Assembly (NCBI GenBank): GCA_963768165.1 | Contig: CAVYHJ010000002.1 | Span: 128,676 to 192,675, forward strand | Direction: 5' to 3' | DNA length: 64,000 nt | Source of the DNA: an uncultured bacterium | Lineage (GTDB): Bacteria; UBP4; UBA4092 | Shown here: positions 1 through 64,000 of the stretch, one piece after another | How positions within the stretch are numbered: the first letter of the stretch is position 1 | How the letters are laid out: every line of letters starts with the position of its first letter | The notes under the pieces: generated by a model | What the model saw: the letters and a program-made list of their open reading frames with translations, nothing else | What the model was told of the DNA's origin: nothing | Databases searched by the model: none | Translations under genes and position numbers: made by a program

Positions 1-16
1 TCTTTGCGCTTTTGAT

Positions 17-55
17 GCGTCGGGAGTAAAATGATTTTTACGAATTTCCCGACGC
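17..55. repeat. Hairpin family B copy 1. Stem GCGTCGGGA / TCCCGACGC (9 bp) encloses a 21-nt loop that itself contains a nested GTAAAA/TTTTAC stem.
   Basis: Read directly from the sequence. The same stem with a different loop recurs at 43009-43047, 54631-54663 (variant) and 62660-62688. Confidence 0.6.
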
Positions 56-194
56 TTTCTTAGTTGTAACGAGAGATTCTTTGTTCCTTCGCAGCTCAGG
101 ACAGGCTCTAAAGAGCAGGACTCAGAATGACAAAAATACGGGAATAAATCCCTACACTACATCCCATGTATCGGGGAATGACAAAAAAAAGGTA

Positions 195-1301
195 TTAATC
201 CGCGAAGAGGGGTCGTTTGTAGCCGAGGAGGCGGGCGTATTGGTCGGGGTGTTGGGAGATAAATTGGGAGATGCGGTCGGCGATTTTCTGAGTGTTGGTG
301 ATAATGTCTTTTTCGGAGTCGCCGGTTACGGTTAGTTCTATGGGAGAGTCAATAATAATTCGGTGGCGGTAACTGGGAGTCAGGCGCAGGGTGTATAACG
401 GCAGGATAGGCGCGCCTTCCCGTAAGGCAATCGCCACGGGACCTTGAGAGAAAGAAGCTTTTCGACCCGCCAGATTAACGAAAACCCTGTTTTTACCACC
501 GGCACCATCTATGGCAATCGCCAAAAGTTCATTGCGTTTTAAACAGCGAAATGCTGGTAATAGGGATTGGCGGAGATAAACGAATTTGGCAGGAAGATTC
601 AGTTCCAGAGTGTGCATTAACTTTAAAACCCGTTCCAACATGGGGGTTGGTAAGGGCATAGTTTCGGTGTCGGGAGAACCACCACCCCCTGCCCCCTCCT
701 TACCTACTGTAGAGACGTAACATGTTACGTCTCTACCGGAGTCAGGGGGAAGGGGGGTGGTTAATTTCTTTTGAATTCCAGAAGACTGTAACGATTCGGG
801 GATGTGGTGTTCGGAATCCATTTCTTCCTTTAAATCTTCGGGCGTCAATCCGACTTGGTTTAAGGGATACCCGCGATAGACCAGAGCGGGCATAAGCATT
901 TGCGCGTTGGCAATATGCGGATGAGCAATGATAACTCCCTTGCCTTTGGCTAAGGCTTGTTTGAGATGTTCTTCTCCAACCAATGCAGTATAAAAATCAA
1001 TCGGTTGTTTCATAAGTTTGGGATACAGCAGGACATCCAACTGATTCCAGAAAAACATGTAGACACCGATTTTAACAATGTGTTGATTTTCCTGTTCCGA
1101 GAGTTGCCGCCCCAAATTCATTTTTGAAAGTTCAGAGCGGATTTTGGTTTTGCGCCGTCCATTAATGAGATAAATAAGCCAAGCCATAAAATCCCCAATT
1201 TTGTATGCCAGAGAAATGGGGATAGCGGACATGAACCAACGAAAGGGATACCAGAATAACCAGCGGGAGAAGTCTTTTAACAATAATTTAAAAAGGTTCA
1301 T
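195..1301 (-). CDS. Lipid A biosynthesis lauroyl/myristoyl acyltransferase-like protein (LpxL/HtrB family). It carries an in-frame insertion of about 30-35 aa encoded by a palindromic element.
   Basis: 368-aa ORF with an N-terminal membrane anchor and an AHPH...acyltransferase core typical of the Lip_A_acyltrans family. It is about 60 aa longer than typical LpxL. The extra segment ([25 protein letters not shown]) is encoded exactly by the 28-bp palindrome and its GC-rich inverted flanks at 678-766. Confidence 0.7.
   Translation of the reverse strand: MNLFKLLLKDFSRWLFWYPFRWFMSAIPISLAYKIGDFMAWLIYLINGRRKTKIRSELSKMNLGRQLSEQENQHIVKIGVYMFFWNQLDVLLYPKLMKQPIDFYTALVGEEHLKQALAKGKGVIIAHPHIANAQMLMPALVYRGYPLNQVGLTPEDLKEEMDSEHHIPESLQSSGIQKKLTTPLPPDSGRDVTCYVSTVGKEGAGGGGSPDTETMPLPTPMLERVLKLMHTLELNLPAKFVYLRQSLLPAFRCLKRNELLAIAIDGAGGKNRVFVNLAGRKASFSQGPVAIALREGAPILPLYTLRLTPSYRHRIIIDSPIELTVTGDSEKDIITNTQKIADRISQFISQHPDQYARLLGYKRPLFAD
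709..736. repeat. Family A perfect 28-bp palindrome GTAGAGACGTAACATGTTACGTCTCTAC, copy 1. It is intragenic and embedded in a longer imperfect inverted repeat spanning about 678-766.
   Basis: Exact palindrome. The flanking arms ACCACCCCCTGCCCCCTCC and GGGGGAAGGGGGGTGGT are mutually inverted. Confidence 0.9.
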
Positions 1302-1329
1302 AATGCTTATTTTTCTTTAAGTAACTATT

Positions 1330-1357
1330 GTAGAGACGTAACATGTTACGTCTCTAC
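1330..1357. repeat. Family A perfect 28-bp palindrome, copy 2, in the intergenic gap between the wzx-like and lpxL-like genes.
   Basis: Identical 28-mer to copy 1. Confidence 0.9.
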
Positions 1358-1367
1358 ACGGCTTATT

Positions 1368-2828
1368 TTATGTTCCAATCGGTCCCGGCGGACGTAATAA
1401 TGAACGGAACATACTCATTTCTTTTTCCGTAAAGGTGCGGATAATAAAAAGAATGGAAATATATACCAGTAATCCCAATGGAATCATCAAATACCACAGG
1501 TATCCCCGGAAAGGATAAAAAATCAATCCGGAGAGTAGTCCTGCAATCAGAGGACGGGGAATTTGTTGCAGAATCTTTTTAAGAGAGACGGTTTGACTCA
1601 CAAAATAAAGCAACACAAGAAATAAGGCAATATATGAGGAAATAGTCCCAATGCTGGCACCGACTGCGCCCAGGTGATAATATTTAATCAAAATAAAATC
1701 TACCGAGGCATTGACCACCAGACACGTCCCGCTGCCGATATACAGCGCGCTCTGGTGACCGGTGGCAATCAAACTGTGGTTCATCAATAATTCGACGAAC
1801 ACAAAGAATGTACTCCATATCAGGATTTGCAAACAAGTCCCCGACCGCGCGAAGGCATCGGTAAAAAGGGTGGTTATAATGGGTGAAGCGTACAAAAACC
1901 CAAAAACCATAATCGGGAGGCTGAGAATAAAATAAAGTTTAAATGTGGAGACAAAAATGCTTTCAATATCATTCGACTGACCGGCACGGGACAATACCGG
2001 AAACAGCGCCGTAGTCAATGCCAAGGGGAAAATATTTAATTGGAGTAGGATTTGATAGGGGTAATAAAAAAAAGCAATTTCCCTATAGAGGGAATATCGT
2101 TGAATAATTAAACCGTCAATTCGTAAATAACCCTGGGTGAGCAAGACCGAAATGCCTATCAGTAGGGCGCTAAGAAAAATTGTTTTAACTCTTTCCCAAT
2201 CGTGGTTTGGCGCCGGAGTGACAATTGAACGGCTTCTCCATAAGACGTAAGCCAAGCGTAAAAAATTTCCGGTTGCCGTAACCACAAACAACCAAACCCA
2301 ATTCCATTTCAGCCAGACTATCAACAATGTCAATGCCAGGCAAACAGAACGAAAAATGATTGTGGCAATCGCTTCATAATCCATCCGCTCAAAGGCATTG
2401 AACAAACTTATATAGTTCGCGGAAACAACATTCAACATTTCTGAAACGATAGCAATCAATAAACCATATTTCATGCCGCGGGTAATGGGTAGATAGTTGG
2501 CAAGAAGAAAAATAATGACAGAGCACAGTATTCCTAATAGGAATCGCAAAATTAAACTGGCACGGAGATAACTTGGCGCGAGAGACTTGTCTACTGCTAC
2601 ATCCCGTATCACGATTTGAGCCAATCCCGCGTTGGCTAAGGAAAAAACCAATCCGATGAGAATGATGACATAGGCATATTTACCATTCACATCCACCCCA
2701 AAATTTGCCAATAAATAGCGGGCTGAAACCCAAATGAGCAACATGCCGATCCCGGCATCCATCCCGCGGGCAATGAGAATAAATAGAGAATTACGCGCGA
2801 CTGTTTTGGAAGTTGAAGACATCCTCAC
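1368..2828 (-). CDS. Polysaccharide/O-antigen flippase of the Wzx/PST family, a multi-TM oligosaccharide translocase.
   Basis: 486 aa with about 12-14 predicted TM helices. The N-terminus resembles polysaccharide biosynthesis (PST/MOP) transporters, and the gene sits next to wzc/wza-like genes. Confidence 0.7.
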   Translation of the reverse strand: MRMSSTSKTVARNSLFILIARGMDAGIGMLLIWVSARYLLANFGVDVNGKYAYVIILIGLVFSLANAGLAQIVIRDVAVDKSLAPSYLRASLILRFLLGILCSVIIFLLANYLPITRGMKYGLLIAIVSEMLNVVSANYISLFNAFERMDYEAIATIIFRSVCLALTLLIVWLKWNWVWLFVVTATGNFLRLAYVLWRSRSIVTPAPNHDWERVKTIFLSALLIGISVLLTQGYLRIDGLIIQRYSLYREIAFFYYPYQILLQLNIFPLALTTALFPVLSRAGQSNDIESIFVSTFKLYFILSLPIMVFGFLYASPIITTLFTDAFARSGTCLQILIWSTFFVFVELLMNHSLIATGHQSALYIGSGTCLVVNASVDFILIKYYHLGAVGASIGTISSYIALFLVLLYFVSQTVSLKKILQQIPRPLIAGLLSGLIFYPFRGYLWYLMIPLGLLVYISILFIIRTFTEKEMSMFRSLLRPPGPIGT

Positions 2829-2892
2829 TCCTTAAAGGCTATAGCAAAATAGATTACAGAATTCCAATTCATCGGCAATCCTATGGAGCCGA

Positions 2893-4953
2893 TTACTTCA
2901 CGCCGTTAAGAATCATACCGGTTGGAGTTATCCCTGTTTCCTGCAAAATCGCGTTTGCCTGCTCAACATGTACCGGTCGGGTCATCCCAAACCGTGTAAT
3001 TAAATAGGATTGGTCCGCGGATATTGAAAGTAAGGCGCCAAAACGGGAAACAGTAAGTGCCGGCGTATCAATCAAAATAGCAGGATATTCCTTTTGCAAA
3101 TCGCGCAAGACTGCTGAGAATTTTTCGATATCCCAATTGGAACTGCTTCCGACACGCAGGATGGAAAGATTGGGTACCGCGGTGCCAACAATTTGGTTAC
3201 GCGCTTGTTCAAGGGTCAATGGAACAGGGTTCTCTTTCACCGGGATATTGAATAATGAACCCAGTGCCGGAGAAATTACATTCGCGTCAATCAACAATAC
3301 TTTTTCACCGGACTCCGCACGGATGGTACCCAGCGCGGTGGTAAGGAATGTTTTCCCTTCACCCGGTAAAGCACTGAATAAGGACAAGATAGATTGATTT
3401 TTACCGGCTTTTAATTTCCAATGGGTTACGATTTCCTGTGCTTGCTGACGAGCAGATGGTGATAAAAATCCAGAGGACTGGATATTTCCGCTTACGCTTG
3501 AACTCTGGTTGACAACACCGACAACGGGTATATTGCCAATCCCACGAAGATGTCCGACATGATAAATCCGGTCATCCACATAATCTACAACAAATATCGC
3601 ACCGATGCCAAAGAACAATCCAAGCGCAATAGCAAGAATGAGAACAATCTTTTTCTTTGGAAAATAGATATATGATTTTACGATGGTCTTATCCGTCGGT
3701 ACCGGCGCGGGAGAAAAGAGTGCCAGGTTGTCTGTATTTACATTGAGAAGCGCTTTGGCGGCTTCCAAACTCCCCAGGTATCCTGTGTACGCCGAATTTA
3801 ATATACCGACGACCCTGGTTAAACGGTTATATTCTGTTTCTTTTCTTGATAAATCGTCCAAGCGGGCGACCACAGTATCCAATTGCTCTTTGGAAATTTC
3901 AATAATCGCTTGTTGTGCAATCTCATCCGTTTCCGTGTCACCCAATTCCTGAAGCAAGGTATCGTAATAGGAGTTCCGTGTTTTACTTTCCTGGGAAAAT
4001 ATCTTGTCAATTTGCTCTTTTAATTGCCGGCGGCTGCTTTCGACTTGTTGCTGGTCTGTTTTGACTTGAGGATGTTCCTTGGTATAAATCAACAAATCAC
4101 TGTCCTCTTGTCGCTCATAAGTAAGTAGATTGGCTTTGATATTTTCGATTTGCGGGTTTTCTGCGTAGGTGATGGTACTTAATTTGAACTCCGGTTGCTT
4201 GGCAAGTTGGTCAAGCAGCGCTTTTTTCCTTTTAATATCTACTTGGAGTTGTTTATCCGCGCTATCAATGGTCTGTTCATAACTCACTTGCATGGAAAGT
4301 TCATCCACGCGATAGGTACTCAGATCGGTAACATGTTCCTTTTGCCGAAACGCCAAAGTGGAATCTTCCGCGGCGGTCAGTCTAGCCAACATCTTCGGAA
4401 TTTCTCCCTCAAAAAATTTAATGGCAGTTTGCGCCTTATTTTTGTTGGAAATGACAACTTCCTTGCTAATTTCATCGGCAAAAGTATTGGCAATGTCAGC
4501 CGCTTCTTTGAAATTGGTGGATACTCCATCAATCTCAATAACTTCCGTATTTTCGGTATTGGATATAATGACCCCGCGACCCATGCCGATAATTTTGATG
4601 ATTCCGCCGTTGACAAAATCGGAAGGGGTATATAATTTTCCACTGTGGGTTTTAAGTTGTAAGCGTTCCGCCACCCGTAACATAATCGGATCGCTTTCCG
4701 CGATGGTTAATGCATTGGTGGCAAAGTTATCGGAGTTCAATTTCCCCAAATCGTTGGGAGAACCGCTTACAAATTCCGGGAGATAGTCCTGTTTCATGAC
4801 CAGAAGGTACACTGGAACTTTATAAACTGCACCCACCAATACATACTGATAAACCAGAGAAAATAACAGTGCCGTGAGTATGGTTACCCCGAAAATCCAG
4901 TAGAATAATTTCCTTCGTTGCCAAAATACAATCCAATAACGTCTTAATTCCAT
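2893..4953 (-). CDS. Exopolysaccharide chain-length determinant / tyrosine autokinase (Wzc/GumC/ExoP-like polysaccharide co-polymerase).
   Basis: N-terminal TM, a long coiled-coil periplasmic region, a second TM, and a C-terminal P-loop domain with Walker A LPGEGKT and a D-x-P Walker B-like ILIDTP. Confidence 0.8.
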   Translation of the reverse strand: MELRRYWIVFWQRRKLFYWIFGVTILTALLFSLVYQYVLVGAVYKVPVYLLVMKQDYLPEFVSGSPNDLGKLNSDNFATNALTIAESDPIMLRVAERLQLKTHSGKLYTPSDFVNGGIIKIIGMGRGVIISNTENTEVIEIDGVSTNFKEAADIANTFADEISKEVVISNKNKAQTAIKFFEGEIPKMLARLTAAEDSTLAFRQKEHVTDLSTYRVDELSMQVSYEQTIDSADKQLQVDIKRKKALLDQLAKQPEFKLSTITYAENPQIENIKANLLTYERQEDSDLLIYTKEHPQVKTDQQQVESSRRQLKEQIDKIFSQESKTRNSYYDTLLQELGDTETDEIAQQAIIEISKEQLDTVVARLDDLSRKETEYNRLTRVVGILNSAYTGYLGSLEAAKALLNVNTDNLALFSPAPVPTDKTIVKSYIYFPKKKIVLILAIALGLFFGIGAIFVVDYVDDRIYHVGHLRGIGNIPVVGVVNQSSSVSGNIQSSGFLSPSARQQAQEIVTHWKLKAGKNQSILSLFSALPGEGKTFLTTALGTIRAESGEKVLLIDANVISPALGSLFNIPVKENPVPLTLEQARNQIVGTAVPNLSILRVGSSSNWDIEKFSAVLRDLQKEYPAILIDTPALTVSRFGALLSISADQSYLITRFGMTRPVHVEQANAILQETGITPTGMILNGVK

Positions 4954-5096
4954 ATTAGTTTTTCTCCAAAAAATGAAATATCATCATACTATAAACAGAG
5001 ACCAAAAAGAAAGACTGTCCTTCCACCTTCGAGATTTAAATAGACAAACTAGCGGAATGACAGCCGGAAACTTTGTCAGTCTGAATGTTTATAATC

Positions 5097-6341
5097 CTAT
5101 TTATTCACCATGCTTTCCACTGAATCGGTCAAATATACTTTTTTTAATTCTTTATATAAATCATGAATATGCGGCGCACAACCGTAAATGACATGCGGAT
5201 TCGCATTTCGGACATGTTCTTGTTGTAATACATTCACGGCACAATTACCGAAAACCCATACGTCTCCCGCTGGATTTTGCAGATTCGGAGTATTGGGCAT
5301 GGGTATTCCGACAAAGAAAGTTAATGGGGGTAGTTGAGTTAAAAGTCCATCGCGGTCCATTTTATCCAGTGCGTGTCGCATGGCGGACAAACAACCACGG
5401 CATGTTCCCGACTCAATCGCCAAAATATTCTCAAATATTCCCGCGGCACTTAATACCGGACGACGGAATCTCCTCTGGACTTCACTGATTTTCGCTCCCT
5501 TGATATCGATATTATTTAAATCCATTTCACCGAATCCTTCCCAATGAGCAATTCGGTTAGTATCCACTTCTTCGGGCGCAATCATCATGGTTTCGCAGGC
5601 CACTGAATCCGTGGCGACAATATCCTGCCCGGTAATAATCACATTCATGTCTTTGATAGTTGAACCACTAAGCGGCGCTTGACCGTCCATCGCCCATATT
5701 CCATCAATCACGGTTAAATGCGGCGGAATTGCCCGATAAATATCCACGACTTTATAGGAGATATCGTTGCGATGGAACATCAACCGCTCTTCATCAAATA
5801 GTAACCCATGCAGATTTTTGATTCCCAACGTAGCGAGCGTGTGCATGTGCGTCTTCATTTTGGGGACATTAATAAAAAAATCGGCTTCAAGCACGGTTTT
5901 GGGTAAACTCATTTCCCGTAAAATTCTTCCATCAGGATTGGCTACCCGGACAATTTCATCTTTATCCAGATAGATAATTTCCGCTCCTGCTTTTTCCAAA
6001 TCTTCCTGCATTTCTGACAATTCAAACGCCGTTTCGGAAGGCAGTTTATACCCTGGATTTTCTCCGACCATAACCCGTACGGCACCCGCTTCTTTGGATA
6101 ACCGGATCAATGCAATCAAAACCCGCGGGTCGGTTGTGATCCCCGGTATCTCATGGGGGTTGGGTCTGACCAGATTGGGTTTCATGAAAACGGATTTGCC
6201 TTTTACCAGTGAAGCGAAATCACAAACAGCATACAGTGCATCTTTGACCATCTCCGTAATGATAGACAAACTTTTCTGGCTATACTTGACGGGAGTCTCA
6301 GGAATTTCTTTATGATAAGAAATATAGACGATGGGTTTCAT
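5097..6341 (-). CDS. DUF362 domain-containing protein.
   Basis: The VFMKPNLVRPNP...TTDPRVL pattern matches the DUF362 family core. It lies within the polysaccharide export locus. Confidence 0.55.
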   Translation of the reverse strand: MKPIVYISYHKEIPETPVKYSQKSLSIITEMVKDALYAVCDFASLVKGKSVFMKPNLVRPNPHEIPGITTDPRVLIALIRLSKEAGAVRVMVGENPGYKLPSETAFELSEMQEDLEKAGAEIIYLDKDEIVRVANPDGRILREMSLPKTVLEADFFINVPKMKTHMHTLATLGIKNLHGLLFDEERLMFHRNDISYKVVDIYRAIPPHLTVIDGIWAMDGQAPLSGSTIKDMNVIITGQDIVATDSVACETMMIAPEEVDTNRIAHWEGFGEMDLNNIDIKGAKISEVQRRFRRPVLSAAGIFENILAIESGTCRGCLSAMRHALDKMDRDGLLTQLPPLTFFVGIPMPNTPNLQNPAGDVWVFGNCAVNVLQQEHVRNANPHVIYGCAPHIHDLYKELKKVYLTDSVESMVNK

Positions 6342-6356
6342 GAAAACTTTTAAATT

Positions 6357-7334
6357 CTAATTGACCTGATTAACGACCTGTGTTCCGGTGGAAGTTCCTT
6401 TGATAGCATCATAAGCGCTTCTCCCCAAAATAATGGTTTGCAATGCGGGAGTTGTTTGGTCCAGAAGATAATTAAGTTCAGCAATGTTGCCGCGTGGGAC
6501 AAATACAATATCATCGGGTTGTAAATTCTCATCCTTGTCGGGAACCACACCTTTGGTTATTTCTCTCTCAATGTTGAAATGCAAGATTTCAGGCTTTTTG
6601 GGCTTTTTGCGCACTACAATAACATCATATAATTTCGAACCATCTTTATAACCGCCTGATTTGGTAATGGCTTCCAAGACCGTTAAATGATCATTCATAT
6701 CCAAAATCCCCGGCGTATTCACCTGACCCAAAACAAAAACCCTGGTTTTACGATTATCCGGTACAAATATTGTGTCGTCGGGTAACAGAGGGACATCCAA
6801 TGCAATTTTCCCTTCATAGAGTATCTTATACAAATCCACTACCAATATTGTGTCGGTTCCACGTAATATGGTGACTTGCCGTAATTGAGCAGAAGAGGTT
6901 GGACCCCCGGCTTGCGCAAGCACCGACACCAAGGTATTTTGACCTCTCAATTGATAGATTGCCGGAGAGGTTACCATACCCAATACTTTGACTCGCGCAC
7001 TGCTATAGGAGGCAATATCAACGTTGACCTTGGGATCCACATAATATTTTGAGATAGCCTGAGTCAAGGCATTTCGAACCTGATTCCGTGTGAACCCTTT
7101 GACTTTGATTGTCCCCGCCAATGGATAAGTAATATTCCCGTCCGGTCCCACGGTGGCACTCATGGACATATCCGAATGTTGCCAAACGCTAATGGACAAG
7201 ACATCTTCCGGACCTATAATATAGTCGCTTGGAGGTTGTACCATGTTCGTTGCCGTCGAAGTATCTCCGGCGAATACGGAGCACAATCCGCTGATAAGAA
7301 CAATTCCTAAATAAATTAAGACTACTTTTTTCAT
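6357..7334 (-). CDS. Polysaccharide export outer-membrane protein (Wza/GumB/ExoF family; Poly_export plus SLBB domains).
   Basis: Signal peptide, a GPEDVLSISVW...NGNITYPLAG...VKG..R Poly_export signature, and repeated SLBB-like segments. Confidence 0.8.
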   Translation of the reverse strand: MKKVVLIYLGIVLISGLCSVFAGDTSTATNMVQPPSDYIIGPEDVLSISVWQHSDMSMSATVGPDGNITYPLAGTIKVKGFTRNQVRNALTQAISKYYVDPKVNVDIASYSSARVKVLGMVTSPAIYQLRGQNTLVSVLAQAGGPTSSAQLRQVTILRGTDTILVVDLYKILYEGKIALDVPLLPDDTIFVPDNRKTRVFVLGQVNTPGILDMNDHLTVLEAITKSGGYKDGSKLYDVIVVRKKPKKPEILHFNIEREITKGVVPDKDENLQPDDIVFVPRGNIAELNYLLDQTTPALQTIILGRSAYDAIKGTSTGTQVVNQVN

Positions 7335-7414
7335 CCAATAAAGTTTAGCACAGATTATAGAATTTGCACTAGTGACGTTTAATACAAAATGAAGAAATTC
7401 GTTTGTGGCAAGTA

Positions 7415-9556
7415 TTAAAATTCTAAAGAATACTCTTGAGTTTCACTCCAGCCTTTGATTTGTATAAGTTCGACAAATTTTTCGACAATGAGCGGCTCAA
7501 ACTGCGTCCCCGCATTCTTTTTCAATTCATCTATAGCTTTCTGGAGAGGTAATTGTTTTCGGTAGGGACGGTTGGAGGTCATGGCATCAAAAGCATCTAC
7601 CACCGCAATAATGCGCGCGCCGAATGGAATATCATCTCCAGCCAAACCATCAGGATACCCGGTCCCGTCGAACCGTTCCTGATGATGATAGATTAACGGT
7701 AGGATATCTTTCATTGCTGGAATGGATTCCAATATCTGTTTACCAATGACCGGATGTCTTTTCATATTTTCATATTCTTCCGGTGAAAGAGCAATACCTT
7801 TTTGGAGTATTTCTTCTTTAATCCCAATTTTGCCGACATCATGTAAAAGACTGGCTCCCCGCAACGCTTCCAATTCATGCGGTGTCATCCCTAATTCTTT
7901 GCCCAGTGCCAACGCATATCCACTCAAACGGTCACAATGACCCCGGGTGTACGGATCCCGAGCTTCAATCGCGCTCGCAAATCCTTTCACGGTATTCAGA
8001 TACATATTGTTTAAACTCGAATAAAGGCGGGCATTTTCAATGGCGATCGCCGCATGCGTCGCAAAGGCTGATAGTAAATGCAAATCCGCAGAATCAAATG
8101 TTTTATCTCCGATTTTATTATTGGCATTCAAAACTCCGATTACTTTCTGCACCCCTCCTTCTCCTCCAATGATTAATGGCACGGAAAGCGCATCTTTAAC
8201 ATTCTCCGCTCGTTTAAACCCGACGAACCGGGTATCGGTAATCTTGTCTTTTAATAAAAGCGGTTGTTCATGTTTTGCTACCCATCCTGCAATTCCATCA
8301 CCCATTTTCCACCGTACAGATTCGACAATTTCTTTGCTTAATCCCACAGAAGCTTTGATTTTTAACGCTTGTTTGTCATCGTCCAATAACATCAAGGAAC
8401 CGGACTCCGCCTGGATTAATTCCAACGATTTTTGCATAATCAACTCCAGTACCTTGTCCAAATATAGATTCGCTGAAATGGCTTTTCCTATTTCAAACAG
8501 TGAACTTAATTCTGTCACCTTCCTCTGCGATTCACCAAAAAGCTGAATGTTTTCCAACCAGATCGCCGTTTGATTACAGATAACCGTCAGTAAACGCAAA
8601 TCCTCTTCGGTAAACGCATTCTTCTGTGAAAATGTGGCAACCTGGATAACCCCGATCACCTCTCCTTTGCTTATAAATGGAACACACATGGCAGATTGCA
8701 ATTGTACTGTAACGATACTTTGAGCGCCGGCAAATCGCTCATCCAATCCGGCATCCCGTATTAACACGGCTTTTTTGTCCCGTATTACTTGTTCCAATAT
8801 CGATTGACTAATGACAATTTTACGTTCCGGCAACTTGGACTTGGAGGGACTTTGTTGCTTTCGAACTGGAGGCGTATCCCGTAAGGCTTTTGTCTTTTTA
8901 TCGGTTAATCGCCTGGCGGCAACCGGCATCATGGCTCCGGTTTGCCGGTCACGTAAAAAAATAAACCCTTGTTCCACAGGAAAAATCTGAAATACTTCTT
9001 CCAAAAGTTTAACTAATAATTCTTTTTCATCTCGAATTTCACCCAGGAGAGAACTGATCTTATAAAAAGATTGCAGTTGGTTATGCGACCGGCGAAGAAT
9101 ATCAAACTCCTTTTCCTCCCCGGATGAGATCAAAGGAGTATCCCTGTTTTGCTGCGCTAATACTGTATCCGTTGGGTTCAGAGAAGCATCCACTACGGCC
9201 TCTACAAGCGACCAATCTTCCGGCAGTTGCCAATTCGTTCGGTAGAATAGCGGAATATTCTTTGATTCATCCACTGCCAGAAATTCCAGAGTAATTTTAC
9301 CAACTGTAATCTTCGACCCGTCATGTAATACGCTTCGAGAAACCAGTTTATGGTCTACGCGAGTCCCGTTGCGGCTCCCCAAATCTTGCAGAATAAAACT
9401 TTTTTCAACTTGTAGTATCGAACAATGGCGGCGGGAGGCCCGTTCATCATCCAACAATATGGCACATCCCGGGTCCCGTCCAATCAAGGTCTCTTTACCG
9501 GTTAGGGTATATGAATGAGTTTTTCCATCGTTCGTTTTCCAGACCAAATATGCCAT
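7415..9556 (-). CDS. FHA-GAF-GAF-HD-GYP c-di-GMP phosphodiesterase.
   Basis: An N-terminal FHA motif (LIGRDPGCAILLDD..SRRH), two GAF-like segments, and a C-terminal HD motif (HDVGKIGI) plus HHERFDGTGYPDGL (HD-GYP). Confidence 0.8.
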   Translation of the reverse strand: MAYLVWKTNDGKTHSYTLTGKETLIGRDPGCAILLDDERASRRHCSILQVEKSFILQDLGSRNGTRVDHKLVSRSVLHDGSKITVGKITLEFLAVDESKNIPLFYRTNWQLPEDWSLVEAVVDASLNPTDTVLAQQNRDTPLISSGEEKEFDILRRSHNQLQSFYKISSLLGEIRDEKELLVKLLEEVFQIFPVEQGFIFLRDRQTGAMMPVAARRLTDKKTKALRDTPPVRKQQSPSKSKLPERKIVISQSILEQVIRDKKAVLIRDAGLDERFAGAQSIVTVQLQSAMCVPFISKGEVIGVIQVATFSQKNAFTEEDLRLLTVICNQTAIWLENIQLFGESQRKVTELSSLFEIGKAISANLYLDKVLELIMQKSLELIQAESGSLMLLDDDKQALKIKASVGLSKEIVESVRWKMGDGIAGWVAKHEQPLLLKDKITDTRFVGFKRAENVKDALSVPLIIGGEGGVQKVIGVLNANNKIGDKTFDSADLHLLSAFATHAAIAIENARLYSSLNNMYLNTVKGFASAIEARDPYTRGHCDRLSGYALALGKELGMTPHELEALRGASLLHDVGKIGIKEEILQKGIALSPEEYENMKRHPVIGKQILESIPAMKDILPLIYHHQERFDGTGYPDGLAGDDIPFGARIIAVVDAFDAMTSNRPYRKQLPLQKAIDELKKNAGTQFEPLIVEKFVELIQIKGWSETQEYSLEF

Positions 9557-9628
9557 TTTCTTCTCCCTATTTTTGAGAACTGTTTTTCATTTCGATGTAT
9601 AGAGTATAACTCAATGGAGTATAGTTTT

Positions 9629-10945
9629 TTATTTTTTTTCTGTTGAGTCAAACAAGGTTGGCTGGGATTCCGGTTCTGATTTGAATTTTCGGATTCCCTG
9701 TAGTGGCATTTTTTCAATATAAAGGCTTCGAGTCGGATAAGCAATTTCAATATTTTCTTCTTTAAACCGCTGTATCATTGCTTTCAAAAACTCATGCTTC
9801 AAGAGATATTGTGCCTGGAAATCCGTCACCGATAATATCACCCGGAAATTAATATTCGAATCACCCAAGGTATGAAACCGGACAATAGGTTCGAAATCCT
9901 TTTTCCCACCTGCTATACGGTTTTGCACTTCTTTCGCCACTTCAATGGATATTTTCTCGACTTTTACCAAATCGGAATTATATCCGACTCCGCATTCTAC
10001 AGGCACACGAGTCTCCGAACTCGGTAAATGACAATTGATAATGATACTCTGCGCCAATCGCGCATTAGGTATCACTATCACATTATTGGCGGTGCCTCGA
10101 ATCCTAGTACTCCGCCATCCCACTTGTTCAATAAATCCCTCTTGCCCGGTCTCTAATTTTACGAAATCTCCGAATCGAACCGGTTTGTCCATCATGATAT
10201 AAAATCCGGAAAAGAAATTCGATAACGTATCCTGCAATCCGAGTGCTACCGCCAATCCACCAATTCCCAAACTGGTTATTAACCAAGTAATCTTGTACCC
10301 AAATTGGTCCAGTATAAGAATAAAAGCAGTTACCCAAATGATAATACTTAATGTTTTCCGAATGACCGGAAAAAATTGTGTGTCTATGGGAGATTGTGTC
10401 CGGCTGGCAGCAGTTTCCGCATACCATTCCAGGGAGATTCGAACAATCCGGGAAACAATAAATGCGCCTATTACAGTTAGTAACCCGATATAAAAAAGGT
10501 TAATGATCGAATTATATCGGGGCGGAATATTCATCCACTCCAACGTAATCCATAATCCGAATGAAAAGAGAACCAAACTAATGGGAGTGCGCAATTCCAA
10601 GACCAGTTTATCGTTGAATTGCCTGGAAGTATTTCGTGACAATCTCAATAATAGTTTGACACCATATAATCGAAATAACCAGAATACCAGCCAGGACGCA
10701 ACAATGATTAATATGGAAACTAGCGATTCCGACAACCAAAATGGCATCTTGGTTTCTTTAGAAACTTCTTTCACAACTTTCAAGTCGGTCGAATTTGCCG
10801 TTATCAGTCGAATCGGTTTTTGTGTACCGGTGGTTACTGTGTAAGTAGATGTAGAAGAGGTGCTTTTATTCTTTACGGCTAATGCAAAAGAAAACAATAA
10901 TACAATAGTTAGGAAAACTGAAATAAATTTTGAATTTATAAACAT
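9629..10945 (-). CDS. Mechanosensitive ion channel family protein (MscS-like).
   Basis: Signal/TM N-terminus, multiple TMs, and the conserved MscS pore and beta-domain region (LGIGGLAVALGLQDTLSNFFSGFYIMMDKPVRFGDFV). Confidence 0.8.
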   Translation of the reverse strand: MFINSKFISVFLTIVLLFSFALAVKNKSTSSTSTYTVTTGTQKPIRLITANSTDLKVVKEVSKETKMPFWLSESLVSILIIVASWLVFWLFRLYGVKLLLRLSRNTSRQFNDKLVLELRTPISLVLFSFGLWITLEWMNIPPRYNSIINLFYIGLLTVIGAFIVSRIVRISLEWYAETAASRTQSPIDTQFFPVIRKTLSIIIWVTAFILILDQFGYKITWLITSLGIGGLAVALGLQDTLSNFFSGFYIMMDKPVRFGDFVKLETGQEGFIEQVGWRSTRIRGTANNVIVIPNARLAQSIIINCHLPSSETRVPVECGVGYNSDLVKVEKISIEVAKEVQNRIAGGKKDFEPIVRFHTLGDSNINFRVILSVTDFQAQYLLKHEFLKAMIQRFKEENIEIAYPTRSLYIEKMPLQGIRKFKSEPESQPTLFDSTEKK

Positions 10946-10993
10946 GTTTTTCTTCTATTAATATAATTTATAATTTAAAACTCAAAATTATAT

Positions 10994-11674
10994 TTACATT
11001 CTTGATAGCAAATCCCGTTTTTTAGTTTCAAACTCTTCCGGTGTCAAAACTCCTGAATCCCGCAACTGTCCCAATTTCTGCAATAGCGCTGGAATATCCT
11101 GCGTACCGGCCAAAGAATCATCCGGGGATGCGGTCGTTACATAAATCGGCTTGGATTTGATGGCTTGCTGTTGAGCGATAACCACATTCTTAAATCCCAC
11201 GGGGTTCGGGATATATCGAAAAAGAGTCGTCCCTTCTTTACTAGCGGTCTCCAATCCCACATTCCCGTAATTCCACATTCTGCCCCACACCGTCTGGTCA
11301 TGGAATACATTGTTGATTTTCTCCAATGGCGCATCAAACGAAGATTTGGAAAAGACTCCCTGCTGTTTCACAATCCGAAAATTCGTTACAATATATTCCT
11401 CATGCGCCCGCGCTATCAGCCTCCAGCAAAACCGTACATAACCGGGTATCAAAAAAAGTAATAACAGATACCCCAAGGATTGTTGCCAGTGCAAAGCAAT
11501 ATAAAAAGCAAGCGTACCAAAAATTACCGTGCTGACCAATGCCCCCAAAAACGGGCGCATCAATATTACCCAGTGCTGGTTCACTTGCAATACAATTTTT
11601 TCGTTGGATTGTAATTGGTCTTCGCGAAAACTCATTGTCCTTGTGAATATACGGGAATCCCCACATTTCGTCAA
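10994..11674 (-). CDS. Membrane protein with a bacterial PH (bPH_2/YdbT-like) domain and a C-terminal SHOCT motif.
   Basis: Two TM helices followed by a bPH_2-like region, and a C-terminal LLQKLGQLRDSGVLTPEEFETKKRDLLSRM typical of SHOCT. Confidence 0.5.
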   Translation of the reverse strand: MTKCGDSRIFTRTMSFREDQLQSNEKIVLQVNQHWVILMRPFLGALVSTVIFGTLAFYIALHWQQSLGYLLLLFLIPGYVRFCWRLIARAHEEYIVTNFRIVKQQGVFSKSSFDAPLEKINNVFHDQTVWGRMWNYGNVGLETASKEGTTLFRYIPNPVGFKNVVIAQQQAIKSKPIYVTTASPDDSLAGTQDIPALLQKLGQLRDSGVLTPEEFETKKRDLLSRM

Positions 11675-11857
11675 GTTGGAATACAGTGTAGCGACGTCCC
11701 CGGGAGTGGTGATTTTTAGCGGGACGTCTCAACCATGAGTCAACTAATTATGTTTTTGAGAAGTAATTTATTCGCAGTTTGTAAGCTGGCAATAAAGAAC
11801 GGATTGACCGATTGATTCAGTTATGTAATACTATCAGGTTCCCAATTTAATAAAATT

Positions 11858-14800
11858 ATGGCTAGAAAATCCTTAAACAAAGAACAACGACGGTATATCC
11901 GTTTGAATTATAAGTCTATGTCGCTTAGCGACATGAGCAAACAATTAAAATGTGATATTCGGGATATTCAGGACGCACTCCGCGAAATGGAACTGCTCGA
12001 TGAAGAGCCCGTCCATAAAGCATTACCTTTACGCAAAGTCCATAAAATTGATGTCTTGTGGGGAATCCCTTGTTTTCTAATCCCAACCATTGTCTATACA
12101 ATGACCTTATGCCGGACATTGTATGTCGGCGATTCCGGTGAATTCTCCGCGCAGGGCAGTGTCTTGGGAATTGCCCACCCCCCCGGATATCCCATGTGGG
12201 TATTGTTACTGAAATGTGCGGTTACCTTATTTAAATTTTTCCCCCATGAAGCGGGGCGTGGAGCTTTCTTATGCGCCATTGTCGCCGGGCTCTCCACTTT
12301 TTTCCTGTATATCCTGCTATTAAAATTATCCCATTACCGCACGATTGCCATGATGGGTTCATTGCTCTTTGCCTTTTGTTACCATTTCTGGTCGCAAGCC
12401 CTGTTTTCCGAAGTGTTTATTTTAAACGTATTTTTTACCGTAGTCACCATGCTCTTGATGCTCTTGTGGAGCGAAACACAGGAACCCAGATATTTCCTGG
12501 CATTCTATTTCGTCACCGCCATGGCGATGGCCCATCATAACTTATTTTTAGTCATGCCCTTGCTCTATTCCTACTTTATTGTCTGTACTCTATTCCCTCG
12601 ATGGGATGTTAAAAAAGAATTTTATTATCTGTTGATTTACGGGGTGGTTGGAATAGTCATGTATTTTATCTCTATACAACTTGTCAGTCTCATTCTCCCT
12701 TCTATTATTCATGAACCCTGGTCGAATACGGATACTTTTACTACCAAATTCACTCTGGCTTTTTTAACCTTTGTTCCCTATACCCTGGCATTTTACTGGT
12801 GGCATAAACGGGACAAGATTGTAATTTATGCCACTTTGATGTTTATTCTCGGGTTGGGGATGTATCTCTATTTACCCATGCGAATATTAAGTAATCCCAG
12901 TATGAGTTGGGGTAGTCCGCACACAGTCTATGATTTATATAATCATATCTCCCGCCGGCAATACGGGCCTTTAAGTCCCATCCCGCGGGTATGGCCATTT
13001 GGCCAGGAAACTGGAACCAACCCTTTGGGACGATTTTCCATCTTCGGTCCCCCGGACATTGTTAAAGAACAATTCTGCGAATACTGGGTTGATTTCTTCC
13101 GCCAGTTTGGTTCCTATTGGGATCATTATGCACCCGGTTCGGTTTTAGCGCATTTTAATCATCAATTAAAACCCCCGGAAGGATTCCCCCACGGTGGGAA
13201 ATTGGTTCTCATGGGACTCTGGACACTTACCTGGGTGGTCTTGTTATTTTTAGGCATCTGGCGAATTCTCCGGCAGAACGGAAAATATTTTATGTTAACC
13301 CTTATGGCCTTCTTATTCTACGGGCCGGGAATGTTAGCGGTGTTAAATTATCAAACTACCAACCACTCCATGTACATCATCGCACGTTTCCTTATTCCAA
13401 GTTATCTTATAGCCTCCATCTGGATTGCTTTTGGAGCGCAACAGGTCATGGAATGGTTTAAATACGGGTTCCAGATTACGGGATTACCGACTATTCCGGA
13501 TATTCCGTCTACTTCTGACTCCTCATCTCCCAATGGACAGAAGAATATTTTGCCTCCATCTGTTCCTTCCAAGGAATCAAAATATCCCATCGTTCTACGG
13601 TACGCAGGATGCGCCTTGATATTAGCCATGCCGATTGTTCCCTTAAAAATGAACTATTGGCATCAGAATTTAAGCAAAAATCAAGTGGCGTATGATTTTG
13701 GATTAAATATCTTAAATTCTATTACACCATCGAATGCACCGCTGATTACAGCTTCATACACTCCGCCTACTCCACCGGATTCAAAAATATTTATCATCGG
13801 TGACAATCCGACCTTTGCATTAGCTTATCTCTGCTATGTCGAACATAAATTCCCTGCGGATCAAGTGTACGATGAAGGAGAAAATCTATTTGTTATGATC
13901 CATGACTTCGGAAAAGATAAATTTCGTTTTTCGCCGGATGACCATGCCCGATTAAAAGATATTGGCCGGGCACGAGTGACCATGACCTCCACGACCCCTG
14001 TATTTTATATGAGCGTCCAGAATCCCGCTCCTCCGGCAAGCGATCCGGAGCGCTATAAAGATTACCCGAATTATCCTAAAATTCAACAAGTCCCGTCGGG
14101 AATTGTCTACCGCGTCCTGCGGCCTGGGGAACCTTCACCTGACTATGACGCCATTCTTAGCAAGATGATTGATTTGGACCCATTTTTTTATAACATGGCA
14201 ACGGATTATTACACCCGTGAATTGGTCTCCAATTATCATTTCTTGATGGGAAGAGCCTATTATCAGTTGTATCAGCAGTCAACTGACCCAGTAAAAAAGA
14301 AAGATTATCATGATAAAGCCTATTATCAATTCAAGAAAGTCAGCGAAACCGGTTGGGACTTGGATAATATGCACATTAACCTCGCCATGATGTATCGCCA
14401 GGAAAATCGTAATGACGAAGCTATGGAAGAATATAAGATGGCATTAGAGACCCAACCCCGCAAAGCCTTAATCTATTTCCAGATGGCGGATTTATATCGT
14501 GCTTCGGGTAAAACGGATTTGGCGATTGAAAAATTGAAGAAAGGGATTACCCTGGGAATCTATGATACTGATGCCTACGATCCCAGTGCCTACTATATGC
14601 TGGGTTCGTTGGAAATGGAAAAGGCCTCCAAGATTCTCAACAACCGACCCCTCACCGCCCTGACAGACGCCGAACGGACTCAACGGGACAACTTACTCAG
14701 CGATGCCATCAACTATTTAAACACCTGTATCTCTTTGGCTCCAAATTCGGTTCAAGGGTATCAATTTTTGGGAGAAGCCTATTATTTCCGGGGACAGTTT

Positions 14801-15028
14801 GATGATGCCGTGGGAATGTGGCAACATGCGGTTCAACTCAATGATAAATTCTATCCTGCTCTCATGGACCTGTTTTTCTATTATCGGGATCGTGCAAAAA
14901 ATATGCAAAAAGCTCAAGAATATTATACCCGCGCTATGCAAGCCATGGCCGCGTCAGGAGTGAATCCGCAACAAATGATGGGGCAACTACCGCCACAACA
15001 GGCAATACAATCGCCTCCTAAAAAATAA
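11858..15028 (+). CDS. Large integral membrane protein: a DUF2723/TMEM260-like GT-C-fold putative glycosyltransferase with C-terminal TPR repeats.
   Basis: 1056 aa with more than 10 TM helices in the N-terminal half. A conserved YVGDSGEF acidic loop is typical of DUF2723/GT-C. The C-terminal third contains about 6 TPR-like repeats. Confidence 0.55.
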   Translation: MARKSLNKEQRRYIRLNYKSMSLSDMSKQLKCDIRDIQDALREMELLDEEPVHKALPLRKVHKIDVLWGIPCFLIPTIVYTMTLCRTLYVGDSGEFSAQGSVLGIAHPPGYPMWVLLLKCAVTLFKFFPHEAGRGAFLCAIVAGLSTFFLYILLLKLSHYRTIAMMGSLLFAFCYHFWSQALFSEVFILNVFFTVVTMLLMLLWSETQEPRYFLAFYFVTAMAMAHHNLFLVMPLLYSYFIVCTLFPRWDVKKEFYYLLIYGVVGIVMYFISIQLVSLILPSIIHEPWSNTDTFTTKFTLAFLTFVPYTLAFYWWHKRDKIVIYATLMFILGLGMYLYLPMRILSNPSMSWGSPHTVYDLYNHISRRQYGPLSPIPRVWPFGQETGTNPLGRFSIFGPPDIVKEQFCEYWVDFFRQFGSYWDHYAPGSVLAHFNHQLKPPEGFPHGGKLVLMGLWTLTWVVLLFLGIWRILRQNGKYFMLTLMAFLFYGPGMLAVLNYQTTNHSMYIIARFLIPSYLIASIWIAFGAQQVMEWFKYGFQITGLPTIPDIPSTSDSSSPNGQKNILPPSVPSKESKYPIVLRYAGCALILAMPIVPLKMNYWHQNLSKNQVAYDFGLNILNSITPSNAPLITASYTPPTPPDSKIFIIGDNPTFALAYLCYVEHKFPADQVYDEGENLFVMIHDFGKDKFRFSPDDHARLKDIGRARVTMTSTTPVFYMSVQNPAPPASDPERYKDYPNYPKIQQVPSGIVYRVLRPGEPSPDYDAILSKMIDLDPFFYNMATDYYTRELVSNYHFLMGRAYYQLYQQSTDPVKKKDYHDKAYYQFKKVSETGWDLDNMHINLAMMYRQENRNDEAMEEYKMALETQPRKALIYFQMADLYRASGKTDLAIEKLKKGITLGIYDTDAYDPSAYYMLGSLEMEKASKILNNRPLTALTDAERTQRDNLLSDAINYLNTCISLAPNSVQGYQFLGEAYYFRGQFDDAVGMWQHAVQLNDKFYPALMDLFFYYRDRAKNMQKAQEYYTRAMQAMAASGVNPQQMMGQLPPQQAIQSPPKK

Positions 15029-15034
15029 ATTTTC

Positions 15035-15811
15035 TCAAACAACACTTAACAAAAATGCAGTGATAGGATAACACAATGCGTAAAATCCCCATTTCCGATT
15101 TCTTCCTCTCAAAAAAATGGGTGAATGGGCGGTAATCGTACGACATTCCTTTAATAGCAATTCCTTCTTCCCCTTTTCTCCCAGACGGTCGCAAACCAGC
15201 GCCAATTTAAAATATGATTCTGCTAATGATGAATTGGCAGAGATAGCCTGCTCATACCAATAACGCGCTTGTTTTAAATCTTTTATTTTTAAGTAACAAT
15301 TTCCCATTCCCAATTGCACATCCCCATATCCTGTCATGGGATTCAAGCGGAGCGTTTCTTGATAAGCGTCAAGAGCTTCCCGATACCTTTTCCTATGCGA
15401 CAGAGTATTGGCAAGAGCAAGATGATAATCGGATATTGAATGTTCAATAGATATAGCCTCCCGGAAATATCGTTCCGCTTCTCGATAATTTTTCCCCTTC
15501 AGATAAATCAATCCCAATTGATACCGCGCATCCGCGTTTTGCGGATTCAACAACGCGCTTTGTTGAGAACGGAGATACGATTGTTTCCGGTTCATCATCC
15601 AAATCCGATCTTTCACCAATGGAATGATAATAAAAATAATGATGATCCATCCCCAAATACTGAATAACAGGTGAAAAACCATACTAAAAATAAATCCAAA
15701 GATAACCAGAAATATCATCACAAACCAGGGTACGGCTTCTTCCCGGGATTGTGCCATAACAGGGGAAACAAGCAAAATAAACAATCCAATTTTAAAAACT
15801 GTTTTATGCAT
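15035..15811 (-). CDS. TPR repeat membrane protein.
   Basis: An N-terminal signal/TM segment followed by about 4 TPR motifs (YQLGLIYLKGKNYREAERYFREAI and similar). Confidence 0.6.
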   Translation of the reverse strand: MHKTVFKIGLFILLVSPVMAQSREEAVPWFVMIFLVIFGFIFSMVFHLLFSIWGWIIIIFIIIPLVKDRIWMMNRKQSYLRSQQSALLNPQNADARYQLGLIYLKGKNYREAERYFREAISIEHSISDYHLALANTLSHRKRYREALDAYQETLRLNPMTGYGDVQLGMGNCYLKIKDLKQARYWYEQAISANSSLAESYFKLALVCDRLGEKGKKELLLKECRTITAHSPIFLRGRNRKWGFYALCYPITAFLLSVV

Positions 15812-15849
15812 AGGCTGGTAACACGAAATATACTCTAATTTGGAAGAAC

Positions 15850-16821
15850 CTAATCGGAAAGCTGGTCTGCCCGAAGGACACGCACTGTCCCGCTTATAGC
15901 CCCGTCGGCGTGGTCAAGTTCTTTTCCCAAAACATCCTTTCCTTTATAGGTCATGAAAGTATTGGGAATATCCCCCCACGTATTATTAAAGCGAAAATAA
16001 ATCTGTGATACCGGTATTTTCCCTGTAGCTTGGAATTCCAGGGTACCCAGTTTCCCCGATAAAATCTTCCTTTCGTTTTGTGCTTTCAACCGGATAAAGA
16101 GTTCTCCCGTGGAGATATGGCTGAAAGAGGTCACTTGGGTCCAACCGGAGAATGGAGCGGATTCCAATTCAAATGGCACTCCTTCTGTTGCGCCCGATAA
16201 GGTCACGGCTTTAGGATTATATTGAATCCAGAGTCCCAAATCATCCGCATTAACCCCCTTGGGGTTATCCAGTACGATGCTTAATTGAAACGGTTTCGTC
16301 GGACTTACACGGCTCGATAAAGGCGCGAAATATAAAACCGAATTGGCCGTCGGTACTCCGTTGAGAAAATCTGGGGGAGTAGAGAGTTTAGAAGCACCCG
16401 TCGTGGAAGTGCTATTAGCAACAATAAATTCTCGATTCACTGTGACGTCAAAATCTTTTTCCTCCCCATCCCGCACTCTTTTCACATTAAAATTAATTCC
16501 TGTTCCTTCCGGCCCTCGAATTTTATTTACCACATCACTGGATTGCATCTCAGATACCGGTTGCCCATTTATTTGGGTAATCAAATCTCCTGCCTGGAGT
16601 CCTGCTTTTTCCGCCGGACTCCCGGGAATTACGGAGACTACATGGGCATTTCCTTCCTGAACAGTTATTTGCAATCCGACACCACCGAATCCATTTTGAT
16701 CTTCGCCATCCGCTATCGCATGGGTAAAGAAACATGGATTTGCCACAACACAGAACACAATACTTAGTTTCCAAATATATCTCATGAGCATAAATACTAA
16801 CCTTGTATGATTCTCTATCAA
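15850..16821 (-). CDS. Secreted PDZ domain protein.
   Basis: Signal peptide and the PDZ signature VVSVIPGSPAEKAGLQAGDLITQINGQPV. The C-terminal beta-rich domain is unknown. Confidence 0.6.
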   Translation of the reverse strand: MIENHTRLVFMLMRYIWKLSIVFCVVANPCFFTHAIADGEDQNGFGGVGLQITVQEGNAHVVSVIPGSPAEKAGLQAGDLITQINGQPVSEMQSSDVVNKIRGPEGTGINFNVKRVRDGEEKDFDVTVNREFIVANSTSTTGASKLSTPPDFLNGVPTANSVLYFAPLSSRVSPTKPFQLSIVLDNPKGVNADDLGLWIQYNPKAVTLSGATEGVPFELESAPFSGWTQVTSFSHISTGELFIRLKAQNERKILSGKLGTLEFQATGKIPVSQIYFRFNNTWGDIPNTFMTYKGKDVLGKELDHADGAISGTVRVLRADQLSD

Positions 16822-16905
16822 AGTCTAAATTATTGCAAGAGTCTGTGAACCGTATCCTGTCTCTGGACGATACTTCCATTCTCAGGTATTATTAAAACCC
16901 GTTCG

Positions 16906-17622
16906 ATGTGTAATGATATGCCGACTTTAGTCATTGTTCCAACATATAACGAAAAACAAAATATCATCAATCTGATGGAGAAAATTTTAAACCTTTCTCC
17001 GGAGATAGATGTTTTGGTGGTGGATGATAATTCCCCTGACGGGACGGGTCAATTGCTAGATGATGCCATAAAGTCTTATTCACGCCTCCATATTCTGCAT
17101 CGTGCCGCCAAGTTGGGTTTGGGAACGGCGTACAAAGCGGGTTTTCAATATGCCTTACAAAACAATTATGACCGGGCTATTACGATGGATGCAGATTTTT
17201 CTCATAACCCTAAATATATCCCAGCGTTGATTGAGAATAATAATACGTATCATGTCTCCATTGGTTCCCGCTATGTTCCCAGTGGTGGTACGGTGAATTG
17301 GGGGGCCCATCGCAAACTCGTCAGTTCCACGGCGAATTTCCTGGCACGATTTTTACTGGGTCTAAAAACCCACGATTGTACTGCCGGTTTCCGCTGTTAT
17401 CGCAAGGAAGTCCTTCAGACAATTGACCTGGACAATATCAAATCCAACGGCTATTCTTTTCTGGTCGAAATGCTCTTTGGTTGTGTCGGGCACGGTTTTA
17501 CTGTTGGAGAAATTCCCATTATATTCGAAAACCGTGTGGCGGGAAAATCCAAAATATCCAAGAAAGAAATTTTTACCGCCATCCTTACCTTATTCCGCCT
17601 CTCTTTTCGGAAAGCCAAATAA
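16906..17622 (+). CDS. GT2 polyprenol-phosphate glycosyltransferase (dolichol-phosphate mannosyltransferase / Ppm1-like).
   Basis: LVIVPTYNE...VVDDNSPDGT...DADFSH (DXD and related motifs) is typical of the Dpm1/ArnC family. It lacks a C-terminal TM. Confidence 0.8.
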   Translation: MCNDMPTLVIVPTYNEKQNIINLMEKILNLSPEIDVLVVDDNSPDGTGQLLDDAIKSYSRLHILHRAAKLGLGTAYKAGFQYALQNNYDRAITMDADFSHNPKYIPALIENNNTYHVSIGSRYVPSGGTVNWGAHRKLVSSTANFLARFLLGLKTHDCTAGFRCYRKEVLQTIDLDNIKSNGYSFLVEMLFGCVGHGFTVGEIPIIFENRVAGKSKISKKEIFTAILTLFRLSFRKAK

Positions 17623-17625
17623 TTT

Positions 17626-19116
17626 ATGAAACTTCCCAAGACATTTTCGTTAGCTGTTTTCTTTTTTTACTTTACTATTTTCACTTTCTTCATGTCCGGT
17701 CATTTGTATTCCCCGGATGAAGAAATTATGTACCGAACCACCGAATCCATCGCTCATTTCCACGGGTTCGCTATTCAACCCATGACTTCGCAAGGCGATA
17801 GGTTCACCGACATCGGCAAGGACGGAAAATACTACGGACATTACGGTTTAGGGCAATCCCTTCTTGCCGTACCGTTATACTATATCGGGACATTGATTTC
17901 TAAAATTCTCCCTAGTGAATGGAACTCGGTGTTTCGAACCAATACCATTCAATATCATCCCATGACTTGGAATGAGAACGTCCGTCGACTCGCCGTCTCA
18001 CGTTTTGGTCAATTCACCACGGCGCTCACCTGTCTGCTCTTATTGCATATCGGTTTATCATTAGGTTATTCTCTACGAAATTCCTTTTTTCTTTCCTTTA
18101 TCTATGGTCTTGCCACCATTGCGTTTCCTTTTTCCAAAACCTTTTATTCTGAGCCAACGACAACTCTTTTGCTTCTCCTGGCATTTTATTGTTTGATTCG
18201 ATATCGCACATCCCATCGGAATAGTCTGCTCGTCTGGACAGGCGCTCTGGCAGGCTACGCCCTTTTAACCCGCATGGATACCATCATCACCCTCCCCATT
18301 TTTCTGATTTATCTACTGCGGACTCACTCTGAAAAGTCAAAATCTACAATCTACAATCTACAATCTACAATTTCCTTCCTTCTCCCTTTTGCCTTTTTCT
18401 GTCTACTCGCCGGTTTATTTAACTATGTCCGCTTCGGCTCTTTCACCCACACCGGCTATGAATCGGAAGGGCTAACCTTCTCCTATCCTTTTCTCGACGG
18501 TCTCTACGGGTTACTCATGAGCGCGGGTAAGAGTATTTTCATTTATTCCCCACCCATACTCTTATTCTTTCCTGCGATTAAGAAATTCTGGCAGACCCAT
18601 AAAGAAGAAGCCATTTTCTGCTGTGGTATCCCCGTTATATACCTTCTCTTTTATTCCAAATGGGAATCCTGGGCGGGTGGTTGGACCTGGGGAGCGCGTC
18701 ACGTATTTCAAATCCACGCCTTCTTGCTAATCCCTGTATTGGCTTTGTTGGAAGACTACTTTAAAAAACCATCCAAGATATTTTGGGCAACCATCGCATT
18801 TATTATAGGACTGGGTATTTTTGTCCAAGTACCGGGGATTCTCGTCAGTTTCATGGATTACAATTTCTGGTTTCTACAGCACAAGGAACTCTATTACACC
18901 CTCTATTTCCCGATTCACTCCTCCCTCGCCGGTCACTGGCAGATTCTGACACAGGATACCGTAGACTTATTTTTCTATCGTCTTGTGATCTCCGATTTGC
19001 CGATTTTCGCCCGCTTGTTTTTCCTACTCCCTCTTTTTGTATTTTTTATGACAGGATATTTCATCCTTAAACAGATTCAATGTAATATTCCACTTGCATT
19101 TGACAAATTCAAATAA
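17626..19116 (+). CDS. GT-C fold membrane glycosyltransferase (PMT/ArnT-like). It forms an operon with the upstream Dpm1-like gene.
   Basis: 496 aa with about 11 TM helices and an N-terminal acidic loop SPDEE characteristic of GT-C. A 3-bp gap after the GT2 gene suggests translational coupling. Confidence 0.5.
   Translation: MKLPKTFSLAVFFFYFTIFTFFMSGHLYSPDEEIMYRTTESIAHFHGFAIQPMTSQGDRFTDIGKDGKYYGHYGLGQSLLAVPLYYIGTLISKILPSEWNSVFRTNTIQYHPMTWNENVRRLAVSRFGQFTTALTCLLLLHIGLSLGYSLRNSFFLSFIYGLATIAFPFSKTFYSEPTTTLLLLLAFYCLIRYRTSHRNSLLVWTGALAGYALLTRMDTIITLPIFLIYLLRTHSEKSKSTIYNLQSTISFLLPFAFFCLLAGLFNYVRFGSFTHTGYESEGLTFSYPFLDGLYGLLMSAGKSIFIYSPPILLFFPAIKKFWQTHKEEAIFCCGIPVIYLLFYSKWESWAGGWTWGARHVFQIHAFLLIPVLALLEDYFKKPSKIFWATIAFIIGLGIFVQVPGILVSFMDYNFWFLQHKELYYTLYFPIHSSLAGHWQILTQDTVDLFFYRLVISDLPIFARLFFLLPLFVFFMTGYFILKQIQCNIPLAFDKFK
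18341..18368 (+). repeat. Heptanucleotide tandem repeat (AATCTAC)x4 inside the GT-C glycosyltransferase CDS.
   Basis: Four perfect 7-bp units, read directly, encoding KSTIYNLQSTI. The unit length is not a multiple of 3, so copy-number change would shift the frame. Confidence 0.85.
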
Positions 19117-19120
19117 ATCC

Positions 19121-19237
19121 TATATAGATGTACCAATTAAAACTCGTGTACACTCATACAATAATTCTCTCCAAAAGGTAAATAATATTCCATTACCATT
19201 GGTATATACCTAGGATTTATATGGTTCGTCTATAGAA
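19121..19237. repeat. Copy A of a direct repeat of about 115-140 bp upstream of the cysteine peptidase gene. It is bounded by TCTATAGA-like palindromes.
   Basis: It matches 19398-19536 in blocks (ACCAATTAAAACT.GTG, CTCAT.CAATAATT.TCTCCAAAA.G, TATATACC.AGGATTTATATGGTT.GTCTATAGA). Confidence 0.7.
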
Positions 19238-19397
19238 GTTATACGATTGGGGTAACATTATTGTGTAACTCCAAATAAACAAAAGTGCTGTATAAAGCAT
19301 TGATTTTGTCATGTTTATATTTTTGTATTTGTTCTATCCATTTTGTTTTCAGTAATCTATAAGAAATCCGATAAATTGGGTATGCCTATTGCGGTAT

Positions 19398-19536
19398 ATC
19401 TATAGATGAACCAATTAAAACTTGTGGATGCTCATGCAATAATTTTTCTCCAAAAAGAGAAAAATAAACTATAGATTTCATTGGAGACAATTATTTGTTA
19501 GTATATACCAAGGATTTATATGGTTTGTCTATAGAT
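19398..19536. repeat. Copy B of the upstream direct repeat. It contains an internal insertion of about 25 bp relative to copy A.
   Basis: See copy A. Confidence 0.7.
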
Positions 19537-19589
19537 TCTAATTATTAATATGAAATTGTAAAGCGAAAACTAAATAAAGGGGACATACC

Positions 19590-22403
19590 ATGAGAGACTT
19601 TCTCTACATGGTAGAGAAAGCACAACAAGATAAAAGTAGTCCTCTTAAAATATCATTTTCCCTTCCGCTAATAATTATTCCCAATATTCAGTATATTAGC
19701 ATCCCCATTTCTTTCTCTTTTTATCTCTTATCATCAATCTCTTCAATTATGGGCTGGTGCAGAAAATTAATGATGATAATTTTTAGTTTGTTACTGGTAA
19801 CTCAAGCCAAGACAACTACTAGTGAACCAATCCCCCAACGCGCACCGTTAAATCCCGAATTTATAAAATACCAAGAAGATGTTGCCAAAGGGATTCTCCA
19901 TCCACAATATACGGCGGATGGGCATTATCTAGGTTATATTCCGTCTCCCGTAGATTTATTTTATCTTAAAGGACAAAAGATATTTCAAAATCTCGTTGTG
20001 CCAATGCTCTCATTTCCTTCAACTTACGATCTCCGTACTTATGGAAAAGTATCACCCGTGGAAGCTCAGGAATGTGGGGATTGTTGGATATATGCAACCT
20101 ACGGTTCCTTGGAATCCAACGAGTTAACTGCCGATAAGGCAATTTTCTCCGAAGAACACCTTGATGCTTTCAATGGATTTGATAACGGATGTTGCAATGG
20201 TGGAAATTTTTCGATAACCCAGGCTTATTTGGCGCGATGGAGTGGACCCGTATATGAATCGGATGACCCATACATAAGTTGTAATTCCCCATCAGACCTG
20301 TCATCCTTACCGGCTCGAAAACATGTCCAGGAAGTTGATTGGATTCCTCAAAGAAGTAATTCATTAGACAATGATAATATAAAACTAGCGCTTATGAATT
20401 ATGGAGCGGTGGCCTGTTGTTTTGGGTGGGATAATGCTTATTACAATTCAACGACCTATGCCTATTATTGCGATACGACTGCCGGTTTGGCCGGCCATTG
20501 TGTAACACTCGTGGGATGGGATGATAACTATTCAAGCACTAATTTTGTAACTCCTCCCCCGGGCAATGGTGCATTCCTTATTAAAAACAGTTGGAGTACC
20601 GGTTGGGGCGATAATGGATTCTTCCATATATCCTATTATGACGTAAATGTTGGAGGCTTTACCCTTTTTCGTATGGCGGAGAGTACTACTAATTTTAGTA
20701 ATATTTATCAATATGATCCCTTGGGCCAAACAGCCGGGTATGGTTATGGTTCCTTTACTGGATGGTTTGCTAATATTTTTACAGCGGTTGGTACTGAAAA
20801 GATAACGGCTGTAAGCTTCTATGTGGCTGAACCCAATTCGACTTATACTGTTGCCGTTTATCTGGATCCTACTTCCGGCCCTATCAATAATTCCGGTCCT
20901 GTACTCACAAACTCCAGTACGATTTCCAATCCGGGTTATCAAACAATTAATTTAAGCTCATCTGTATCAGTGAATTCTAGTCAAAGATTTTCTATTGTTG
21001 TTATGCTCAATACTCCCGGTTATTATTGGCCTATTCCTATAGAATCTCAAGACTCGGGTTATAGCAGCGGCGCTACAGCAACGACAGGACAAAGTTATAT
21101 CAGTTCGAATGGATCAAGTTGGACAGATATGACACTAGCTATGCCGAATGCCAACGTATGTTTAAAAGCTTTTTCGTCTTTTACCGAGATATTTATCAAC
21201 GGGTATCTCTTGGATAGTTCCGGCAATCCCCTCAATGGAAGTTATGCCTATGTGGCGGATTGGTATTCCGGGTTACAGATTATCAATATCAGCAATCCTG
21301 CGTCACCGATTTTAACAGGGTCCTATGATGCTACGCTATCCAGTGCCCATGGTGTCGCGGTCAGCGGGAACTATGCCTATGTGGCAGATTATTCTTCTGG
21401 GTTACAGATTATCAATATCAGCAATCCTGCGTCCCCGACTCTGACAGGGTCCTATGCTACGCCGGACTTAGCTTGGAATGTCACAGTGAGTGGAAACTAT
21501 GCCTATGTGGCGGAGGGAGCGGATGATATTTTTTCTGGGTTACAGATTATCAATATCACCAATCCTGCGTCCCCGACTCTAGCAGGGTCCTATGCTACGC
21601 CAAGCTATGCCTATGGTGTCGCGGTGAGTGGGAACTATGCCTATGTAGCGGATTGGAATTCAGGGTTAGAGATTATTAATATCAGCAATCCTACGTCACC
21701 GACTCTAGCGGGGTCCTATGCTACACCGGGTGCCGTAGGTGTCACGGTAAGTGGTAACTCTGCCTATATGGCAGATTATAATTCCGGGTTACAGATTATT
21801 AATATTAGCAATCCTTCTTCTCCGACTCTAGCAGGGCACTATGCTACACCGAGCGATGCCGAAAGTGTTGCGGTGAGTTCAACCTACGCCTATGTGGCGG
21901 AGGATTCCGGGTTACAGATTATTAATATCAGCAATCCTGCTTCCCCGACTCTGGCAGGGTTCTATACTACGTCGGGTATCTGGGGTTGGGGTGTCGCGGT
22001 GAGTGGGAACAATGCCTATGTCGCCGCTGGAAATTTAGAGATTATTAATATCAGCACTGCTTCTTTACCCACTCTGGTCGGTTCCTATGCTACGGGCTAT
22101 GCCGAAAGTGTTGCGGTGAGTGTAGTCACCGCGAGAATCACCATGAGTTTGAGTGGAACTACCTCAGGATCAACCAATGCCGATTCCAATGGATATTACC
22201 AGTTTACCAATTTATCTCTTGGAGGGAATTATACCGTGACTCCCGGCGAAACTCATTATACGTTCAGTCCACCATACCAGACTTACAATTCATTAACTTC
22301 CTACCAGTCTAATCAGAACTTTACAGGAACTATTAGTTTGCCCGCAATCAAAGATTGGATGTTATATTCGACAGAATCTGACTATATGCGTCATAGGTTT
22401 TAG
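19590..22403 (+). CDS. Secreted papain-family (C1A) cysteine peptidase with 8 LVIVD repeats and a C-terminal Cna-B/carboxypeptidase-regulatory-like domain.
   Basis: Catalytic motifs QECGDCWIYA (Cys), HCVTLVGWDD (His) and NSWSTGWGDNGFF (Asn). There are eight repeats of about 40 aa (YAYVAD..SGLQIINISNPASPTL.GSYAT). The signal peptide starts at the internal Met 19749, so the true start may be 19749 rather than 19590, although 19590 has the AAAGGGGA RBS. The C-terminal tail reads KDWMLYSTESDYMRHRF. Confidence 0.8.
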   Translation: MRDFLYMVEKAQQDKSSPLKISFSLPLIIIPNIQYISIPISFSFYLLSSISSIMGWCRKLMMIIFSLLLVTQAKTTTSEPIPQRAPLNPEFIKYQEDVAKGILHPQYTADGHYLGYIPSPVDLFYLKGQKIFQNLVVPMLSFPSTYDLRTYGKVSPVEAQECGDCWIYATYGSLESNELTADKAIFSEEHLDAFNGFDNGCCNGGNFSITQAYLARWSGPVYESDDPYISCNSPSDLSSLPARKHVQEVDWIPQRSNSLDNDNIKLALMNYGAVACCFGWDNAYYNSTTYAYYCDTTAGLAGHCVTLVGWDDNYSSTNFVTPPPGNGAFLIKNSWSTGWGDNGFFHISYYDVNVGGFTLFRMAESTTNFSNIYQYDPLGQTAGYGYGSFTGWFANIFTAVGTEKITAVSFYVAEPNSTYTVAVYLDPTSGPINNSGPVLTNSSTISNPGYQTINLSSSVSVNSSQRFSIVVMLNTPGYYWPIPIESQDSGYSSGATATTGQSYISSNGSSWTDMTLAMPNANVCLKAFSSFTEIFINGYLLDSSGNPLNGSYAYVADWYSGLQIINISNPASPILTGSYDATLSSAHGVAVSGNYAYVADYSSGLQIINISNPASPTLTGSYATPDLAWNVTVSGNYAYVAEGADDIFSGLQIINITNPASPTLAGSYATPSYAYGVAVSGNYAYVADWNSGLEIINISNPTSPTLAGSYATPGAVGVTVSGNSAYMADYNSGLQIINISNPSSPTLAGHYATPSDAESVAVSSTYAYVAEDSGLQIINISNPASPTLAGFYTTSGIWGWGVAVSGNNAYVAAGNLEIINISTASLPTLVGSYATGYAESVAVSVVTARITMSLSGTTSGSTNADSNGYYQFTNLSLGGNYTVTPGETHYTFSPPYQTYNSLTSYQSNQNFTGTISLPAIKDWMLYSTESDYMRHRF
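21243..22125 (+). repeat. Intragenic tandem DNA repeats of about 120 bp that encode the LVIVD repeats.
   Basis: GGGTTACAGATTATCAATATCAGCAATCCTGCGTC(A/C)CCGACTCT recurs at high identity about 8 times. Confidence 0.8.
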
Positions 22404-22601
22404 TCCCTTGGAAATTTAATAACCTTTGGCCTTACCTGATACGATTGGATCATGAATGGGGAAAGTACCTACGGAGTAATAAAATGGTTTCCAAACGCAC
22501 CCTTGTCTTATTATCAATTTATTTTCTGATATAGAATTCTTTAAGTTGAATTTTTTACTATTCTATGACATATTTCTATTCAACTGAAAGGTGTTTTATT
22601 A

Positions 22602-23408
22602 ATGAAGAAATGTCCATATTGCTTTAGCGAAATAGATGAAAGAGCTATTCTTTGCCCAAATTGCCGAAAGAAGGTAGGTGCTATGGGAAAAGACGGAATA
22701 GCAACAAAACCTAAGGGATGTTGGATAGCATTACTTGTTATAGCAATTGTTTTAATTGTTTTCACCGCTTTTGTAGTATTAATTATCTTGTTTAACAGAG
22801 TAGTATCTTCTAGTAGTTCTACAACTACTTCCATATCAAAACCTTCAAAAGAACTGACTCCAGAGCAAAAAGCAATTGCAAGTAAATTCCAAATTACTGG
22901 TCGTTACAATACTTTTGGTCGTAGTGGTGATGACGAATTAGCATTATTAATGCCGAAGAACAGTTCAAAAGAAGATTTGAAATCATTGATCCTTACCTTA
23001 AGACAAGTCCGGCAGGATAATAATTTCATTAAATTTGGAATCCCACCTACAACTCCAGAAGGTCATTTCGATGAAAGTGCACCTATGTTTCGTAATTTCC
23101 ATAAATTATATGGTAATTATGCACTAATTGTAATCTATGTATTTACTGATCCTGAATGGGCAACTAGTGATAATTTGAGAAAATTTGATTCACCTACTGA
23201 TTCAGAATTTGAAGATAAACTTTACCACCGAAATTTTATCCCAGAATTTTCTCAACATGTGAAAGCATTTTATTGGTGGCAGGCATACCCGTATGAATGT
23301 GAAATAGGTACTTTGGGTTTCAAGAGCAATATATCAGAATTCAATGCCGATAAAGACCAGGGAGCCAATTACGAGGCACTTTTTAATTACAGAGAGAAAG
23401 GTAAATAA
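22602..23408 (+). CDS. Hypothetical membrane-anchored protein with an N-terminal zinc ribbon (CPYC...CPNC), one TM helix, a Ser/Thr linker and a C-terminal domain of about 180 aa with no recognised family.
   Basis: ORF with a GAAAGGTG RBS. It lies in an AT-rich (about 33% GC) block. Confidence 0.5.
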   Translation: MKKCPYCFSEIDERAILCPNCRKKVGAMGKDGIATKPKGCWIALLVIAIVLIVFTAFVVLIILFNRVVSSSSSTTTSISKPSKELTPEQKAIASKFQITGRYNTFGRSGDDELALLMPKNSSKEDLKSLILTLRQVRQDNNFIKFGIPPTTPEGHFDESAPMFRNFHKLYGNYALIVIYVFTDPEWATSDNLRKFDSPTDSEFEDKLYHRNFIPEFSQHVKAFYWWQAYPYECEIGTLGFKSNISEFNADKDQGANYEALFNYREKGK

Positions 23409-23549
23409 CTTTTTTGAAGAATATATTTCGATCTGAGAGCTCAAATATAGCTCAAGATGGATTATTTATGGTTATAAAACAAATGAAGTATCAATGGAAA
23501 AGTGGGAGAAAAAGTGGTTTTGCCATCGTTGCGGAGAGGTGTTTGATTT

Positions 23550-24293
23550 ATGATTGATCAACATGAAATATTTACAAAGTTTCTAAAAGATCATCTTAAT
23601 TCCTCCATTTTTTTAGACGAAATTTTGCCTAAGAAAGAAGAGAAGGCTGATTTCCTCTTATACAATAAACAAATAATTTCTGAACTTAAGGAATTACAAA
23701 AGGATCATACTAGCAAAATTATTAGTTTTTCAAAAAGATATTCAAGTGAAAATAATATTACTCCACGGCAAATACAATTAAATCCCATAGAGTATCGAAA
23801 ATTTTTAAAGTTAGCCAATGAACGATTAACGCGGAAATTAACGCATACATTATTTCATGATATTAATAAGGCGAACACGCAGATACAAAGTACAAGGGAG
23901 TATTTGAAAAATGATCCACGATACTCAAATATTTATAATATACCGGGAATGGTTATTATTATAAATAGTTCTGACAATGCTCTTTTGGCAAAAATAGCAT
24001 TACAAGCATTAATCAGAAAACTTGGTTTTTCGTCATCTAGGAAGAAATTAATTTGTAGTAATATCAAGGTATGTTTTTATATATCATTATGCTTTGAACC
24101 CATTACTCTTGATGGGAACCAAATGCCGTCAGTTGTTATAATTAATAGAGTATTTAATAATGAACACCAATTAAGCAGATCCAATTTAGATTTTATTAAA
24201 CACTTAAGGGCTTTGTGGATTATGAAATTTGTTAAGTCAAAGAGTTTTAGAACACCTCCAAGTACAAATATTGATGGGTGTGCTATACAATAA
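23550..24293 (+). CDS. Hypothetical protein (247 aa) with no recognised family, in the same AT-rich block.
   Basis: ORF only. The low GC suggests horizontal acquisition. Confidence 0.4.
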   Translation: MIDQHEIFTKFLKDHLNSSIFLDEILPKKEEKADFLLYNKQIISELKELQKDHTSKIISFSKRYSSENNITPRQIQLNPIEYRKFLKLANERLTRKLTHTLFHDINKANTQIQSTREYLKNDPRYSNIYNIPGMVIIINSSDNALLAKIALQALIRKLGFSSSRKKLICSNIKVCFYISLCFEPITLDGNQMPSVVIINRVFNNEHQLSRSNLDFIKHLRALWIMKFVKSKSFRTPPSTNIDGCAIQ

Positions 24294-24406
24294 AATAAAA
24301 AATATGTCCCGATATGAGAATCGGGAATAGATGTGGAAGAGGTTCCCGACGTCACAAAATAATTCTTCTACAAATGCAGAATTACTCCCCTTGGCTGAAA
24401 TCCGCC

Positions 24407-24430
24407 AGCTTTCTGCGACCGTAGAAAGTT
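24407..24430. promoter_or_regulatory. Imperfect operator-like palindrome AGCTTTCTGCGACCGTAGAAAGTT, a member of the AAACTTTCY-N8-RGAAAGTTT motif family.
   Basis: Inverted arms CTTTCT/AGAAAG with an 8-bp spacer. It lies 83 bp upstream of the perfect site. Confidence 0.4.
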
Positions 24431-24456
24431 TATAATACTAATCAACTCAGTCTTAG

Positions 24457-24640
24457 AGAAAACCTTTGACATTTGAGATCACTGAAAAAGTGACTTTCTC
24501 TATCTTTTTAAAAAACTTTCTGCAATTGCAGAAAGTTTATCTCCAATGAAATCAAGTGTTTAGAATAATTGTACGTTCGCACAATTATTATTTTCCACAT
24601 AAATTGGACTTTTTCAGAGGTCTCATTTGTCAAAGGTTTT
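24457..24640. repeat. Structured element of about 185 bp bounded by 32-bp imperfect terminal inverted repeats (AAAACCTTTGACATTTGAGATCACTGAAAAAG ... CTTTTTCAGAGGTCTCATTTGTCAAAGGTTTT). The perfect 26-bp palindrome lies inside it.
   Basis: The arms match at about 28/32 positions as reverse complements. MITE-like or long-hairpin architecture. Confidence 0.5.
24513..24538. promoter_or_regulatory. Perfect 26-bp palindrome AAACTTTCTGCAATTGCAGAAAGTTT, a candidate dimeric-regulator operator upstream of the GH-like gene triplet.
   Basis: Exact reverse-complement symmetry. A same-length related site AAACTTTCCACGGTAGCGGAAAGTTT occurs at 42012-42037 upstream of a prepilin gene. Confidence 0.5.
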
Positions 24641-24728
24641 TAGAATGATCTAGTCGAAGAAAATTATCCTCATCTCCACCGACGATTCTTTTCAAATCCC
24701 CTGCCATCCATGCTATACTTTTATAGTC

Positions 24729-25787
24729 ATGATGAGCTGTGCCCAACGACGAGTTATAATTCCTTCCTGTTTTCTCATCGTCCTATTTTTATCCGTCTCC
24801 GGTCATAGCGATTCTTTCACTCCTGTCTGGCAAAAAGGCATGTCTTATGTCCCCTGGAGTTGGAGTATCCTATCCACCACGGATTCAAATTCTTCCATCC
24901 AGATAATGTCTTCTGATTCAATCCAATGGGTCGCCCTGTGCGATTTTTGGTTTCAAGCCAATGGGTCATCCACAACCATCGGTCCGGATGAGTCACGATA
25001 TAGTGCCAGCACCGAATCGATTAAATATGCCATCGATCAAATTCATGCCAATGGAATGAAAGTCATGTTAAAACCTATGGTAGATTTGGATAATGGAGTT
25101 TGGCGCGCGTATATCACACCTTCCAATGATTGGTTTTCCAGTTACTCCGCCTATATCCAGTTTTGGTCAGACCTGGCCACTGAGAAAAATGTGGATATGC
25201 TTTGTATCGGATGTGAATTTAAAGATACCCAATCTTGGGATTCCAGTTGGCGCATGATCGCCGCCACCGCTCGCGCTCATTATTCCGGACCCATTACTTA
25301 TGCTGCCAATCATGACGATTTTAACTATGTCACGTGGTGGGATGCGGTAGATTATATTGGGATTGATGCTTATTTTGCTTTAACCAATACGGATACACCC
25401 ACCCTCGAACAACTCTCCTCCGCATGGGATAACACAGCAAATTTCATTGAATCTTTCCGGAATTCCAACTTTCCTACAGAACAGGTAGTGTTTACAGAAA
25501 TCGGGTATCAAAGCGAGGATGGAACCAATGAAACCCCTTGGAATACGACCGGGGGTGCCGTTGATACCGCCGAACAACAACAGTGTTATGAAGCGTGTTT
25601 TGAAGTCATGACTCAGCGAAATTGGTTTGATGGTATGTATTGGTGGAACTGGGAAACCAGCCCTACTGCCGGTGGACCAAATGATAACGGGTTTACTCCC
25701 CAAAACAAACCTGCGGAAGCTACAGTAAAATTGTGGTATTCCAAAACCATCCCTTTGGTTCCTGTTGATGATTGGTATAAGTATTAG
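24729..25787 (+). CDS. Secreted putative glycoside hydrolase, clan GH-A-like TIM barrel (paralog 1 of 3).
   Basis: Signal peptide. Candidate acid/base Glu in the motif CIGCEF and nucleophile Glu in VFTEIGY. The WRMIAATARAHY motif is conserved across all three tandem paralogs. Assignment to a GH family is an inference. Confidence 0.5.
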   Translation: MMSCAQRRVIIPSCFLIVLFLSVSGHSDSFTPVWQKGMSYVPWSWSILSTTDSNSSIQIMSSDSIQWVALCDFWFQANGSSTTIGPDESRYSASTESIKYAIDQIHANGMKVMLKPMVDLDNGVWRAYITPSNDWFSSYSAYIQFWSDLATEKNVDMLCIGCEFKDTQSWDSSWRMIAATARAHYSGPITYAANHDDFNYVTWWDAVDYIGIDAYFALTNTDTPTLEQLSSAWDNTANFIESFRNSNFPTEQVVFTEIGYQSEDGTNETPWNTTGGAVDTAEQQQCYEACFEVMTQRNWFDGMYWWNWETSPTAGGPNDNGFTPQNKPAEATVKLWYSKTIPLVPVDDWYKY

Positions 25788-25864
25788 AAAACCAAACACC
25801 GAGATATATCCTTTATCGTAATTTCCTATTCCCTTTTGTTCCTGTTATAATAATTTCCGCAGTT

Positions 25865-26905
25865 ATGAAATCAGCCGCGCGTAACATTACTCTCATCTCC
25901 ATTCTTTTAGTAATCCTTTTTATATCCAGTTCCAGCCAAGCCACATCTTTTCAACCTGTTTGGCAAAAAGGGGTATCCTACGTTGCCTACCGCTGGGCAA
26001 TGCTCACAACAACAACTTCAGATTCTTCGATTCAAATGATGGCATCCGATTCAGTCAATTGGGTTGCCTTGTGTATCAGTTGGATACAGGATAATGAAAC
26101 CACCACCATTAAATTTCCCGATGATAATAATTTACAAGCACAAACTAAAGCAATCAAATGTGCCGTCGACCGATTCCATGCCAAACATATTAATGTCATG
26201 TTAAAACCCATGATTAACTTGCGAAACCACAAATGGCGTGCTGCTATTGAACCATCGAATGCCTGGTTCTCCAGTTATTCTTCCTACATTCAGTTTTGGT
26301 CAAAACTGGCAACCCAGCAACATGCCGAAGCGCTGTGTATCGGTTGTGAATTCAGAAACACCCAGCCCTGGGATTCTAGTTGGCGGATGATTGCGGCGAC
26401 TGCTCGTGCCCATTATAAAGGACCCCTAACCTATGCGCCGAATTGGGATGACTATACCACCGTCAAGTGGTGGGATGCCGTGGATTATATCGGCATTGAT
26501 GCCTACTTTCCTTTGACGACAACCGTCCATCCAACGCTTTCCGAATTGTCTTCCGGATGGGCCCTTCAAGCGGATAATATTGAATCGTGGCGTAATGCCA
26601 ATTACCCTACCCGGCCCGTCATCTTCACTGAAATTGGATATTGCAGCGCCGACAGCACCAACATAACCCCGTGGGAAGGGCGGCTGGGTGACACCAACCC
26701 CAATATACAACGCGATTGTTACGATGCCTGTCTGGAAGTCATGACGCAAAGAAAATGGTTCTACGGAATCTATTGGTGGAGTTGGGAAATTAATCCAAAC
26801 GCCGGGGGAATACAAGATCACGGGTTCTCCCCGCAAAATAAACCGGCGGAAACTGTATTGAAGACTTGGTATTCCAAATCTTTACCTTTGACGAACATAA
26901 AATAA
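25865..26905 (+). CDS. Secreted putative GH-A-like glycoside hydrolase (paralog 2 of 3).
   Basis: About 55-60% identical by eye to paralog 1, with the same GCEF and FTEIGY motifs. Confidence 0.5.
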   Translation: MKSAARNITLISILLVILFISSSSQATSFQPVWQKGVSYVAYRWAMLTTTTSDSSIQMMASDSVNWVALCISWIQDNETTTIKFPDDNNLQAQTKAIKCAVDRFHAKHINVMLKPMINLRNHKWRAAIEPSNAWFSSYSSYIQFWSKLATQQHAEALCIGCEFRNTQPWDSSWRMIAATARAHYKGPLTYAPNWDDYTTVKWWDAVDYIGIDAYFPLTTTVHPTLSELSSGWALQADNIESWRNANYPTRPVIFTEIGYCSADSTNITPWEGRLGDTNPNIQRDCYDACLEVMTQRKWFYGIYWWSWEINPNAGGIQDHGFSPQNKPAETVLKTWYSKSLPLTNIK

Positions 26906-26974
26906 TTTTTTATTCTATTTTAGGAATCATCACCATTCATTCACATTACAAAACAACAAAGGGGACAATTTTTT

Positions 26975-28048
26975 ATGACGAATAAATACTTTAGATACGC
27001 CTGTGAACTTATCATACTGTTCTCATTTTTTGTCGGAACATACCCGCATGGACAAGCCGCTTCTTCAAATCCTGTTTTCCAAAAAGGGGTCTCTTACATC
27101 GGTTGGAAATGGGACGAGTTAACCTCTGCTGAATCCAATGGCGCTATCCAGCAAATGGCGGATGACTCCGTGAAATGGGTCGCGTTATGTGACTTTTGGT
27201 TTCAAGATGGTGCTAATGCCGTCACGATTTATTCGGATTCAACGAGACATAGTACCAGTACACCATCCCTTAAATATGCCATCCGCCAACTTCACGCACA
27301 CGGTCTTAAAGTCATGTTGAAACCTATGGTTGATTTAACCACCGGGTGGTGGCGCGCATCCATTCAGCCGTCTAATGAATGGTTTTCAAGTTATTCTTCT
27401 TATATCCAATTTTGGTCTGAGTTTTCAAAAGAAAATAACGTGGATATGTTATGCCTGGGTTGTGAATATAAACGTACTCAGTCTTGGGATTCCAGTTGGC
27501 GAATGATTGCAGCAACTGCCCGGTCTCATTTTAAAGGACCCCTCACTTATGCAGCCAACTGGGATGATTACACTACAGTCACTTGGTGGGATACTGTGGA
27601 TTATATCGGCATTGATGCATATTTCCCGTTATCCACCACCGAAAATCTAACTTTATCCGACTTGTCAGCATCTTGGTCTGCGAAAGCTGACACGATTGAA
27701 TCCTGGTTATACTCTTATTATTCCACCAAACCGGTCATCTTTACGGAGATCGGTTACCAAAATCGGAAGAACTCCTATATACGTCCGGCTTCTTATAGGT
27801 CGAGAAATGCAGTGGTCGACAATACCATTCAACAAAACTGTTACCAGGCCAGTTTTGATGTCTTGACGAAACGTCCCTGGTTTTCTGGTTTTTATTGGTG
27901 GCAGTGGGATACCAGTTCCACTTCCGGCGGACCTGATACCGTTTCTTTTACTCCTCAAAATAAACCGGCAGAAACAACTCTACGGGCATGGTATTCCAAG
28001 ACTCTTCCCCTGACTCAGAATACCCTAAAAACCAAGAATTCCAAATAA
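26975..28048 (+). CDS. Secreted putative GH-A-like glycoside hydrolase (paralog 3 of 3).
   Basis: Same conserved motifs (LGCEY, FTEIGY, WRMIAATARSHF). Confidence 0.5.
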   Translation: MTNKYFRYACELIILFSFFVGTYPHGQAASSNPVFQKGVSYIGWKWDELTSAESNGAIQQMADDSVKWVALCDFWFQDGANAVTIYSDSTRHSTSTPSLKYAIRQLHAHGLKVMLKPMVDLTTGWWRASIQPSNEWFSSYSSYIQFWSEFSKENNVDMLCLGCEYKRTQSWDSSWRMIAATARSHFKGPLTYAANWDDYTTVTWWDTVDYIGIDAYFPLSTTENLTLSDLSASWSAKADTIESWLYSYYSTKPVIFTEIGYQNRKNSYIRPASYRSRNAVVDNTIQQNCYQASFDVLTKRPWFSGFYWWQWDTSSTSGGPDTVSFTPQNKPAETTLRAWYSKTLPLTQNTLKTKNSK

Positions 28049-28093
28049 CGGTTTCGCTAGACGATTTTGCATAATCTACGCTAAACTCTCTAC

Positions 28094-28942
28094 ATGCTCA
28101 ATTCAGCCACTATCATTATTCCGGCGTATAATGAGGAACAATCTATCGGGCCGGTCATTGATGAGATTCAACAGGTATTAAAAAATGAAAACCTTTCCAT
28201 TCCCATCCTGGTTGTGGATGACGGGTCTACGGATAAAACCTCAGACATTGCCAAATCCAAACAGGTTCAAGTCTTTCGCCATGAAGAAAATCGTGGGTAT
28301 GGCGCTGCATTAAAAACCGGAATCCATCGCGCGACGACCGAATTCATTATCATTATGGATGCCGATAAAACCTATCCCGCGTCCGTGATTCCTCAAATGT
28401 TACAATACACCGAAATGTATGACATGGTCGTAGGGAATCGGAATACCAAGCCGTCCATGCGGGTTTTTGCCAAATGGTTCTTGGTTAAGTTGGCGAATTT
28501 CCTTGCCGAGACCAAAATCCCGGATTTGAATTCAGGATTTCGTCTAATCCGTAAATCTGCTTTGGAACGGTTTTGGTTTATCCTGCCCAATGGGTTTTCC
28601 TTCACGACCACCATTACCCTCGCTATGCTTTGCAACGGGTATGCGGTAAAATATATTCCAATAGAGTATCGCGAGCGTTCGGGCGTATCTAAAATCAGAC
28701 CGGTTCGAAATACGTGGCAGTTTTTGATTCTCATTATTCGGACAATTGTCTATTTTAACCCGTTGAGAGTCTTTCTACCGGTCGGGTTTATTATGATATT
28801 CGGCGGTATATTTATCGGCTTTTATACACATTTTGCTCAGGGCGGAGTTTATAAAGTAACCACAACTACCATGGTTATTGGCGGAGTTCAAATCCTGATG
28901 TTAGGCTTTTTAGCCGATCTCATCGCTAAAAAGTCGAAATGA
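28094..28942 (+). CDS. GT2 polyprenol-phosphate glycosyltransferase (GtrB/ArnC-like) with C-terminal TM helices.
   Basis: IIIPAYNEE...VVDDGSTDKT...DADKTY motifs, and two C-terminal TM segments as in GtrB-type enzymes. Confidence 0.75.
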   Translation: MLNSATIIIPAYNEEQSIGPVIDEIQQVLKNENLSIPILVVDDGSTDKTSDIAKSKQVQVFRHEENRGYGAALKTGIHRATTEFIIIMDADKTYPASVIPQMLQYTEMYDMVVGNRNTKPSMRVFAKWFLVKLANFLAETKIPDLNSGFRLIRKSALERFWFILPNGFSFTTTITLAMLCNGYAVKYIPIEYRERSGVSKIRPVRNTWQFLILIIRTIVYFNPLRVFLPVGFIMIFGGIFIGFYTHFAQGGVYKVTTTTMVIGGVQILMLGFLADLIAKKSK

Positions 28943-29062
28943 TACGGTAAATACAAGTTTAAATAGCAATTTATATTCGAAAATGAAGCGAGGCTAAAGT
29001 GGAGGGGGACTGGAATTGAAAAAAGCAATTCCAGTCCCCCTCCGTAACCAAATCGGTATAAA

Positions 29063-30475
29063 ATGAGAGTTCTTATACTCAATCCCCCGATGCTCAACGG
29101 GGTAATATATATGAAAGAACTGGGACGGTGCGGACGAAAATCCGTAGCGGGTGAGGTGTGGCCGCAAACCGGTTTGGGATATATCGCCGCCGTACTCCGC
29201 AAAGGCGGACATGAGGTCATGTTCATGGATTCCATGGCGATGGGATTTGATGTCGGCCAGTCCATTTACAAGATAGCCGCGTTCAAGCCTGAAATTGCTA
29301 TTTTGCATACCACGACCCCGACTTACAATAATGATGCGAAAGTGTTGGATTTGATTCAGAAACGAACGGGCGCATGTTGCGGATTTGTGGGAACTCATCC
29401 AACCGCGTTACCGGAAGAATCACTCAAGCAATCGTCCGCAGATTTTGTGATTGTCAGTGAAGTAGAAACGACTTTGCTCGATTTGTGTGACAACTTTAAA
29501 GGAGACTGGTCGAAAATCTTGGGACTCGCTTACCGCAAAGACGGAAAAATCTTACGCAATGGGGAGCGCCCTTTATTTCCCAACCTTGATGAATTTCCCT
29601 TTCCCGCACGCGACCTCATGCCCGTGGATAAATATAAAATGCCGTTCTTTGGCGACGAACCATTTATCACGGTAATCCCTTCGCGTGGCTGCCCGTTCCA
29701 ATGCACTTTTTGCCGTGCCGGAATGGTATGGGGTGAGAACGCGCGACACCGTTCCCCCGATAATATCTGTGATGAGATTGAAGAAGTCATTGCCAAATAT
29801 GGCATTCGCAACGTGGTCATGATGAGTGACACGTTGACTTTGAAAATGGATTGGATTGGAGCATTGGCGCAACGAATTATTGACAGAAAGATTAAGATTA
29901 AATGGATTGGCAATTCGCGCGTGGATACGGTTTCGCTGGAGTTGCTGAAAACCATGGGAAAAAGCGGTTGCCAGTTATTGTCCTTCGGGATGGAATCTGG
30001 TAATCAACAAATTTTGGACTCCTCCAAGAAACATATCAATCTCAAGCAGACCGTGCAGGGAATTCAATGGGCGAAACAAGCGGGCATTTTGACCTTTGGA
30101 TATTTTATCGTAGGTTTGCCTGGAGAAACTTGGGATACCATTAAGGAATCCATTGCGTTTGCCAAAGAGGCCGACCCGGATTACGTGAATTTTCATGTGG
30201 CAACACCCTTCCCCGGAACTGAATTGTATGAGATTGCCAAACGCAATAACTGGCTAATTACGGACGACTGGTCGCAGTATGAAGAAGAAGGGTCGGCGGT
30301 TATGCGCACCGAACACCTTTCTCCCGAAGAACTGGTCAAGGCACAGAAAATGGCGATGCGGGCATTTTATTTCCGTCCCGGCAAAGTCATGCAGGAATTG
30401 AAACGCGCTTTCTCCTCTCCCCGGATGTTCAAATCGAAAGTCAAAGCCGCAATACACGTGATGGCAGAGATTTGA
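29063..30475 (+). CDS. B12-binding domain radical SAM protein (class B radical SAM).
   Basis: An N-terminal cobalamin-binding Rossmann-like region and the radical SAM CxxxCxxC motif GCPFQCTFC. The C-terminal tail ...MFKSKVKAAIHVMAEI is duplicated as stubs downstream. Confidence 0.85.
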   Translation: MRVLILNPPMLNGVIYMKELGRCGRKSVAGEVWPQTGLGYIAAVLRKGGHEVMFMDSMAMGFDVGQSIYKIAAFKPEIAILHTTTPTYNNDAKVLDLIQKRTGACCGFVGTHPTALPEESLKQSSADFVIVSEVETTLLDLCDNFKGDWSKILGLAYRKDGKILRNGERPLFPNLDEFPFPARDLMPVDKYKMPFFGDEPFITVIPSRGCPFQCTFCRAGMVWGENARHRSPDNICDEIEEVIAKYGIRNVVMMSDTLTLKMDWIGALAQRIIDRKIKIKWIGNSRVDTVSLELLKTMGKSGCQLLSFGMESGNQQILDSSKKHINLKQTVQGIQWAKQAGILTFGYFIVGLPGETWDTIKESIAFAKEADPDYVNFHVATPFPGTELYEIAKRNNWLITDDWSQYEEEGSAVMRTEHLSPEELVKAQKMAMRAFYFRPGKVMQELKRAFSSPRMFKSKVKAAIHVMAEI

Positions 30476-30483
30476 TTTTCCTG

Positions 30484-30512
30484 TTGACAATCCTCATTTA
30501 GAGAGCTAACAT
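30484..30512 (+). promoter_or_regulatory. Sigma70-like promoter for peptidase paralog 1 (TTGACA, 17-bp spacer, TAACAT).
   Basis: Read from the sequence. Equivalent promoters precede paralogs 2 and 3 at the same relative position after the radical SAM stub. Confidence 0.4.
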
Positions 30513-30515
30513 AAT

Positions 30516-33500
30516 TTGCATTTAAATTTCCGAGGAGCGTGTTTCATATTTAGCAAAAGTTATCTTATCCTAGCAACAGTTCTTTTGTTCTCAACAGTTA
30601 GTTTGGTTTATGCGGGAAGTCCGTTGGACGGCATACAATGTAAACCGCCGGTACATATTGTCCATCGCCCTGTGGGTATTCAACCATTCACCGGTCCTGA
30701 TACAACAGCTCTATCCCCGTCCCAAGTCCGCGCGGCGTATAGCCTGCCTTCCACGGGGGGAAGAGGTACCATTGCGATTATTGATGCCTATGCTGATCCC
30801 AGTATTCAAAATGATTTCAATACATTTAGTTTGCAATATGGGTTACCTACCGCAACAGCCGCCAATTTTGAAATCCATGCGATGAGTACCACCATTGAAA
30901 ATGCTACTACATATGGTTGGAATGGGGAAGAATGCCTGGATACCCAATGGGCTCATGCCATCGCGCCCAATGCCAAAATATTGTTCGTGGAATGCATCAA
31001 TAATGGCACCGATTTATTGGCCGGGGTAATCTATGCCGCAAGCAGGTCGGATGTCGTGGCCATTTCCATGAGTTGGGGTCAGCCGGAATTTTCTGGTGAA
31101 AATATATATGATAGTTATTTTGTTAGTAATTATACTGCCACTTTCTTTGCCGGAACAGGAGACAGTGGAGCAGGCACCATTTGGCCGTCAGTTTCCCCCA
31201 ATGTAACCGCCGTCGGAGGGACGAATCTGTTTTTTAATTCCCTGGGTCAAGTTACCGCGGAAATAGCTTGGAGCGGTAGCGGTGGCGGGTTAAGCCAGTA
31301 TGAACCAGAATCAAGTTATCAAACCGGTTATGGTGTTCCCTCGACGAATGGATTCCGAGCAGTCCCGGATGTCTCTTATAATGGGGGCGGGGATTCTTAT
31401 GTTTCGGTCTATGACAGTTATCAAGAGGGTTGGATCGGCGTCTACGGAACCAGTGCCGGTGGCCCGCAATGGGCGGCTATCCGAGCTTTGGGCGGGAGTA
31501 ATATAAACAATACTTACCTTTATTCGCAAGCATCGTCCCCAGCTACATACGCCGCCGATTTCCGCGATATTACCAGCGGAAGTAACGGAACATGCGGATT
31601 TTATTGCAACGCTACCATTGGATACGACTATGTAACAGGACTAGGCAGTCCGCTGGGTAATGGATTGTTATCCATTGCAACTTCTCCAGTAGCAGGATTT
31701 TATGGTACTCCCACGATTGGGAACGCACCGCTGACAGTTGATTTTACAGATACCTCCGCCAATTATCCTAATTCGTGGAACTGGAGTTTTGGGGATGGGA
31801 GCACTTCCATTTCACAAAATCCATCGCATCTATATATGACAACGACTGAGGCTTTCTATACGGTTCAACTTATTGTGACCAATTCAGTAGGTACCAGCAC
31901 CTCCGCCCGGATAAATTATATTCATGCTTTGCCGCCACTGCCTCCGAGTGCGGGTTTCTATGCCAATCCTACGAATGGAGCAAGTCCGCTGGTTGTGAAT
32001 TTCATGGATACGTCTGCCAACAATCCGACAAATTGGACATGGACTTTTAGTGACGGGAGTACCGATTATTCACAAAATCCCATTCATACCTTTTACGCAT
32101 CCAATTCAACGGTTTATTATAGTGTTGGACTCGCAGTCAGCAGTCCGTATGGGTCAAGCTCCATTGTGCAATCAAATTATATAACGGTAGTGCCTGCGCC
32201 GACGATTGTTGTTCTGCCTACTTTCTTCAATAAGACGGTACAGCAGGGAACGATTACGTATGATTATCTGACCATTCAAAACACGGCAACGAACGGGACA
32301 ACTCTCAACTGGTCTATTTCTGAAAGTGTGACGAGTACTTTTAATAGAGTCGCGCAAAGTGGGAAAGAAAATTCCGTTGTTATTCAACTTCCGCAAAATA
32401 GCAAAGACTCGAATCCCAACCAATATACCGGTCCTCTTATACCGAGTGCCAATCCCGCCGCTTCAGACGGCGGATGGCAATATCAAACGGGATTGAATAA
32501 TGCTCGAAGCCGTGCCGCTGCTGGAACAGTGAATGGAAAAATTTATATTATTGGTGGATGGAGTTATCTCGGATCTACTATAACAAATAGTGTGGAAATG
32601 TTTGATCCCAACACCAAGCTTTGGACAACTAAAGCCAATAAACCCACAGCTGTTGCCAATATCGGATGCGGTGTGATTGGCAATAAAATATATGTTCCCG
32701 CAGGATTTGATTCCACTTTCAACCATTCAAATGTATTGGAGATTTACGATACTCAATTTGATTCATGGACAACCGGTTCACCGGTTCCTGTCGCAGTTTC
32801 CGGCGCGGCGGTTGCGGTTGTGAACAATAAATTATATGTGATGGGTGGCAACACGGAATCCGGTGAAACTAATTCGGTATATGAATATGACCCAGTGGGA
32901 GATAGCTGGTCGCAAATATCTTCCATGAACTATGCCTGCGGATATCTTGGCGCGGCAGTGGTAAACAATGAGATTTATGCGGTGGGCGGTTGGGATAACA
33001 ATAACCTAAATATGGCTTATTGTGAACAATATAATCCAACGAATGGTACTTGGACAATCGAAACACCCATGAACCTTGCGAGGGGAGATTTGGGGGTATG
33101 CTCTGATGGTTACTATATTTATGCCATTGGTGGAGGTGGTATTTGGACGAATTTCACCAGCGTTGTTGAACGATTTGATCCAAATATAGACACCTGGGTG
33201 ATGTCTACTGGTGTCGTACCTTTCTTAAACGTAGCTCGAAATGCGTTGAGTGTAGCTGTGAATAATGGAACGATTTATGCGATTGCTGGCTGGAACGGGA
33301 GTGCTTTAACAACCAATGAAGTATTAAGCGTAGATGTTCTCAATTGGCTGGATGAAAATCCCAATTTCGGTTCCACCAACAACGAAGGTGGATTTAGCCT
33401 TGTGACCGTAACATTTGATGCTACAAACTTACCCGAAGGAAGTACCACAGGTTGGATAGGAATTATTAATAACGACCCGAACAATAACCCTGTGATTATC

Positions 33501-33617
33501 CCTGTGAATCTAACCGTTACCCTGCCTGGAGTTAACGATTGGATGCAATATGCGAGAGATTTGCAAAATACCACTATACAGGTTCGTGTGCCGGAAGAAA
33601 TACGGAAGAACGAGTAG
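30516..33617 (+). CDS. Secreted S53 (sedolisin)/S8-like serine peptidase with two PKD domains, a six-blade Kelch beta-propeller and a conserved C-terminal tail.
   Basis: Sedolisin-like motifs: EE.LD..WAHAIAP.AKI (Glu/Asp) and GTSAGGPQWAAI (Ser). Two PKD repeats (PLTVDFTDTS..WNWSFGDGS). Six Kelch repeats (GKIYIIGGW, NKLYVMGG and similar). The C-terminus reads DWMQYARDLQNTTIQVRVPEEIRKNE. The start codon is uncertain: the track start 30516 is TTG, and the position homologous to the paralog-3 start is ATA 30546, downstream of a GAGGAG RBS. Confidence 0.75.
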   Translation: MHLNFRGACFIFSKSYLILATVLLFSTVSLVYAGSPLDGIQCKPPVHIVHRPVGIQPFTGPDTTALSPSQVRAAYSLPSTGGRGTIAIIDAYADPSIQNDFNTFSLQYGLPTATAANFEIHAMSTTIENATTYGWNGEECLDTQWAHAIAPNAKILFVECINNGTDLLAGVIYAASRSDVVAISMSWGQPEFSGENIYDSYFVSNYTATFFAGTGDSGAGTIWPSVSPNVTAVGGTNLFFNSLGQVTAEIAWSGSGGGLSQYEPESSYQTGYGVPSTNGFRAVPDVSYNGGGDSYVSVYDSYQEGWIGVYGTSAGGPQWAAIRALGGSNINNTYLYSQASSPATYAADFRDITSGSNGTCGFYCNATIGYDYVTGLGSPLGNGLLSIATSPVAGFYGTPTIGNAPLTVDFTDTSANYPNSWNWSFGDGSTSISQNPSHLYMTTTEAFYTVQLIVTNSVGTSTSARINYIHALPPLPPSAGFYANPTNGASPLVVNFMDTSANNPTNWTWTFSDGSTDYSQNPIHTFYASNSTVYYSVGLAVSSPYGSSSIVQSNYITVVPAPTIVVLPTFFNKTVQQGTITYDYLTIQNTATNGTTLNWSISESVTSTFNRVAQSGKENSVVIQLPQNSKDSNPNQYTGPLIPSANPAASDGGWQYQTGLNNARSRAAAGTVNGKIYIIGGWSYLGSTITNSVEMFDPNTKLWTTKANKPTAVANIGCGVIGNKIYVPAGFDSTFNHSNVLEIYDTQFDSWTTGSPVPVAVSGAAVAVVNNKLYVMGGNTESGETNSVYEYDPVGDSWSQISSMNYACGYLGAAVVNNEIYAVGGWDNNNLNMAYCEQYNPTNGTWTIETPMNLARGDLGVCSDGYYIYAIGGGGIWTNFTSVVERFDPNIDTWVMSTGVVPFLNVARNALSVAVNNGTIYAIAGWNGSALTTNEVLSVDVLNWLDENPNFGSTNNEGGFSLVTVTFDATNLPEGSTTGWIGIINNDPNNNPVIIPVNLTVTLPGVNDWMQYARDLQNTTIQVRVPEEIRKNE

Positions 33618-33638
33618 TTAATTGTGTTTGCCGGTTCC

Positions 33639-33693
33639 CCCAAATGCTTAAATCCAAAATCAAAGCCGCGATACATGTCATGGCGGAGATATA
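33639..33693 (+). pseudogene. Stub of the 3' end of the B12-radical SAM gene (encodes MLKSKIKAAIHVMAEI*).
   Basis: About 80% nucleotide identity to 30421-30475. The differences are almost all synonymous. Confidence 0.7.
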
Positions 33694-33704
33694 GTATTTT
33701 TTTG

Positions 33705-33733
33705 TTGACTTGTCCTCAGAAACGACCTACAAT
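33705..33733 (+). promoter_or_regulatory. Sigma70-like promoter for peptidase paralog 2 (TTGACT, 17-bp spacer, TACAAT).
   Basis: Read from the sequence. Confidence 0.5.
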
Positions 33734-33785
33734 TTTATCTAACAAAAACGGATTATTGAAGGGTAAATTTTAAAGAGAGCGAGTT

Positions 33786-35027
33786 ATGCACCCTAGGAAA
33801 TCCATAATTTTAATTGTCTCCCTTTGCGCCATCATAACCATTGTCACACAGAGCGTAGTATCTGCCCAAAGTCCCTCGTCGGGACGTCCGATGTATCCTC
33901 CGATACATTGGGTTGATTTGGGACCGATTCAACCGTTAGCCGTTTCTCCGCCATTCAATCCCGCCACCATTCGTGCGGTGTATCAGTTACCGACGACCGG
34001 CGGGTCGGGAACCATAGCCATTATTGATGCCTATGATGATCCCAGTATCATGCACGATTATTATACTTTTTGTACGACCTTTGGACTGCCGACCGCAACA
34101 TCTTCTAATTTTGAATTGCACAAAATGAGTTCCAATATTACAACGGATAATACCGGCAGTTGGGAAGGTGAAGAAGCACTGGATGTCGAATGGGCGCACG
34201 CCATCGCCCCGGAAGCCAAAATCTTGTTTGTGGAATGCACCTCGAATGATAACAATGATTTATTGGCGGGAGTCACCTATGCCGCTAATAGGTCGGATGT
34301 GGTCGCAATATCCATGAGCTGGGGCGGCGAGGAAATCGCCAGCAATACCACATTGGATTCCTATTTTATCAGTCCTTATGGAGCGACTTTTTTCGCCTCC
34401 TCAGGGGATGATGGAACGGAAGTCCAATGGCCCGCGGTCTCGGTCAATGTGGTTGGTGTCGGCGGGACTCAGTTGAGTATAACGTCCACGACTACAGAAA
34501 TCGCATGGAGTGGGAGCGGCGGAGGGTTAAGTAAATATGAAAAGGAACCCTCTTATCAAACAAGTTATGGGGTTCATTCCACCCAAGGGTTCCGCGCAGT
34601 CCCTGATGTTTCATATAATGCTTCCCCTAATTCTTCTGTTTTAGCCTACAACACGTTTATGTATACAGGATGGGGCGGGGGTTCTGGAACTAGTGCCGGG
34701 TCTCCGCAATGGGCGGCGATTCGGGCATTGGGCGGAAGTAATATCAATCACACGTATCTTTATTCTCAGGCAACATCGCCGACAACCTATGCGAAAGATT
34801 TTCGGGATATTACCTCCGGCTATAATGGTCCAGGAGGGTTTTATGAAACAGCAACGACAGGATACGATTATATCACCGGATTGGGAAGTCCCTTGGGCGG
34901 AGGATTATTACCCTCGGTCGCCGTCGAGGATTGGATGTTTTATTCGGAGGATTTACAAAATACTCCTATGCCGATTCACCTGCCAAAAATCACTACCCAC
35001 CCTGAAGGAATAAAAAAGGATGAGTAA
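33786..35027 (+). CDS. Secreted S53/S8-like serine peptidase, paralog 2 (catalytic domain only), with a conserved C-terminal tail.
   Basis: Signal peptide and the same catalytic motifs (EEALDVEWAHAIAPEAKI, GTSAGSPQWAAI). The C-terminus reads VEDWMFYSEDLQNTPMPIHLPKITTHPEGIKKDE. Confidence 0.75.
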   Translation: MHPRKSIILIVSLCAIITIVTQSVVSAQSPSSGRPMYPPIHWVDLGPIQPLAVSPPFNPATIRAVYQLPTTGGSGTIAIIDAYDDPSIMHDYYTFCTTFGLPTATSSNFELHKMSSNITTDNTGSWEGEEALDVEWAHAIAPEAKILFVECTSNDNNDLLAGVTYAANRSDVVAISMSWGGEEIASNTTLDSYFISPYGATFFASSGDDGTEVQWPAVSVNVVGVGGTQLSITSTTTEIAWSGSGGGLSKYEKEPSYQTSYGVHSTQGFRAVPDVSYNASPNSSVLAYNTFMYTGWGGGSGTSAGSPQWAAIRALGGSNINHTYLYSQATSPTTYAKDFRDITSGYNGPGGFYETATTGYDYITGLGSPLGGGLLPSVAVEDWMFYSEDLQNTPMPIHLPKITTHPEGIKKDE

Positions 35028-35100
35028 GGTAATTGGAAAAAAAATCCAAAGCAATATGAAAAGGAATAAAGGGTAGCCATACTTAGGAAACATCTCATAC

Positions 35101-35252
35101 CCGAAGATTTGGTGAAAGGACAGAAAATAGCGATGCGGGCGTTTTATTTCCGTCCCGGCAAGGTAATGCAGGAACTCAAACGTGCGTTCTCCTCCCCTAA
35201 CATGTTTAAATCCAAAGTCAAAGCCGCCATACACGTGATGGCGGAAATCTAA
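35101..35252 (+). pseudogene. Stub of the 3' end of the B12-radical SAM gene (about 50 codons: ...EDLVKGQKIAMRAFYFRPGKVMQELKRAFSSPNMFKSKVKAAIHVMAEI*).
   Basis: About 85% nucleotide identity to 30325-30475. The amino-acid sequence is nearly identical, with mostly third-position changes. Confidence 0.75.
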
Positions 35253-35260
35253 TTTTTTTG

Positions 35261-35289
35261 TTGCCTAACCCAAGAAAACGTACTATACT
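35261..35289 (+). promoter_or_regulatory. Sigma70-like promoter for peptidase paralog 3 (TTGCCT, 17-bp spacer, TATACT).
   Basis: Read from the sequence. Confidence 0.45.
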
Positions 35290-35298
35290 TTTATAGAG

Positions 35299-36570
35299 TT
35301 GAGATATACGCATGTAAGGATATTTTACCCCAGGAGGGCGATTATTGTGTTTACCAGAAAGTCACTAATCCTACTTACCACGCTATTTCTATCCACGGTA
35401 AATTTGGTTTATGCAGGAAGTTTATTGGATGGCATACAATGTAAACCTCCGGTTCGTATTATAACGGGTATTCAACCTGATGTTGTGAACTATTTTGCAG
35501 CCCCGGCGGACATCCGTAATATCTATGGTCTGCCCTCCACAGGAGGGACGGGAACCATTGCGATTATTGATGCCTATGATGATCCCAGTATTCAAAATGA
35601 TTTCAATACCTTTAGTCTACAATACGGGTTGCCTACCGCTACGGCCACGAATTTTGAAATCCATAAAATGGGTACACCTATTGCGCTTGCGACTAATGGC
35701 AACTGGAATGTAGAAGAAGATCTGGACGTTGAATGGGCTCATGCTATCGCACCCAATGCCAAAATACTATTTATTGAAGCCACATCCGCTAACGGGAATG
35801 ATTTATTAGCGGGAGTTACGTATGCCGCCAGTAGGTCGGATGTAGTGGCTGTTTCCATGAGTTGGGGTTCTCCAGAATTTGCTGGTGAAAACACTTACGA
35901 TACCAGTTTTATCAGTCCCTATGGCGCCAATTTCTTTGTCTCCTCAGGAGACGACGGTACTGAAGTTCAATGGCCGGCAGTTTCCGTCAATGTCACCGCC
36001 GTTGGAGGGACTTCAGTGACTCTTACTGGTGGAGGTTCCTTTGTTTCGGAAACCGCCTGGAGTGGAAGTGGCGGTGGGTTAAGCCAGTATGAAACGGAAC
36101 CAAGTTATCAAACCACTTACGGGATTCCTTCATCTCTTGGATTTCGTGGGGTTCCAGATGTCTCGTATAATGCAGATGGTAATAACACCGCTTTTATTGT
36201 TTTTATTAGTTTAGGATATACACCAGGGTATTATGGAGTCGGCGGAACCAGTGCCGGTACGCCGCAATGGGCAGCTATCCGAGCTTTGGGCGGAAGTAAG
36301 ATAAACAATACCTATCTTTATTCGCAAGCATCGTCTCTATCCACCTACACCACTGATTTCCGCGATATCACCACAGGAACCAATAGTGGGACTCACGGAT
36401 TTTATACCAAGGCCACTGTTGGATATGATTATGTTACAGGATTAGGCAGTCCTTTGGGCAAGGGATTATTACCCTCGGTCGCCGTCGAGGATTGGATGTT
36501 TTATTCCACGGAATCACACAATACTCCCCTATGGTTTGGTCAACCCAAAGAAATTCGGAAAAGCGAATAA
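35299..36570 (+). CDS. Secreted S53/S8-like serine peptidase, paralog 3 (catalytic domain only), with a conserved C-terminal tail.
   Basis: Same catalytic motifs. The likely true start is GTG at 35347, preceded by a CAGGAGGG RBS, giving the signal peptide (M)FTRKSLILLTTLFLSTVNLVYA. The C-terminus reads VEDWMFYSTESHNTPLWFGQPKEIRKSE. Confidence 0.75.
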   Translation: MRYTHVRIFYPRRAIIVFTRKSLILLTTLFLSTVNLVYAGSLLDGIQCKPPVRIITGIQPDVVNYFAAPADIRNIYGLPSTGGTGTIAIIDAYDDPSIQNDFNTFSLQYGLPTATATNFEIHKMGTPIALATNGNWNVEEDLDVEWAHAIAPNAKILFIEATSANGNDLLAGVTYAASRSDVVAVSMSWGSPEFAGENTYDTSFISPYGANFFVSSGDDGTEVQWPAVSVNVTAVGGTSVTLTGGGSFVSETAWSGSGGGLSQYETEPSYQTTYGIPSSLGFRGVPDVSYNADGNNTAFIVFISLGYTPGYYGVGGTSAGTPQWAAIRALGGSKINNTYLYSQASSLSTYTTDFRDITTGTNSGTHGFYTKATVGYDYVTGLGSPLGKGLLPSVAVEDWMFYSTESHNTPLWFGQPKEIRKSE

Positions 36571-36709
36571 GACAAGAATTAATTCTGATTTTTTAATTAA
36601 ATCCTTTCAAAGAACTCAACTTCCTTTCAAAAGACAGGCAATTCTCTGCTAGTTTTGCATGATGGAACTAATTTTGGAAACCGTGCGTCCTATATATTAA
36701 AGGAGAACA

Positions 36710-38473
36710 TTGGCTATGAAATATGCAAATGGAACCCGAAACGTTTTCTCGACCCAATTTGGTGGGATGCTCTGCTCTATACTATTAATAGTATTCTTAG
36801 GATATGTATTTCGACCTACAATTGCGATAGGACAGGTACAAAATCAAACAGTAACATCCAATAATAACAATGAAAAGCATCCAGAACCAGCACCACGTTC
36901 TGAACCCGCCCCGCGCCAAGAGCCTGCCCCACGCCAAGAAACTCTACCGCGAGAAATACAGAATCCCAGACCTATTACACAACCTTACCCTTATATTCCT
37001 CCTGAACTCAGCCGTGAACCGGAACCAATACAGGTGCCTATCCAAATTCAACCCGAACGACCTATTAATCCGGTTCAACCTCAACCACGACGGCCTTTAC
37101 CGAATCCACCCGTACAACCGACACCTACTCCTAGAAATCCAACCCGACCGGTAATCCCCCCCTTACCTAGAAGAACTGGTATAGTAGTGAATCCAGGTTA
37201 CTTTTGGGATTACAATGCAAACGACTATGGTACGCCTGTACCGGAACCATATCCGGTACCCGAACCTTACCCGGTTCCTGAAGAAATACCTGTACCTTAT
37301 CCGGTACCCACAGATGGTTCCTATCCTGTACAGCAAGATCAATCACAGCCGCCCGCCGAAGATATGGGTACGCCAGATTATGATTATGTACCACCTGCCA
37401 ACACACCCGAAATTACCAGTATGCAACCTACGATACCGAAAACTTTTCAATCTCTTGTGGAAGGGAGCATAGCGGAGTTCCGGACGGCGGGATTACGCGG
37501 AACGGAACCTCTTTACGGTTCTTTGGCATACTATCTTCTGCCGGATAAGCAACCTATTGCCGGGTGGCAGATTGTTGTGAGAGATTTTGCATTCGACATT
37601 CCTGCCAGTACACCGTTGGGTCTGGTACATATTGGAGCACGAGCCCCAGTAACCTTTACGGTAAATTACGACCGGAGTACTGCGGTTGCTAAAACTGTTT
37701 TATTGCGGGTCTACGTACCGTTATATCGGAAGTCTTATGATGTTGTTGGCAAAGCCAGTCTCTATGGTTCGGGATATCCTTACCCACTATTTAAAATGGG
37801 TTTCACGCTCGAACCCAACCTTGCCAGTATCTCGAAACAATACCATATCCATTTGTCTGGAAAATTCGACCAGTTCCCAATTGAATTAAGCGATATGACC
37901 ACTCTCATCCAACAGTTGGACGATGCGGATTCCGATGTTCGTGAGACTGCCATGTCTCAATTAATCAATATTGGACGTCCGGCGGTACCCGCACTCATGA
38001 ATGCGTTAAAAAATCCGGAGACAGAGGCCCGCAGAGACAGGCTGCAAGAAATTATCAACCAATTAACGGGCGTCAAACCACTAAGTGCAAAATGGGTCGG
38101 CGGAAATCGAGGAAGTTATATATTTAATTACAATGTCGAAGTGCCTGAAATCGATAGTCCTTGGAGTACCCAGATATACGGTCTGCATTTTATTGTCGGT
38201 ACAGACGACATTTCTTTGATTGATCAAACTCACAATAAAATTACTACGTCCCTGCCTGCCGGTTGGACTGGTAAATATGACCCTGACCAGGGAGAAATCA
38301 TTTTCTCGTCCAATAAAACCCCCTTGGTTCCAGGCACAGCGTACTCTATCAAAATTCGCACGGAACCCATTAACAAACAAAATCCCGGTCTTATGGGTTG
38401 GTACTATACCGATAAAGAAGGCAAAAAAATTGGAGACGCACAAGTAGCCCCCGGACCTGTCTTTTTAAAATAA
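36710..38473 (+). CDS. Secreted proline-rich protein with a HEAT/PBS-lyase-like repeat region.
   Basis: Signal/TM segment, tandem EPAPRQ and PEPYPVP low-complexity repeats, and a HEAT-like segment (DDADSDVRETAMSQLINIGRPAVPALMNALKNPE). Confidence 0.45.
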   Translation: MAMKYANGTRNVFSTQFGGMLCSILLIVFLGYVFRPTIAIGQVQNQTVTSNNNNEKHPEPAPRSEPAPRQEPAPRQETLPREIQNPRPITQPYPYIPPELSREPEPIQVPIQIQPERPINPVQPQPRRPLPNPPVQPTPTPRNPTRPVIPPLPRRTGIVVNPGYFWDYNANDYGTPVPEPYPVPEPYPVPEEIPVPYPVPTDGSYPVQQDQSQPPAEDMGTPDYDYVPPANTPEITSMQPTIPKTFQSLVEGSIAEFRTAGLRGTEPLYGSLAYYLLPDKQPIAGWQIVVRDFAFDIPASTPLGLVHIGARAPVTFTVNYDRSTAVAKTVLLRVYVPLYRKSYDVVGKASLYGSGYPYPLFKMGFTLEPNLASISKQYHIHLSGKFDQFPIELSDMTTLIQQLDDADSDVRETAMSQLINIGRPAVPALMNALKNPETEARRDRLQEIINQLTGVKPLSAKWVGGNRGSYIFNYNVEVPEIDSPWSTQIYGLHFIVGTDDISLIDQTHNKITTSLPAGWTGKYDPDQGEIIFSSNKTPLVPGTAYSIKIRTEPINKQNPGLMGWYYTDKEGKKIGDAQVAPGPVFLK

Positions 38474-38660
38474 TTTGTACTGGTGATCCCCGCATCATCC
38501 CCACGGTTTTTAGAGATTCTCAGGTAAGAAGAATGGGTAGAAATAAATAATTTGTCCCACTGCCATTTAATTGGTTGAGTTGACGGATAGTTTGGATTTC
38601 TGGTAATATATTTATCTTTGCCCTTTTCAAAGAAAATACATTTCAAGGAGAAAAATACGC

Positions 38661-39818
38661 ATGGCTAAAAATTTTTTATTTACCTCGGAATCTGTCACGG
38701 AAGGCCATCCTGATAAGGTTTGTGACAATATTTCCGATGGGATACTTGATGCTCTGTTTGCGCAAGACCCGAACAGCCGCGTCGCGGTAGAAACCCTCGT
38801 AACCACCGGACAAGTGGTTGTCGCAGGAGAAGTTACCACCAAAGCGTTTGTGAATATCCCTAATATTGTGAGAAATATCATCAAGGAAATCGGATATGAT
38901 GATTCATCCACTGGGTTTGATTACCATAGTTGCGGAGTTCTCAACGCGATTCATGAACAATCGCCCGATATCGCTATGGGTACTAATGATAAAGTCGGTG
39001 GTGCCGGTGACCAGGGCATGATGTTCGGATACGCTTGCAAAGAAACGCCCGAATTAATGCCTGCGCCTATTTCTTTTGCTCATAAATTATCCAAACGTCT
39101 TACCGAAGTCCGCAAAAAAGGAATTCTCAAATATCTCCGGCCTGATGGAAAAACTCAGGTCACCATAGAATATCAAAATGGTAAAATGAAACGGGTTCAT
39201 ACCGTTGTCATCGCCGCCCAGCATGACCCGCATGTCAAAATGAGCAAGCTTCAGGAAGATATTAAAAAGCATGTCATTCAAAAAGTAATCCCCGCCCGTC
39301 TACTAGATAAAAAAACCATCTATCACATCAACGCCACCGGACGGTTTGAAGTCGGTGGTCCCCACGGAGACACCGGATTAACCGGACGCAAGATCATCGT
39401 GGATACTTACGGCGGTTGGGCGTCTCATGGCGGTGGCTGCTTCTCCGGAAAAGACCCGACGAAGGTTGACCGCTCTGGAGCTTATGCCGCACGCTATGTT
39501 GCCAAGAATTTAGTGGCTGCGGATATTGCCGACGAAGTGGCTATTGAACTTGCCTATTGTATCGGAGTACCGGAACCCGTCTCTATTGAAGTGGATACCA
39601 GAGGCACAGGTATTATTTCAGATGAAGAAATCGTCAAACTTATTGAACAGCATTTCGATTTGACCCCCAGAGGAATCATCACGACTCTCAAATTGCGCCG
39701 CCCGATTTATCGTAAGACCGCCGCCTATGGCCATTTCGGTCGCCATGAAGAAGAATTTACCTGGGAAAGAACAGATAAAGCCGCCGCTTTGAAAAAAGCT
39801 GCCGCGAATTTGATATAG
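38661..39818 (+). CDS. metK: S-adenosylmethionine synthetase.
   Basis: Canonical MetK motifs ([19 protein letters not shown], the GGGAFSGKD-like loop). Confidence 0.95.
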
Positions 39819-39843
39819 CAAATTGATGAAAACACAATTCTTT

Positions 39844-41151
<1,308 letters not shown>

Positions 41152-41254
41152 ACCACCTAAATTCAAAACATATTCAGAAGCTAAAAAGCTTTGTACGAAT
41201 GTACAAAGCTTTTTTATTTAACTGATTTTATTGAAACTGAAACAAATTAAGGTA

Positions 41255-41800
41255 TTAGGGGCCAAAACGGATAATGTCGCCGCCACTAAGCGTTCCGTTG
41301 GTCGGGTCATAGAGAATAGTTGCTTCATTATCAGTTAAATCGGGCCCGTAACTCCAAATGACCCATTGTGCTGTTGGCTGGGGAATACCGAGAGTTGTCG
41401 TTCTATCATATACCTCACCTGGAGAAAAATCTTCGGTAAAATAATAATATGGCAGTAAAGGATTGGGGCTCGGATTATTGATTCGTGATTGAGAAAAAAT
41501 ATCGAATGGAAGAGATGAGAGATAAGCGACCGGGGTGGTCAAATAGATGGGAGTAAAATGTTCATATTCCACAGTCGCGTCAAAAGGATTATTATAAGTG
41601 GGATAGGTGTTGTTGTCGGTTTTGTAACTTTCCAAAGCCAGGGCAATGGTTTGCATTTCCGCCTGGACTCTAGCCACCTTTGAGCGGATTTGCGCGTTGC
41701 GAAAATTGGGTAACGCAATCGCGGAGATTATGGCAATAATCGCTACCACAATCAATAATTCGATTAATGTGAAAGCTCGTTCGTTAAATAGCCGGTGCAT
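41255..41800 (-). CDS. Prepilin-type N-terminal cleavage/methylation domain protein (type II secretion pseudopilin / type IV pilin-like).
   Basis: The N-terminal motif RAFTLIELLIVVAIIAIISAIALPNF is the classic class III signal plus N-methylation helix. Confidence 0.8.
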   Translation of the reverse strand: MHRLFNERAFTLIELLIVVAIIAIISAIALPNFRNAQIRSKVARVQAEMQTIALALESYKTDNNTYPTYNNPFDATVEYEHFTPIYLTTPVAYLSSLPFDIFSQSRINNPSPNPLLPYYYFTEDFSPGEVYDRTTTLGIPQPTAQWVIWSYGPDLTDNEATILYDPTNGTLSGGDIIRFGP

Positions 41801-42011
41801 AGTTGGGGTTCAAATCCACTTTGTTTAAATAAAATTTTAGCATAAATGAACCCAAGTTATATATTCAGCCGTATACCTCCGCCTTCATAACGGCATCAAA
41901 AGAGAATCAGTGAGGGGATTTTTTTACTTCTTGGGATAGGGTGGATTTCTATCAATGGAATTCTTGCGCAATTGTACAAGAATTATTGCCTCATTGATTT
42001 TATTGAGGATA

Positions 42012-42037
42012 AAACTTTCCACGGTAGCGGAAAGTTT
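42012..42037. promoter_or_regulatory. 26-bp operator-like palindrome AAACTTTCCACGGTAGCGGAAAGTTT upstream of the prepilin gene.
   Basis: Same arms and same length as the perfect palindrome at 24513-24538. Confidence 0.45.
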
Positions 42038-42146
42038 CCCCAATATTGGTTCGTTTGATGAAAAAGGGATGGGATTTAAGATTTAGAAGAGAATTAATTC
42101 GTTGGAAGGCGTCGGGAAATCCATTTCATTCCATTCCCGATGTATC

Positions 42147-42776
42147 TTAAGGTATCCCGCCTGTTTTTTGAAGAGGATCAGCGCCGTATTTATTTTCACC
42201 GTTTGTTCCTGGAAGAAACCCCATCTCAATCAGATACCAGAGATTCAGGATTGGAACAATACCTACCAATATGAACCATCCACTTCGCCCTCTATCGTGG
42301 CATCGCTTCGCTAAGACGGCGAGCGATACCCAAATGAATAACCCAGAAATTAGGGTATATAAAATATAATAATATATAATCATAAGATACCTGTAATGGG
42401 TCCCCACTATGTAGTATACCATGACCCCTAGGTAGTAAAAAATATGGAAGCTACTTCGAAAAGAGAAGTCAAATAAGACAAGTAGAGTAAATACAATGGA
42501 GTATATATAATAAAGCCAAAAAGTTGTGCGTGAAATCCTGCCACGAAATGAAAAAGCAATTTGCTTAAGCGTTAAAGATGTGGTTATACGTACCTTTGAA
42601 TGTCCCATTTTTGCCAAAAAGAAACCACAAACTCCGGAGACGACGGCAAACCAAAATATATGGAAACTGAAAGGGTCTTCTTTAATGGCCACTCCGAATC
42701 CTTCGATAGAAAACAACATAATAAGTAAACCAATAACGAGTAATATCCATCCGATTACTTTATCAAATTTTTGCAT
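42147..42776 (-). CDS. DUF805 family inner-membrane protein.
   Basis: FRGRISRTTFW and C-terminal HDRGRSGWFIL...NKYGADP motifs typical of DUF805 (YhaH-like), with an extra N-terminal TM hairpin. Confidence 0.5.
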   Translation of the reverse strand: MQKFDKVIGWILLVIGLLIMLFSIEGFGVAIKEDPFSFHIFWFAVVSGVCGFFLAKMGHSKVRITTSLTLKQIAFSFRGRISRTTFWLYYIYSIVFTLLVLFDFSFRSSFHIFYYLGVMVYYIVGTHYRYLMIIYYYILYTLISGLFIWVSLAVLAKRCHDRGRSGWFILVGIVPILNLWYLIEMGFLPGTNGENKYGADPLQKTGGIP

Positions 42777-42975
42777 AGCAACATTCTTTATTTAAAATTG
42801 AAATCCTTACGTCTTTTGAATTAAGAATATTAGGTTCATAATTCACCTGTTTTTAAAAGCGTTTATTTTATCCCTCCTCTTCCCCCATGTCAATAGCCAC
42901 ATTTACTTGGTAAAATATTAATACTATCAAATAATAGGTTATTATAGAATATTTTCTATTAAAAACCGGTGGGGT

Positions 42976-43047
42976 ATCGGACGTGTTATTTTCACGTCCG
43001 ATTTTTCTGCGTCGGGAATGAAGTGTTTTTTAAGGATTTCCCGACGC
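42976..43047. repeat. Two adjacent hairpins: CGGACGTG-N7-CACGTCCG, followed by hairpin family B copy 2 (GCGTCGGGAA-N19-TTCCCGACGC).
   Basis: Read directly. They lie immediately 3' of the aminotransferase gene stop (minus strand). Confidence 0.6.
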
Positions 43048-43076
43048 TCTCATTACTTCTCATCCTGAATGAAGAA

Positions 43077-44399
43077 TTACCCTTTACTTACAATACCGAA
43101 AACCTCATCCAAGGTTTTGGAAATGAATTTAACATCGTCATCGGTAATGCAGAGCGGGGGTTTGATGCGGATGGTATTTCCTGCCATACCGCCTTTGCCG
43201 ACGAGGAGACCGCGGTCTTTGCAGAGTTCCATAATCTTGAGAGTTTCCTGGGGAGCGACTTCTTTGGAATCTTTGTCTTTGACGATTTCTATACCGAGCA
43301 TGAGCCCTTTTCCCCGGACATCGCCAACGATTTTATGTTTAGCTTTTAATTCGTTGAAGGATGCAATCAATTTATCGCCTTGCACTTTCGCGTTGTGGGC
43401 GTAGTCATATTTTTCAATCGTGTCCAGAACCGCGAGACCGCCTGCCATGGAGACAGGGTTTCCGCCGTAGGTATTGAAATGGACTTTCCCGCGCATGGAT
43501 TCAGCAATTTCTTTGGTGCAGGTGACACCGCCGAGAGGGATGCCATTGCCCATGCCTTTTGCCATAGTAATCATGTCAGGTTTGACGCCCGCTTGCTCGA
43601 TTCCCCAGAATTTATCACCCGTGCGCCCGAATCCTGTTTGCACTTCATCGGAAATAAAGAGACCGCCATAGCGTTTGACGATATCGTAAGCGACTTCAAA
43701 GTATTCCTTAGGTGGGTCAATGACTCCGCCGAATCCCTGGATAGGTTCGGCGATAAATGCAGCGATTTTACCAGAAGTACCGTATTTAATAATGTCTTCA
43801 ATCTCACGGGCACAGGCAATGTTACAACTGGGGTATTTCAATCCGAGAGGACAACGGTAACAGTACCCTGCGGGAGCGTGAAGAACTCCGAAAACATAAG
43901 GGAGCGAATGACGCCAGAGGGATTGACCGGTCATGCTCATTGCCATCAAGGTTCGACCGTGAAAAGAATGGCGCACGGCAATAAATTCCATATTTTTTGT
44001 ATAATTCTTGGCAAGCAATGCCGCGAGTTCATTGGCTTCCCCGCCGCTGTTGGTGAAGAAAGAAACTTTCAAACCTTCCGGCATGACCTGCGCGAGTTTC
44101 TCGGCATATTTGACGATGTTGGGATGGTAGTAGAGTGTGGTCATGTGCTGTAACTTCTTCATTTGTTCAATGACCGGGGAAGTCACATCGGGATGGCAAT
44201 GCCCGACACTGATGGTCACGACGGCAGAAAATCCGTCAAGATATTTTTTGCCTTTATCATCGAAGACATATTGCATTTCACCGCGAACGATGTTGGGCGT
44301 GCCTTGGAAATAGCGCATGGTACTGGGGAGTAAATATTCTTCCCGCATTTGAGCAATTTGTTCTGCCGTTAATTCCGGTTCGGTCATGGTCGTTGCCAT
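43077..44399 (-). CDS. Class-III (omega) pyridoxal-phosphate aminotransferase.
   Basis: Aspartate aminotransferase fold-type I class III signature, including the PLP-lysine region. It shares an unusual YCYRCPLGL...C..C motif with its paralog. Confidence 0.85.
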   Translation of the reverse strand: MATTMTEPELTAEQIAQMREEYLLPSTMRYFQGTPNIVRGEMQYVFDDKGKKYLDGFSAVVTISVGHCHPDVTSPVIEQMKKLQHMTTLYYHPNIVKYAEKLAQVMPEGLKVSFFTNSGGEANELAALLAKNYTKNMEFIAVRHSFHGRTLMAMSMTGQSLWRHSLPYVFGVLHAPAGYCYRCPLGLKYPSCNIACAREIEDIIKYGTSGKIAAFIAEPIQGFGGVIDPPKEYFEVAYDIVKRYGGLFISDEVQTGFGRTGDKFWGIEQAGVKPDMITMAKGMGNGIPLGGVTCTKEIAESMRGKVHFNTYGGNPVSMAGGLAVLDTIEKYDYAHNAKVQGDKLIASFNELKAKHKIVGDVRGKGLMLGIEIVKDKDSKEVAPQETLKIMELCKDRGLLVGKGGMAGNTIRIKPPLCITDDDVKFISKTLDEVFGIVSKG

Positions 44400-44420
44400 A
44401 AGATGTACTCCTTTGAATTT

Positions 44421-44520
44421 ACTTTGCGGGCTTTGCGTATTTATTCTTTGCGGACTTTGCGAGAGAGTTTTTAAACCTTTTCACGCAGAGAACGCAAAGG
44501 AGACGCTAAGAGCGCAAAGA
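44421..44520. repeat. Array of four direct CTTTGCG heptamers followed by two or three inverted CGCAAAG copies, between the two aminotransferase paralogs.
   Basis: Read directly. On the mRNA strand the inverted copies can pair with the direct copies. The array ends at the RBS/start of the downstream aminotransferase. Confidence 0.7.
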
Positions 44521-44522
44521 TT

Positions 44523-45836
44523 TTATTTTGTAAGACCTTTCAGCACATTTTTAAATATTTGAAGCATATTATCCATTTCAGATTTGGAAATCACCAATGG
44601 CGGTTGGAGGCGCAATACGTTTCCATAGACGCCGCCAACTCCGATTAAGACTCCCGCATCACGCAATTTATTTTGGATATCTCCTGCTTCCGCTGTCGCA
44701 GGTGCTTTGGTTTTTCTATCCTTAACAAATTCTACGCCAATCATCAGACCTTTTCCACGGACATCACCGATGATTTTGAATTCGTCCTGCAATCCACGCA
44801 ATTCACCCATGAAATATTCACCTTTTTCCGCAGAGGTTTTAACCAGTTTATTTTTCTCAAAATAGGCGATATTGGCTAATGCCGCCGCGCAACTCACAGG
44901 ATTTCCACCGAAAGTTGAAAGATGATCACCGGGAGTAAAACTATTGGCGACATCTTCCCGTGCAATGAACGCGCTGAGAGGAAACCCATCAGCAATTCCT
45001 TTGGCAGAGGTAAGAATTTCCGGTTCAACATCATAATGTTCAATCGCCCAGAATTTACCGGAGCGGCCAAACCCGCTTTGCACTTCGTCACAGATAAAAA
45101 TAATTCCGTGTTTACGAACGATTTCGAGCACGACTTTGAAATAGTCTTTCGGTGGAACAATGATGCCGCCTTCTCCAAGAATCGGTTCCGCGATAAACGC
45201 CGCTACATCATTCCATGTATGCAATTGCAAAATACGTTCAACATCTTTCCCACATTCAATATTACAGGATTCAGGTTTCAGTCCAAGGGGGCAACGATAA
45301 CAATAGGGTGTAGGTGCAAAATAACATCCAGAAAGATAAGGACCGCCACCTTTTTTGCGACCGGCATTTCCGGTCACGGAAAGAGTAGCATTGGTACGTC
45401 CGTGAAAAGAAGCTTCGAGAGCGAGAAATCCTGTCTTTTTGGTAAACTGGCGCGCCAACCGCATGGCCCCTTCATTGGCTTCGGCACCGCCGTTTCCAAA
45501 AAAGGATTTCTGTAATTTACCGGGAGTAATCTCTGCAAATTTTTCTGCCAAGTCCGCCATCACCGGATTATGATAGACATAGGAACAACAATGAACCCAT
45601 TGGTCCATTTGTTCTTTGGCGGCTTTAATCACATCAGGATTGCAATGACCCGCGTTGACGACAGAAATCCCGGCGAAACAATCAATATATTCTTTTCCGT
45701 TAACATCTTTGACCGTTGACCCTTGAGCAGATTCCATCACGACGGGTTGTACGGCTTTCACCATGCTGGTAATGACATATTTTTTATATTGTTCTTGAAC
45801 TTGTTCTGCAGTTTTTTTCTTCATAATCTCCCTCAA
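44523..45836 (-). CDS. Class-III pyridoxal-phosphate aminotransferase (paralog).
   Basis: Same family motifs, including YCYRCPLGLKPESCNIEC. Confidence 0.85.
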   Translation of the reverse strand: MREIMKKKTAEQVQEQYKKYVITSMVKAVQPVVMESAQGSTVKDVNGKEYIDCFAGISVVNAGHCNPDVIKAAKEQMDQWVHCCSYVYHNPVMADLAEKFAEITPGKLQKSFFGNGGAEANEGAMRLARQFTKKTGFLALEASFHGRTNATLSVTGNAGRKKGGGPYLSGCYFAPTPYCYRCPLGLKPESCNIECGKDVERILQLHTWNDVAAFIAEPILGEGGIIVPPKDYFKVVLEIVRKHGIIFICDEVQSGFGRSGKFWAIEHYDVEPEILTSAKGIADGFPLSAFIAREDVANSFTPGDHLSTFGGNPVSCAAALANIAYFEKNKLVKTSAEKGEYFMGELRGLQDEFKIIGDVRGKGLMIGVEFVKDRKTKAPATAEAGDIQNKLRDAGVLIGVGGVYGNVLRLQPPLVISKSEMDNMLQIFKNVLKGLTK

Positions 45837-45837
45837 T

Positions 45838-47352
45838 CTATCTTTGACGATTGATATTTTTAACTCGATTAATTTGATGGATGGTCATTAAAAACCAATA
45901 CACGATAAATGAAATGGCCAATCCATTAAACCAGGCATAATTATACAATGTTTTCCAAAAATCACCGACTAGGAAGGTCCCTGTAGTCGCGGCATTTAAG
46001 AATCCAGGGACGTTAGGTATAATGCCTATTAATAAAGCAATTAAAGCGGTCAAGTTAAACCCGCCAAAATACTGATAACTTCCATCTTCTTTATAAAGGT
46101 CTACGACATTCAATTTCATTTTACGAATAATGAAATAGTCGCAAATCATGACTCCGGCGATGGGACCCAATAGACCGGAATAGCCGATTAACCAAACACC
46201 GATATAGGTGCTGGAGGTGTAAAGTTTCCAGGGCATAATTAAAATACCAATAATCCCAGCAATCGTCCCGCCCGTTTTAAAACTAATCAATCGCGGTGCA
46301 AGATTAGAAAGGTCATTGGCGGGGGAAACAATATTGGCGGCGATATTGGTTGTGATAGTGGCGATAATCAATGAAAACAACGATAACAAAACAATAAAGG
46401 GAGAACTAAATTTACCTAATAATACTACAGGGTCCCAGATAGCGGTTCCAAATATAATTACCGTTGCGGAAGTGACCGCCACGCCAATAAAAGCGTATAA
46501 GGTCATGGTCGTAGGAAGACCTATCGCCTGCCCCCACATTTGATCTTTCTGGCTTTTTGCGAAACGTGTGAAGTCGGGGATATTCAAGGAAAGTGTCGCC
46601 CAATATCCCACCATACCGGTTAACGCAGGAACAAAGAATTTCCAAAACTCTCCCATAGTCTGAAATTTACTGGGCTGGCTTAAGATAGGACCAAACCCAT
46701 GAGCCTTTTCCCTTGCCCAAAACAAAAGGACTAGTCCTACCACAATTAAAAAAGGCGCCGCCCAGGTTTCCAACCAACGAATAGACTCGGTACCAATCCA
46801 TATAAATATCATATTGATGAACCAGAATACGATAAACGCAACAAACTGCCCACAAGTAATTCCTAGAATATTATGGAAACCATCCAACAAGGTAATCAGT
46901 CCGGGGGTAAGAATTCGCTGCATTTGATAAATAGCTTCTCCGCCTACCCAGGTTTGAATCCCAAACCAACCGCAAGCGACAATCGCCCGCATCATAGCTG
47001 GGATATTAGAACCCAAAGTTCCGAAAGAAGCACGAATAAGAACCGGAAAAGGTATCCCATATTTCGTACCCGCGTGTGCATTCAAAATCATAGGAATAAG
47101 TACAATCGCATTTCCCAAAAGGATGGTGAGGATGGCTTCCCACCAATTCATCCCGCCCGTAATCAAACTACTGGCGAGAGTATAGGTAGTGATACACACC
47201 GACATCCCGACCCACAGAGCGGCGATGTTCCACATATTCCACGTTCGCTGGTTAACTTTGGTCGGGGCAATATCTTTATTCCATATTCTACTTTCGGATA
47301 AATCGCCTTCGATTTCATGCAATCCATTAATTTCTCTAACCGTCGCCTCCAT
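45838..47352 (-). CDS. NCS1 family permease (nucleobase/hydantoin/allantoin:cation symporter-1).
   Basis: 12-TM protein with an NCS1 N-terminal signature (WNMWNIAALWVGMSVCI...GGMNWWEA). Confidence 0.8.
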   Translation of the reverse strand: MEATVREINGLHEIEGDLSESRIWNKDIAPTKVNQRTWNMWNIAALWVGMSVCITTYTLASSLITGGMNWWEAILTILLGNAIVLIPMILNAHAGTKYGIPFPVLIRASFGTLGSNIPAMMRAIVACGWFGIQTWVGGEAIYQMQRILTPGLITLLDGFHNILGITCGQFVAFIVFWFINMIFIWIGTESIRWLETWAAPFLIVVGLVLLFWAREKAHGFGPILSQPSKFQTMGEFWKFFVPALTGMVGYWATLSLNIPDFTRFAKSQKDQMWGQAIGLPTTMTLYAFIGVAVTSATVIIFGTAIWDPVVLLGKFSSPFIVLLSLFSLIIATITTNIAANIVSPANDLSNLAPRLISFKTGGTIAGIIGILIMPWKLYTSSTYIGVWLIGYSGLLGPIAGVMICDYFIIRKMKLNVVDLYKEDGSYQYFGGFNLTALIALLIGIIPNVPGFLNAATTGTFLVGDFWKTLYNYAWFNGLAISFIVYWFLMTIHQINRVKNINRQR

Positions 47353-47373
47353 ACAGCTCCTTTTTTATTAGGA

Positions 47374-48243
47374 TTATAAAGCGACCAATGCATCGTAGGT
47401 TTCAGGACGCCGGTCACGAAAGAATTGCCAGACATTGCGAACTTCGTTAATCATATCGAAATCAATATCACCGACAACGACTTCGTCTTTATCCCTGCTG
47501 CCTTCCGCAATGATTTTTCCACGAGGGTTGCAGAAATAGGATTGTCCGTAGAATTCACCAATCTTCCAAGGCTTTTCCCAACCGACACGATTGATGGCGC
47601 CGATGAAATAGGTATTGGCAACGGCATGTGCCGGTTGTTCTAATTTCCAGAGATATTCGGAAAGTCCGGCTACAGTGGCGGAAGGATTAAACACAATTTC
47701 CGCGCCATTTAATCCTAAGGCTCTCGCACCCTCCGGGAAATGCCGGTCATAACAAATGTAAATCCCGACTTTGGCGAATTTGGTTTGAAACACAGGATAA
47801 CCCAAATTGCCCGGTTTGAAATAGAACTTTTCCCAGAACCCCGGATTGCAGTGGGGAATATGGCTCTTACGATATTTGCCAAGGTATTTTCCATCGGCAT
47901 CAATAATCGCCGCGGTATTATAAAGCACTCCTGCCATTTCCTGTTCATAAATCGGGATAATCAAAACCATTCCATATTTCTTGGCAATTTTTTGCATAAG
48001 GTGAATGGTTGGGCCGTCTGGAATTTGTTCTGCCGATTCATACCATTTGGTTTGTTGTTCCGCGCAGAAATAGGGACCATAAAATATTTCCTGCAGACAG
48101 ACCATTTTACATTTTTGTTTGGCGGCGTGTTCGATAAGTTTGAGGTGCTTATCAATCATCGCCTTTTTTATTTTTGCGACAGATTTTCCAGTGTCCTCCA
48201 CATTGGATGCCTGAATTAATCCGCATCGGACTATACGTGCCAT
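47374..48243 (-). CDS. Carbon-nitrogen hydrolase family amidase (beta-ureidopropionase / N-carbamoylputrescine amidase-like).
   Basis: Nitrilase-superfamily catalytic E-K-C context (LQEIF, YRKSHIP, IGIYICYDRHFPE). It is highly similar by motif to AguB-type and beta-alanine synthase enzymes. Confidence 0.8.
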   Translation of the reverse strand: MARIVRCGLIQASNVEDTGKSVAKIKKAMIDKHLKLIEHAAKQKCKMVCLQEIFYGPYFCAEQQTKWYESAEQIPDGPTIHLMQKIAKKYGMVLIIPIYEQEMAGVLYNTAAIIDADGKYLGKYRKSHIPHCNPGFWEKFYFKPGNLGYPVFQTKFAKVGIYICYDRHFPEGARALGLNGAEIVFNPSATVAGLSEYLWKLEQPAHAVANTYFIGAINRVGWEKPWKIGEFYGQSYFCNPRGKIIAEGSRDKDEVVVGDIDFDMINEVRNVWQFFRDRRPETYDALVAL

Positions 48244-48259
48244 AAAATCCTCCTAAATT

Positions 48260-48952
48260 TTATAGATTATGTCCCGGTCTTACAATAGATGCTGGTGCCG
48301 GATCACCATCGAAGATAATATATCCTTGTTTTCTTAATTTTTCTAATACACTTACAATTTTTTTAAATGAAAACCCCTTTCGAAGTAAACTGTCAACTAT
48401 CGAATCCATTTTTATATTTTCATCTTCTCCATGCCGAAAAATAAATTTGATCCTTGACATTGCGGCCCTCTCAATTACTTCATCTTCTGCCTCTATACTA
48501 ACGGCACTAGACTGACGTACTATTTGATCTAAAAATTTAGACGCTTGTTTTTGAACTTCATTTACATTTGCATCAGTTTTATCAATTCTTGTTAATAACT
48601 GTCCTAATTGTTGTGCGAATTGATTTTTTAAATGCTCCATTTTCTCCTCAGTACGTATTTCTACTTCGTCTTGTATGGAATCTTCACTAGGCTTCTCTTC
48701 TGTCCAAAGATGTTTTCTCATATCTGTCACTGTATCTTTCATCATCGTAAATGTATCTGTATATAATTTGTCAAATAGTTTTTCTAGTTTTTCCACACTA
48801 TTGCTAATCCTATCAGATGATTGTTTGATTTCCAGAGATGTCTTATCAGTCATCCGATAAAACACTATTGATAACCAGATTGCTCCAATACCAACAACCA
48901 ATGAAACAATCGAAGCAATCAATGAAACTAATTGTAAATTATCAAATTGCAT
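48260..48952 (-). CDS. Hypothetical protein with an N-terminal TM helix, a central coiled coil and a C-terminal winged-helix-like segment. It is an AT-rich insertion.
   Basis: ORF at about 33% GC, versus about 48% in the flanking genes. It is wedged between the hydrolase and the ALDH of an otherwise coherent catabolic array. Confidence 0.45.
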   Translation of the reverse strand: MQFDNLQLVSLIASIVSLVVGIGAIWLSIVFYRMTDKTSLEIKQSSDRISNSVEKLEKLFDKLYTDTFTMMKDTVTDMRKHLWTEEKPSEDSIQDEVEIRTEEKMEHLKNQFAQQLGQLLTRIDKTDANVNEVQKQASKFLDQIVRQSSAVSIEAEDEVIERAAMSRIKFIFRHGEDENIKMDSIVDSLLRKGFSFKKIVSVLEKLRKQGYIIFDGDPAPASIVRPGHNL

Positions 48953-48954
48953 AC

Positions 48955-50466
48955 TTAATAAATATTTGATTCTCTCTTTTTTCCAGAATATTCATAGAAT
49001 ACGGTTTTGAGTTCGGTAAAGAAATTAATACCTTCATCCGCCATTTCGCGGTTGCCGACACCCGTTTCTTTGATTCCACCAAAAGGAACCTGCGCTTCTC
49101 CGCCGATGGTCGCGGAATTAATGTGGGTCATGCCGGCTTCAATGCCATCAATAAAGCGCATGATATGGCTGGGGTTATTGCAGTAAATTGCAGAGGATAA
49201 TCCAAAGGTTACGGCATTGGCGGTCTCCAAGGCTTCCTCGAAATCTTTTACACGAATTATCGATAATACCGGCCCGAATACTTCTTCTTTAAATATTCTC
49301 ATTTTGGTTGTCACATGATCAAATACGGTCGGTGCCACAAAAAATCCTTTATCGTATTTGGCACCAGTCAAACGTTCCCCGCCAATTAGTTGTTTCGCGC
49401 CATCTTTTTTGGCAATATCAATGTATGCCAAATCGGTTTTCATTTGTTGTTCATCTACCGCCGGACCCATGAAGATGCCTTCTTCATCTCCCGGGCCGGT
49501 TTTAATTTTCTTAACACGGGCTAATAACATTTCCAGGAATTTATCGGCGATGGGTTTATGTAGAATCAATCTCGATGTGGCAGTACATCTCTGACCTGTT
49601 GAGCCGAACGCGCCCAAGATAACACCTTCCAAGGCGAGTTCTAAATCCGCGTCTTCCATGATGACCAAAGGATTTTTCCCGCCCATTTCACAGGTAACTT
49701 TTGCCAAATGTTTCATGGCTTGATGCGCGACTTGCGCTCCGGTCTCGCAGGAACCCGTGAAAGATACGGCTTTAATTCTTTTGTCATTGACGAAAACATC
49801 CCCGACATTCCCGCCGGAACCGATAACTAAATTCAGCACACCTTTGGGCAATCCCGCTTGTTCCAGGATTTCCACAAACTTAACCGCCATCAAGGGAGTG
49901 AGACTGGCAGGTTTGAAAACCACTGTATTGCCCGCGACCAATGCTGGTGCAATTTTCCAGCATGGAATTGAAAAGGGGAAATTCCACGGCGTGATAATAG
50001 AGACGACTCCCAAAGGTTGACGAAGAGTATATAGAAATGAATTGGTCATTTCCGAAGGAGCAGTAAAACCCTGTAACCGGAATCCCGAACCGGAATAATA
50101 CTCAATTAAATTAATCCCTTTTTGTACTTCACCGCGCGCTTCGGCTAATGTCTTTCCTTCCTCTCGTGTCATTACCCGCGCCAACTCTTCTTTTTTGTCA
50201 TACATTATTTGGGCGACTTTGGCGAAGATTCTGCCACGCGCAGGGGGAGGAGTATTGCGCCACATTGGAAACGTCTTTTCCGCGACTTCAATCGCCGAGA
50301 GCGCTTCTTCTCTTGTGGAGGACGGAAAATATCCAATCACATCGTCAGTATTGGCAGGGTTAATATCGTGGATATATTTCCCCGATGAGGAATCCACCCA
50401 TTCCCCATTGATATAATTTTTATACGTAGGTATGTTATTGGAATGAGGTTTATGTGCTGTTGCCAT
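48955..50466 (-). CDS. NAD(P)-dependent aldehyde dehydrogenase (semialdehyde dehydrogenase-like).
   Basis: ALDH family glutamate and cysteine active-site regions (ELGGKNP...GQRCTA). Confidence 0.85.
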   Translation of the reverse strand: MATAHKPHSNNIPTYKNYINGEWVDSSSGKYIHDINPANTDDVIGYFPSSTREEALSAIEVAEKTFPMWRNTPPPARGRIFAKVAQIMYDKKEELARVMTREEGKTLAEARGEVQKGINLIEYYSGSGFRLQGFTAPSEMTNSFLYTLRQPLGVVSIITPWNFPFSIPCWKIAPALVAGNTVVFKPASLTPLMAVKFVEILEQAGLPKGVLNLVIGSGGNVGDVFVNDKRIKAVSFTGSCETGAQVAHQAMKHLAKVTCEMGGKNPLVIMEDADLELALEGVILGAFGSTGQRCTATSRLILHKPIADKFLEMLLARVKKIKTGPGDEEGIFMGPAVDEQQMKTDLAYIDIAKKDGAKQLIGGERLTGAKYDKGFFVAPTVFDHVTTKMRIFKEEVFGPVLSIIRVKDFEEALETANAVTFGLSSAIYCNNPSHIMRFIDGIEAGMTHINSATIGGEAQVPFGGIKETGVGNREMADEGINFFTELKTVFYEYSGKKRESNIY

Positions 50467-50496
50467 ATTGTAAGAGTCCTTCCTTCAAATAAATAT

Positions 50497-51444
50497 TTAT
50501 TTTTTTATAAATTGCCGATAAAGCTCATCAGAAACCGTATACGGGTCAAGCTCTTTCCGTTCTATTTTTCCAATGAACTGCTTCACGCTAGCGTTTTTGT
50601 AAAAGTTTCTCAATATATCATTAACGGCGGTATTTTTCAAGCATTCCAGTACTTCTGCCATGACCTGTTCCCGCCGTCGAACTTCCAATTCTTCCGATTG
50701 GGAAAGTTCTTCCAAAACGTCTTGGATGGATTGGTAAAGCTTCTCTATTCCATCCCCAGTTATTCCCGAAACGGAAATGATTTTAGGGATTTTCTCGTCC
50801 GCGGGTTTCAGGTGATATTTCATTTCCAATTCCCGAAACACTAAGGTTGATTCTGGTTTATCGGATTTATTCACTACCAGAATATCCCCAATATCTACAA
50901 TACCGGATTTGGCGAATTGGATAGAGTCCCCCGAACCCGGACCGAAAACGACTACAGTCATATCGGCGACATCTTGAATTTCGATTTCATCCTGACCCGT
51001 GCCGACCGTCTCGATTAAGAGAATGTCAAAACCGGAGATATCCAGAGCGTGGAGAATCGGTCGAATGGTAGAAGTTAATCCCCCACGATGAGCCCGGCTC
51101 GCCAGACTACGAATGAAGACCGCATCATCTGCCGCATGTCTCTGCATTCGGATTCGGTCACCCAACAATGCTCCACCGCTCACGGGACTGGTCGGGTCAA
51201 CAGCAGTGACAGCAACCCGTTTCCCGTCTTTGCGGAAATGCTCAATTAATTTATCTACAAGAGTAGATTTCCCGACACCGGGTGGACCGGTAATCCCAAT
51301 CTTTTTGGCGTTGCCGGTTTTGGAATAAAGCTTTTTTAGCTTCTCAAACCCTTGAGGATTCCCGTTTTCCAAAAGGCTGATGAGTTTCGGCAACTCCGAT
51401 GGAGATAATACAGGAATGGGATTTTTTTGTTTGGGCTTAGACAT
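50497..51444 (-). CDS. meaB: Methylmalonyl-CoA mutase-associated G-protein chaperone (MeaB/ArgK).
   Basis: P-loop GITGPPGVGKST and the MeaB-type switch regions. The likely start ATG at 51444 overlaps the upstream gene's stop as ATGTCTAA, which suggests translational coupling. The ORF track extends to 51492. Confidence 0.8.
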   Translation of the reverse strand: MSKPKQKNPIPVLSPSELPKLISLLENGNPQGFEKLKKLYSKTGNAKKIGITGPPGVGKSTLVDKLIEHFRKDGKRVAVTAVDPTSPVSGGALLGDRIRMQRHAADDAVFIRSLASRAHRGGLTSTIRPILHALDISGFDILLIETVGTGQDEIEIQDVADMTVVVFGPGSGDSIQFAKSGIVDIGDILVVNKSDKPESTLVFRELEMKYHLKPADEKIPKIISVSGITGDGIEKLYQSIQDVLEELSQSEELEVRRREQVMAEVLECLKNTAVNDILRNFYKNASVKQFIGKIERKELDPYTVSDELYRQFIKK

Positions 51445-51832
51445 TTTTCTTGACGAATTCAACAATCTCATTGAGCGAACTCCCGGGACCAAAGATTTCC
51501 TTAACGCCCAGTTTCTTCATCTCTTTGATATCTTCGGGCGGAACAATCCCTCCGGCAAAAATTAAAATATCCCGTGCCTTTTCTTTTTTTAATAAATCAA
51601 TCACGTTCTTAAACGCCGTGCGATGCGCTCCCGACAAGGACGATAAACCAATGGCATCCACGTCTTCCTGAATGGCAGTCCGCACCACCTGTTCGGCAGT
51701 GTTCCGAATCCCGGTATAAATAACTTCCATGCCCGCGTCACGCAAAGCTTGGGCAACGACCATGGCTCCGCGCTCGTGTCCATCAAGACCGGATTTGGCG
51801 ATTAAAACCTTTATCGGCTTGCTTGTTTTCAT
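51437..51832 (-). CDS. Methylmalonyl-CoA mutase B12-binding subunit (stand-alone C-terminal domain).
   Basis: DGHERGAMVVA cobalamin-binding (DxHxxG) motif in a 131-aa stand-alone protein. Confidence 0.85.
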   Translation of the reverse strand: MKTSKPIKVLIAKSGLDGHERGAMVVAQALRDAGMEVIYTGIRNTAEQVVRTAIQEDVDAIGLSSLSGAHRTAFKNVIDLLKKEKARDILIFAGGIVPPEDIKEMKKLGVKEIFGPGSSLNEIVEFVKKNV

Positions 51833-51945
51833 CCAACAGATTATAGCATTGAGTGAGAAGATGTTAAATCAGTTAAATAGGTTATATAGGGCGTTGGTGA
51901 TATTATTTATTGGGGGAAATCAGGTGAAAGCTTATATTTTCTTTA

Positions 51946-52929
51946 TTAAGCAGGGAATCTTTGTATCCATGGAACATCTTTTGAGAACACACCTGGATTC
52001 CAACCGACTGCAGGTAACAAATCACCCAACGCTGATGCCAATTGTTCAAGTTTATGTTGTATAGCATTGTCATAGTGTGCTATTTCTTCACTTTCAGAAT
52101 TCAAAACACCAAATACAATACCTCTACCTTTAATGGGAACAACAATTTCCGATTTAGTCTCGATTATGGCTTGAAAATAATTTGATCTTTCATGGACATT
52201 ATTGGCATTTACTGTTTTCCCAGAAGAATACGCCAAACCTAATAAGCCTGCAAATGTGGCTATACGATATCTTTGTTTATGACGGGGAATCATATCTGCC
52301 ACAGCTACAAGTTGACTAGAATATGCAGATGTAATTATCAAAAATATCTGATTGTAGTCTGTTTCTGTAGTACGTACCAATTCATGTAAAGCAATCTCTA
52401 GAAGTTCAACCAAGTCACCCGAATTCTTTAAAAGATTAATATAAGAATTTTGTAATGTGTCAGGAGGATTTACTTGAGAAAGATATCTACCAATTGATGT
52501 TGCAATCTTAAATGCTAAATCTTCAGGGAATGTAAATTTATCATACATTAAATTCTTTCCTATTCGTGATTTAAAGGATTGCAATTTAGATTTACCCGGT
52601 TCATTTTCAATCATTTTGGGTGGCCAAGGATATTCATCATTAACAATAAAACAAAAGATGGGTTTTTGTAATTTCTTTGCATAATTATATTCCTGTTCAG
52701 TGATTGATAATTGTGTATCAGGTAATATATATCCATATCTATATGCATATATACCAACAAACAAATCACAGGATTCAATCTCTTTAAAACAAACCTGTAT
52801 TGGTTCCACCGGACGCGCACCTAATACCTCCATTCTGCCAAGATGATATCCTAGACGTTCTAAAGCCTCTGCTGCAGCTTTTCGATATTCTTTCAAGTCA
52901 ATATATGTAGAACTTAGAAATACATTCAT
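51946..52929 (-). CDS. DUF4062 (TIR/flavodoxin-like) N-terminal domain fused to a C-terminal GAF-like domain. It is the first gene of an AT-rich island.
   Basis: VFLSSTYIDLKEYR...SCDLFVGIYAYRYGYI matches the DUF4062 core. The C-terminal part has a GAF-like pattern (VFGVLNSESEE). About 33% GC. Confidence 0.5.
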   Translation of the reverse strand: MNVFLSSTYIDLKEYRKAAAEALERLGYHLGRMEVLGARPVEPIQVCFKEIESCDLFVGIYAYRYGYILPDTQLSITEQEYNYAKKLQKPIFCFIVNDEYPWPPKMIENEPGKSKLQSFKSRIGKNLMYDKFTFPEDLAFKIATSIGRYLSQVNPPDTLQNSYINLLKNSGDLVELLEIALHELVRTTETDYNQIFLIITSAYSSQLVAVADMIPRHKQRYRIATFAGLLGLAYSSGKTVNANNVHERSNYFQAIIETKSEIVVPIKGRGIVFGVLNSESEEIAHYDNAIQHKLEQLASALGDLLPAVGWNPGVFSKDVPWIQRFPA

Positions 52930-53027
52930 ATATTATTCATTTTTTGAGGTTGAAGTTCTACTGAAACGGAGCCAAGAAATGAAGTTTGAAATGAAATCTA
53001 TGTTATTCAATCTTTGACAGAACATAA

Positions 53028-53510
53028 TTAGATTAACTTATATGGAAAGAGTGTCTTATTCTCTTTATCCTGAAACACCTTATCACTATATAAGCCAAAT
53101 ACTTGTACTAATTGTTGTTGGCTAAATATAGCGGCTTTATTTAGACCCCATGTACCACCTCGACCTTTACTAAGATATTTGAAATCAAAATAACTAATTT
53201 TATAAATATCTTTAATCTCATTAGTTTCCCACATCATAGGAAGCCATGTGCCCTGCCATGGGTCAAGACCAACGATATGGAGTACTCTATAAATATCCTC
53301 ATCTTTTTTAGGAAAATTGTATGTAATATGCAATCTTCCATTATTACAATTCCTGCATAAATGCACCAATTTATCTTGGTTCCATCCATTTACATAAATA
53401 TCATCCCATAAAAAATAATAGATACTTATATGATTACATACTTCTTTAAAATTATTTATTCGATTATGTCCATAATCACATGTATCACATTCCCACCAAT
53501 AGCCAGCCAT
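53028..53510 (-). CDS. Hypothetical Cys-rich (putative zinc-ribbon) protein in the AT-rich island.
   Basis: CDTCDYGH and CRNCNNGRLH CxxC pairs. No recognised family. Confidence 0.4.
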   Translation of the reverse strand: MAGYWWECDTCDYGHNRINNFKEVCNHISIYYFLWDDIYVNGWNQDKLVHLCRNCNNGRLHITYNFPKKDEDIYRVLHIVGLDPWQGTWLPMMWETNEIKDIYKISYFDFKYLSKGRGGTWGLNKAAIFSQQQLVQVFGLYSDKVFQDKENKTLFPYKLI

Positions 53511-53582
53511 GTATTAACACCTTATTCTGTTGAGTGATGCGTTGCGAAATATAACCTGCCTCATTCTTGACATTGAAAAATA

Positions 53583-54404
53583 TTAGGTTACCTCTTGTGA
53601 TATTAACCTTAGAATAGAACCAGTTATATATAAATAGAATTCAACCAATCTTGGTTCAGGATTAGTCGGTATTTCTTGTTTCTTTTTTCCGTGTCGTGAG
53701 GAATATTCATGAGCAATTTTGCAATAGTGATGTAATATTTGACCCCAATGGCTATCAAGATTCAATTTTTGAATCAATTGATAGATTAATTTCTCGTCAT
53801 CAAGTGATTTGTTGGTTTGCAATATTGCTTTAACTATCCCTTCTAAAGCACTATATAAATTTGTAATTGCATCAGAATAATTATTTCTCAAATAAAAATT
53901 TAAAGCATTGGAGTATTTTTCTCTGCTATCTGGAAATTTGTCCAGCCATGCTAAATTTTCAATTATCAAAACGTCATCAAGTTCTGTAGCCCCTGACTTA
54001 ATAATATTTTTACCATCAAATCTAAAACCTATATTCAATACCATAGAATCGAATACATTTTTTATTTCAGATGAAAAATATTTGAACGCTGATGAAGAAC
54101 CTTGTTCCTGTTCAGATATATATGAATGAGAAATACTTAAAATCGCATGTAAAAGTATCATATTTTTTTCTATAGATCTATCGATATCTTGATAGTTGTT
54201 AATTAAATTTGTAAAGAACTCACCTGTTTTTGAACTCGGTAAGCCTAGTGTGAAAACCACTTGTTTATATAATCGTGAATAATTATGCATCCAATAGGTA
54301 TTGTCATGGTCTAATATGATTCTCAATCTATTCTTGAATCTTTCATATTCTTCTTCTAAATCCGTTTCAATTCCTAGATTTTTATAAATATTTTTTAAAC
54401 TCAT
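53583..54404 (-). CDS. Hypothetical 273-aa protein in the AT-rich island.
   Basis: ORF only. It has the same orientation and low GC as its neighbours. Confidence 0.4.
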   Translation of the reverse strand: MSLKNIYKNLGIETDLEEEYERFKNRLRIILDHDNTYWMHNYSRLYKQVVFTLGLPSSKTGEFFTNLINNYQDIDRSIEKNMILLHAILSISHSYISEQEQGSSSAFKYFSSEIKNVFDSMVLNIGFRFDGKNIIKSGATELDDVLIIENLAWLDKFPDSREKYSNALNFYLRNNYSDAITNLYSALEGIVKAILQTNKSLDDEKLIYQLIQKLNLDSHWGQILHHYCKIAHEYSSRHGKKKQEIPTNPEPRLVEFYLYITGSILRLISQEVT

Positions 54405-54556
54405 AATATTTCATTTATTCCCTTGTGTTAGAAACAAAGTAAATTTCTTAACGCTCTATTATACTGGATTCCAATTTGCATGGGAATGACAAAAGAGAAC
54501 TAACAAGGTCGGAAACAATTCAGATTAGAAATTGGATGGCAGATTAAAAAATGCTG

Positions 54557-54584
54557 TTGACAAAAAGGAAATTGGATGTATAAT
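54557..54584 (+). promoter_or_regulatory. Near-consensus sigma70 promoter (TTGACA, 16-bp spacer, TATAAT) in the island-edge noncoding region. No plus-strand ORF lies downstream of it.
   Basis: Read directly. It is followed by the 16-bp palindrome ATCATTTTAAAATGAT (54595-54610). Confidence 0.45.
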
Positions 54585-54630
54585 TTAAAGACAAATCATT
54601 TTAAAATGATGATAGTTGCATAAAAACAGT

Positions 54631-54663
54631 CATCGGGAAAGAGAAATGTGTTCATTCCCGATG
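54631..54663. repeat. Hairpin family B variant (CATCGGGAA-N15-TTCCCGATG).
   Basis: Same stem core, CGGGAA/TTCCCG, as the other three copies. Confidence 0.5.
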
Positions 54664-54839
54664 TGATTGGATGTTAAATTTAGTATAAGATGAAATTAGT
54701 TTGGGTGTGGAAATAGTTTAAAAGTGATTAAAAAGGGTAGTTTTGAGGGGTTTTTGTAAAAAAGCTACCTGCTCTCCTCGATAAGGACATTCGAGGACAA
54801 GTTTACAGTTTCAATCTAATCAATCCTCTATAAGGCAGG

Positions 54840-54865
54840 GATGAAGGAGATCGATCTCCTTCATC
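54840..54865. repeat. Perfect 26-bp palindrome GATGAAGGAGATCGATCTCCTTCATC.
   Basis: Exact reverse-complement symmetry. Confidence 0.9.
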
Positions 54866-54910
54866 CCAACTCCGCTTCATCTCCGTTTCTCCTCCGTTTC
54901 AAGTACGCTT

Positions 54911-54965
54911 CAGGTTCGTTTAAAAACCAGTTTAAGGTTTAAAGTTTAATGTTTACGGTTAACAG
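54911..54965. repeat. Iteron-like array of about 6 tandem GTTTAA(N) heptamers.
   Basis: GGTTCGTTTAAAAACCAGTTTAAGGTTTAAAGTTTAATGTTTACGGTTAAC shows a 7-bp periodicity. Confidence 0.6.
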
Positions 54966-55064
54966 AGGGGAGATAAGGGAAAGGATATTGGGAGAGGGCC
55001 GAAACAGAGAGACATTTTGGAGGGTTTGATGAATCAAACCCCTACAATTGGGTAGAAGAGAAGA

Positions 55065-56597
55065 TTAGAGAATGGTTGGGGGATGGTATTCGCCAAAAAG
55101 GGAGCGGAGGAGGGTGCAGATTTCACCCAAAGTGACTTTGTTTTTGACGGATTCTATAAGGATGGGCATTAAAGTGTCCGCAGTGCGGACACTTTTTTCC
55201 AATTTATCGAGACTTTGGTTGACTTTTTTCATATCCCGATTTTTTTTGAATTTAAGAACGCGTAGGCGTTGTTCTTTTTCGATTTTGAGATTTAATTTAA
55301 AGAGGGGAGGGTTGGAATCTTTTTGGGATTGGAAGGCATTGAGTCCCACAATGATTTGTTTTTTTGATTCGACCGCTTTTTGGTAATCATAGGCAGACTT
55401 GAATATTTCTTTTTGGACGTACCCGGATTCAATGGCTTTCAACATTCCACCCATTTGGTCAACCTTGGCAATATATTCGTTGGCTTCCCGTTCCAAGGTA
55501 TCGGTCAATTCTTCCACATAAAACGAACCTCCCAAAGGGTCGGGTTCATGGGTAACGCCTGATTCATAAGCGATGACTTGTTGAGTGCGAAGAGCAAGGA
55601 GAACGGAATTTTCCGTGGGCAGACCGAGGGCCTCATCTTTTGAGTTTGTATGCAGAGATTGACACCCGCCGAGAACCGCCGCGAGAGCTTGTAGGGTTGT
55701 ACGGACGACGTTGTTATCGGGTTGTTGCGCCGTGAGCGTGGAACCGGCAGTTTGGACATGAAAGCGCAAGAGTTGAGCGCGTTTCTCTTTGACCTTAAAA
55801 CGATGTTTGAGAATCTTCGCCCACATCCGGCGAGCGGCACGGAATTTGGCGACCTCTTCCAAGAAATTATTGTGGCAATTGAAAAAGAAAGCTATACGTT
55901 GCGCAGCGTGTTCGATGTTGACGCCGGCTTTTTTGGCAGCAGTGAGATAGGCGATGCCGTCCGAAAGCGTGAAAGCGAGTTCCTGCGCCGCGGTCGCACC
56001 CATTTCGCGCATGTGATACCCGCCGACACTGATAGTATTCCATTTGGGAACGTGCTGAACGCAAAATCCAACGAGGTCGGTAATCAGGCGGAGCGAAGGT
56101 TCGGGCGGGAAGATATAGGTGCCGCGCGCGATGTATTCTTTGAGAATATCGTTTTGAGTGGTGCCGGAAACTTTGTCCCAAGAGACTTTTTGTTGGTCAG
56201 CAACAGCGAGATAAAATGCCAACAAAATAGACGCGGTAGAGTTGATGGTCATGGAGGTAGAAACTTTATCAAGAGGGATGCCATGGAACAAGGTTTCCAT
56301 ATCTTCGATGGTGGAAATCGCGACCCCAACCCGACCGACTTCCCCTTTTGCCATGGGGTGGTCGGAGTCGTACCCGATTTGGGTCGGGAGGTCAAAGGCG
56401 ACGGAGAGCCCGGTTTGTCCCTGCTTGAGGAGATATTTGTAGCGAGTGTTGGATTCTTTGGCGTCACCGAACCCGGCGTATTGGCGCATAGTCCAGAGTT
56501 GTTTTTTGTACATCTCCGGATAGATACCGCGGGTGAAGGGGAATTCGCCGGGAGAGCCAATGTTCCAGTTGTGGTTTCGTTTTTTCATATATGCCAT
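55065..56597 (-). CDS. Methylmalonyl-CoA mutase catalytic (large, N-terminal TIM-barrel) subunit.
   Basis: The [24 protein letters not shown] and other MCM substrate-binding-barrel motifs. It is separated from its B12-binding partner by the AT-rich island. Confidence 0.9.
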
Positions 56598-56602
56598 AAT
56601 TT

Positions 56603-56697
56603 TGTCATTACGAGCGCAGCGAAGTAATCTCGTTTTTATTTTCTATTGACGCTTTAGAATGAGATTGCTTCGTCGCTACGCTCCTCGCAATGACAAA
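56603..56697. mobile_element. MITE-like element family F, copy 1 (about 95 bp). Termini TGTCATTACGAGCGCAGCGAAG...CTTCGTCGCTACGCTCCTCGCAATGACAAA form an imperfect inverted repeat.
   Basis: It fills the whole gap between the MCM start and the GIY-YIG stop. Homologous copies lie at 56999-57093 and 57592-57705. Confidence 0.55.
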
Positions 56698-56988
56698 TCA
56701 TAATATTTCTGCAAACAAATCCTGCCATTCAGGGTTTATGCTATTTACTAAATCAATCTTCTTCTGTCTTGAACCCGCCTTAATCTGTTTTTCGCGTTCG
56801 ATAGCCTGATCAATATAATCGTATTCTTCATAATAGACTAATTTATTCACATTATATTTTTTGGTAAATACACTTCCATGCTTTTCTTTATGTGAATCAA
56901 CCCTGCAATCCAGATTATTAGTTACACCCGTGTAAAGAACCGTATTGCGTTTGTTAGTCATAATATAAATATAGTAATTTCTACTCAT
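56698..56988 (-). CDS. Small GIY-YIG nuclease family protein.
   Basis: YYIYIMTN...LYTGVT...R...H N-terminal GIY-YIG motif in a 96-aa stand-alone protein. It is flanked on both sides by family F elements. Confidence 0.8.
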   Translation of the reverse strand: MSRNYYIYIMTNKRNTVLYTGVTNNLDCRVDSHKEKHGSVFTKKYNVNKLVYYEEYDYIDQAIEREKQIKAGSRQKKIDLVNSINPEWQDLFAEIL

Positions 56989-56998
56989 AGCAACTGTT

Positions 56999-57093
56999 TG
57001 TCATTACGAGCGCAGCGAAGTAATCTCGCATTTATCATCCATCATCACTTTAGAACGAGATTGCTTCATCGCTGCGCTCCTCGCAATGACAAA
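56999..57093. mobile_element. MITE-like element family F, copy 2.
   Basis: TGTCATTACGAGCGCAGCGAAGTAATCTCG...CGAGATTGCTTCATCGCTGCGCTCCTCGCAATGACAAA. A short terminal fragment CGCAATGACAAAA also occurs at 57137-57150. Confidence 0.55.
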
Positions 57094-57167
57094 TAAAAAG
57101 ATTACCATCCTCTACATGACAAGTAAAGGCTATACCCGCAATGACAAAATAAAAGAAATTTTGTTCC

Positions 57168-57572
57168 CTATTTTGATTCCTGACTCAACTCAATCAATAC
57201 CCCGTGGGTGGATTTTGGATGAAGGAAGGTGACGATGGTTCCTTCGGCGCCAGGAACAGGGGTGTCGCTGGTCAATTGGATTTTGTTTTCTTTTAAATCA
57301 GCGATGTGTTTTTCGATATCGGTGACTTCCAGTGAAATGTGATGAATCCCTTCACCATGTTTTTCGATAAATTTAGCAATGGGAGAATCGGGAGAGGTGG
57401 GTTCCAATAATTCGATACGAGAATTACCGACGGGAATCATCGCCACGCGGACTTTTTGGGACGGGACTTCCTCAATGACGATTTCTTCCAAACCCAATCC
57501 GTCAGTGTAAATGGGAAGAGCGTCGTGGAGACTTTTCACGGCGATACCGATATGGTCAATGGCTTGGATCAT
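57168..57572 (-). CDS. Methylmalonyl-CoA epimerase (glyoxalase/VOC family).
   Basis: IDHIGIAV...GLG......... EPTSP...HHISLEV is typical of methylmalonyl-CoA epimerase. The ATG at 57572 is preferred over the TTG at 57581 given in the track. Confidence 0.8.
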   Translation of the reverse strand: MIQAIDHIGIAVKSLHDALPIYTDGLGLEEIVIEEVPSQKVRVAMIPVGNSRIELLEPTSPDSPIAKFIEKHGEGIHHISLEVTDIEKHIADLKENKIQLTSDTPVPGAEGTIVTFLHPKSTHGVLIELSQESK

Positions 57573-57591
57573 AAAAATCAAAACCTAACAC

Positions 57592-57705
57592 TGTCATTCT
57601 AGGTCCATCGCAGACTCAGGATAAACTCCACGAAGAATCTCTGCCCAAAGTCATTTTATATCAGGTAGAACACAGGGATTCTTCGCTGCGCTCAGAATGA
57701 CAAAA
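57592..57705. mobile_element. MITE-like element family F, copy 3 (a more diverged variant with termini TGTCATTCT...AGAATGACAAAA and a CTTCGCTGCGCTC core).
   Basis: It shares the terminal TGTCATT/AATGACA repeats and the GCGCAGCGAAG core with copies 1 and 2. Confidence 0.5.
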
Positions 57706-57716
57706 ACAAAGCATCT

Positions 57717-58901
57717 TTATATTACCCCTTTTTTTCGCAATTCATCAATGTCCTTTTTAGAATAACCCAAATCCTGCAAAACTTCATCCGTGTGTTGGCC
57801 GAGAGTGGGAGGGGCGGAGTCAATGGAACCGGGGGTGTCGGATAGTTTGACAGGGATGCCGGTGACTTTGACGTTCATACCTTTGGCGTGAGGGAGTTCT
57901 TTGACCATGTCCCGCGCTTGAATTTGGGGATGGTTGAGTATCTCATCCACATTTAAAATGGGGCCTGCAGGGATTCCATTTTTATCGAACAATGCCAACC
58001 ATTCATCCGCAGTTTTTTGTTTGAGAATTGGCTGAAGGATATTAAAGAGTTCATCGTGATTTTCGACACGTTTGGGATTGGTAGCGAATTTGGGATGATT
58101 TACTATATCTTTCAAATCAAGTAAATTACAAAATTGAATCCAGAGTTTATCGTTACCGCAGGCGATGTTGATGTAGCGATCTTGGGTAGCGAAAGTTTCA
58201 TAGGGGCAAATGGTGGGGTGTTGATTGCCCTTGCGGGTGGGAGATTTCCCTGTGAGAAAATATATTCCGGCTTGGTACGTGAGCAGAGAAACCTGCCCAT
58301 CGAGCAGAGAGATATCCACTTTCTGCCCTTTACCCATGCGATGGCGCGCGATGAGAGCTAATAAAATTCCCTGCGTGGCGTAAATTCCTGCAAGGATATC
58401 GGCAATCGAGGTGCCCAATTTGAAGGGCGGGCCGTTGGGGTCGCCGGTCAAATTCATAAGTCCGCTCATACCTTGTACAGCGAGGTCATAACCGGGACTA
58501 TCCGCCATTGGGCCGGTGTGACCATAGCCTGTGATGGAACAGTAGATGAGTTTAGGATTTAATTTATGAACGGTCTCATAATCAAAGCCAATGGATTGGA
58601 GATAATCGCGGCGGAAATTTTCCAAGAGGACATCGGATTTGGCGATTAATTTACGAATAATTTCTTTCCCCTCCGGAGTTTTTAGATTGACAGTCAGGGA
58701 TTTTTTATTGCGATTGACGGACAGGAAATAGGCGGATTCGCCATCCACAAAAGGCGGACCGTAGGTGCGGGTATCATCGCCTTTGACAGGGACTTCAATC
58801 TTAATCACTTCCGCGCCCATATCGGCTAGAATCATGGAACAATAGGGTCCCGCGAGGATACGGGACAAATCCAAAATTTTTATATTATCCAAAGGGCGCA
58901 T
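57717..58901 (-). CDS. Family III CoA-transferase (CaiB/BaiF family).
   Basis: N-terminal ILDLSRILAGPYCSMILADMGAEVIKIE signature and the conserved Asp region. Confidence 0.85.
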   Translation of the reverse strand: MRPLDNIKILDLSRILAGPYCSMILADMGAEVIKIEVPVKGDDTRTYGPPFVDGESAYFLSVNRNKKSLTVNLKTPEGKEIIRKLIAKSDVLLENFRRDYLQSIGFDYETVHKLNPKLIYCSITGYGHTGPMADSPGYDLAVQGMSGLMNLTGDPNGPPFKLGTSIADILAGIYATQGILLALIARHRMGKGQKVDISLLDGQVSLLTYQAGIYFLTGKSPTRKGNQHPTICPYETFATQDRYINIACGNDKLWIQFCNLLDLKDIVNHPKFATNPKRVENHDELFNILQPILKQKTADEWLALFDKNGIPAGPILNVDEILNHPQIQARDMVKELPHAKGMNVKVTGIPVKLSDTPGSIDSAPPTLGQHTDEVLQDLGYSKKDIDELRKKGVI

Positions 58902-58980
58902 AAAGTGAACTGTTGGAAATCATAATGGAATTGCGCGAAGGGGTCAAGGAGATGAGATGAAATATGGGTTTGTGGAACAA

Positions 58981-59661
58981 TTATTTCCCGGAATTTCCAT
59001 GGACAATTACTGTAAATTCCCCTTTGACGGCGCGTTCCGGCAGATGAGAGATAATTTCCTGAACGGGGGCGCGGAGAATTTCCTCAAATTTTTTAGTCAA
59101 TTCGCGCGCAAGGGTCATGGTACGATTTCCCAATACTTCTGCTATATCTTCGAGGAGCGCTTGGATACGGTAAGGCGATTCATAAAAGACAAGAGTACAT
59201 TCCAATTCTTTCAAAGTTTCCAAGACTTTTTTTCGAGCTACGGTTTTTCGCGGAAGAAAACCAATAAATAGAAAGGAATCCGTTGGTAATCCGGAAACGG
59301 AAAGGGCGGTAATCATGGCGGTGACTCCCGGGATGGGAACGACCGGAATTTTTTCTTGGATAGCGCATTGAATCAAGTGATACCCCGGATCGGAGATACC
59401 GGGCGTACCAGCGTCCGAAACCAGGGCGATATTTTTACCGGAGAGTAACTGATGCACCAATTGCGGGGCTTTGAGATGTTTATTATGGTCGTGATAACTG
59501 GTTAAGGGTTTATGGATATCAAAATGGTTTAAGAGATGGAGGGAATGGCGGGTATCTTCGGCGGCGATTAAATCCACTTCTTTAAGAATTCGCAAGGCGC
59601 GCAGCGTAATATCTTCGAGATTTCCGATGGGTGTTGAAATGACATAGAGGGTTCCCGGCAT
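58981..59661 (-). CDS. rsmI: 16S rRNA (cytidine1402-2'-O)-methyltransferase.
   Basis: YVISTPIGNLEDITLRAL...AAEDTR motifs of the RsmI tetrapyrrole-methylase-like family. Confidence 0.85.
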   Translation of the reverse strand: MPGTLYVISTPIGNLEDITLRALRILKEVDLIAAEDTRHSLHLLNHFDIHKPLTSYHDHNKHLKAPQLVHQLLSGKNIALVSDAGTPGISDPGYHLIQCAIQEKIPVVPIPGVTAMITALSVSGLPTDSFLFIGFLPRKTVARKKVLETLKELECTLVFYESPYRIQALLEDIAEVLGNRTMTLARELTKKFEEILRAPVQEIISHLPERAVKGEFTVIVHGNSGK

Positions 59662-59854
59662 AAACTAGTTTATACGGTTTTCATTTATTTCCAAAAAGTT
59701 TTGTCATTCCATGCTGAAAGACCCAAAATACCCAACAGAATTAACAGCATGATATAGACTACATATCCAACTTCCATAATACTCCTCTCCAATTACATAG
59801 TTAACGGTTTGCCCAGTTATTATACCTTGAAACGCACCAAAACGTTGATGTCGG

Positions 59855-60931
59855 TTATTTTCCGATTACCGAACCATCCGGCGAAATTTTCTTGACCCGT
59901 TCAAGACCGGTATAGACCAACGCTAACAGTTGGGTTGATAATTTACCATTGGGCGGCAATTTTTTCTGATTGCCTTCTTTAATGACTTGGGGGAACCCGC
60001 CGGTAATGGCGTAACTGGTCCAGGGTTCCAGCGCCAGATTATAGGTACGGCTGTACCACGGGTATCCATACCCACCGCCAAAAACCATCCAGTACCAGAT
60101 ATGCGGGAACACCTTTTTATCCCAGCACATCCCGAATCCGATTTTCTTTTTCGCATTCGTGATTCCATACCAGCCATCTTCCAATTCGGTAATAAATGCC
60201 ATATCAAAAGACTGGGAGGATTTCGAGGGAATACGGGACAAGTCAACTTTACTGACGCCATCCACGGCGGTGGCCATAGGCCAATCCGCATAAATCGCCG
60301 GTTGCAGCCGATTGGTGGTAGAGACATTATCCACCGATTCCACTTTTTTTGCAGGCACATCAATAATACAATGCTCATCGAGAAAGGGTTCGCCAATCGC
60401 GGGATGGTGTCCCCACATAAAATCCATTTCTTCCCCGCCCTCGTTGGTCACCGTTTCTTCCATAAATAAAACCGGTTGGTTTTGTTTCAGTCGTAGAGTT
60501 TTTTCAATTAGGAAGGGCGTGCGATAAGTCCGCACCCAAAATTTCACGGCAATTTCATCCGGTTCATCTTTACAAATTTGATATTGCCAGGGAATCAAAC
60601 TCACTTCGCCATGCAATCCCCATTCCGCCTCTTTATTTTTGGACGCCACACTCCCCACGGGAAAAATTTCCTGCCATCCCCCGTGATAATAATCCATAAA
60701 GAAACCCTGTTCCGGGGAATTAGACGGGACAAAATCGGATGGGTGATGAAAACCAATTGGCGACCGCCACATAAAATCCATATCCATGGGTTTATACAAA
60801 AACTCAAAAATATCTGTTCCTTTATCTACCAGGATACTGACCCGCAGGAGTTCATTTTCCATGATTACCGTTCGGAATCCATGGAAGGTATATGCATCCG
60901 TCACGCGACAACCATAATTTCGCAAATTCAT
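59855..60931 (-). CDS. Aldose-1-epimerase-like (galactose mutarotase-like fold) protein.
   Basis: Beta-sandwich mutarotase-like motifs. The preferred start is ATG 60931, preceded by an AGGAGGA RBS. The track start is 60982. Confidence 0.45.
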   Translation of the reverse strand: MNLRNYGCRVTDAYTFHGFRTVIMENELLRVSILVDKGTDIFEFLYKPMDMDFMWRSPIGFHHPSDFVPSNSPEQGFFMDYYHGGWQEIFPVGSVASKNKEAEWGLHGEVSLIPWQYQICKDEPDEIAVKFWVRTYRTPFLIEKTLRLKQNQPVLFMEETVTNEGGEEMDFMWGHHPAIGEPFLDEHCIIDVPAKKVESVDNVSTTNRLQPAIYADWPMATAVDGVSKVDLSRIPSKSSQSFDMAFITELEDGWYGITNAKKKIGFGMCWDKKVFPHIWYWMVFGGGYGYPWYSRTYNLALEPWTSYAITGGFPQVIKEGNQKKLPPNGKLSTQLLALVYTGLERVKKISPDGSVIGK

Positions 60932-61119
60932 CAGAATTCCTCCTCTGCTGATAATAATACGCAAAGGCAAGAATATCGTCAATGTTTGCTCAAATGTAGT
61001 CCGATTCTATAAGAAATAAAAGCGAAAGAATACAAAGACTCTCCTTCTGGACTATAATATCTACAAGCTCCCCGGACAGGAGATATATAAATCAAGAGAA
61101 TGAAAGCGAAATATTTTTT

Positions 61120-61920
61120 ATGTTTGCAAAAATAATTACCGGATTTTTCTGGGACAGTTACGACAATTTGGGAAAGCTCTTAGTGGCGAATTTGGTTTGG
61201 TTTTTGTGTAACCTGCCAGGATTTATGTTGGGGTATGGGATATTTCATATACCCTTGAATCTATTTTGGATTTTTCTACTGCTCCCGTTTGCGTTATTTT
61301 CTGTTACCACTATGGGGCTGTATCATTTCACATCTCTCCTTGTAGAACAAAAGCAAATTGGAGTAAAAGAATTATTTCTCGGCATGAAAAAATACGGCGT
61401 GAGAGGAACTTTATACTCCTGTGTGCTTGTTTTGGGATTTTTTGTTTTATTGGTCAATATCGATTTTTATCTGAATCTATCGTTAGGATTTCACTGGATT
61501 GGCGCGATACTAGGGGGATTTGCTTTTTGGGTCAGTTTATTTATATTATTGGTTTGTCAATATTTTTTCCCGATATTAGTCAAACAGGATTTACCGATTA
61601 AAAAACTGTTATTGCGCTCCTCTCTTTTGGTTTTGGACAATTTCGGAATTAGCCTGTTGATTGCATTGAACTCACTGGGATTATTGATATTGACCATCAT
61701 AACCGGCGTAGGACCGATCCTGTTTACCATGTCTTTGTTTACCTTATTTGCCAACAACGCATTATATGAAGTACTGGCGAAATATGATAAACAACCGCAA
61801 CCGACCTTAAAACCGGGAGAGAAACCAACATCCTGGCATCAAATTTTGCCTAAAGAAAAGCCCAAATGGCGACATGAAAATCGAGGTTGGAAAGATATCT
61901 TACGACCTTGGGATATGTAG
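61120..61920 (+). CDS. Hypothetical integral membrane protein (about 6 TM helices; DUF624/YesL-like, uncertain).
   Basis: Hydrophobic helices only. Its stop codon TAG lies inside the family A palindrome. Confidence 0.45.
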   Translation: MFAKIITGFFWDSYDNLGKLLVANLVWFLCNLPGFMLGYGIFHIPLNLFWIFLLLPFALFSVTTMGLYHFTSLLVEQKQIGVKELFLGMKKYGVRGTLYSCVLVLGFFVLLVNIDFYLNLSLGFHWIGAILGGFAFWVSLFILLVCQYFFPILVKQDLPIKKLLLRSSLLVLDNFGISLLIALNSLGLLILTIITGVGPILFTMSLFTLFANNALYEVLAKYDKQPQPTLKPGEKPTSWHQILPKEKPKWRHENRGWKDILRPWDM

Positions 61921-61944
61921 AGACGTAACATATTACGTCTCTAC
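61917..61944. repeat. Family A palindrome, copy 4 (GTAGAGACGTAACATATTACGTCTCTAC, with one central mismatch). It supplies the stop codon of the upstream gene and is followed by TTATTG.
   Basis: 27 of 28 positions match the other copies. Confidence 0.85.
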
Positions 61945-62532
61945 TTATTGACATCCTACCGGACGCCACTCATACGGGTCTGAATGTTTTTGTGAACGCC
62001 AGATATTTCCGAAACTAACTGTTCCATTACTGGGGTCGTACTCAATGACACTATCACACGGATTCACATCAGGGGAATCTGTGGCATTATTCCAATAAGA
62101 ACCATCCGGTCCAATGGAACACATGCGCCAATCCCCATAAGCGTCCAAATAATCTTGGGTATATTCATCCCAAATCAGATTATGATAGGTATAAACAGCT
62201 TCATCGGCTGCCGTTCCAGGTTGTTTAAAGGGATCGAGGGGACGGGCGTTGGTGACATAGGCAATGGGGGTGCTGATGGTGATAGGGAGAATCCCTTGGG
62301 GGTCATTAGGAATCGGGTCATTGGGATAGGGCGTGGTCAAGGGATAATCATTGTTGTCTACTTCGTAGGCTTCGACTGCCGTAGCCATGGTTTGTAATTC
62401 TGCACGAACCCGTGCCACTTTAGCCCGTACCTGCGCTGCCAAGAAATTGGGGATAGTAATGGCAGCGAGAATGGCGATAATAGCTACCACGATAAGCAAT
62501 TCAATTAAGGTAAAACCTTTACTCTGTTTCAT
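61945..62532 (-). CDS. Prepilin-type N-terminal cleavage/methylation domain protein, a paralog of the 41255..41800 gene.
   Basis: GFTLIELLIVVAIIAILAAITIPNF class III signal. Downstream segments (IAYV..PLDPF, YDPSNGTVSFGNI) are shared with the other copy. Confidence 0.8.
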   Translation of the reverse strand: MKQSKGFTLIELLIVVAIIAILAAITIPNFLAAQVRAKVARVRAELQTMATAVEAYEVDNNDYPLTTPYPNDPIPNDPQGILPITISTPIAYVTNARPLDPFKQPGTAADEAVYTYHNLIWDEYTQDYLDAYGDWRMCSIGPDGSYWNNATDSPDVNPCDSVIEYDPSNGTVSFGNIWRSQKHSDPYEWRPVGCQ

Positions 62533-62659
62533 TTTAGATTATTTAAGTATAGCTCACTTTATACCATATTGAGGGGGTGCAGGATAAGACAGAAATAAAT
62601 TAAAGCATTGCAGATTTTAAATTGTAGATTTAAAAGACTAGAAGATAATTGAAGGAAGT

Positions 62660-62688
62660 CGTCGGGAAATCTACTACACTTCCCGACG
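62660..62688. repeat. Hairpin family B copy 3 (CGTCGGGAA-N11-TTCCCGACG).
   Basis: Read directly. It lies 30 bp 3' of the Kelch gene stop. Confidence 0.6.
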
Positions 62689-62717
62689 CTTTAAAACGGG
62701 GGCAACATTCATTTGTG

Positions 62718-63890
62718 TTACTTTGATTTGAGGTCGAGCACCCAGACATCATTCAGTGAATGATCAGAAGCAGTAACGCCTCCAAAGATAGTCATCCGAT
62801 TTTTGGTAGCATCGTAGACCGCAGTATGAACGCTTCGCCCCGCCGGAGGCTTTCCTCCCGGAAAAATCTGTGTCCAAGCGAAAGTCTTTCCCAGTCCATT
62901 GGCATGGCTGAGCACCCAGACATCATTTAGAAAGGATCCATTATCTCCGCCAAAGACAATCATCCGATTATTGGTAGCATCATAGACCGCAGTAGGCAAT
63001 TGTCGTCCCGATGGGAGACGTCCGGTTCCGGTCGGAGAGAGTTTTGTCCAAGCGGGCGTTCCTCCCAGTCCATTGGCATTGCTGAGCACCCATACATCAT
63101 TCAGATAACTACTACCATTCCAACCCCCAAAGATCGTCATCCGATTATGGTCAGCATCGTAGACGGCAGTATGGGCGTATCGTTCTGCCGGGAGACCATT
63201 GCTAGGATCAGGATTCGGAGTGAGCTTTATCCAAGCAGGCGTTCCCCCCAGTCCACTAGCATTCCTAAGTACCCATACATCATTCAGTAAACCTGAAGAA
63301 CCATTATTATTACTACCCCCAAAGATAATCATCCGATTATTGGTAGCATCGTAGACGGCAGTATGAGCATAGCGTATCTCTGGAACATTTCCGGTTGGAG
63401 AGAGTTGTGTCCAAGTGGAAGGAGTTTTATCCCGTCCATTGGCATTGCTAAGTACCCACACATCATTCAGACGAGTATCATAATTAGTCCCCCCAAAGAT
63501 AATCATCTGATTATTGGCAGTATCGTAGACGGCAGTATGATGTTGTCGCACTGGCGGAGGTTCTCCTCCCGGAAAGATCTGTTTCCAAGTGGGAGTTTCT
63601 TCCAGCCCATTAGTATCGCTGAACAACCACACATCCCCCAAAAAGTCGCCATTACTATGAGGCCGTCCGCCAAAGATCGTCATCCGATTATTGGTAGCGT
63701 CGTAAACCGCACTATGGCCGTATCGTGTGGTTGGGGGTTCACCTGCCGGAAAAAGTTGTTTCCAAGCGGGAGTTTGTGCCTGTGTTACATTGGTTTTCCC
63801 CGAGTTCATTGGCTGTGCGGAACACCCACATATCAAGGAGAGAAAAAAGATCGCGCTAGCTAAAACAAGATTGTTATATTTAAAAAACAT
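62718..63890 (-). CDS. Kelch-repeat beta-propeller lipoprotein.
   Basis: Lipoprotein signal LSLICGCSA, and seven or more Kelch-like repeats (YGHSAVYDATNNRMTIFGG...NDVWVL). The preferred start is ATG 63890 with an AAGGGAGGTG RBS. The track start is 63941. Confidence 0.7.
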   Translation of the reverse strand: MFFKYNNLVLASAIFFLSLICGCSAQPMNSGKTNVTQAQTPAWKQLFPAGEPPTTRYGHSAVYDATNNRMTIFGGRPHSNGDFLGDVWLFSDTNGLEETPTWKQIFPGGEPPPVRQHHTAVYDTANNQMIIFGGTNYDTRLNDVWVLSNANGRDKTPSTWTQLSPTGNVPEIRYAHTAVYDATNNRMIIFGGSNNNGSSGLLNDVWVLRNASGLGGTPAWIKLTPNPDPSNGLPAERYAHTAVYDADHNRMTIFGGWNGSSYLNDVWVLSNANGLGGTPAWTKLSPTGTGRLPSGRQLPTAVYDATNNRMIVFGGDNGSFLNDVWVLSHANGLGKTFAWTQIFPGGKPPAGRSVHTAVYDATKNRMTIFGGVTASDHSLNDVWVLDLKSK

Positions 63891-64000
63891 TTTACCACCT
63901 CCCTTATTGTGGTTTTCGTACTTGCAATCAATCAAGCACAACAGATATTATTCACATACTAATTTATATGTCAAGTTTAAATAGTTTTTACCAAATGCTT

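Follow-up and report, generated by a model that had tools for sequence, protein, structure and literature searches.

When a genomic island or phage integrates at the end of a tRNA or protein gene, it can bring along a replacement for that end, so that the 3' end of the gene becomes duplicated. The locus described here resembles such an integrating element: behind an intact gene come inserted DNA and a leftover gene end, the copies differ like alleles of different hosts, and successive insertions would give several leftover ends. It differs in that its units measure only 1.5-3.3 kb with one gene each, and in that no leftover end follows the last unit. A Pfam scan of 18 neighbouring proteins revealed neither an integrase nor a recombinase. 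A structured recombination site was not found either, the hairpin z-scores ranging from -1.3 to +0.35.

The second likeness is to gene-fragment relics, truncated pseudogene copies of a flanking gene that border tandem duplications or recombined cassettes. Here, too, the left edge of each unit holds part of the neighbouring gene, copied from its 3' end and with neither 5' part nor start, and one junction lies a few bases past the stop codon of the previous unit. However, the fragments in the present locus show coding-type conservation (omega 0.03-0.08) beside saturated non-coding DNA.

The gene that is copied in part encodes a radical SAM (rSAM) enzyme. Among named families it matches HpnJ best, for which contraction of a glycosylated hopanoid's sugar ring has been proposed (PMC9204698). 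A conserved GT2 glycosyltransferase neighbour adds to the likeness with the HpnI/HpnJ pair. In contrast to that pair, the match reaches only 269 bits against a cut-off of 577.6 bits, the glycosyltransferase is similar to polyprenyl-phosphate hexose transferases rather than to HpnI, and hopanoid genes were not seen here. The genes behind it encode peptidases related to sedolisin and kumamolisin (MEROPS S53), with which the catalytic triad and the oxyanion-hole Asp can be aligned. Differences are the missing activation domain, a family-specific C-terminal tail and the PKD and Kelch modules of the first paralog.

Organization of the locus

The analysed window is a stretch of 64,000 nucleotides from an uncultured bacterium (contig CAVYHJ010000002.1). 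In it, the 3' end of the rSAM gene recurs twice, in frame, before the second and the third of three S53 peptidase genes (P1 to P3), as had been predicted. Open reading frame listing, repeat finding (families D6 and D10) and codon-by-codon alignment agree on these two copies, termed stub1 and stub2 (Table 1). Searched with a degenerate 41-nt pattern of the tail, the window gives three matches and 100 shuffled versions give none. Only rSAM residues 453-470 (stub1) and 405/417-470 (stub2) are represented, the 5' region is absent, and no further rSAM fragment was found in 30476-36750. Each unit consists of an rSAM tail, a promoter, a peptidase gene and a short 3' flank with TAATTG.

Table 1. Features of the rSAM-peptidase locus (window coordinates).
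Feature	Position	Strand	Description
GT2 glycosyltransferase gene	28094..28942	+	282 aa; Pfam Glycos_transf_2; conserved upstream partner of rSAM gene
B12-binding (class B) radical SAM (rSAM) gene	29063..30475	+	470 aa, intact
rSAM 3' end, parent sequence of stubs	30311..30475	+	residues 417-470 and stop
Promoter-like site, peptidase 1	30484..30512	+	TTGACA-17-TAACAT; 8 nt past rSAM stop
S53 peptidase paralog 1 (P1)	30516..33617	+	S53 domain, two PKD, Kelch propeller, shared C-terminal tail
stub1	33638..33694	+	rSAM residues 453-470 and TAG stop; 18 codons and stop
Promoter-like site, peptidase 2	33705..33733	+	TTGACT-17-TACAAT
S53 peptidase paralog 2 (P2)	33786..35027	+	413 aa, signal peptide
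Possible decayed 5' part of stub2	35052..35087	+	rSAM residues 405-416; in-frame TAA at 35067
stub2	35088..35252	+	rSAM residues 417-470 and TAA stop; 54 codons and stop
Promoter-like site, peptidase 3	35261..35289	+	TTGCCT-17-TATACT
S53 peptidase paralog 3 (P3)	35347..36570	+	407 aa from GTG after GGAGG; ORF opens at 35299

P3 is identical to protein P0121 (407 aa, 100% identity). The true start of P1 is probably the ATA at 30546.

Since the sample holds other peptidase arrays, and one of these (L009) comes from the same run as the independent Logan assembly L061, the order of genes might have been stitched together from rSAM-peptidase loci of co-occurring strains. This is very improbable. 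L061 is 99.99% identical to the window over 24596-34931, with one mismatch in 10,336 nt, and reproduces the order rSAM, P1, stub1, P2. Moreover, the junctions do not lie in repeats able to mislead an assembler, and the source contig measures 1.26 Mb.

The radical SAM enzyme and its glycosyltransferase partner

The rSAM protein contains an N-terminal B12-binding domain (PF02310, 45.1 bits; gathering threshold 32.1) and a Radical_SAM core (PF04055, 92.4 bits; gathering threshold 29.5). All 23 homologues compared share the cysteines of its CxxxCxxC motif (C210, C214 and C217), in agreement with a class B, cobalamin-binding enzyme. Its score of 269.3 bits with HpnJ, the best NCBIfam match, lies below the curated cut-off of the equivalog model TIGR03471. 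The nearest named relative is from a UBP4 genome.

The GT2 gene lies directly upstream in all nine close orthologs with upstream sequence (L001, L002, L004, L007, L008, L011, L012, L013 and L045) and in seven further loci at about 50% identity. Its best NCBIfam match, also below the cut-off, is AglJ/polyprenyl-phosphate hexose transferase-like, and both genes are part of a cluster of GT2, GT-C (PMT_2) and TMEM260-like genes. This conserved neighbourhood suggests grouping the rSAM enzyme with the upstream glycosyltransferases and not with the peptidases.

The S53 peptidases

The peptidases match kumamolisin (E 1e-17) and sedolisin (E 4e-9), and their homologues are named S53 family peptidases at NCBI. 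P3 can be aligned to residues 7-354 of kumamolisin 1gt9 (E 1.3e-17). Its residues E78, D82, D164 and S278 fall in the motifs EEDLD, GDDG and GGTSA, which are also present in P1 and P2 and provide the Glu-Asp-Ser triad and the oxyanion-hole Asp of the family. A pro-kumamolisin activation domain is absent, and at E <= 0.01 neither P2 nor P3 matches any Pfam family. The catalytic domain begins about 45 residues past the signal peptide, or about 45-50 past the N-terminus.

The three paralogs are not monophyletic: P1 groups with the L010 peptidase (92% bootstrap) and P3 with the third L009 peptidase, L009c (95%). In a search with P2, nothing closer than P3 (62%) was found. L009c itself is a mosaic, with a P1-like promoter and signal peptide and a P3-like body of up to 97% identity. 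Recombination is therefore active among the peptidase units. If the 561-kb contig with the L009 array is from the same genome as the window, the mosaic of P3 and L009c would reflect gene conversion within that genome.

P1 and P3 differ by a dS of about 1.0-1.1, and the rSAM tails by 1.05-1.18. Because these values match, the stubs can be said to have travelled with the peptidase units, as the original prediction held.

Codon-level divergence of the stubs

The tail peptides of the rSAM gene, stub1 and stub2 had been quoted as MFKSKVKAAIHVMAEI, MLKSKIKAAIHVMAEI and MFKSKVKAAIHVMAEI, and these are correct. All three end at the same codon, with TGA, TAG and TAA as the respective stops. DNA identity, given earlier as about 80-85%, was measured as 79.6-81.5%. 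Stub2 is located as reported (35101-35252) but is longer, starting at 35088 or perhaps at 35052. At an identity of only about 81%, gene conversion from the resident tail can be dismissed.

The differences are concentrated at third codon positions. Between stub2 and the rSAM gene 5, 3 and 22 were counted at codon positions 1, 2 and 3 (binomial P 9e-6), and between stub1 and the gene, which match at 43/54 nt, the counts are 2, 1 and 8 (P 0.009). For stub2 this amounts to a dN of 0.078 and a dS of 1.18 (NG86); omega of the stubs is 0.03-0.08. In a simulation, 30 random substitutions changed 20.5 residues on average and produced a stop codon in 64% of trials. Stub2 shows six changed residues and no stop, which none of 20,000 simulations equalled. 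The conserved parts of both stubs are free of stops and indels, over 165 nt in stub2. Thus the codon alignment and dN/dS comparison suggested with the original prediction bear out that the stubs are true 3' ends of rSAM genes, kept in frame, and that they diverged under purifying selection.

The DNA around them behaves differently. The non-coding flanks are saturated (promoter spacers, for instance, match at 7/17 positions), and the spacer directly after the stop varies between 8 and 10 nt. Strong coding conservation beside saturated DNA means that the stubs were not neutral for most of their divergence. Of the features expected for a neutral pseudogene, they have the partial homology lacking the 5' region; an even spread over codon positions, stops and indels were not found in the conserved parts, and only the possible 5' patch of stub2 looks decayed.

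Preservation within stub2 is uneven. In residues 432-470, from the ATG at 35133, only one amino acid differs, that of hypervariable codon 454. This codon also holds all three changes among 78 sites at codon positions 1 and 2; apart from it there is none in 76. In residues 417-431 four changes fall at these positions. Further upstream, tblastn and an in-register test point to a decayed patch at 35052-35087 that matches the rSAM gene in register at 19/36 nt (empirical P 2e-4). Perhaps, then, the homology of stub2 extends back to 35052, although residues 410-416 taken by themselves fall short of significance (P 0.2). Preservation of the patch and of the 3' part differs (Fisher 8e-5). Descent of the 5' part of stub2 as a mosaic from an L004-like allele was considered as well; a count by eye over 62 nt gave 8 vs 15 differences, too few to claim it.

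The divergence pattern bears directly on a simple tandem duplication within the genome with the stubs neutral ever since. A segment of tail, promoter, peptidase and TAATTG flank is what unequal recombination is expected to produce. With a dS of about 1.1, however, such a history predicts about 0.5 substitutions per site at all positions, plus stops and indels, against a dN of 0.08 and an intact 165 nt. It is refuted unless the dS dating is grossly wrong, and we consider it extremely improbable.

Promoters behind the stubs

Each stub had been described as followed by a TTGAC(A/T)-17-TA(N)A(A/C)T promoter. The sites exist, but the third -35 element reads TTGCCT and the first -10 element TAACAT. 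The motif TTGAC(A/T)-17-TAnAnT precedes nine peptidase genes in five contigs, after rSAM, RNase R or another peptidase. The P1 promoter is homologous to that before the third L009 peptidase, and the P2 promoter is similar to those of L010 and L006. Peptidase units in other contigs carry no stub yet have the same promoter. Judged from these comparisons, the promoter is the peptidase family's own and does not depend on the stub. A role of the stub as a required upstream promoter element is ruled out by the homologous promoters that sit behind RNase R or peptidase genes with no stub.

Gene order in relatives

From the joint duplication a functional coupling of rSAM enzyme and peptidases had been derived, possibly a modification-and-processing pathway. 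Gene order speaks against both. The proposed co-occurrence check covered 38 rSAM loci with at least 1.5 kb of downstream sequence, and an S53 gene follows in just one, L010. This nearest relative, with an rSAM protein of 97% amino-acid identity, has one peptidase only and no extra rSAM copy. An intact rSAM-peptidase pair thus exists as anticipated, but in a single relative and not as a tandem array. None of the rSAM orthologs at 69-84% identity has a peptidase downstream, and the region 3' of the gene is different in every relative examined. The closest peptidase arrays elsewhere (L005 and L006) follow RlmN and RNase R. The conserved rSAM partner is the GT2 gene. Domain searches of the rSAM enzyme returned B12-binding and Radical_SAM and neither SPASM nor RRE; RiPP rSAM models scored far below their cut-offs, and no precursor-like gene was found. 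On balance, the adjacency of rSAM and peptidase genes reflects position rather than a shared pathway, whichever source the stubs have.

Origin and age of the stubs

The intact L010 rSAM gene provides a standard for dating. It differs from the window gene by a dN of 0.017 and a dS of 0.94 over 164 codons. Over the final 40 codons, third-position differences number 16, 15 and 16 among the window gene, L010 and stub2, which makes these three equidistant. The stubs hence differ from the resident gene end to the same extent and in the same manner as this intact ortholog (dS about 1, omega about 0.02-0.04). A derived E423 is common to the window gene and L010, where stub2 keeps the ancestral D.

Since the divergence accrued under purifying selection, the stubs must, to judge from codon patterns, derive from intact, selected rSAM genes and not from a fragment neutral from birth: the synonymous differences and the kept stop are explained if the tails diverged while they were the ends of such genes. 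Because the stubs diverge like the intact ortholog, the cut would have come late. The absence of position 1 and 2 changes at 76 sites outside codon 454 leaves room for a neutral period of less than about 8% of the divergence. We therefore lean, by a small degree, towards a truncated state that is young relative to the divergence of the tails.

With a similarly slight preference, we regard the stubs as non-coding rSAM relics that mark the left edges of added units of promoter and S53 peptidase. Such units would have been added behind the conserved GT2-rSAM pair, where gene order breaks down between relatives. Sister lineages sharing the rSAM-peptidase arrangement, as L010 does, could supply segments of rSAM tail, promoter and peptidase, and illegitimate or single-crossover recombination may have stacked these in tandem at a locus of fast turnover. 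As a source of the stubs, this stacking of sister-lineage alleles is our preferred reading over extra copies within the genome. What counts against it is that no donor lineage was found with an rSAM gene followed by a P2-type or P3-type peptidase. Codon-degenerate scans for the tail peptides gave 0 matches in genome and metagenome contig collections, from both of which the source species is absent.

Extra copies within the genome are what the original prediction took as the simplest history: an ancestral array of rSAM and peptidase genes linked by a common pathway, in which two rSAM copies were deleted after long selection. It shares with allele stacking the intact source genes that coding-type divergence needs, the agreement of tail and peptidase dS is expected from it, and L010 likewise has a peptidase after its rSAM gene. 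It is possible, but not the simplest account, and we rate it as unlikely. Three redundant rSAM copies would have had to be kept at an omega of about 0.03 over a dS of about 1, a period that includes the separation from L010, with a clean loss in L010. In addition, two recent deletions would both have ended within the last 165 of 1413 nt (about 12%), a coincidence of about 1.4% if end points are uniform, and no other rSAM fragment was left in the array. The pathway coupling included in it is contradicted by the 37/38 loci lacking a peptidase and by the other findings on gene order and domains given above.

Two observations also weigh against the relic reading. It requires two independent recent events, and a recently cut intact gene predicts uniform preservation, which stub2 does not show. 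This unevenness fits ongoing selection on a shorter open reading frame at least as well.

Coding or structural roles of the stubs

Accordingly, a tandem duplication with its left boundary inside the rSAM gene has to be weighed, in which the stubs were always truncated and their 3' parts are translated and still under selection. The predicted products have 39-47 aa (stub2) and 16 aa (stub1, from 33644) and end in ...KSK(V/I)KAAIHVMAEI. This reading accounts for the gradient in stub2, from a decayed 5' patch with a stop to residues unchanged after the ATG at 35133 except at 454. An AAAGGA lies 12-17 nt before this ATG, a spacing as in other window genes. Furthermore, 165 nt are free of indels while the spacer after the stop varies from 8 to 10 nt in length, and no coincidence of two recent events is needed. 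On the other hand, the two products would differ greatly in length, neither stub has a Shine-Dalgarno-like motif before the shared ATG455, and no promoter was found upstream of the stubs. Short stand-alone homologues of the 54-aa stub2 query are absent from 1.84 billion representative proteins, peptidase units in other contigs work with no stub, and the 5' patch owes its homology chiefly to 15 A/G-rich bases. A recognisable Shine-Dalgarno motif occurs in only about a third of the window genes, so that the lack of one before the stub ATGs is no proof against translation. Taken together, we find this duplication with translated stubs rather improbable. A little more doubtful still is the full proposal that the stubs are small genes exapted from the enzyme's C-terminus and selected before each duplicated peptidase, with the untranslated 5' remainder of stub2 decayed and interrupted by a stop codon.

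Other roles were tried and rejected. A read-through or frameshift fusion to the peptidases does not fit, with stub1 starting 20 nt past the P1 stop in the -1 frame of P1 and stub2 in the frame of P2 behind two stops. Open reading frames antisense to all three tails are not conserved as coding, because the first position of their codons coincides with the third position of the sense codons. A terminator or structured RNA was also dismissed: stub2 alone has the palindrome CCGCCAT-N7-ATGGCGG in perfect form, fold z-scores are -1.3 to +0.35, and a T-run lies 8-10 nt away from the stem. A terminator scan of the + strand returned nothing, and Rfam had no match anywhere in the window.

Implications

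At this locus, a rearrangement can be dated from the codon-position patterns of gene fragments. The pattern points to stacked diverged alleles or to late paralog loss, at a fast-changing secreted-hydrolase locus of an uncultivated bacterium. It also calls for caution, as co-duplication alone is a poor guide to pathway coupling: the conserved partner of the rSAM gene is the upstream glycosyltransferase. If the stubs were translated, they would exemplify small proteins that arose from the tail of an enzyme.

Gene content of the locus

The region consists of seven elements, all on the plus strand. P3 matches kumamolisin (E 1e-17) and sedolisin (E 4e-9) over the entire catalytic domain, and its residues E78, D82, D164 and S278 are all aligned. 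Since the catalytic motifs of P3 are common to P1 and P2 as well, the S53 label is right for the three paralogs, despite the absence of a pro-domain from all of them.

Elements of the peptidase array and genes downstream of it
Feature	Position	Strand	Remarks
GT2 glycosyltransferase	28094-28942	+	ORF and domain scan
Radical SAM gene (rSAM), 470 aa, B12-binding domain at N-terminus	29063-30475	+	ORF and domain scan
P1 peptidase	30516-33617	+	paralog of P2, P3
stub1	33638-33694	+	final 18 rSAM codons
P2 peptidase	33786-35027	+	paralog of P1, P3
stub2	35088-35252	+	final 54 rSAM codons
P3 peptidase	35299/35347-36570	+	paralog of P1, P2
metK	38661-39818		between array and pilin-like gene
ahcY	39895-41151		between array and pilin-like gene
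Pilin-like N_methyl gene	41255-41800	-	

In P1, two PKD domains and a Kelch propeller separate the catalytic domain from a C-terminal tail common to P1-P3. In all peptidases this tail has the form (V)EDWM.Y...NT...(E/G)I(R/K)K.E-stop (window 33537-33617, 34929-35027 and 36490-36570; 1944-2093 in L010, the nearest relative found), and may serve in sorting or processing. P1 has lost its canonical start codon (30516-30560): the sole listed start, TTG at 30516, adjoins the predicted -10 box, and the GTG corresponding to the P3 start is out of frame and reads into TAG. An ATA at 30546, located 8 nt 3' of GAGGAG, aligns with the ATG of the homolog L009c (third peptidase of contig L009). P1 may be translated from ATA, or poorly.

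The genes for a 234-aa GT2, a PMT_2-like GT-C, the 282-aa GT2 and rSAM are contiguous in relatives, whereas in the window (cluster at 16906-28942) about 9 kb splits them. The interruption is a second secreted-hydrolase array at the same locus: a papain-like C1 peptidase that also has lectin and LVIVD repeats (19590-22403) is accompanied by three GH113 genes in tandem (24729-28048) and two unknown genes. In window 36710-41800 the peptidase array is separated from the pilin-like gene by the gene for a 587-aa, proline-rich HEAT-repeat protein, followed by metK and ahcY; it may be by chance that these SAM-cycle genes lie close to a radical SAM enzyme. Since the pilin-like gene directly follows rSAM in relatives, about 10.8 kb were inserted here.

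Partial copies of the radical SAM gene

As originally predicted, the 3' end of rSAM recurs along with the peptidase units. Both stubs are in frame and end at the same position, each with a different stop codon. A degenerate tail pattern gave three matches in the window versus none in 100 shuffles, and L061, an independent Logan assembly with 99.99% identity to window 24596-34931, confirmed the order rSAM-P1-stub1-P2.

The predicted concentration of differences at third codon positions was borne out. Compared with rSAM, stub2 differs at 30 of 162 bases, of which 5 are first, 3 second and 22 third codon positions (binomial P 9e-6); for stub1 the counts are 2, 1 and 8 (P 0.009). With thirty random substitutions in stub2, a mean of 20.5 residues would change and 64% of trials would gain a stop, whereas six changed residues and no stop are seen. 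Codon-wise alignment (NG86) yielded dN 0.078 and dS 1.18 for stub2 in a conserved frame. Conserved antisense ORFs over all three tails were rejected, because the variable bases fall on their first codon positions.

The stubs have diverged in the manner of intact orthologs. L010 is a 4-kb contig from a different run, on which an intact rSAM gene is represented by its final 165 residues (97% identity to the window gene; dN 0.017, dS 0.94) and is followed by the same promoter type, one peptidase and an unrelated gene on the opposite strand. The window gene, L010 and stub2 are equidistant when their final 40 codons are compared, with 16, 15 and 16 third-position differences and one residue between each pair, at codon 454, which is different in every lineage. 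The derived E423 is common to the window gene and L010, while stub2 has the ancestral D. With a dS of 1.10 for P1 versus its L010 ortholog and about 1.0 for P1 versus P3, tails and peptidases diverged together, approximately at the depth of this species split.

Non-coding DNA adjoining the stubs is saturated (promoter spacers identical at 7 of 17 positions), whereas residues 432-470 of stub2 show three changes at 78 first and second codon positions, all in codon 454. This excludes neutral drift of the stubs since a simple tandem duplication. If they are neutral now, they would have become so within roughly the last 8% of the divergence, as derived from 0 changes at 76 sites versus about 0.5 substitutions per site in each lineage.

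Preservation of stub2 is uneven. Upstream, the segment 35052-35087 matches rSAM residues 405-416 in register (19 of 36 positions, P 2e-4) but is decayed and contains TAA; residues 410-416 by themselves give no significant register match. In residues 417-431, first and second codon positions changed four times, once at A427, which hardly varies within the family. No such change occurs outside codon 454 once the in-frame ATG at 35133 is reached, and AAAGGA lies 12-17 nt 5' of this ATG, a spacing found for other genes in the window; only 15 of 44 genes possess a motif of this kind. Both features would fit a stub2 still translated into a 39-aa product. We regard this as improbable: the stub1 product would have only 16 aa, the shared ATG455 lacks a preceding motif, no promoter was found upstream of the stubs, and there are no short homologues among 1.84 billion representative proteins.

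Genomic neighbors in relatives

A functional coupling of rSAM and the peptidases, which the original prediction deduced from their co-duplication, is unsupported. The 282-aa GT2 is directly upstream in every close rSAM ortholog having upstream sequence (L001, L002, L004, L007, L008, L011, L012, L013 and L045; 55-84% identity), mostly within the GT2, PMT_2 (GT-C), GT2, rSAM cluster. Downstream, these orthologs have pilin-like genes, ilv genes or others, and in no case a peptidase. At least 1.5 kb of downstream sequence is available for 38 of the 55 loci with an rSAM homolog, and L010 alone has an S53 gene in this position, a single one. Elsewhere, the closest arrays of peptidases, those of L005 and L006, lie behind RlmN and RNase R, and L009 has three peptidases in a row.

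The best named match of rSAM is HpnJ, far under the HpnJ cut-off. The proposed HpnJ substrate is a glycosylated lipid from a partner glycosyltransferase (PMC9204698), and a similar action would agree with the conserved GT2 neighbor. The Rfam scan of window 1-64000 yielded no family at gathering score and no cobalamin riboswitch near the B12-dependent enzyme.

Origin of the array

TTGAC(A/T)-17-TAnAnT with a T-run ahead precedes nine peptidase genes in five contigs, in any upstream context, and stubs are absent from the units outside the window. Thus, the promoter is part of the peptidase unit and rSAM sequence is not needed. The window paralogs are not mutual closest relatives: P1 groups with the L010 peptidase (92% bootstrap) and P3 with L009c (95%). 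For P2, the nearest relative known anywhere is P3 (62%). L009c is a mosaic (L009 2164-3065 versus window 30476-31400 and 35253-36180): it resembles P1 in promoter, 5' UTR and signal peptide (73-83%) and P3 in its body (up to 97%). Such a composition is a sign of recent gene conversion among peptidase loci, implying that peptidase units recombine. L009 and L061 come from the same sequencing run. The middle peptidase of the L006 array (6709-7895) appears in the gene calls as two genes of 287 and 108 aa and is probably a frameshifted pseudogene, consistent with birth-and-death turnover in peptidase arrays.

Because peptidase units recombine and the locus 3' of rSAM is different in every relative, we prefer a history in which segments of rSAM tail, promoter and peptidase from sister lineages with an L010-type arrangement would have been stacked by recombination. 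Ortholog-like divergence would then be accounted for without three redundant rSAM genes having been kept; no donor lineage was found. The originally predicted array of full rSAM copies, deleted later, is possible but takes more steps. Redundant copies would have to persist under long purifying selection across the split from L010 and be lost in L010, and two recent deletions, both ending in the final 165 of 1413 nt, must leave no further rSAM remnant; none was found. The stubs are a real, readable evolutionary relic, a known kind of thing rather than a new system.

Follow-up and report, generated by a model that had tools for sequence, protein, structure and literature searches.

Three complete open reading frames of 327, 160 and 273 amino acids, here called genes A, B and C, lie on the minus strand between mcmS and mcmL, which encode the two subunits of methylmalonyl-CoA mutase (MCM), in the 64-kb stretch of DNA that was analysed (the window; Table 1). 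The segment between the two flanking genes, 51833-55064, has a GC content of 32.3%. This is the lowest value among all 3.2-kb intervals of the window (mean 42.4%, sd 2.7%) and lies about 3.8 sd below the mean. GC3 is 0.21-0.24 in genes A, B and C, and the operon genes on either side have 0.44-0.54. The segment carrying A, B and C is compositionally foreign, and the original prediction of an AT-rich island of three intact same-strand genes between the MCM subunits is upheld. The island had been extended to 55064; most of this segment is indeed AT-rich, but its rightmost 300 bp or so (54761-55064) have a native-like GC content of 43%, so the foreign part probably spans only ~51833-54760. Further AT-rich patches are present elsewhere in the window, for example at 22201-24800 and 18801-20100.

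Table 1. Features of the segment and its flanks, in window coordinates
Feature	Position	Strand	Basis or remark
mcmS, MCM B12-binding small subunit (flank)	51437..51832	-	PF02310, E=4.2e-26
11/12 promoter-like site, TTAACA-16-TATAAT plus TG, whose end is 7 nt short of the mcmS start codon (ATG)	51840..51867	-	consensus match only
Gene A, 327-aa NIR(DUF4062)-GAF protein, predicted single-gene NADase defence protein	51946..52929	-	Pfam and PDB profile matches
GAF domain of A, residues ~170-305, fRMsr-like, cysteine-less, predicted sensor	52015..52422	-	profile matches to fRMsr-type GAF structures
NIR/DUF4062 TIR-like NADase domain of A (predicted), residues 1-150	52480..52929	-	KpSwz alignment, PHROG 15411
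E80 codon of A, predicted catalytic Glu (motif S75-I-T-E-Q-E80-Y81)	52690..52692	-	GAA, codon verified
Gene B, 160-aa CxxC...CxxC protein, orphan fold	53028..53510	-	
Gene C, 273 aa, related to PADLOC candidate PDC-S32, with a HEPN fold in its C-terminal part	53583..54404	-	
HEPN-fold domain of C, residues ~137-272	53589..53996	-	
S236-R237-H238-G239-K240 motif of C, candidate active site	53685..53699	-	invariant in 8/8 family members; translation verified
Promoter-like site TTCCCA-17-TATAAT, 10/12 match, 54 nt before gene C; possible island promoter	54458..54486	-	consensus match only
Sigma-70 consensus TTGACA-16-TATAAT, 12/12, pointing away from the island	54557..54584	+	consensus scan; divergent from the promoter-like site of gene C
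Two hairpins, each with a T-run after it; possible terminators	54631..54769	-	sequence and folding
Perfect 15+15 palindrome GGGATGAAGGAGATC/GATCTCCTTCATCCC	54838..54867	.	unique in window; 0 expected by chance
mcmL, methylmalonyl-CoA mutase catalytic large subunit (flank)	55065..56597	-	PF01642, E=1.5e-212

The mutase operon and its probable insert

Apart from the segment with A, B and C, the order CoA-transferase, epimerase, mcmL, mcmS, meaB is intact. Are the two mutase genes normally adjacent, as had been assumed? This is true of most of the closest loci but not of the wider set: among 80 loci whose catalytic subunit shares 54-63% identity, the small subunit comes directly downstream in only about 10, and is absent within 8 kb in about 70. 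The ten or so loci with an adjacent small subunit include most of the closest relatives, and in most of these the gap from mcmL to mcmS is 20-270 bp. Carriage on an inserted element had also been proposed, and here the search around the segment gave no support: no integrase, transposase, tRNA, flanking or direct repeats, or integration scar was found.

How might such a segment be transcribed within the operon? On the minus strand, one hairpin (54663-54631) is followed by ACTGTTTTT and another (54769-54736) by CTTTTT; on this strand the region has a folding z of -4.2, and both hairpins are missing from the terminator scan list because their loops exceed 8 nt. It is possible that they insulate the island from mcmL transcription. 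The promoter-like site in front of mcmS could restart transcription of mcmS-meaB downstream of the island, a layout suggested by consensus matching. The outward-facing site at 54557..54584 is the sole 12/12 sigma-70 match in the scanned region; the 285 nt downstream of it fold with z=-3.4 and match no Rfam family.

Gene A, a NIR domain joined to a GAF domain

Judged by its sequence, protein A joins a TIR-like DUF4062 domain, in which the predicted catalytic glutamate is present, to a GAF domain. The architecture had been proposed for the first of the three genes, and the significance of the DUF4062 match had been set beforehand as a test. Pfam PF13271 (DUF4062) matches at E=3.9e-24 (85.1 bits; cut-off 24.7) over profile positions 2-82 of 82; PF01590 (GAF) matches at E=7.6e-6, with 26.9 bits against a threshold of 22.4. 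In a sequence/profile search of the PDB, the human TEP1 NIR domain matches at 1.8e-5. The structure of KpSwz, a Swarozyc protein (PDB 10wc), is found at E=7.9e-6 when A alone is the query and at 1.8e-13 when the family profile is. The NIR domain also matches PHROG 15411 (E=1.6e-24). TIR and TIR_2 models give A no match at E<=0.1, the relation to TIR being at the level of the fold, according to the literature. No model in PADLOC v2 (2023) matches A, which is thus left without an independent defence classification.

Residues 1-150 of A align with KpSwz chain residues 7-155, and similarity is confined to residues 2-152, with none past ~152. In this alignment E80 is paired with position 97 of KpSwz (Ala in the structure, that of an E97A construct), and the catalytic glutamate that was to be checked for is thus predicted from the pairing and from its invariance. 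Among 26 family members, F4, S6-S7-T8, D11, S75, T77 and E80 are invariant and W102 is nearly so. About 38 full-length homologs (45-66% identity) keep the NIR-GAF architecture. Mean pairwise identity in the family is 61% for the NIR half, 56% for the GAF half and 27% for the linker. Other NIR relatives, at 55-67% identity, are fused to NUDIX, VRR_NUC, HEAT and TPR C-termini.

The C-terminal half has its best structural-sequence relatives in the GAF domains of free methionine-R-sulfoxide reductases (fRMsr/MsrC/YebR, Ta0848; E=3e-8 to 4e-6). The fRMsr-type structures 4mn7, 3mmh and 3rfb match the A profile at E=3e-8 to 1.2e-7 (Ta0848 at 3e-8, 3mmh at 5e-8, 3rfb at 1.2e-7). The 26 family members share T188/T190/D191/Y192/N193, K218, E261, N277 and E279 as invariant residues; the strongly conserved putative pocket has the motifs T-x-TDYNQ, KQRYR, SE[IL]VVP and NSESE. 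The motifs SE(I/L)VVP and GVL(D/N)x(D/E)S are common to A and the fRMsr GAFs. The fRMsr Cys positions align with L230 and A254, and no conserved Cys is found in the GAF half among the 26 homologs. Because Leu and Ala occupy the aligned Cys positions and conserved Cys is lacking, the GAF of A is read as a binding module and not as a reductase. A role as free Met-R-sulfoxide reductase was accordingly rejected: the GAF subtype fits, but the catalytic and recycling cysteines are missing, and fRMsr enzymes are cysteine-dependent (PMC6210582). The putative active-site geometry and ligand pocket of A are drawn from these alignments.

The same GAF subtype occurs in a viral (phage-derived) contig (L174), fused to SLFN_AlbA_2 and TIR_2, and this SLFN-TIR-GAF gene adjoins a homolog of Tiamat TmtA (E=3.5e-138).

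Genes B and C and the contexts of the three genes

Protein B is small and zinc-ribbon-like. Structure prediction gives it a confident fold without a known relative, and its gene relatives elsewhere sit in toxin-antitoxin hotspots.

Gene C had been described as having no detectable family. This does not hold, since C has the four-helix HEPN fold and matches the PADLOC PDC-S32 HMM (E=1.8e-8). The match covers residues 132-247 only, in the C-terminal half; all eight members of the C family match PDC-S32, the best at 2e-11. The PADLOC search that had been proposed thus yielded a result for C and none for A. PDC-S32 is a computational candidate, and a literature search found no paper that mentions it. 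C differs from HEPN abortive-infection proteins (AbiA C-terminal HEPN, AbiV, LsoA/RnlA and HEPN toxins) in lacking the canonical Rx4-6H, as none of the residues 5-7 positions after the Arg of SRHGK is a His. The nuclease activity of C is uncertain because SRHGK stands in the place of the canonical motif. No MNT or other antitoxin partner adjoins C. It is probably a stand-alone abortive-infection toxin of the RNase type, with a putative RNase activity.

Do A, B and C belong together? In a survey of their co-occurrence (242 loci, 2.3 Mb), one contig of the same organism (L001) was the only place with all three. Homologs of A, of B and of C each occur alone, in unrelated neighbourhoods, and the closest relatives of each are scattered over unrelated metagenomic contexts. 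Since no surveyed locus outside the same organism has them together, they are independent genes sharing an islet, not parts of one three-gene system; the proposed module of an effector with accessory proteins, or a multi-gene defence operon, was ruled against.

The neighbours of A differ in all seven distinct contexts. Defence genes lie within two genes of A in three of these, a sample too small for statistics: PDC-S32 here, REase_II in L237, and TIR plus PDC-S35/PycTIR in L239, where the homolog of A is sandwiched between TIR effectors. The other four contexts lack a recognisable defence neighbour. These proportions fit the DUF4062/NIR literature, in which 20-50% adjoin known defence genes. 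No phosphatase lies beside A in the window or in six of the seven contexts, the exception being a His_Phos_1 gene after the homolog in L238.

Proposed sensing and defence

What is known of proteins like A? Three preprints of 2026, on Swarozyc, Evangelion and NIR/Vulcan/Vesta, describe single-gene anti-phage systems in which DUF4062 is the effector, a TIR-like NADase; these act by abortive infection and by hydrolysis of NAD+ to ADPR and nicotinamide, and need both the catalytic Glu and an auxiliary domain (bioRxiv 10.64898/2026.05.01.722283, 10.64898/2026.06.25.731849, 10.64898/2026.09.04.749371). The candidate can therefore no longer be called undescribed. None of the three mentions a DUF4062-GAF pairing, GAF being absent from the Vulcan/Vesta paper as well (10.64898/2026.09.04.749371), and NIR-GAF is a new domain variant within a known defence family. 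The catalytic Glu in these systems is E97 in KpSwz, E87 in Eva01, E98 in Vulcan, E103 in VstA and E108 in PsAvs2. By analogy with them, A may share the NADase and defence activities of the family.

Like A, Swarozyc of Klebsiella pneumoniae (KpSwz; PDB 10wc/11cq/11cv; 10.64898/2026.05.01.722283) is a single gene with an N-terminal DUF4062 NADase and a C-terminal auxiliary sensor, which in A is predicted. The KpSwz auxiliary domain has no recognisable domain and binds the phage portal, whereas that of A is a GAF; A was rejected as Swarozyc in the strict sense because the match stops at ~152 and a portal-binding domain of the KpSwz type is missing. Vulcan (NIR-HEAT), Vesta and Avs2-NIR (10.64898/2026.09.04.749371) share the NIR effector with A in modular fusions. 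HEAT repeats like those of Vulcan are also found in close relatives of the NIR domain of A (55-63% identity), but A itself, unlike Vulcan and Avs2-NIR, has no HEAT or STAND domain. For VstA, a NIR with a putative ligand-binding domain, a small molecule has been put forward as the signal read by the C-terminal domain, as it is here for A; A was not assigned to Vesta, as it is not part of a vstA-vstB (alkaline phosphatase) operon. Evangelion (Eva01; 10.64898/2026.06.25.731849) resembles A as a single gene with a DUF4062 core and a diversified AUX region. Eva01 is a single mobile gene whose AUX region is required for defence (10.64898/2026.06.25.731849). Its catalytic motif E87-Y88 corresponds to E80-Y81 of A, and its N-terminal aromatic F11 and the W162 of its Q/W/E motif are matched with F4 and W102 by position only. 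No recognisable domain is present in the short Eva AUX, Eva systems are carried on plasmids in Firmicutes and Proteobacteria, and the trigger is tied to phage replication proteins.

In Thoeris, a small-molecule-binding domain in ThsA controls an NAD+-depleting effector. The logic of a small-molecule-gated NADase, proposed for A, is shared with ThsA and with Metis MisA, the latter as cited in the NIR literature. However, Thoeris and Metis have different effector and sensor folds and a separate partner gene that produces or degrades the signal, and no such gene is conserved beside A.

The explanation favoured here, held as probable, is that a small accessory or defence islet of three independent genes was acquired horizontally between mcmL and mcmS, and that A is a single-protein NIR abortive-infection device. 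An AT-rich segment would have landed in the mcmL-mcmS intergenic spacer. The TIR-like NADase of A, with E80, would be held inactive until the C-terminal auxiliary domain senses infection; this domain would be a GAF of the free-methionine-R-sulfoxide-reductase lineage that has lost its redox cysteines and strictly conserved its pocket. For these last two reasons a small molecule is the most likely trigger, over a phage structural protein, and the GAF would gate the NADase by binding a ligand. Of the candidate defence or signalling role first suggested for the island, a sensor-plus-NADase-effector role survives as the best reading of A, while the three-gene module does not. The strong conservation of the GAF half equally fits a housekeeping signalling role.

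Could A instead be a metabolite-regulated housekeeping or stress enzyme, such as a ligand-gated NAD+/nucleotide hydrolase or a nucleoside-deoxyribosyltransferase-like enzyme, with a GAF that senses an endogenous metabolite such as oxidised methionine? The GAF half, with its 56% mean identity and many invariant positions, is unlike typical fast-evolving phage sensors, four of the seven contexts have no defence neighbours, and DUF4062 is distantly related to nucleoside 2-deoxyribosyltransferases (10.64898/2026.05.01.722283). This reading is nevertheless unlikely: the family is patchy and sporadic, with neighbours that differ in every genome; A lies here in a compositionally foreign insert beside a HEPN defence candidate, and elsewhere between TIR effectors; a TIR protein encoded next to Tiamat carries its GAF subtype; and all bacterial DUF4062 proteins experimentally tested so far are anti-phage NADases.

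A cooperative system, in which a GAF-NIR sensor-effector is assisted by B and C (for example, B as inhibitor or antitoxin and C as second effector), is largely refuted by the absent co-occurrence and is given little credence. The least likely of the readings is that the segment is native, AT-rich and poorly conserved, that this lineage never had its MCM genes side by side and that the ORFs are lineage-specific, without particular coherence. The rarity of a nearby small subunit in related loci, the other AT-rich patches and the lack of flanking mobility genes, tRNA or direct repeats are consistent with it. Against it stand the sharp break in GC3 that coincides with gene boundaries, the scattered relatives of A, B and C, the otherwise intact gene order and the short mcmL-mcmS spacer of most of the closest relatives.

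A broader proposal is that the cysteine-less, fRMsr-derived GAF is a dedicated small-molecule receptor gating NAD+-depleting effectors, coupled to them independently at least twice (to NIR/DUF4062, and to a canonical TIR beside Tiamat), with a metabolite and not a phage protein as the trigger. This remains tentative. The metabolite could be a nucleotide set free or synthesised in the course of infection, or else an amino-acid derivative such as free methionine sulfoxide.

It was only in 2026 that DUF4062/NIR, which human TEP1 also carries, came to be seen as a widespread immune effector with NADase activity, and for each NIR system the question is what its auxiliary domain senses. The locus illustrates how tiny defence islets can sit inside a core metabolic operon with no mobility genes around them, and it extends the recurrent hotspot cargo by two families, a PDC-S32-like HEPN family with the SRHGK motif and a zinc-ribbon family of orphan fold. 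NIR-GAF proteins give a practical way towards a small-molecule trigger: their pocket is strongly conserved, the GAF derives from an enzyme with a free amino-acid derivative as ligand, a TIR effector has the same subtype, and the ligand can be sought on the isolated domain of ~140 residues. If the broader proposal is true, a GAF gated by a metabolite would give NIR proteins a kind of sensing new to this family, through a strongly conserved and tractable pocket.

An AT-rich segment in the methylmalonyl-CoA operon

The genes for the catalytic and B12-binding subunits of methylmalonyl-CoA mutase (MCM), mcmL and mcmS, are separated by three further genes, named A, B and C here (see the table). The sequence between the subunit genes (51833-55064) has a GC content of 32.3%, the lowest value for any 3.2-kb window of the 64 kb (mean 42.4%, sd 2.7%), and third-position GC is 0.21-0.24 in A, B and C, compared with 0.44-0.54 in the operon genes. 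The ORFs, the Pfam matches of the flanking genes and both measures of composition confirm the predicted AT-rich island. Its rightmost ~300 bp (54761-55064) have a GC content of 43% and are probably native spacer. The 660 bp between C and the stop codon of the gene upstream contain no ORF of at least 50 aa. Rfam searches of the whole window at the gathering threshold and of this 660-bp gap at E<=1 returned only chance-level miRNA/rRNA matches, a tRNA/tmRNA scan found none, and the tandem repeats in the gap amount to two weak arrays without clear meaning.

Features of the segment and its surroundings (positions in the window)
Feature	Position	Strand	Remarks
MeaB			after mcmS; PF03308, E=1.5e-80
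mcmS	51437-51832	-	B12-binding-domain protein; PF02310, E=4e-26
Promoter-like site	51840-51867	-	TTAACA-16-TG-TATAAT (extended -10); 11/12; ends 7 nt before mcmS ATG
Gene A	51946-52929	-	complete ORF, 327 aa
Gene B	53028-53510	-	complete ORF, 160 aa
Gene C	53583-54404	-	complete ORF, 273 aa
Promoter-like site	54458-54486	-	10/12 consensus match; 54 nt upstream of C
Sigma-70 consensus promoter	54557-54584	+	perfect 12/12; points away from island
Hairpin + T-run	54663-54631	-	between mcmL and island
Hairpin + T-run	54769-54736	-	between mcmL and island
Palindrome	54838-54867		perfect, 30 nt; end of hairpin-rich stretch
mcmL	55065-56597	-	MCM catalytic subunit; PF01642, E=1.5e-212
GIY-YIG gene	56698-56988	-	stand-alone nuclease-domain protein, 96 aa; PF01541, E=2e-17
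Other AT-rich patches	22201-24800; 18801-20100; 42301-43100; 48101-49100; 61001-61700		33-36% GC

Upstream of mcmL, and in the same direction, are genes for a glyoxalase-type epimerase-like protein and for a family III CoA-transferase; together with mcmL, mcmS and meaB they form an otherwise coherent propionate/methylmalonyl-CoA operon, which the island interrupts. Are the two mutase genes normally adjacent, as the original prediction held? The closest matches to the catalytic subunit among 185,579 species representatives have 63% identity and come from several phyla. In about 10 of 80 loci with a related split-type catalytic subunit (L014-L093), the small subunit gene comes next downstream, within 20-270 bp, and these include most of the closest (L014, L016, L018, L019, L020, L028, L031 and L034); in the remaining loci it was not found within 8 kb. 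Adjacency is a widespread ancestral arrangement, though not a universal one. The adjacent cases run mcmL-mcmS-epimerase, whereas in the window the epimerase-like gene is upstream of mcmL. None of A, B and C occurs in any of the 80 MCM loci.

The case for an insertion stands mainly on composition. The proposal of an inserted element is favoured by the foreign composition, but no tRNA, integrase, transposase or flanking repeat that would explain its arrival was found around the segment, and a repeat search for insertion scars gave only short chance-level repeats and no target-site duplication. The next operon spacer, between the epimerase-like gene and mcmL, is filled by a GIY-YIG gene with 32% GC (0.31 at third positions), a second small AT-rich insertion in the same operon. 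The spacers of this operon therefore seem to accept small foreign genes. Five other AT-rich patches in the window encode a zinc-ribbon protein, a 247-aa unknown protein, a papain/LVIVD surface protein (its start only), a DUF805 membrane protein and a FapA-like protein; no defence model matches any of these proteins.

How might the island be transcribed? From the two predicted terminators between mcmL and the island and the promoter-like sites, we infer that the island would be transcribed on its own, with transcription of mcmS-meaB restarted. There is no Shine-Dalgarno sequence between the extended -10 site and the mcmS start codon, and this site would imply a leaderless mcmS-meaB transcript that restarts at the island edge. 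The plus-strand sigma-70 promoter is followed by a hairpin-rich, ORF-free stretch of ~285 nt that ends at the palindrome (54557-54875 overall). The stretch folds with z=-3.4 on the plus strand and z=-4.2 on the minus strand and matches no Rfam family; it may specify a small RNA or be no more than a series of terminators.

A NIR domain joined to a GAF domain

Protein A consists of a DUF4062 domain (residues 3-84; Pfam, E=3.9e-24) and a GAF/GAF_2 domain (residues 172-303; Pfam, E=1e-5 to 1e-6, with PF01590 above its threshold), which bears out the domain combination that had been proposed. DUF4062 has been described by Osinski et al. as a TIR-like NADase with ADPR and nicotinamide as products; Swarozyc is a single-gene system, and that of K. 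pneumoniae (KpSwz) requires E97 and an auxiliary domain, is switched on by the phage portal and works through abortive infection (10.64898/2026.05.01.722283). Evangelion contains a DUF4062 core with F11 and E87-Y88 and an essential, diversified AUX region (Ibarra-Chavez et al., 10.64898/2026.06.25.731849). Le Mouellic et al. renamed the domain NIR and reported it in Avs2, Vulcan (NIR-HEAT) and Vesta. In Vesta, the phosphatase VstB accompanies VstA, in which NIR is combined with a domain that may bind a ligand. The same authors reported an enrichment of NIR genes in the vicinity of defence genes (10.64898/2026.09.04.749371). DUF4062/NIR is already known from these three 2026 preprints as an NADase defence effector family, and the effector of A cannot be called undescribed, as the module had been.

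Residues 2-150 of A match the KpSwz structure in the PDB (E=7.9e-6; family profile, 1.8e-13), and the same search matched the NIR domain of human TEP1 at 1.8e-5. In the alignment, E80 of A (motif S-I-T-E-Q-E80-Y) pairs with the alanine of the KpSwz E97A construct, and F4, S6, S7, T8, D11, S75, T77 and E80 are invariant in 26 full-length relatives. Judged by this match, the alignment of E80 and the invariant residues, A shows the sequence hallmarks of an active NIR domain. A sensor GAF coupled to a TIR-like NADase effector in defence, as first suggested, is the best-supported reading of protein A.

Among the homologues listed (P0039-P0120) are further NIR domains that share 55-67% identity with that of A over ~150 residues. 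The C-termini joined to A-like NIR domains elsewhere are NUDIX, VRR_NUC, HEAT, TPR or unknown; this variety indicates that sensors have often been exchanged at a fixed junction near residues 150-185. Such modular fusion agrees with the pattern published for the NIR family.

A probable hotspot of independent genes

Do A, B and C form a system? The full NIR-GAF architecture is found in about 38 proteins with 45-66% identity among the matches listed, and the neighbours of A differ in all seven distinct genomic places examined. Here A lies between mcmL and mcmS; elsewhere its homologues are found in a Suf operon (L002), in a phage-like block (L005), beside MotAB and signalling genes with a PIN toxin nearby (L236), two genes away from a BglII-type restriction enzyme (L237; PADLOC REase_II, 1.2e-9), among methylamine-methyltransferase genes (L238), and in a conflict island between a TIR_2 protein and a PDC-S35/PycTIR-like TIR effector (L239, 6268-9375). 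GT4-conflict glycosyltransferases, a CyanoTRADDas_TM protein and a Y2 transposase are also near this last homologue, making the conflict island dense. In L238, and in that context only of the seven, the NIR-GAF gene is followed on the same strand by a His_Phos_1 histidine-phosphatase gene (8543-9157), recalling the phosphatase partners of Vesta (VstB) and Metis (MisB). Judged by these seven contexts, A belongs to no multi-gene system and is a single-gene system.

Protein B has CxxC pairs at residues 8-11 and 52-55 and the invariant motifs PMMWE, DFKY and WGLNK, and it has no match in Pfam, NCBIfam, PADLOC, PHROGs or the PDB sequences. Its confidently predicted structure (model m3fd56b70224b, pLDDT 82) comprises a zinc-knuckle, a beta-meander and a C-terminal helix, and neither the PDB nor BFVD yielded a convincing match. 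Homologues of B occur singly amid toxin-antitoxin genes (Uma2; DUF4160/DUF2442 and PIN; ParE-like and PIN). The B family, which comprises 133 clusters and turns up repeatedly in toxin-antitoxin hotspots, may have a novel fold.

Protein C had been thought to lack a detectable family. It matches the PADLOC candidate PDC-S32 (E=1.8e-8), as do eight of eight members of its family, and weakly the HEPN part of Csx1/Csm6 (5e-4); C is a HEPN-fold relative of a defence candidate. A literature search for PDC-S32 found no paper. The family has an invariant S-R237-H238-G-K motif in place of the canonical Rx4-6H, so that nuclease activity of C is plausible only. Homologues of C are found without A and B next to a C5 DNA methylase gene (L010) and within an island of MmeI-type methylase, HNH and PLD-SNF2-helicase genes (L008). 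The order in L008 (3157-12329) is MmeI-type methylase, C homologue, Eco57I_C-domain protein, HNH protein, a 200-aa unknown protein, and PLD plus SNF2 helicase; these genes overlap or are tightly packed, resembling one defence operon with the C homologue inserted. In the lineage of L008, the HEPN protein may belong to a larger system.

Of the 242 loci fetched, 2.3 Mb in all, just one has A, B and C together: L001, a read-assembly contig of 3.4 kb with the same sequence as the window. With this distribution and the differing neighbours, the predicted three-gene module was rejected. A larger defence island was rejected as well, since none of the ten neighbouring proteins in the window has a PADLOC match; all belong to metabolic or surface-protein Pfam families. 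The most fitting description of the segment is thus a small hotspot that houses three cargo genes independent of one another; two of the three belong to defence-associated families. An islet of independent genes, in which A is a single-gene sensor-effector defence protein, is the probable explanation overall.

The predicted sensor half of A

What could the GAF half sense? Its nearest solved structures are GAF domains of the free-methionine-R-sulfoxide reductase (fRMsr) type: Ta0848, 3mmh, 3rfb, 3ksf, YebR and YKL069W (profile E=3e-8 to 6e-5). The fRMsr enzymes depend on cysteine (PMC6210582). Within the stretch that matches, the N. meningitidis enzyme has two cysteines, which align with L230 and A254 of A, and no cysteine is conserved in the GAF half among 26 relatives. 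Glu125, Asp141 and Asp143 (N. meningitidis numbering), which we take to hold the amino-acid moiety of the substrate in fRMsr, correspond to E261, N277 and E279 of A, all invariant in the family; a T-x-T-D-Y-N-Q block is likewise invariant in NIR-GAF proteins. Mean pairwise identity is 56% in the GAF half, 61% in the enzyme half and 27% in the linker. A GAF half nearly as conserved as the enzyme half would be expected of a receptor whose small ligand does not change, more than of a rapidly evolving sensor of phage proteins.

A GAF domain of the same subtype is found on a viral contig from IMG/VR (L174), in a 498-aa protein (6963-8459, plus strand) with SLFN_AlbA_2 (2.6e-9) and TIR_2 (2.2e-7) domains. 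It has 38% identity to the GAF domain of A and every signature motif is common to both. Directly upstream is a homologue of TmtA of Tiamat (3884-6958, plus strand; E=3.5e-138). Thus, two different NADase-type effectors, both in defence settings, carry this type of sensor. A second scan of viral contigs with GAF halves found no contig beyond L174.

The term GAF is absent from the main text of the three DUF4062 preprints and from one supplement, and a literature search found no paper joining GAF domain, anti-phage and NADase. The NIR-GAF architecture remains new, with its cysteine-less, fRMsr-derived GAF pocket that is also borne by a TIR protein. This architecture, with such a pocket on a TIR protein too, points to small-molecule gating; the specific claim that a small molecule in the GAF pocket acts as the trigger is tentative and somewhat unlikely.

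Follow-up and report, generated by a model that had tools for sequence, protein, structure and literature searches.

Plasmid centromeres can be built from short repeats in one orientation, as in the 11-bp ParR iterons of R1 parC and the 7-bp omega heptads of pSM19035. Type III toxin-antitoxin loci place repeats of ~34-36 nt directly upstream of the toxin gene, with a terminator between the two and one transcript covering both. Iteron origins are recognised by conserved repeats of ~17-22 bp in helical phase, and REP-like families by dispersed intergenic copies of a common stem sequence. A 660-bp region (54405-55064) within a 64-kb stretch of DNA from an uncultured bacterium, here called the window and analysed over its whole length, combines short repeats, palindromes and a consensus promoter. 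A sequence-only reading had taken this combination as typical of an origin or partition site of a mobile element, of a repressor-controlled noncoding RNA or of an antisense promoter, and not of a simple intergenic spacer. The explanation favoured here, to which we give about an even chance, is that a mosaic islet of 3.2 kb ends on its right-hand side in these 660 bp, which are untranslated and a composite of ordinary parts. The features on which this and the competing explanations draw are collected in Table 1.

Table 1. Positions in the window of the features of the islet, of its 660-bp edge and of the flanking mutase genes.
Feature	Position	Strand	Remarks
mcmS, B12-binding mutase small subunit	51437-51832	-	followed by MeaB
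Whole insertion between mcmL and mcmS	51833-55064	-	3,232 bp: the 660-bp region and three low-GC genes
GATGTTAAAT	51860-51869 and 54670-54679		both islet ends
DUF4062-GAF	51946-52929	-	islet gene; Pfam
Orphan, 160 aa	53028-53510	-	islet gene
HEPN/Abi_C, 273 aa	53583-54404	-	faint Abi_C; PADLOC PDC-S32 1.8e-8; Csx1/Csm6 HEPN model
P(-), TTCCCA-17-TATAAT	54458-54486	-	10/12; 54 nt upstream of the HEPN/Abi_C start codon
Inverted half-copy TCCAATTT	54470-54477
Two exact AAATTGGATG boxes	54529-54538, 54569-54578	+	only two exact copies in 64 kb
P(+), TTGACA-16-TATAAT	54557-54584	+	12/12; sole 12/12 match in the 64-kb window
16-bp perfect palindrome ATCATTTTAAAATGAT	54595-54610		~+4 to +19 of the predicted P(+) transcript
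Family-B hairpin CATCGGGAA-N15-TTCCCGATG	54631-54663	-	with minus-strand tract to 54622
Near copy of AAATTGGATG	54666-54675		third box
Hairpin GGTAG...CTACC	54735-54770		from folding; at the GC rise
Hairpin CCTCGA...TCGAGG	54776-54796		from folding; at the GC rise from ~31% to ~43%
Perfect 30-bp palindrome GGGATGAAGGAGATC|GATCTCCTTCATCCC	54838-54867		unique; U-tract on neither strand
Tandem-repeat block, 11-nt then 7-nt units	54866-54965	+	TRF and repeat search
Purine-rich block, then hairpin GGGTTTGAT-GA-ATCAAACCC	54966-55041; hairpin 55022-55041	+
mcmL, methylmalonyl-CoA mutase large subunit	55065-56597	-	Pfam E = 1.5e-212
Terminator-like hairpin AAAGTGTCCGCA-G-TGCGGACACTTT, then TTTCC	55171-55200	+	antisense inside the mcmL 3' end; outside the region

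The region is the largest noncoding gap of the tightly packed window, and every element that had been listed for it is present where it was placed. It contains four perfect inverted repeats (stem of at least 8, loop of at most 20) against 0.33 +/- 0.58 expected; none of the 500 dinucleotide shuffles used as control reached four, and neither did the tiles of the window apart from 2 of 192. The region also borders an inserted low-GC islet, as the term "island edge" had implied, and this position together with a density of symmetry above chance agrees with the view that it is not a simple spacer. GC content is ~30-31% in 54405-54700 and rises to ~43% in 54700-55064. This distal part has a host-like GC content, and its plus strand is strongly skewed towards purines and G.

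No coding or known RNA signal is apparent. Stop codons occur throughout all six frames, neither strand of 54405-55064 holds an open reading frame longer than 33 aa, and the six-frame translations, compared to Pfam for traces of a decayed gene, gave no match. The Rfam 15 covariance models gave no match in the whole window at the gathering threshold; under permissive settings the best E-value was 0.1, for miRNA and snoRNA models, and was caused by the palindrome. The window contains no tRNA or tmRNA gene and thus no tRNA att site. The region shows no similarity to other parts of the 64-kb window and no blastn match in 72,556 plasmids and 50,697 phages, and no homologous region was found in the plasmids, phages, viral contigs or metagenomes searched. 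No close relative of the genome was found in the collections: the closest mutase is 63% identical in the genome collection and 72% in the protein database, which is too distant for comparison at the nucleotide level. The one other copy is on an independent contig (L001) from this organism itself, which differs by 1 SNP over 442 bp and breaks off inside the 30-bp palindrome.

The position of the region is explained by the organisation of the mutase operon in relatives. Contigs L091 and L092 (72% amino acid identity) both have the gene order epimerase, large subunit, 15 bp, small subunit, MeaB, the 15 bp being the entire distance from the mcmL stop to the mcmS start, and adjacent mutase subunits are also found in several of the best genome-collection matches. 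The whole 3,232 bp between the two genes, the region included, is therefore an insertion into the operon. Its GC content is 0.26-0.38 compared to ~0.44 in the flanks. Among 5.8 billion proteins only seven homologues of the HEPN protein were found, all distant; the three whose contigs were examined lie in different restriction or defence neighbourhoods, with gaps of 15-211 bp upstream. Of ten homologues of the 160-aa protein, the two examined on their contigs are solitary genes near toxin-antitoxin genes. Neither a long upstream region nor comparable palindromes occur at the examined loci of these two families. As the HEPN and 160-aa homologues occur singly in unrelated contexts, the islet is, on the evidence of its gene content, a mosaic, small, foreign and of accessory or defence type, which has split the methylmalonyl-CoA mutase operon. 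Preprints of 2026 describe DUF4062 as a TIR-like NADase of antiphage systems (10.64898/2026.05.01.722283; 10.64898/2026.06.25.731849), and no RNA partner for it is mentioned in these two preprints or in a third, 10.64898/2026.09.04.749371.

Within the low-GC part of the region two promoters of the sigma70 type lie back to back, that is divergently, 70 bp apart. P(+) carries both consensus hexamers at a spacing within the 16-18 bp range, in a genome which uses this consensus. It had been described as a consensus promoter without an open reading frame downstream on its strand, and both parts of this description hold, as neither an open reading frame nor a leaderless start follows it. About one third of all matches of at least 10/12 to the sigma70 consensus fall within the intergenic ~8% of the window, several of them are situated 4-18 nt before start codons, and a TTAACA-16-TATAAT sequence (11/12) is found at the other end of the islet, 8 nt before mcmS. 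Because such matches concentrate in intergenic DNA, often upstream of starts, P(+) is probably a real promoter, which makes a plus-strand noncoding or antisense transcript plausible. P(-) is likely the promoter of the islet genes. According to this arrangement P(-) would drive the HEPN/Abi_C gene, and P(+) would fire the opposite way.

Both promoters are embedded in candidate operator sites. The two exact AAATTGGATG boxes, which are part of a 22-nt imperfect direct repeat and lie 40 bp apart, flank the -35 hexamer of P(+) and fill its spacer; the near copy and the inverted half-copy are close by (Table 1). The 16-bp palindrome, found as reported, occupies an operator-like position just after P(+). 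The boxes and the palindrome together probably bind a putative repressor. One candidate for such a protein, the 160-aa islet product, was rejected, its AlphaFold model (pLDDT 82) having no significant PDB match; the best matches were PC4/Sub1-like, with E = 0.26. No recognisable DNA-binding fold was found among the proteins encoded by the islet.

Further along, the region carries a hairpin of a family termed B, again as the sequence-only reading had it. On the minus strand the stem-loop (54663-54631) is followed by ACTGTTTTTATG, the composition of an intrinsic terminator, and the minus-strand fold of 54590-54700 has a z-score of -3.2. Because of this tract the hairpin reads as a terminator for mcmL transcription, and it looks like a predicted terminator or insulator which, with its minus-strand U-tract, would stop read-through from mcmL into the islet edge. 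It is one of five copies of TCGGGAA-N11-19-TTCCCGA in the window (0.02 expected), all of them intergenic and most 7-33 nt after a stop codon, so that dispersed intergenic copies with a common stem sequence, the mark of REP-like families, are indeed found. Outside the window, seven or more copies occur in an integrase-bearing viral contig of similar GC content (IMGVR_UViG_3300032401_002140), where identity to a copy from the window reaches 91% over 47 nt. The stem keeps its sequence: of 10 pairs 7 are invariant, and 96.7% of the cells in the alignment are paired. The only double change is that of the copy in the 660-bp region, and since no other compensatory change exists the covariation is not above that of shuffled controls. 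A DUS-like uptake sequence was also considered for family B and rejected, as single copies are enriched merely 2-4 times. A second hairpin family, a GTAG...CTAC palindrome, is present in the genome in 4 copies, and long perfect palindromes are numerous at its gene ends.

The dispersal of hairpin B allows another interpretation, in which the symmetric elements would be targets for recombination or insertion and so account for the site at which the islet landed; hairpin B and the palindromes would then be REP/BIME- or attC-like and GATGTTAAAT a target-site duplication. This 10-bp direct repeat is present at both ends of the islet, all hairpin-B copies of the window border a low-GC segment, in most cases 7-33 nt past a stop, and the same hairpin recurs in the integrase-bearing viral contig. 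A target-site duplication is possible. The match is weakly significant, however, as a 10-bp identity between AT-rich ends is expected ~0.2-0.5 times by chance, and the islet has no terminal inverted repeats, transposase or integrase. The other low-GC segments contain pilin-like and DUF805 genes and no obvious cassettes, and hairpin B is located inside the segment bounded by GATGTTAAAT, not at its junction. We therefore consider that the symmetric elements are unlikely to be such targets. A dif/Xer site at GATGTTAAAT was discarded, since the arms do not fit when judged by eye.

The distal part, ~54700-55064, may in the favoured explanation be regarded as a spacer of hairpins and short tandem repeats of 11 and 7 nt, which would now be transcribed as the mcmL 3' UTR, within the P(+) RNA, or both. 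Its most conspicuous element is a perfect palindrome, which had been given as 26 bp long (54840-54865); the palindrome is there, and its full extent is 30 bp. Viral and metagenome contigs contain no match to its core. It leads into the tandem-repeat block, where the 11-nt unit CTCCGTTTCnn is present in ~3 to 4 copies (by TRF, 2.9 copies with 80% matches at 54870-54901, score 43) and has no match in viral contigs. The GTTTAAG heptads that follow amount to 4.4 copies at 54930-54960 (83% matches, TRF score 41), with degenerate units on both sides and four good GTTTAAN heptads at 54930-54956. The array of about six tandem heptamers proposed for 54911-54965 thus exists in a weaker form. The hairpin at the end of the purine-rich block, which was found as claimed, has no U-tract and ends 24 nt from the mcmL stop codon. 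Exact matches of 20-26 nt to this hairpin in three viral contigs were treated as coincidental; one falls within the coding sequence of a signal peptide, and the rest belong to hairpin clusters that are unrelated.

These repeats are the basis for regarding the region as the iterons or centromere of a mobile element, either active or relic. Ten NGTTTM cores (54873-54958) share one orientation, with a spacing of ~11 bp that changes to 7 bp; an inverted NGTTTM copy forms the 30-bp palindrome, and direct repeats of 11 and 7 bp resemble ParR and omega-type centromeres. The gene content of the locus argues against this. The islet contains no rep, par, relaxase or integrase gene; no Rep-like domain was detected in the three islet genes or in the flanking genes, and the HEPN/Abi_C, 160-aa orphan and DUF4062-GAF genes downstream gave no match to ParA, ParM or RHH. 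The repeats are few and imperfect (TRF scores 41-47), and arrays scoring in this range occur about every 3 kb of the window. Units of 11 and 7 nt only are present, and not the longer phased repeats of iteron origins. The plasmid and phage searches were likewise empty. In the phage contigs described below the heptads recur 2-7 times per contig at gene boundaries, a poor fit to a single cis-acting site and an argument for a different role. It had been suggested that the iteron array be sought next to rep/par genes of other genomes; the heptads were found instead at many phage gene boundaries, and the plasmids gave no match. An origin or partition site, of short, imperfect repeats of a type dispersed in phages, is consequently very improbable.

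Even less credible is the idea that the region encodes micro-proteins, for which a 33-aa frame (54841-54942, +) and a 26-aa frame (54949-55029, +) would be the candidates. The 26-aa frame starts within the heptads, and phage genes start just after such arrays; the 33-aa frame has an AAGG 5 nt before its ATG. This start and the AAGG are, however, buried in the 30-bp palindrome, neither product matches a known family, and frames of 26-33 aa are expected by chance. We regard this possibility as highly improbable.

Heptads of this type also occur in viral contigs. The 20-mer GTTTAAGGTTTAAAGTTTAA has exact matches in eight of them, each with one to four intergenic arrays of GTTTAAR or GTTTCAG units. 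The sites are located a few nucleotides upstream of genes for baseplate hub, tail sheath and tape measure, or after stops, and heptads in phage contigs lie 2-25 nt upstream of start codons. Two proteins from these contigs were compared with a phage database, a head protease (L098) and a tape-measure protein (L100), and the best matches of both were in phages of Bacteroidota hosts. Such arrays are otherwise rare: unrelated DNA of bacteria and metagenomes, 1.45 Mb in all, yielded one, and the window has the single array described here and none in the rest of its length. The viral contig with hairpin B, which was chosen independently of the heptads, also has GTTTAAA and GTTTCTA arrays after stops, and seven arrays of these types were counted in 15 kb of contig L123. 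Heptads of this type are, as read from these contigs, intergenic punctuation of phage contigs.

In the hairpin-B viral contig a 510-bp noncoding region next to the integrase gene contains, in this order on one strand, hairpin B, heptads, a purine-rich stretch and then a start codon. The plus strand of the window downstream of P(+) has the motifs in matching order and orientation, but no gene follows. Since the order hairpin B, GTTTAAR and purine-rich stretch matches that preceding a gene in the integrase-bearing contig, the distal part is most likely a relic leader of a plus-strand gene which would have been lost at the insertion boundary. The motif order behind this idea was seen in a single viral contig. 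Against the favoured explanation as a whole stand the host-like GC content of the distal part and its 30-bp palindrome, for which it gives no account.

A further explanation places the function of the region in RNA. P(+) would then produce a functional noncoding RNA, either a short form of ~80-90 nt ending after hairpin B, or a form of ~610 nt running from ~54591 to 55171-55200 and hence antisense to the mcmL 3' UTR and to the last 135 nt of mcmL. Either form could regulate the split mutase operon or act together with the HEPN gene. P(+) is a unique full consensus match with an operator-like palindrome at +4, and no plus-strand terminator-like site intervenes between it and 55173-55200. There, the plus strand has a stem (55173-55193) followed by TTTTTTCC, as in an intrinsic terminator, and with a dG of -14.2 the hairpin is among the strongest terminator-like sites of the window. 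It is missing from the equivalent codons of L091 and L092, which encode different residues, and is thus specific to the lineage and not imposed by conserved codons. This site is a possible 3' end of the ~610-nt transcript. The window, on the other hand, contains a second intragenic antisense site of equal strength, so the hairpin may be there by chance. Fold energies compared to shuffles give z = -2.7 (54590-55064, +) and -3.1, but the two strands are similar and the perfect palindromes account for almost all of the signal; a long-range hairpin around the heptads (54866-54995), which was considered and rejected, is no better than shuffles (z = -0.8). Rfam gave no match, no homologue was found from which covariation could be derived, and the HEPN homologues elsewhere lack such an upstream region. 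Taken together, a functional P(+) RNA appears possible yet rather unlikely, and the same holds for its ~610-nt antisense form.

The composite islet edge thus remains the favoured explanation, with the predicted hairpin-B terminator, the divergent promoters within their putative operators and a possibly relic distal leader as its parts. What the sequences show is the anatomy, the insertion, the families to which the motifs belong and the lack of coding or known RNA signals; the activity of promoters and terminators, the binding of a repressor and the relic origin are inferred. Two less ordinary outcomes were considered together and are judged quite improbable. The first is a structured RNA of ~610 nt at the islet edge. 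Such an RNA would end at a lineage-specific terminator that evolved inside the mutase gene, and would couple the expression of the split operon, or the activity of the HEPN protein, to the islet. The second is a punctuation code of hairpin B and GTTTAAR common to the lineage and its phages. This would be a previously undescribed code borrowed by the islet, with for instance a phage factor switching the islet on during infection. Should any plus-strand RNA prove real, it would represent an islet-borne antisense regulator of a host operon. More generally, the locus suggests how a metabolic operon can be split by a small defence-type islet and stay workable, with a terminator-like hairpin and promoters brought in at one end and a new predicted promoter 8 nt before mcmS at the other. 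It also indicates that palindromes and short repeats at island edges should be checked against genome- and phage-wide repeat families before an origin or centromere is called.

Compared to described systems, the low-GC part is reminiscent of the divergent repressor-controlled promoters of defence, toxin-antitoxin and mobile modules. It shares with them the back-to-back promoters 70 bp apart, the boxes overlapping one promoter, the palindrome at the predicted transcription start and the location directly upstream of a HEPN/Abi-type gene, and differs in that the divergent side lacks a regulator gene and the islet a recognisable DNA-binding protein. The centromeres of R1 parC and pSM19035 resemble the region in that short repeats recur every 11 and 7 bp in one orientation, with a single copy inverted, whereas the region has no par or rep genes and only 3-4 imperfect units of each kind, and the heptad type is spread over many gene boundaries in phage contigs. 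Centromeres form one array or cluster per replicon, to which the centromere-binding protein binds, and the window has one array. As in the ToxI loci of type III toxin-antitoxin systems, a gene of abortive-infection type is preceded on its own strand by tandem repeats and a terminator-like hairpin. The units here are, however, 7-11 nt long and 460-560 nt upstream, a terminator as well as a separate promoter, P(-), lies between repeats and gene, the putative toxin is HEPN-like and not ToxN-like, and its homologues have no array, so the locus falls outside this class. The likeness to excludon-like cis-antisense RNAs consists of a strong promoter aimed into the 3' end of a neighbouring operon gene, mcmL, and of an antisense terminator-like hairpin inside that gene, although P(+), known here from its sequence, could be the leftover of a lost gene. 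Like REP/BIME elements, hairpin B repeats intergenically with an invariant 7-bp stem and a variable loop; it differs in being common to a phage-like contig, and the 30-bp palindrome and the 55022 hairpin differ in being single-copy. Set beside these systems, the region adds a new example of element types that are already known, and is ordinary to mildly interesting as a whole.

The low-GC islet between mcmL and mcmS, which encode the large and small subunits of methylmalonyl-CoA mutase, carries a promoter-like sequence at its left end, and this position suggests that the islet end supplies the promoter of mcmS-meaB. A -10-like hexamer is also present 4-20 nt before the start codon of several other genes in the window. 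The location of such hexamers so near these starts and that of mcmS suggests that leaderless or short-leader mRNAs are frequent. The 160-aa protein encoded in the islet belongs to a tiny family with 10 homologues (37-43% identity), and its AlphaFold model is confident (pLDDT 82); a fold comparison of this model to the PDB gave no significant match.

Features of the mutase operon and of the repeats dispersed in the window
Feature	Position	Remarks
Promoter-like TTAACA-16-TATAAT	51840-51867	left islet end, 8 nt before mcmS ATG, without Shine-Dalgarno sequence
160-aa protein gene	53028-53510	N-terminal CxxC...CxxC motif in product
Terminator-like hairpin with T-run	55171-55200	plus strand; antisense, inside mcmL 3' end
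107-nt direct repeat, 86% identity	56601-56707 and 56997-57103	brackets GIY-YIG gene
GIY-YIG gene, 96 aa	56698-56988	between epimerase gene and mcmL
Perfect 28-30-bp palindrome GTAGAGACGTAACATGTTACGTCTCTAC	709-736, 1329-1358, 39844-39871, 61917-61944	four copies in window, between gene ends
Hairpin family B, remaining four copies	24321-24349, 42112-42140, 43012-43044, 62662-62686	each at edge of a low-GC segment

While the epimerase gene overlaps the start of mcmL in the relatives, a GIY-YIG gene sits between the two in the window. With this gene the operon has received another small insertion besides the islet, accompanied by a duplication of the upstream region of mcmL. The antisense hairpin in mcmL is missing at the corresponding codons of the two closest relatives.

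The only independent contig over the 660-bp noncoding region at the right islet edge (54405-55064) is L001 (Logan ERR11523654), which differs from the window by a single SNP, at window position 54510. The contig stops at position 54846, within the perfect 30-bp palindrome, probably because a palindrome of this length breaks k=31 assembly graphs, and the palindrome is therefore without independent confirmation. Besides this region, a scan of the window in 660-bp tiles found four perfect inverted repeats in one tile only at 62041-63030. This stretch overlaps the 62533-62717 gap, in which a family-B hairpin lies together with a tandem repeat of 14 nt, as well as a Kelch-repeat gene whose internal repeats are 183 nt long. 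The low-GC segments bordered by the other copies of family B (TCGGGAA-N11-19-TTCCCGA) contain genes that are pilin-like (N_methyl), DUF805 or unannotated, and one of the pilins gave a weak ComP_DUS match.

The sequence GTAGAGACGTAACATGTTACGTCTCTAC appears to be a palindrome of a REP-like or mobile type that is dispersed widely. Convergent stop codons flank one of its four window copies exactly, and at least 95 exact matches (loci L126-L220) were found in metagenome contigs with a GC content of 32-59% and nothing else in common with the window. Longer flanks are common to some termite-gut contigs.

Intergenic tandem heptads (GTTTAAR, GTTTCAG and GTTTCTA; 3-6 units, 1-7 arrays per phage contig) occur in the IMG/VR contigs L096-L103, L110 and L123. 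A literature search with four heptad-repeat 13-mers found no relevant description. Some of the arrays are placed directly upstream of tail or baseplate genes, others directly after stop codons, and they introduce TAA stops in all frames. Both phage proteins tested, the head protease of L098 and the tape measure of L100, are most like proteins of Bacteroidota phages.

Follow-up and report, generated by a model that had tools for sequence, protein, structure and literature searches.

The closest described system is that of the Ssn nucleases, single-domain GIY-YIG enzymes that bind the hairpin repeats flanking their genes (SRM) only as single-stranded DNA (ssDNA) (Chenal et al., Nat Commun 2025, PMC11893778) and are collected in CDD model cd10448, GIY-YIG_unchar_3 (PMC11893778). 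SsnA cuts its repeat, the NTS, only as ssDNA, on one strand and a few nt upstream; it shows no activity on double-stranded DNA (dsDNA) and no binding of RNA (PMC11893778). Cleavage depends on the three nt that precede the palindrome (the GTC tag) and binding on the C that follows it, while changes of loop identity and loop extensions are tolerated (PMC11893778). SsnA and the NTS modulate natural transformation in N. meningitidis. A nearby SRM was reported at 71% of Ssn homologues, and the authors remarked that the Ssn/SRM layout is like that of an IS (PMC11893778). A second group of related repeats is the CGTC-tagged REP superfamily, which includes Neisseria dRS3 and Rickettsia RPE-4/6; no dedicated transposase was found for these repeats, and mobilisation by other transposases was proposed (Di Nocera, De Gregorio and Rocco, BMC Genomics 2013, PMC3733652). 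Here we describe a GIY-YIG gene and its surrounding repeats in a bacterial DNA stretch of 64,000 nucleotides, all of which was analysed and is called the window below.

The nuclease gene and its flanking arms

The locus lies in a minus-strand operon that contains a CoA-transferase III gene (57717-58901), an epimerase gene of the glyoxalase fold (57168-57581) and the gene for the methylmalonyl-CoA mutase large subunit (55065-56597). An intact ssn-type gene (56698-56988, minus strand) sits between the last two and encodes a 96-aa single-domain GIY-YIG nuclease (PF01541, E 2e-17). The PF01541 match spans residues 4-77, no other domain was found by profile search, and all invariant columns of a 31-member family alignment are kept. 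The protein is 40% identical over 90 aa, gapless (E 4e-24), to a 94-aa N. gonorrhoeae ORF with CGTCATTCCCGC...GCGGGAATC repeats (NTS) on its flanks, which from its length and these flanks is presumably the SsnA orthologue. The nearest solved structures are the UPF0213 proteins 1zg2 and 1ywl. NCBIfam holds no family-specific model for the protein and Pfam gives the generic PF01541 only; the PADLOC defence library gave no match, and the PHROGs phage library gave one family, which is unannotated. The window contains this one ssn-type ORF only.

Three palindromes of 95-111 nt and one solo arm occupy the gaps of the operon, as the sequence-only reading had proposed, and two of the palindromes bracket the nuclease ORF. 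E1 (56603-56697, minus), between the end of the ssn gene and the beginning of the mutase gene, consists of two inverted arms and a 33-nt spacer; E2 (56999-57093, minus) ends 10 nt upstream of the ssn ATG. Both are 95-nt imperfect palindromes and they are 86% identical. E3 (57592-57702) has the termini and the GAGCGCAGCGAAG core in common with E1 and E2 and is otherwise diverged, with another stem class and inverted orientation. The core has five matches, against 0.36 expected.

In each palindrome a single oriented module is present twice, in inverted orientation. From its 5' end the module reads as an unpaired YGTC tag, a 5-bp stem (ATTGC/GCAAT or a compensated variant) enclosing a variable interior, and a C that immediately follows the stem. 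The interior measures 12-36 nt in the window and up to ~50 nt elsewhere, and often holds a small hairpin of its own. All arms of the window begin with TGTC; in 115 viral arms, GTC is preceded by T (66 arms), C (41), G (7) or A (1). The long arm of E1, GTCATTGCGAGGAGCGTAGCGACGAAGCAATC (56663-56694, minus), carries the GTC tag, the ATTGC/GCAAT stem and the C tail, and is the same 32-nt block that is conserved in >115 arms of viral contigs. Its short arm, GTCATTACGAGCGCAGCGAAGTAATC (56604-56629, plus), has the compensated stem ATTAC/GTAAT, and this exact variant was also found in 13 metagenome contigs in unrelated contexts. E2 is built from the long arm GTCATTGCGAGGAGCGCAGCGATGAAGCAATC (57059-57090, minus) and a short arm (57000-57025, plus) identical in sequence to that of E1. 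In E3, the long arm (57593-57639, plus) belongs to the stem class ATTCT/AGAAT, which also flanks a homologue on a Planktothrix plasmid, and the short arm is GTCATTCTGAGCGCAGCGAAGAATC (57677-57701, minus). The solo arm GTCATTGCGGG...GGTAATC (57100-57145, minus) has the stem ATTGC/GTAAT with one G-T wobble and is related to the D2/D3 repeat families; a terminal fragment noted previously at 57137-57150 is the end of this complete arm. In all, the ssn ORF has seven arms within 720 nt, each with the TGTC tag, 5-bp stem and C tail.

Arms also occur outside the operon gaps. One solo arm, GTCATTCCCATGCAAATTGGAATC(CAG) (54467-54490, minus), is NTS-like and lies ~60 nt upstream of the next gene; another, of the E3 class (ATTCT/AGAAT), is found at 75-131 (minus), 56 kb from the ssn gene. 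The element is thus not unique to the locus, and the idea that it proliferates specifically within one operon does not hold: solo arms lie 2 kb and 56 kb away, and clustering near the nuclease gene is the norm of the family. A generic arm scan of the whole window gave 12 matches, against 3.2 +/- 1.6 in shuffled sequences. One match to the generic pattern, at 59643, is coding sequence of a methyltransferase N-terminus and was discarded.

Compensatory double changes within the arm stem are strongly over-represented. Of 20 double changes at pair 4 of the stem, 17 preserve Watson-Crick pairing (Fisher p 1e-21), as do 41 of 44 in viral loci, covariation being the sole basis for the single-arm stem and the repeat copies being non-independent samples. 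Within the window, ATTAC/GTAAT and ATTCT/AGAAT stand in for the ATTGC/GCAAT stem. Compared with shuffled sequences, the doublets folded as RNA gave z-scores of -5.1 to -8.1 (E1/E2) and -3.0 to -4.3 (E3), and as DNA -3.4 (E1) and -5.4 (E2). The predicted fold of single arms as DNA was no better than that of shuffles (z about 0).

Distribution of the gene and the arms, and comparison with known systems

Homologues of the nuclease (57-71% identical) were collected from 80 genomes of about 15 phylum-level groups. Termini were found within 300 nt of the gene in 70 of the 80 loci, and their density reached 3.95 per kb within 400 nt of the gene versus 0.17 per kb beyond, a 23-fold difference. With the generic arm definition 76 of the 80 loci were positive, and the ATTGC stem class made up 248 of the approximately 300 arms detected in them. 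We concluded that the association of the ssn gene with the arms is general across phyla. The earlier suggestion that a nuclease and non-autonomous repeats form one unit is therefore borne out as far as their belonging together is concerned; its description of the nuclease as homing-type is not, the protein being a bare 96-aa catalytic domain homologous to the ssDNA-only SsnA.

The ORF is nested between a left and a right arm (arm-ORF-arm) in 19 of the 80 loci, where the stop codon sometimes abuts the right arm, and 10 of the 80 have the pair-ORF-pair layout seen in the window. A viral contig (L121) shares this layout, and so do plasmids or chromosomes of Planktothrix, S. meliloti and N. aromaticivorans; the stem sequence is particular to each. 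Across five classes (window, Planktothrix, S. meliloti, N. aromaticivorans and Neisseria) the stem sequence varies in parallel with protein divergence. A further 120 viral loci bear arms and have no ssn gene, so most arms are far from any nuclease gene; the ORF-less palindromes look like a non-autonomous form of the arm-ORF-arm unit. The same arms occur in unrelated contexts, phage 5' leaders included. A literature search with the arm sequence as a string matched only primers, and a search for GIY-YIG proteins with MITEs, YhbQ, UPF0213 or transposases found nothing relevant.

The window locus resembles the Ssn/SRM system in several ways. Its protein is a bare GIY-YIG domain of about 95 aa and shares 40% identity with the product of an NTS-flanked Neisseria gene; oriented hairpins flank the gene on either side, with (C/T)GTC as a tag on the 5' side of the stem and a C immediately 3' of it; the stems start with AT; and the repeats cluster near the gene, with others scattered and a variable loop tolerated. 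The published degenerate SRM search sequence, HGTCWYN(0-2)YYVSBRHN(0-5)WNVSBRGN(0-2)RNCYNB, which is a heuristic from 29 genomes and not a definition (PMC11893778), gave no match on either strand of the window, so the arms here are a distinct SRM class. They have a 5-bp stem and a long interior, whereas the Neisseria repeat has a 7-8-bp stem and a short loop; they occur mostly as inverted pairs, which gives rise to the 95-nt palindromes; and they are found in Cyanobacteria, Chloroflexota, Bacteroidota, candidate phyla and viral contigs rather than mainly in proteobacteria. Judged from its sequence, the window locus is a fresh example of the Ssn/SRM system with a distinct repeat class, and it is largely explained already by the 2025 work.

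With CGTC-tagged REPs the arms have in common an unpaired CGTC or TGTC tag (the superfamily also allows CCTC), A-T pairs at the start of the stem, a short unpaired tail, a predominance of inverted dimers and a mostly intergenic location. In N. aromaticivorans and S. meliloti, species of the CGTC section of PMC3733652, homologous GIY-YIG genes are flanked by tagged hairpins. Stems of 8-9 bp and loops of 4-5 nt characterise the four described families; with their 5-bp stem and 12-36-nt interior, the window arms therefore fall outside them. They also have an Ssn-type gene, whereas no associated enzyme was given in that work (PMC3733652). REPIN/RAYT systems are similar in their short oriented hairpins, which may stand alone, form inverted doublets or cluster, and in that a single-copy enzyme gene is flanked by repeats (here E2 and E1 around the ssn ORF), with presumed ssDNA recognition. 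They differ in enzyme (HUH/Y1 transposase rather than GIY-YIG nuclease), in tag (GTAG rather than GTC) and in distribution, since REPIN-RAYT are lineage-specific and vertically inherited whereas window-type arms and proteins are common to several phyla. The window elements, first described as MITE-like, resemble classical MITEs in their inverted termini but lack two other features of these, target-site duplications and a DDE-type parent; the 'parent' encodes a nuclease and not a known transposase.

Insertion into the operon and alternative explanations

L227, whose mutase is 72% identical, is the closest relative found that keeps this gene order; there the insertions are absent, and the epimerase gene overlaps the mutase gene by 4 nt. 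In three further relatives (L224-226) the intergenic gaps are 76 and 84 nt, versus 135 and 570 nt in the window; all four are usable but distant comparisons. The nearest mutase homologue (P0122 / L203) was rejected as an empty-site comparison because its gene order differs. Judged against an orthologous operon, the ssn gene and the repeats have thus been inserted into the window operon, which was formerly compact. Comparison of orthologous operons had been proposed earlier as a way to define empty sites and target-site duplications. No direct duplication is visible around E1, E2 or E3, whose flanks are TTT...AAA, inverted, and the comparisons gave no clean pair of empty and filled sites with exact junctions for this arm class. 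An arm-containing insert is absent from one of eight related phage contigs. Long flank duplications beside the homologues L177 and L136 only, both metagenome assemblies, could be artefacts and were not accepted as target-site duplications. Mobility of the ssn gene and the arms is plausible because the epimerase and mutase genes overlap in the closest relative of the same gene order. The best explanation, in which we have good confidence, is that the locus comprises an Ssn-family nuclease gene and its cognate SRM hairpins inserted in a formerly compact CoA-transferase / epimerase / mutase operon.

Another possible reading, tentative in our judgement, is a domesticated host system and not a selfish mobile unit, in which the nuclease trims incoming or exposed ssDNA at arms that surround certain genes, with an influence on recombination or horizontal transfer like that proposed for Neisseria, the arms being maintained for this purpose. 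The modulation of natural transformation by SsnA and the NTS in N. meningitidis (PMC11893778), the single ssn copy in 64 kb and the bracketing of genes by arms, as with NTS repeats, are in line with it. However, near-identical arms together with 57-71% identical proteins in about 15 phylum-level groups and viral contigs fit horizontal spread better, and the insertion splits a metabolic operon without an obvious need for protection. This reading and the best explanation are not exclusive.

It is unlikely, in our estimate, that the arms are spread by another enzyme or process (for example an IS200/IS605-type or RAYT transposase, or replication slippage) and that Ssn only recognises them, for example as a regulator or restriction factor. 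GIY-YIG enzymes are hydrolytic nucleases and we know of no strand-transfer activity among them, which speaks for such a division of labour, as do the distance of most arms from any ssn gene and the mobilisation by other transposases proposed for CGTC-tagged repeats (PMC3733652). But the tight arm-ORF-arm nesting is hard to explain without co-mobility, the stem sequence and the protein diverge in parallel across the five classes, and gene calls and a domain search of the neighbourhood found no transposase gene adjoining the ssn locus.

The sequence-only reading had offered as its alternative a structured RNA family, an intercistronic stabiliser or attenuator of the operon transcript among whose copies the nuclease gene merely landed. 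E1 and E2 do form RNA hairpins of -35 to -42 kcal/mol within a co-directional operon, and very probably these would affect mRNA processing as a by-product. As an account of the elements it is nevertheless highly improbable. No Rfam family matched at the gathering or a relaxed threshold (window and 14 loci), the element itself giving sub-threshold microRNA-like hairpins only; fold quality is equal on both strands; long-type arms lie in either orientation to the neighbouring genes with no bias (crude ORF calling), and E3 is inverted relative to E1 and E2; a terminator/promoter scan showed no enrichment; the arms recur in contexts as unrelated as phage leaders; and RNA is not bound by SsnA (PMC11893778). 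True Rfam matches elsewhere in the loci, to 6S RNA and Flavo-1, are unrelated.

A homing-type GIY-YIG endonuclease that cuts both strands of empty sites and is then copied into them during repair, with classical MITEs hitch-hiking, is likewise very improbable: the known homing-endonuclease fold and selfish-element flavour shared with I-TevI and Seg proteins, a weak resemblance to TIGR01453, the model for group I intron endonucleases (E 0.0075, 16 bits versus a cut-off of 56), and the flank duplications at L177 and L136, which could stem from repair-mediated copying, are outweighed by the lack of the separate DNA-binding domain of those dsDNA-cutting enzymes of about 250 aa, by the inactivity of the homologue SsnA on dsDNA (PMC11893778), with relatives of the window protein cutting only ssDNA, and by the lack of both target-site duplications and a DDE-type parent element.

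Proposed mechanism and significance

Returning to the inserted Ssn-family gene and its cognate hairpins, homology with SsnA suggests that the window protein would bind an arm only when it is exposed as ssDNA (during replication, transformation or conjugation) and would nick the strand that carries it, a few nt to the 5' side of the GTC tag. By this analogy the window arms are its probable substrates. An inverted pair would present two recognisable arms on opposite strands, so that the predicted nicks would bracket the pair or the whole arm-ORF-arm unit, which is the geometry that an insertion-sequence-like or REPIN/RAYT-like element would need. Such cutting may in turn lead to copying or movement of arms, and the RNA hairpins added to the operon transcript would be a side effect. 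A bolder proposal, which we consider possible but doubtful, is that the arm-ORF-arm unit is an autonomous single-strand DNA transposon with the 96-aa GIY-YIG nuclease as its sole protein, and that the ATTGC-class arms are its non-autonomous progeny, passed on horizontally among about 15 phylum-level groups and phage genomes.

The pairing of Ssn and SRM was already published in 2025 and the basic finding is not new; the SRM class missed by the published motif is. The locus and its relatives provide concrete material on the role of Ssn outside Neisseria and on repeat movement, with a nearly invariant 32-nt arm common to very distant bacteria and viral contigs. For genome annotation, the arms account for many spurious small ORFs and long intergenic palindromes. 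The locus also connects the 'orphan' CGTC-tagged REP repeats (PMC3733652) with the Ssn family. If the arm-ORF-arm unit did prove to be an autonomous ssDNA transposon, it would be the first case of a prokaryotic GIY-YIG 'transposase', and it would supply the 'missing enzyme' of the CGTC-tagged REP superfamily.

Palindromic elements and oriented arms in the operon

The operon comprises four co-directional genes on the reverse strand, encoding a family III CoA-transferase (57717-58901), a methylmalonyl-CoA epimerase of the glyoxalase fold (57168-57581), a 96-aa protein consisting of a GIY-YIG domain only (56698-56988; PF01541, E 2e-17) and the methylmalonyl-CoA mutase large subunit (55065-56597). 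Its gaps contain the 95-nt imperfect palindromes E1 (56603-56697) and E2 (56999-57093), which are 86% identical, and E3 (57592-57702), which has the same TGTCATT...AATGACA termini and GAGCGCAGCGAAG core. The core was found five times in the 64-kb window (0.36 expected). The sequence-only reading of palindromic elements in the operon gaps around a GIY-YIG gene is confirmed as an observation. Its interpretation was upheld in one part, the association of nuclease gene and repeats across loci, but not for a homing-type nuclease, a structured RNA or confinement to one operon. None of the copies in the window has a direct target-site duplication beside it.

Each palindrome consists of one oriented module, the arm, in two inverted copies. 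In an arm, an unpaired (T/C)GTC tag is followed by one 5-nt half of the stem (ATTGC), an interior that varies, the half complementary to the first (GCAAT) and a C; conservation across 115 distinct viral-contig arms spans 32-33 nt and stops abruptly at either end. E1 and E2 combine a "long" arm (GTCATTGCGAG-GAGCGNAGCGAY-GAAGCAATC) with a "short" arm (GTCATTACGAGCGCAGCGAAGTAATC), whose stem ATTAC/GTAAT carries a double change that keeps pairing within the arm and weakens pairing between arms. Many long arms contain GCGNAGC, which matches the very stable d(GCGAAGC) mini-hairpin and is taken here as a lead only.

Other stem classes are ATTCT/AGAAT, found in E3 and in a full solo arm at 75-131, and ATTCC/GGAAT, in a solo arm at 54467-54490. 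What had been described as a terminal fragment is indeed repeat sequence, but it forms the end of an entire solo arm (57100-57145). A second, imperfect arm (GTCATTCCCC...) lies near 135-183; it and the arm at 75-131 are downstream of a gene whose end is at 195, some 56 kb away from the nuclease gene. A generic arm scan of the window gave 12 matches, about three of them by chance and one (59643) in coding sequence, vs 3.2 ± 1.6 in shuffles; the repeats therefore cluster around the nuclease gene but are not confined to the operon.

Paired stem positions are strongly coupled and their changes are mostly Watson-Crick (one position freed at a time). At pair 4, 17/20 double changes remain paired (Fisher p 1e-21; 41/44 in viral loci), the p-values being inflated because repeat copies share descent. 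Replacement of whole stems between classes, with tag and tail C retained, points in the same direction. Single arms folded as DNA by nearest-neighbour rules gave z of about 0 vs shuffles, so the stem rests on covariation, not on energy.

Unrelated to these elements, the window contains tandem coding repeats (period 123-138 nt at 21.2-22.1 kb; 168-192 nt at 62.7-63.9 kb) and two groups of diverged paralogous segments, three in each (25-28 kb and 30-36.5 kb).

A probable Ssn nuclease with a distinct class of repeats

Two papers account for this pattern, and this type of system has been described before. A superfamily of CGTC-/TGTC-tagged REP hairpins, usually inverted dimers that "apparently lack a dedicated transposase", was defined by Di Nocera et al. 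(2013; PMC3733652), and the link from repeat to nuclease was made by Chenal et al. (2025; PMC11893778). The Neisseria nuclease SsnA, a 94-aa single-domain GIY-YIG protein (CDD cd10448), binds and cuts the repeat CGTCATTCCCGCGMAVGCGGGAATCYRG; it cleaves only single-stranded DNA, on one strand only, a few nt upstream of the repeat, and dsDNA and RNA are not substrates (PMC11893778). The three nt before the palindrome control cleavage, the C after it controls binding, and the loop tolerates change or extension; Ssn-related repeats (SRM) lie near 71% of homologues and on both sides of 42% (PMC11893778).

The window protein is 40% identical, without gaps, to a 94-aa N. gonorrhoeae ORF flanked by NTS, the Neisseria repeat (E 4e-24), and all family-invariant residues are retained. 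The window arms share the tag, the A-T-initiated stem and the tail C with the Neisseria repeat, but have a shorter stem and a long interior, which is why the degenerate SRM motif of Chenal et al. gave 0 matches in the window. We therefore assign the locus to a further Ssn/SRM member; what is new is its distinct repeat class, missed by the published motif.

The nuclease family is very large (at least 8000 matches; the best, among the matches listed, are 65-75% identical, from Cyanobacteria, Chloroflexota and Clostridia). We analyzed 80 genome loci that encode homologues (57-71% identity) and, judged by record title, represent about 15 phylum-level groups. Termini occur within 300 nt of the ORF in 70 of them; there are 3.95 termini per kb in the nearest 400 nt vs 0.17 per kb in the remaining flanks. 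The generic arm definition is matched in 76/80 loci, with ATTGC as the stem of 248 out of about 300 arms. The commonest layout (19 of 80) is left arm, 10-25 nt, ATG...stop and right arm, sometimes abutted by the stop codon; the 95-nt palindromes therefore correspond to an arm-ORF-arm unit without the ORF. The pair-ORF-pair layout of the window recurs in 10 loci. Around more distant homologues the flanking inverted, tagged hairpins have stems of their own: CGTC-ATCCTCGGG...CCCGAGGAT-CCA in S. meliloti, CGTC-GCCCCG... in N. aromaticivorans, CGTCATTCCCGC...GCGGGAATC in N. gonorrhoeae and the E3 class in a Planktothrix plasmid. Arms, single and in inverted pairs, were also found at no fewer than 120 loci in viral contigs, none of which encodes the nuclease gene.

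On the Planktothrix agardhii plasmid p1 (L223) the homologous nuclease gene and its E3-class arms have an MmeI-type restriction-modification gene on one side and the DISARM helicase gene drmA on the other, a defence-island context. Four loci (L198, L152, L154, L129) have arm pairs in long arrays to either side of the ORF, spaced roughly 150-200 nt over about 0.4-1.3 kb per side. Directly oriented tandem termini or arms recur with a period of 28-30 nt in L200, L129, L194 and L157, and of about 23 nt in L223, the Planktothrix plasmid, which suggests repeated local duplication or nested insertion.

Insertion and turnover of arms

The comparison with orthologous operons, proposed with the sequence-only reading, gave gaps of 135 and 570 nt in the window vs 76 and 84 nt in L224-226 (mutase 68% identical, same CoA-transferase, epimerase, mutase order) and a 4-nt overlap of epimerase and mutase genes in L227 (mutase 72% identical). 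Among eight related phage contigs, one is missing an insert with an arm that otherwise separates a promoter-like TATACT from the ribosome-binding site, and the short-arm variant of E1/E2 recurs exactly in 13 metagenome contigs whose flanks are unrelated. By sequence comparison, these three observations indicate insertion or turnover of arms.

In the phage contig lacking the insert (L217) 5 nt separate the TATACT box from the ribosome-binding site; the other seven (L016, L025, L047, L049, L051, L218, L219) carry at the equivalent site a mosaic insert of roughly 135-165 nt, in two versions, with a canonical arm at its end. These contigs are about 44 kb. Duplications flank the unit at two loci: 116 nt including the 5' end of pheT (99% identity) in L177 (2247-2358, 2806-2917), around arm-ORF-arm, and 79 nt of the upstream gene's 3' end (90%) in L136. 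They may record repair-mediated insertion or be artefacts of metagenome assembly. The orthologous operon of L224, a Verrucomicrobiae MAG, has an inverted arm pair in another gap, between mutase and B12 subunit (7510-7615), with stems that differ again (GTC-ATGCT...AGCAT-C and GTC-ACCC...GGGT-C).

In the window the B12-binding small subunit (51437-51832) and MeaB (50497-51492) stand apart from the mutase large subunit; the B12 subunit directly follows the mutase in L224 and L227. Between them, within 51437-55064, is a block with a 660-nt stretch free of ORFs and three ORFs (273 aa, 160 aa and a 327-aa DUF4062-GAF protein). The block has the solo arm 54467-54490 at its edge and the appearance of a second insertion in the same operon.

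Alternative readings and a probable mechanism

A domesticated host role, as in Neisseria transformation control, agrees with everything seen at the locus and is compatible with a mobile element; the near-identity of arms across phyla favours horizontal spread. The arms may also be mobilised by another enzyme. E1/E2 fold well as RNA (z -5.1 to -8.1) and as DNA (z -3.4 and -5.4), the palindromes far exceeding shuffled sequence on either strand. The earlier alternative of a primary RNA function is disfavoured: folding is equal on both strands, there is no Rfam match and no enrichment of terminators or promoters, E3 is inverted, and arms occur in both orientations relative to neighbouring genes (a crude test). 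As a side effect, the hairpins of -35 to -42 kcal/mol could still alter how the operon transcript is processed. A sigma-70-like match (10/12; 57568-57597, reverse strand) joins the outer end of E3 (ATGACA) through an 18-nt spacer to TATGAT, reading into the epimerase gene; it may be chance, and the region overall lacks enrichment for such sites. A homing-type endonuclease is disfavoured, since the protein has no DNA-binding domain and its family acts on ssDNA only.

By homology to SsnA, the window protein probably binds an arm on single-stranded DNA and makes its nick 5' of the tag. The recognisable arms of an inverted pair, or of an arm-ORF-arm unit, lie on opposite strands, so that nicks are predicted at either side of the unit, which is what an IS-like or REPIN/RAYT-like element would need. 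Arm-ORF-arm units may be genuine GIY-YIG transposons.
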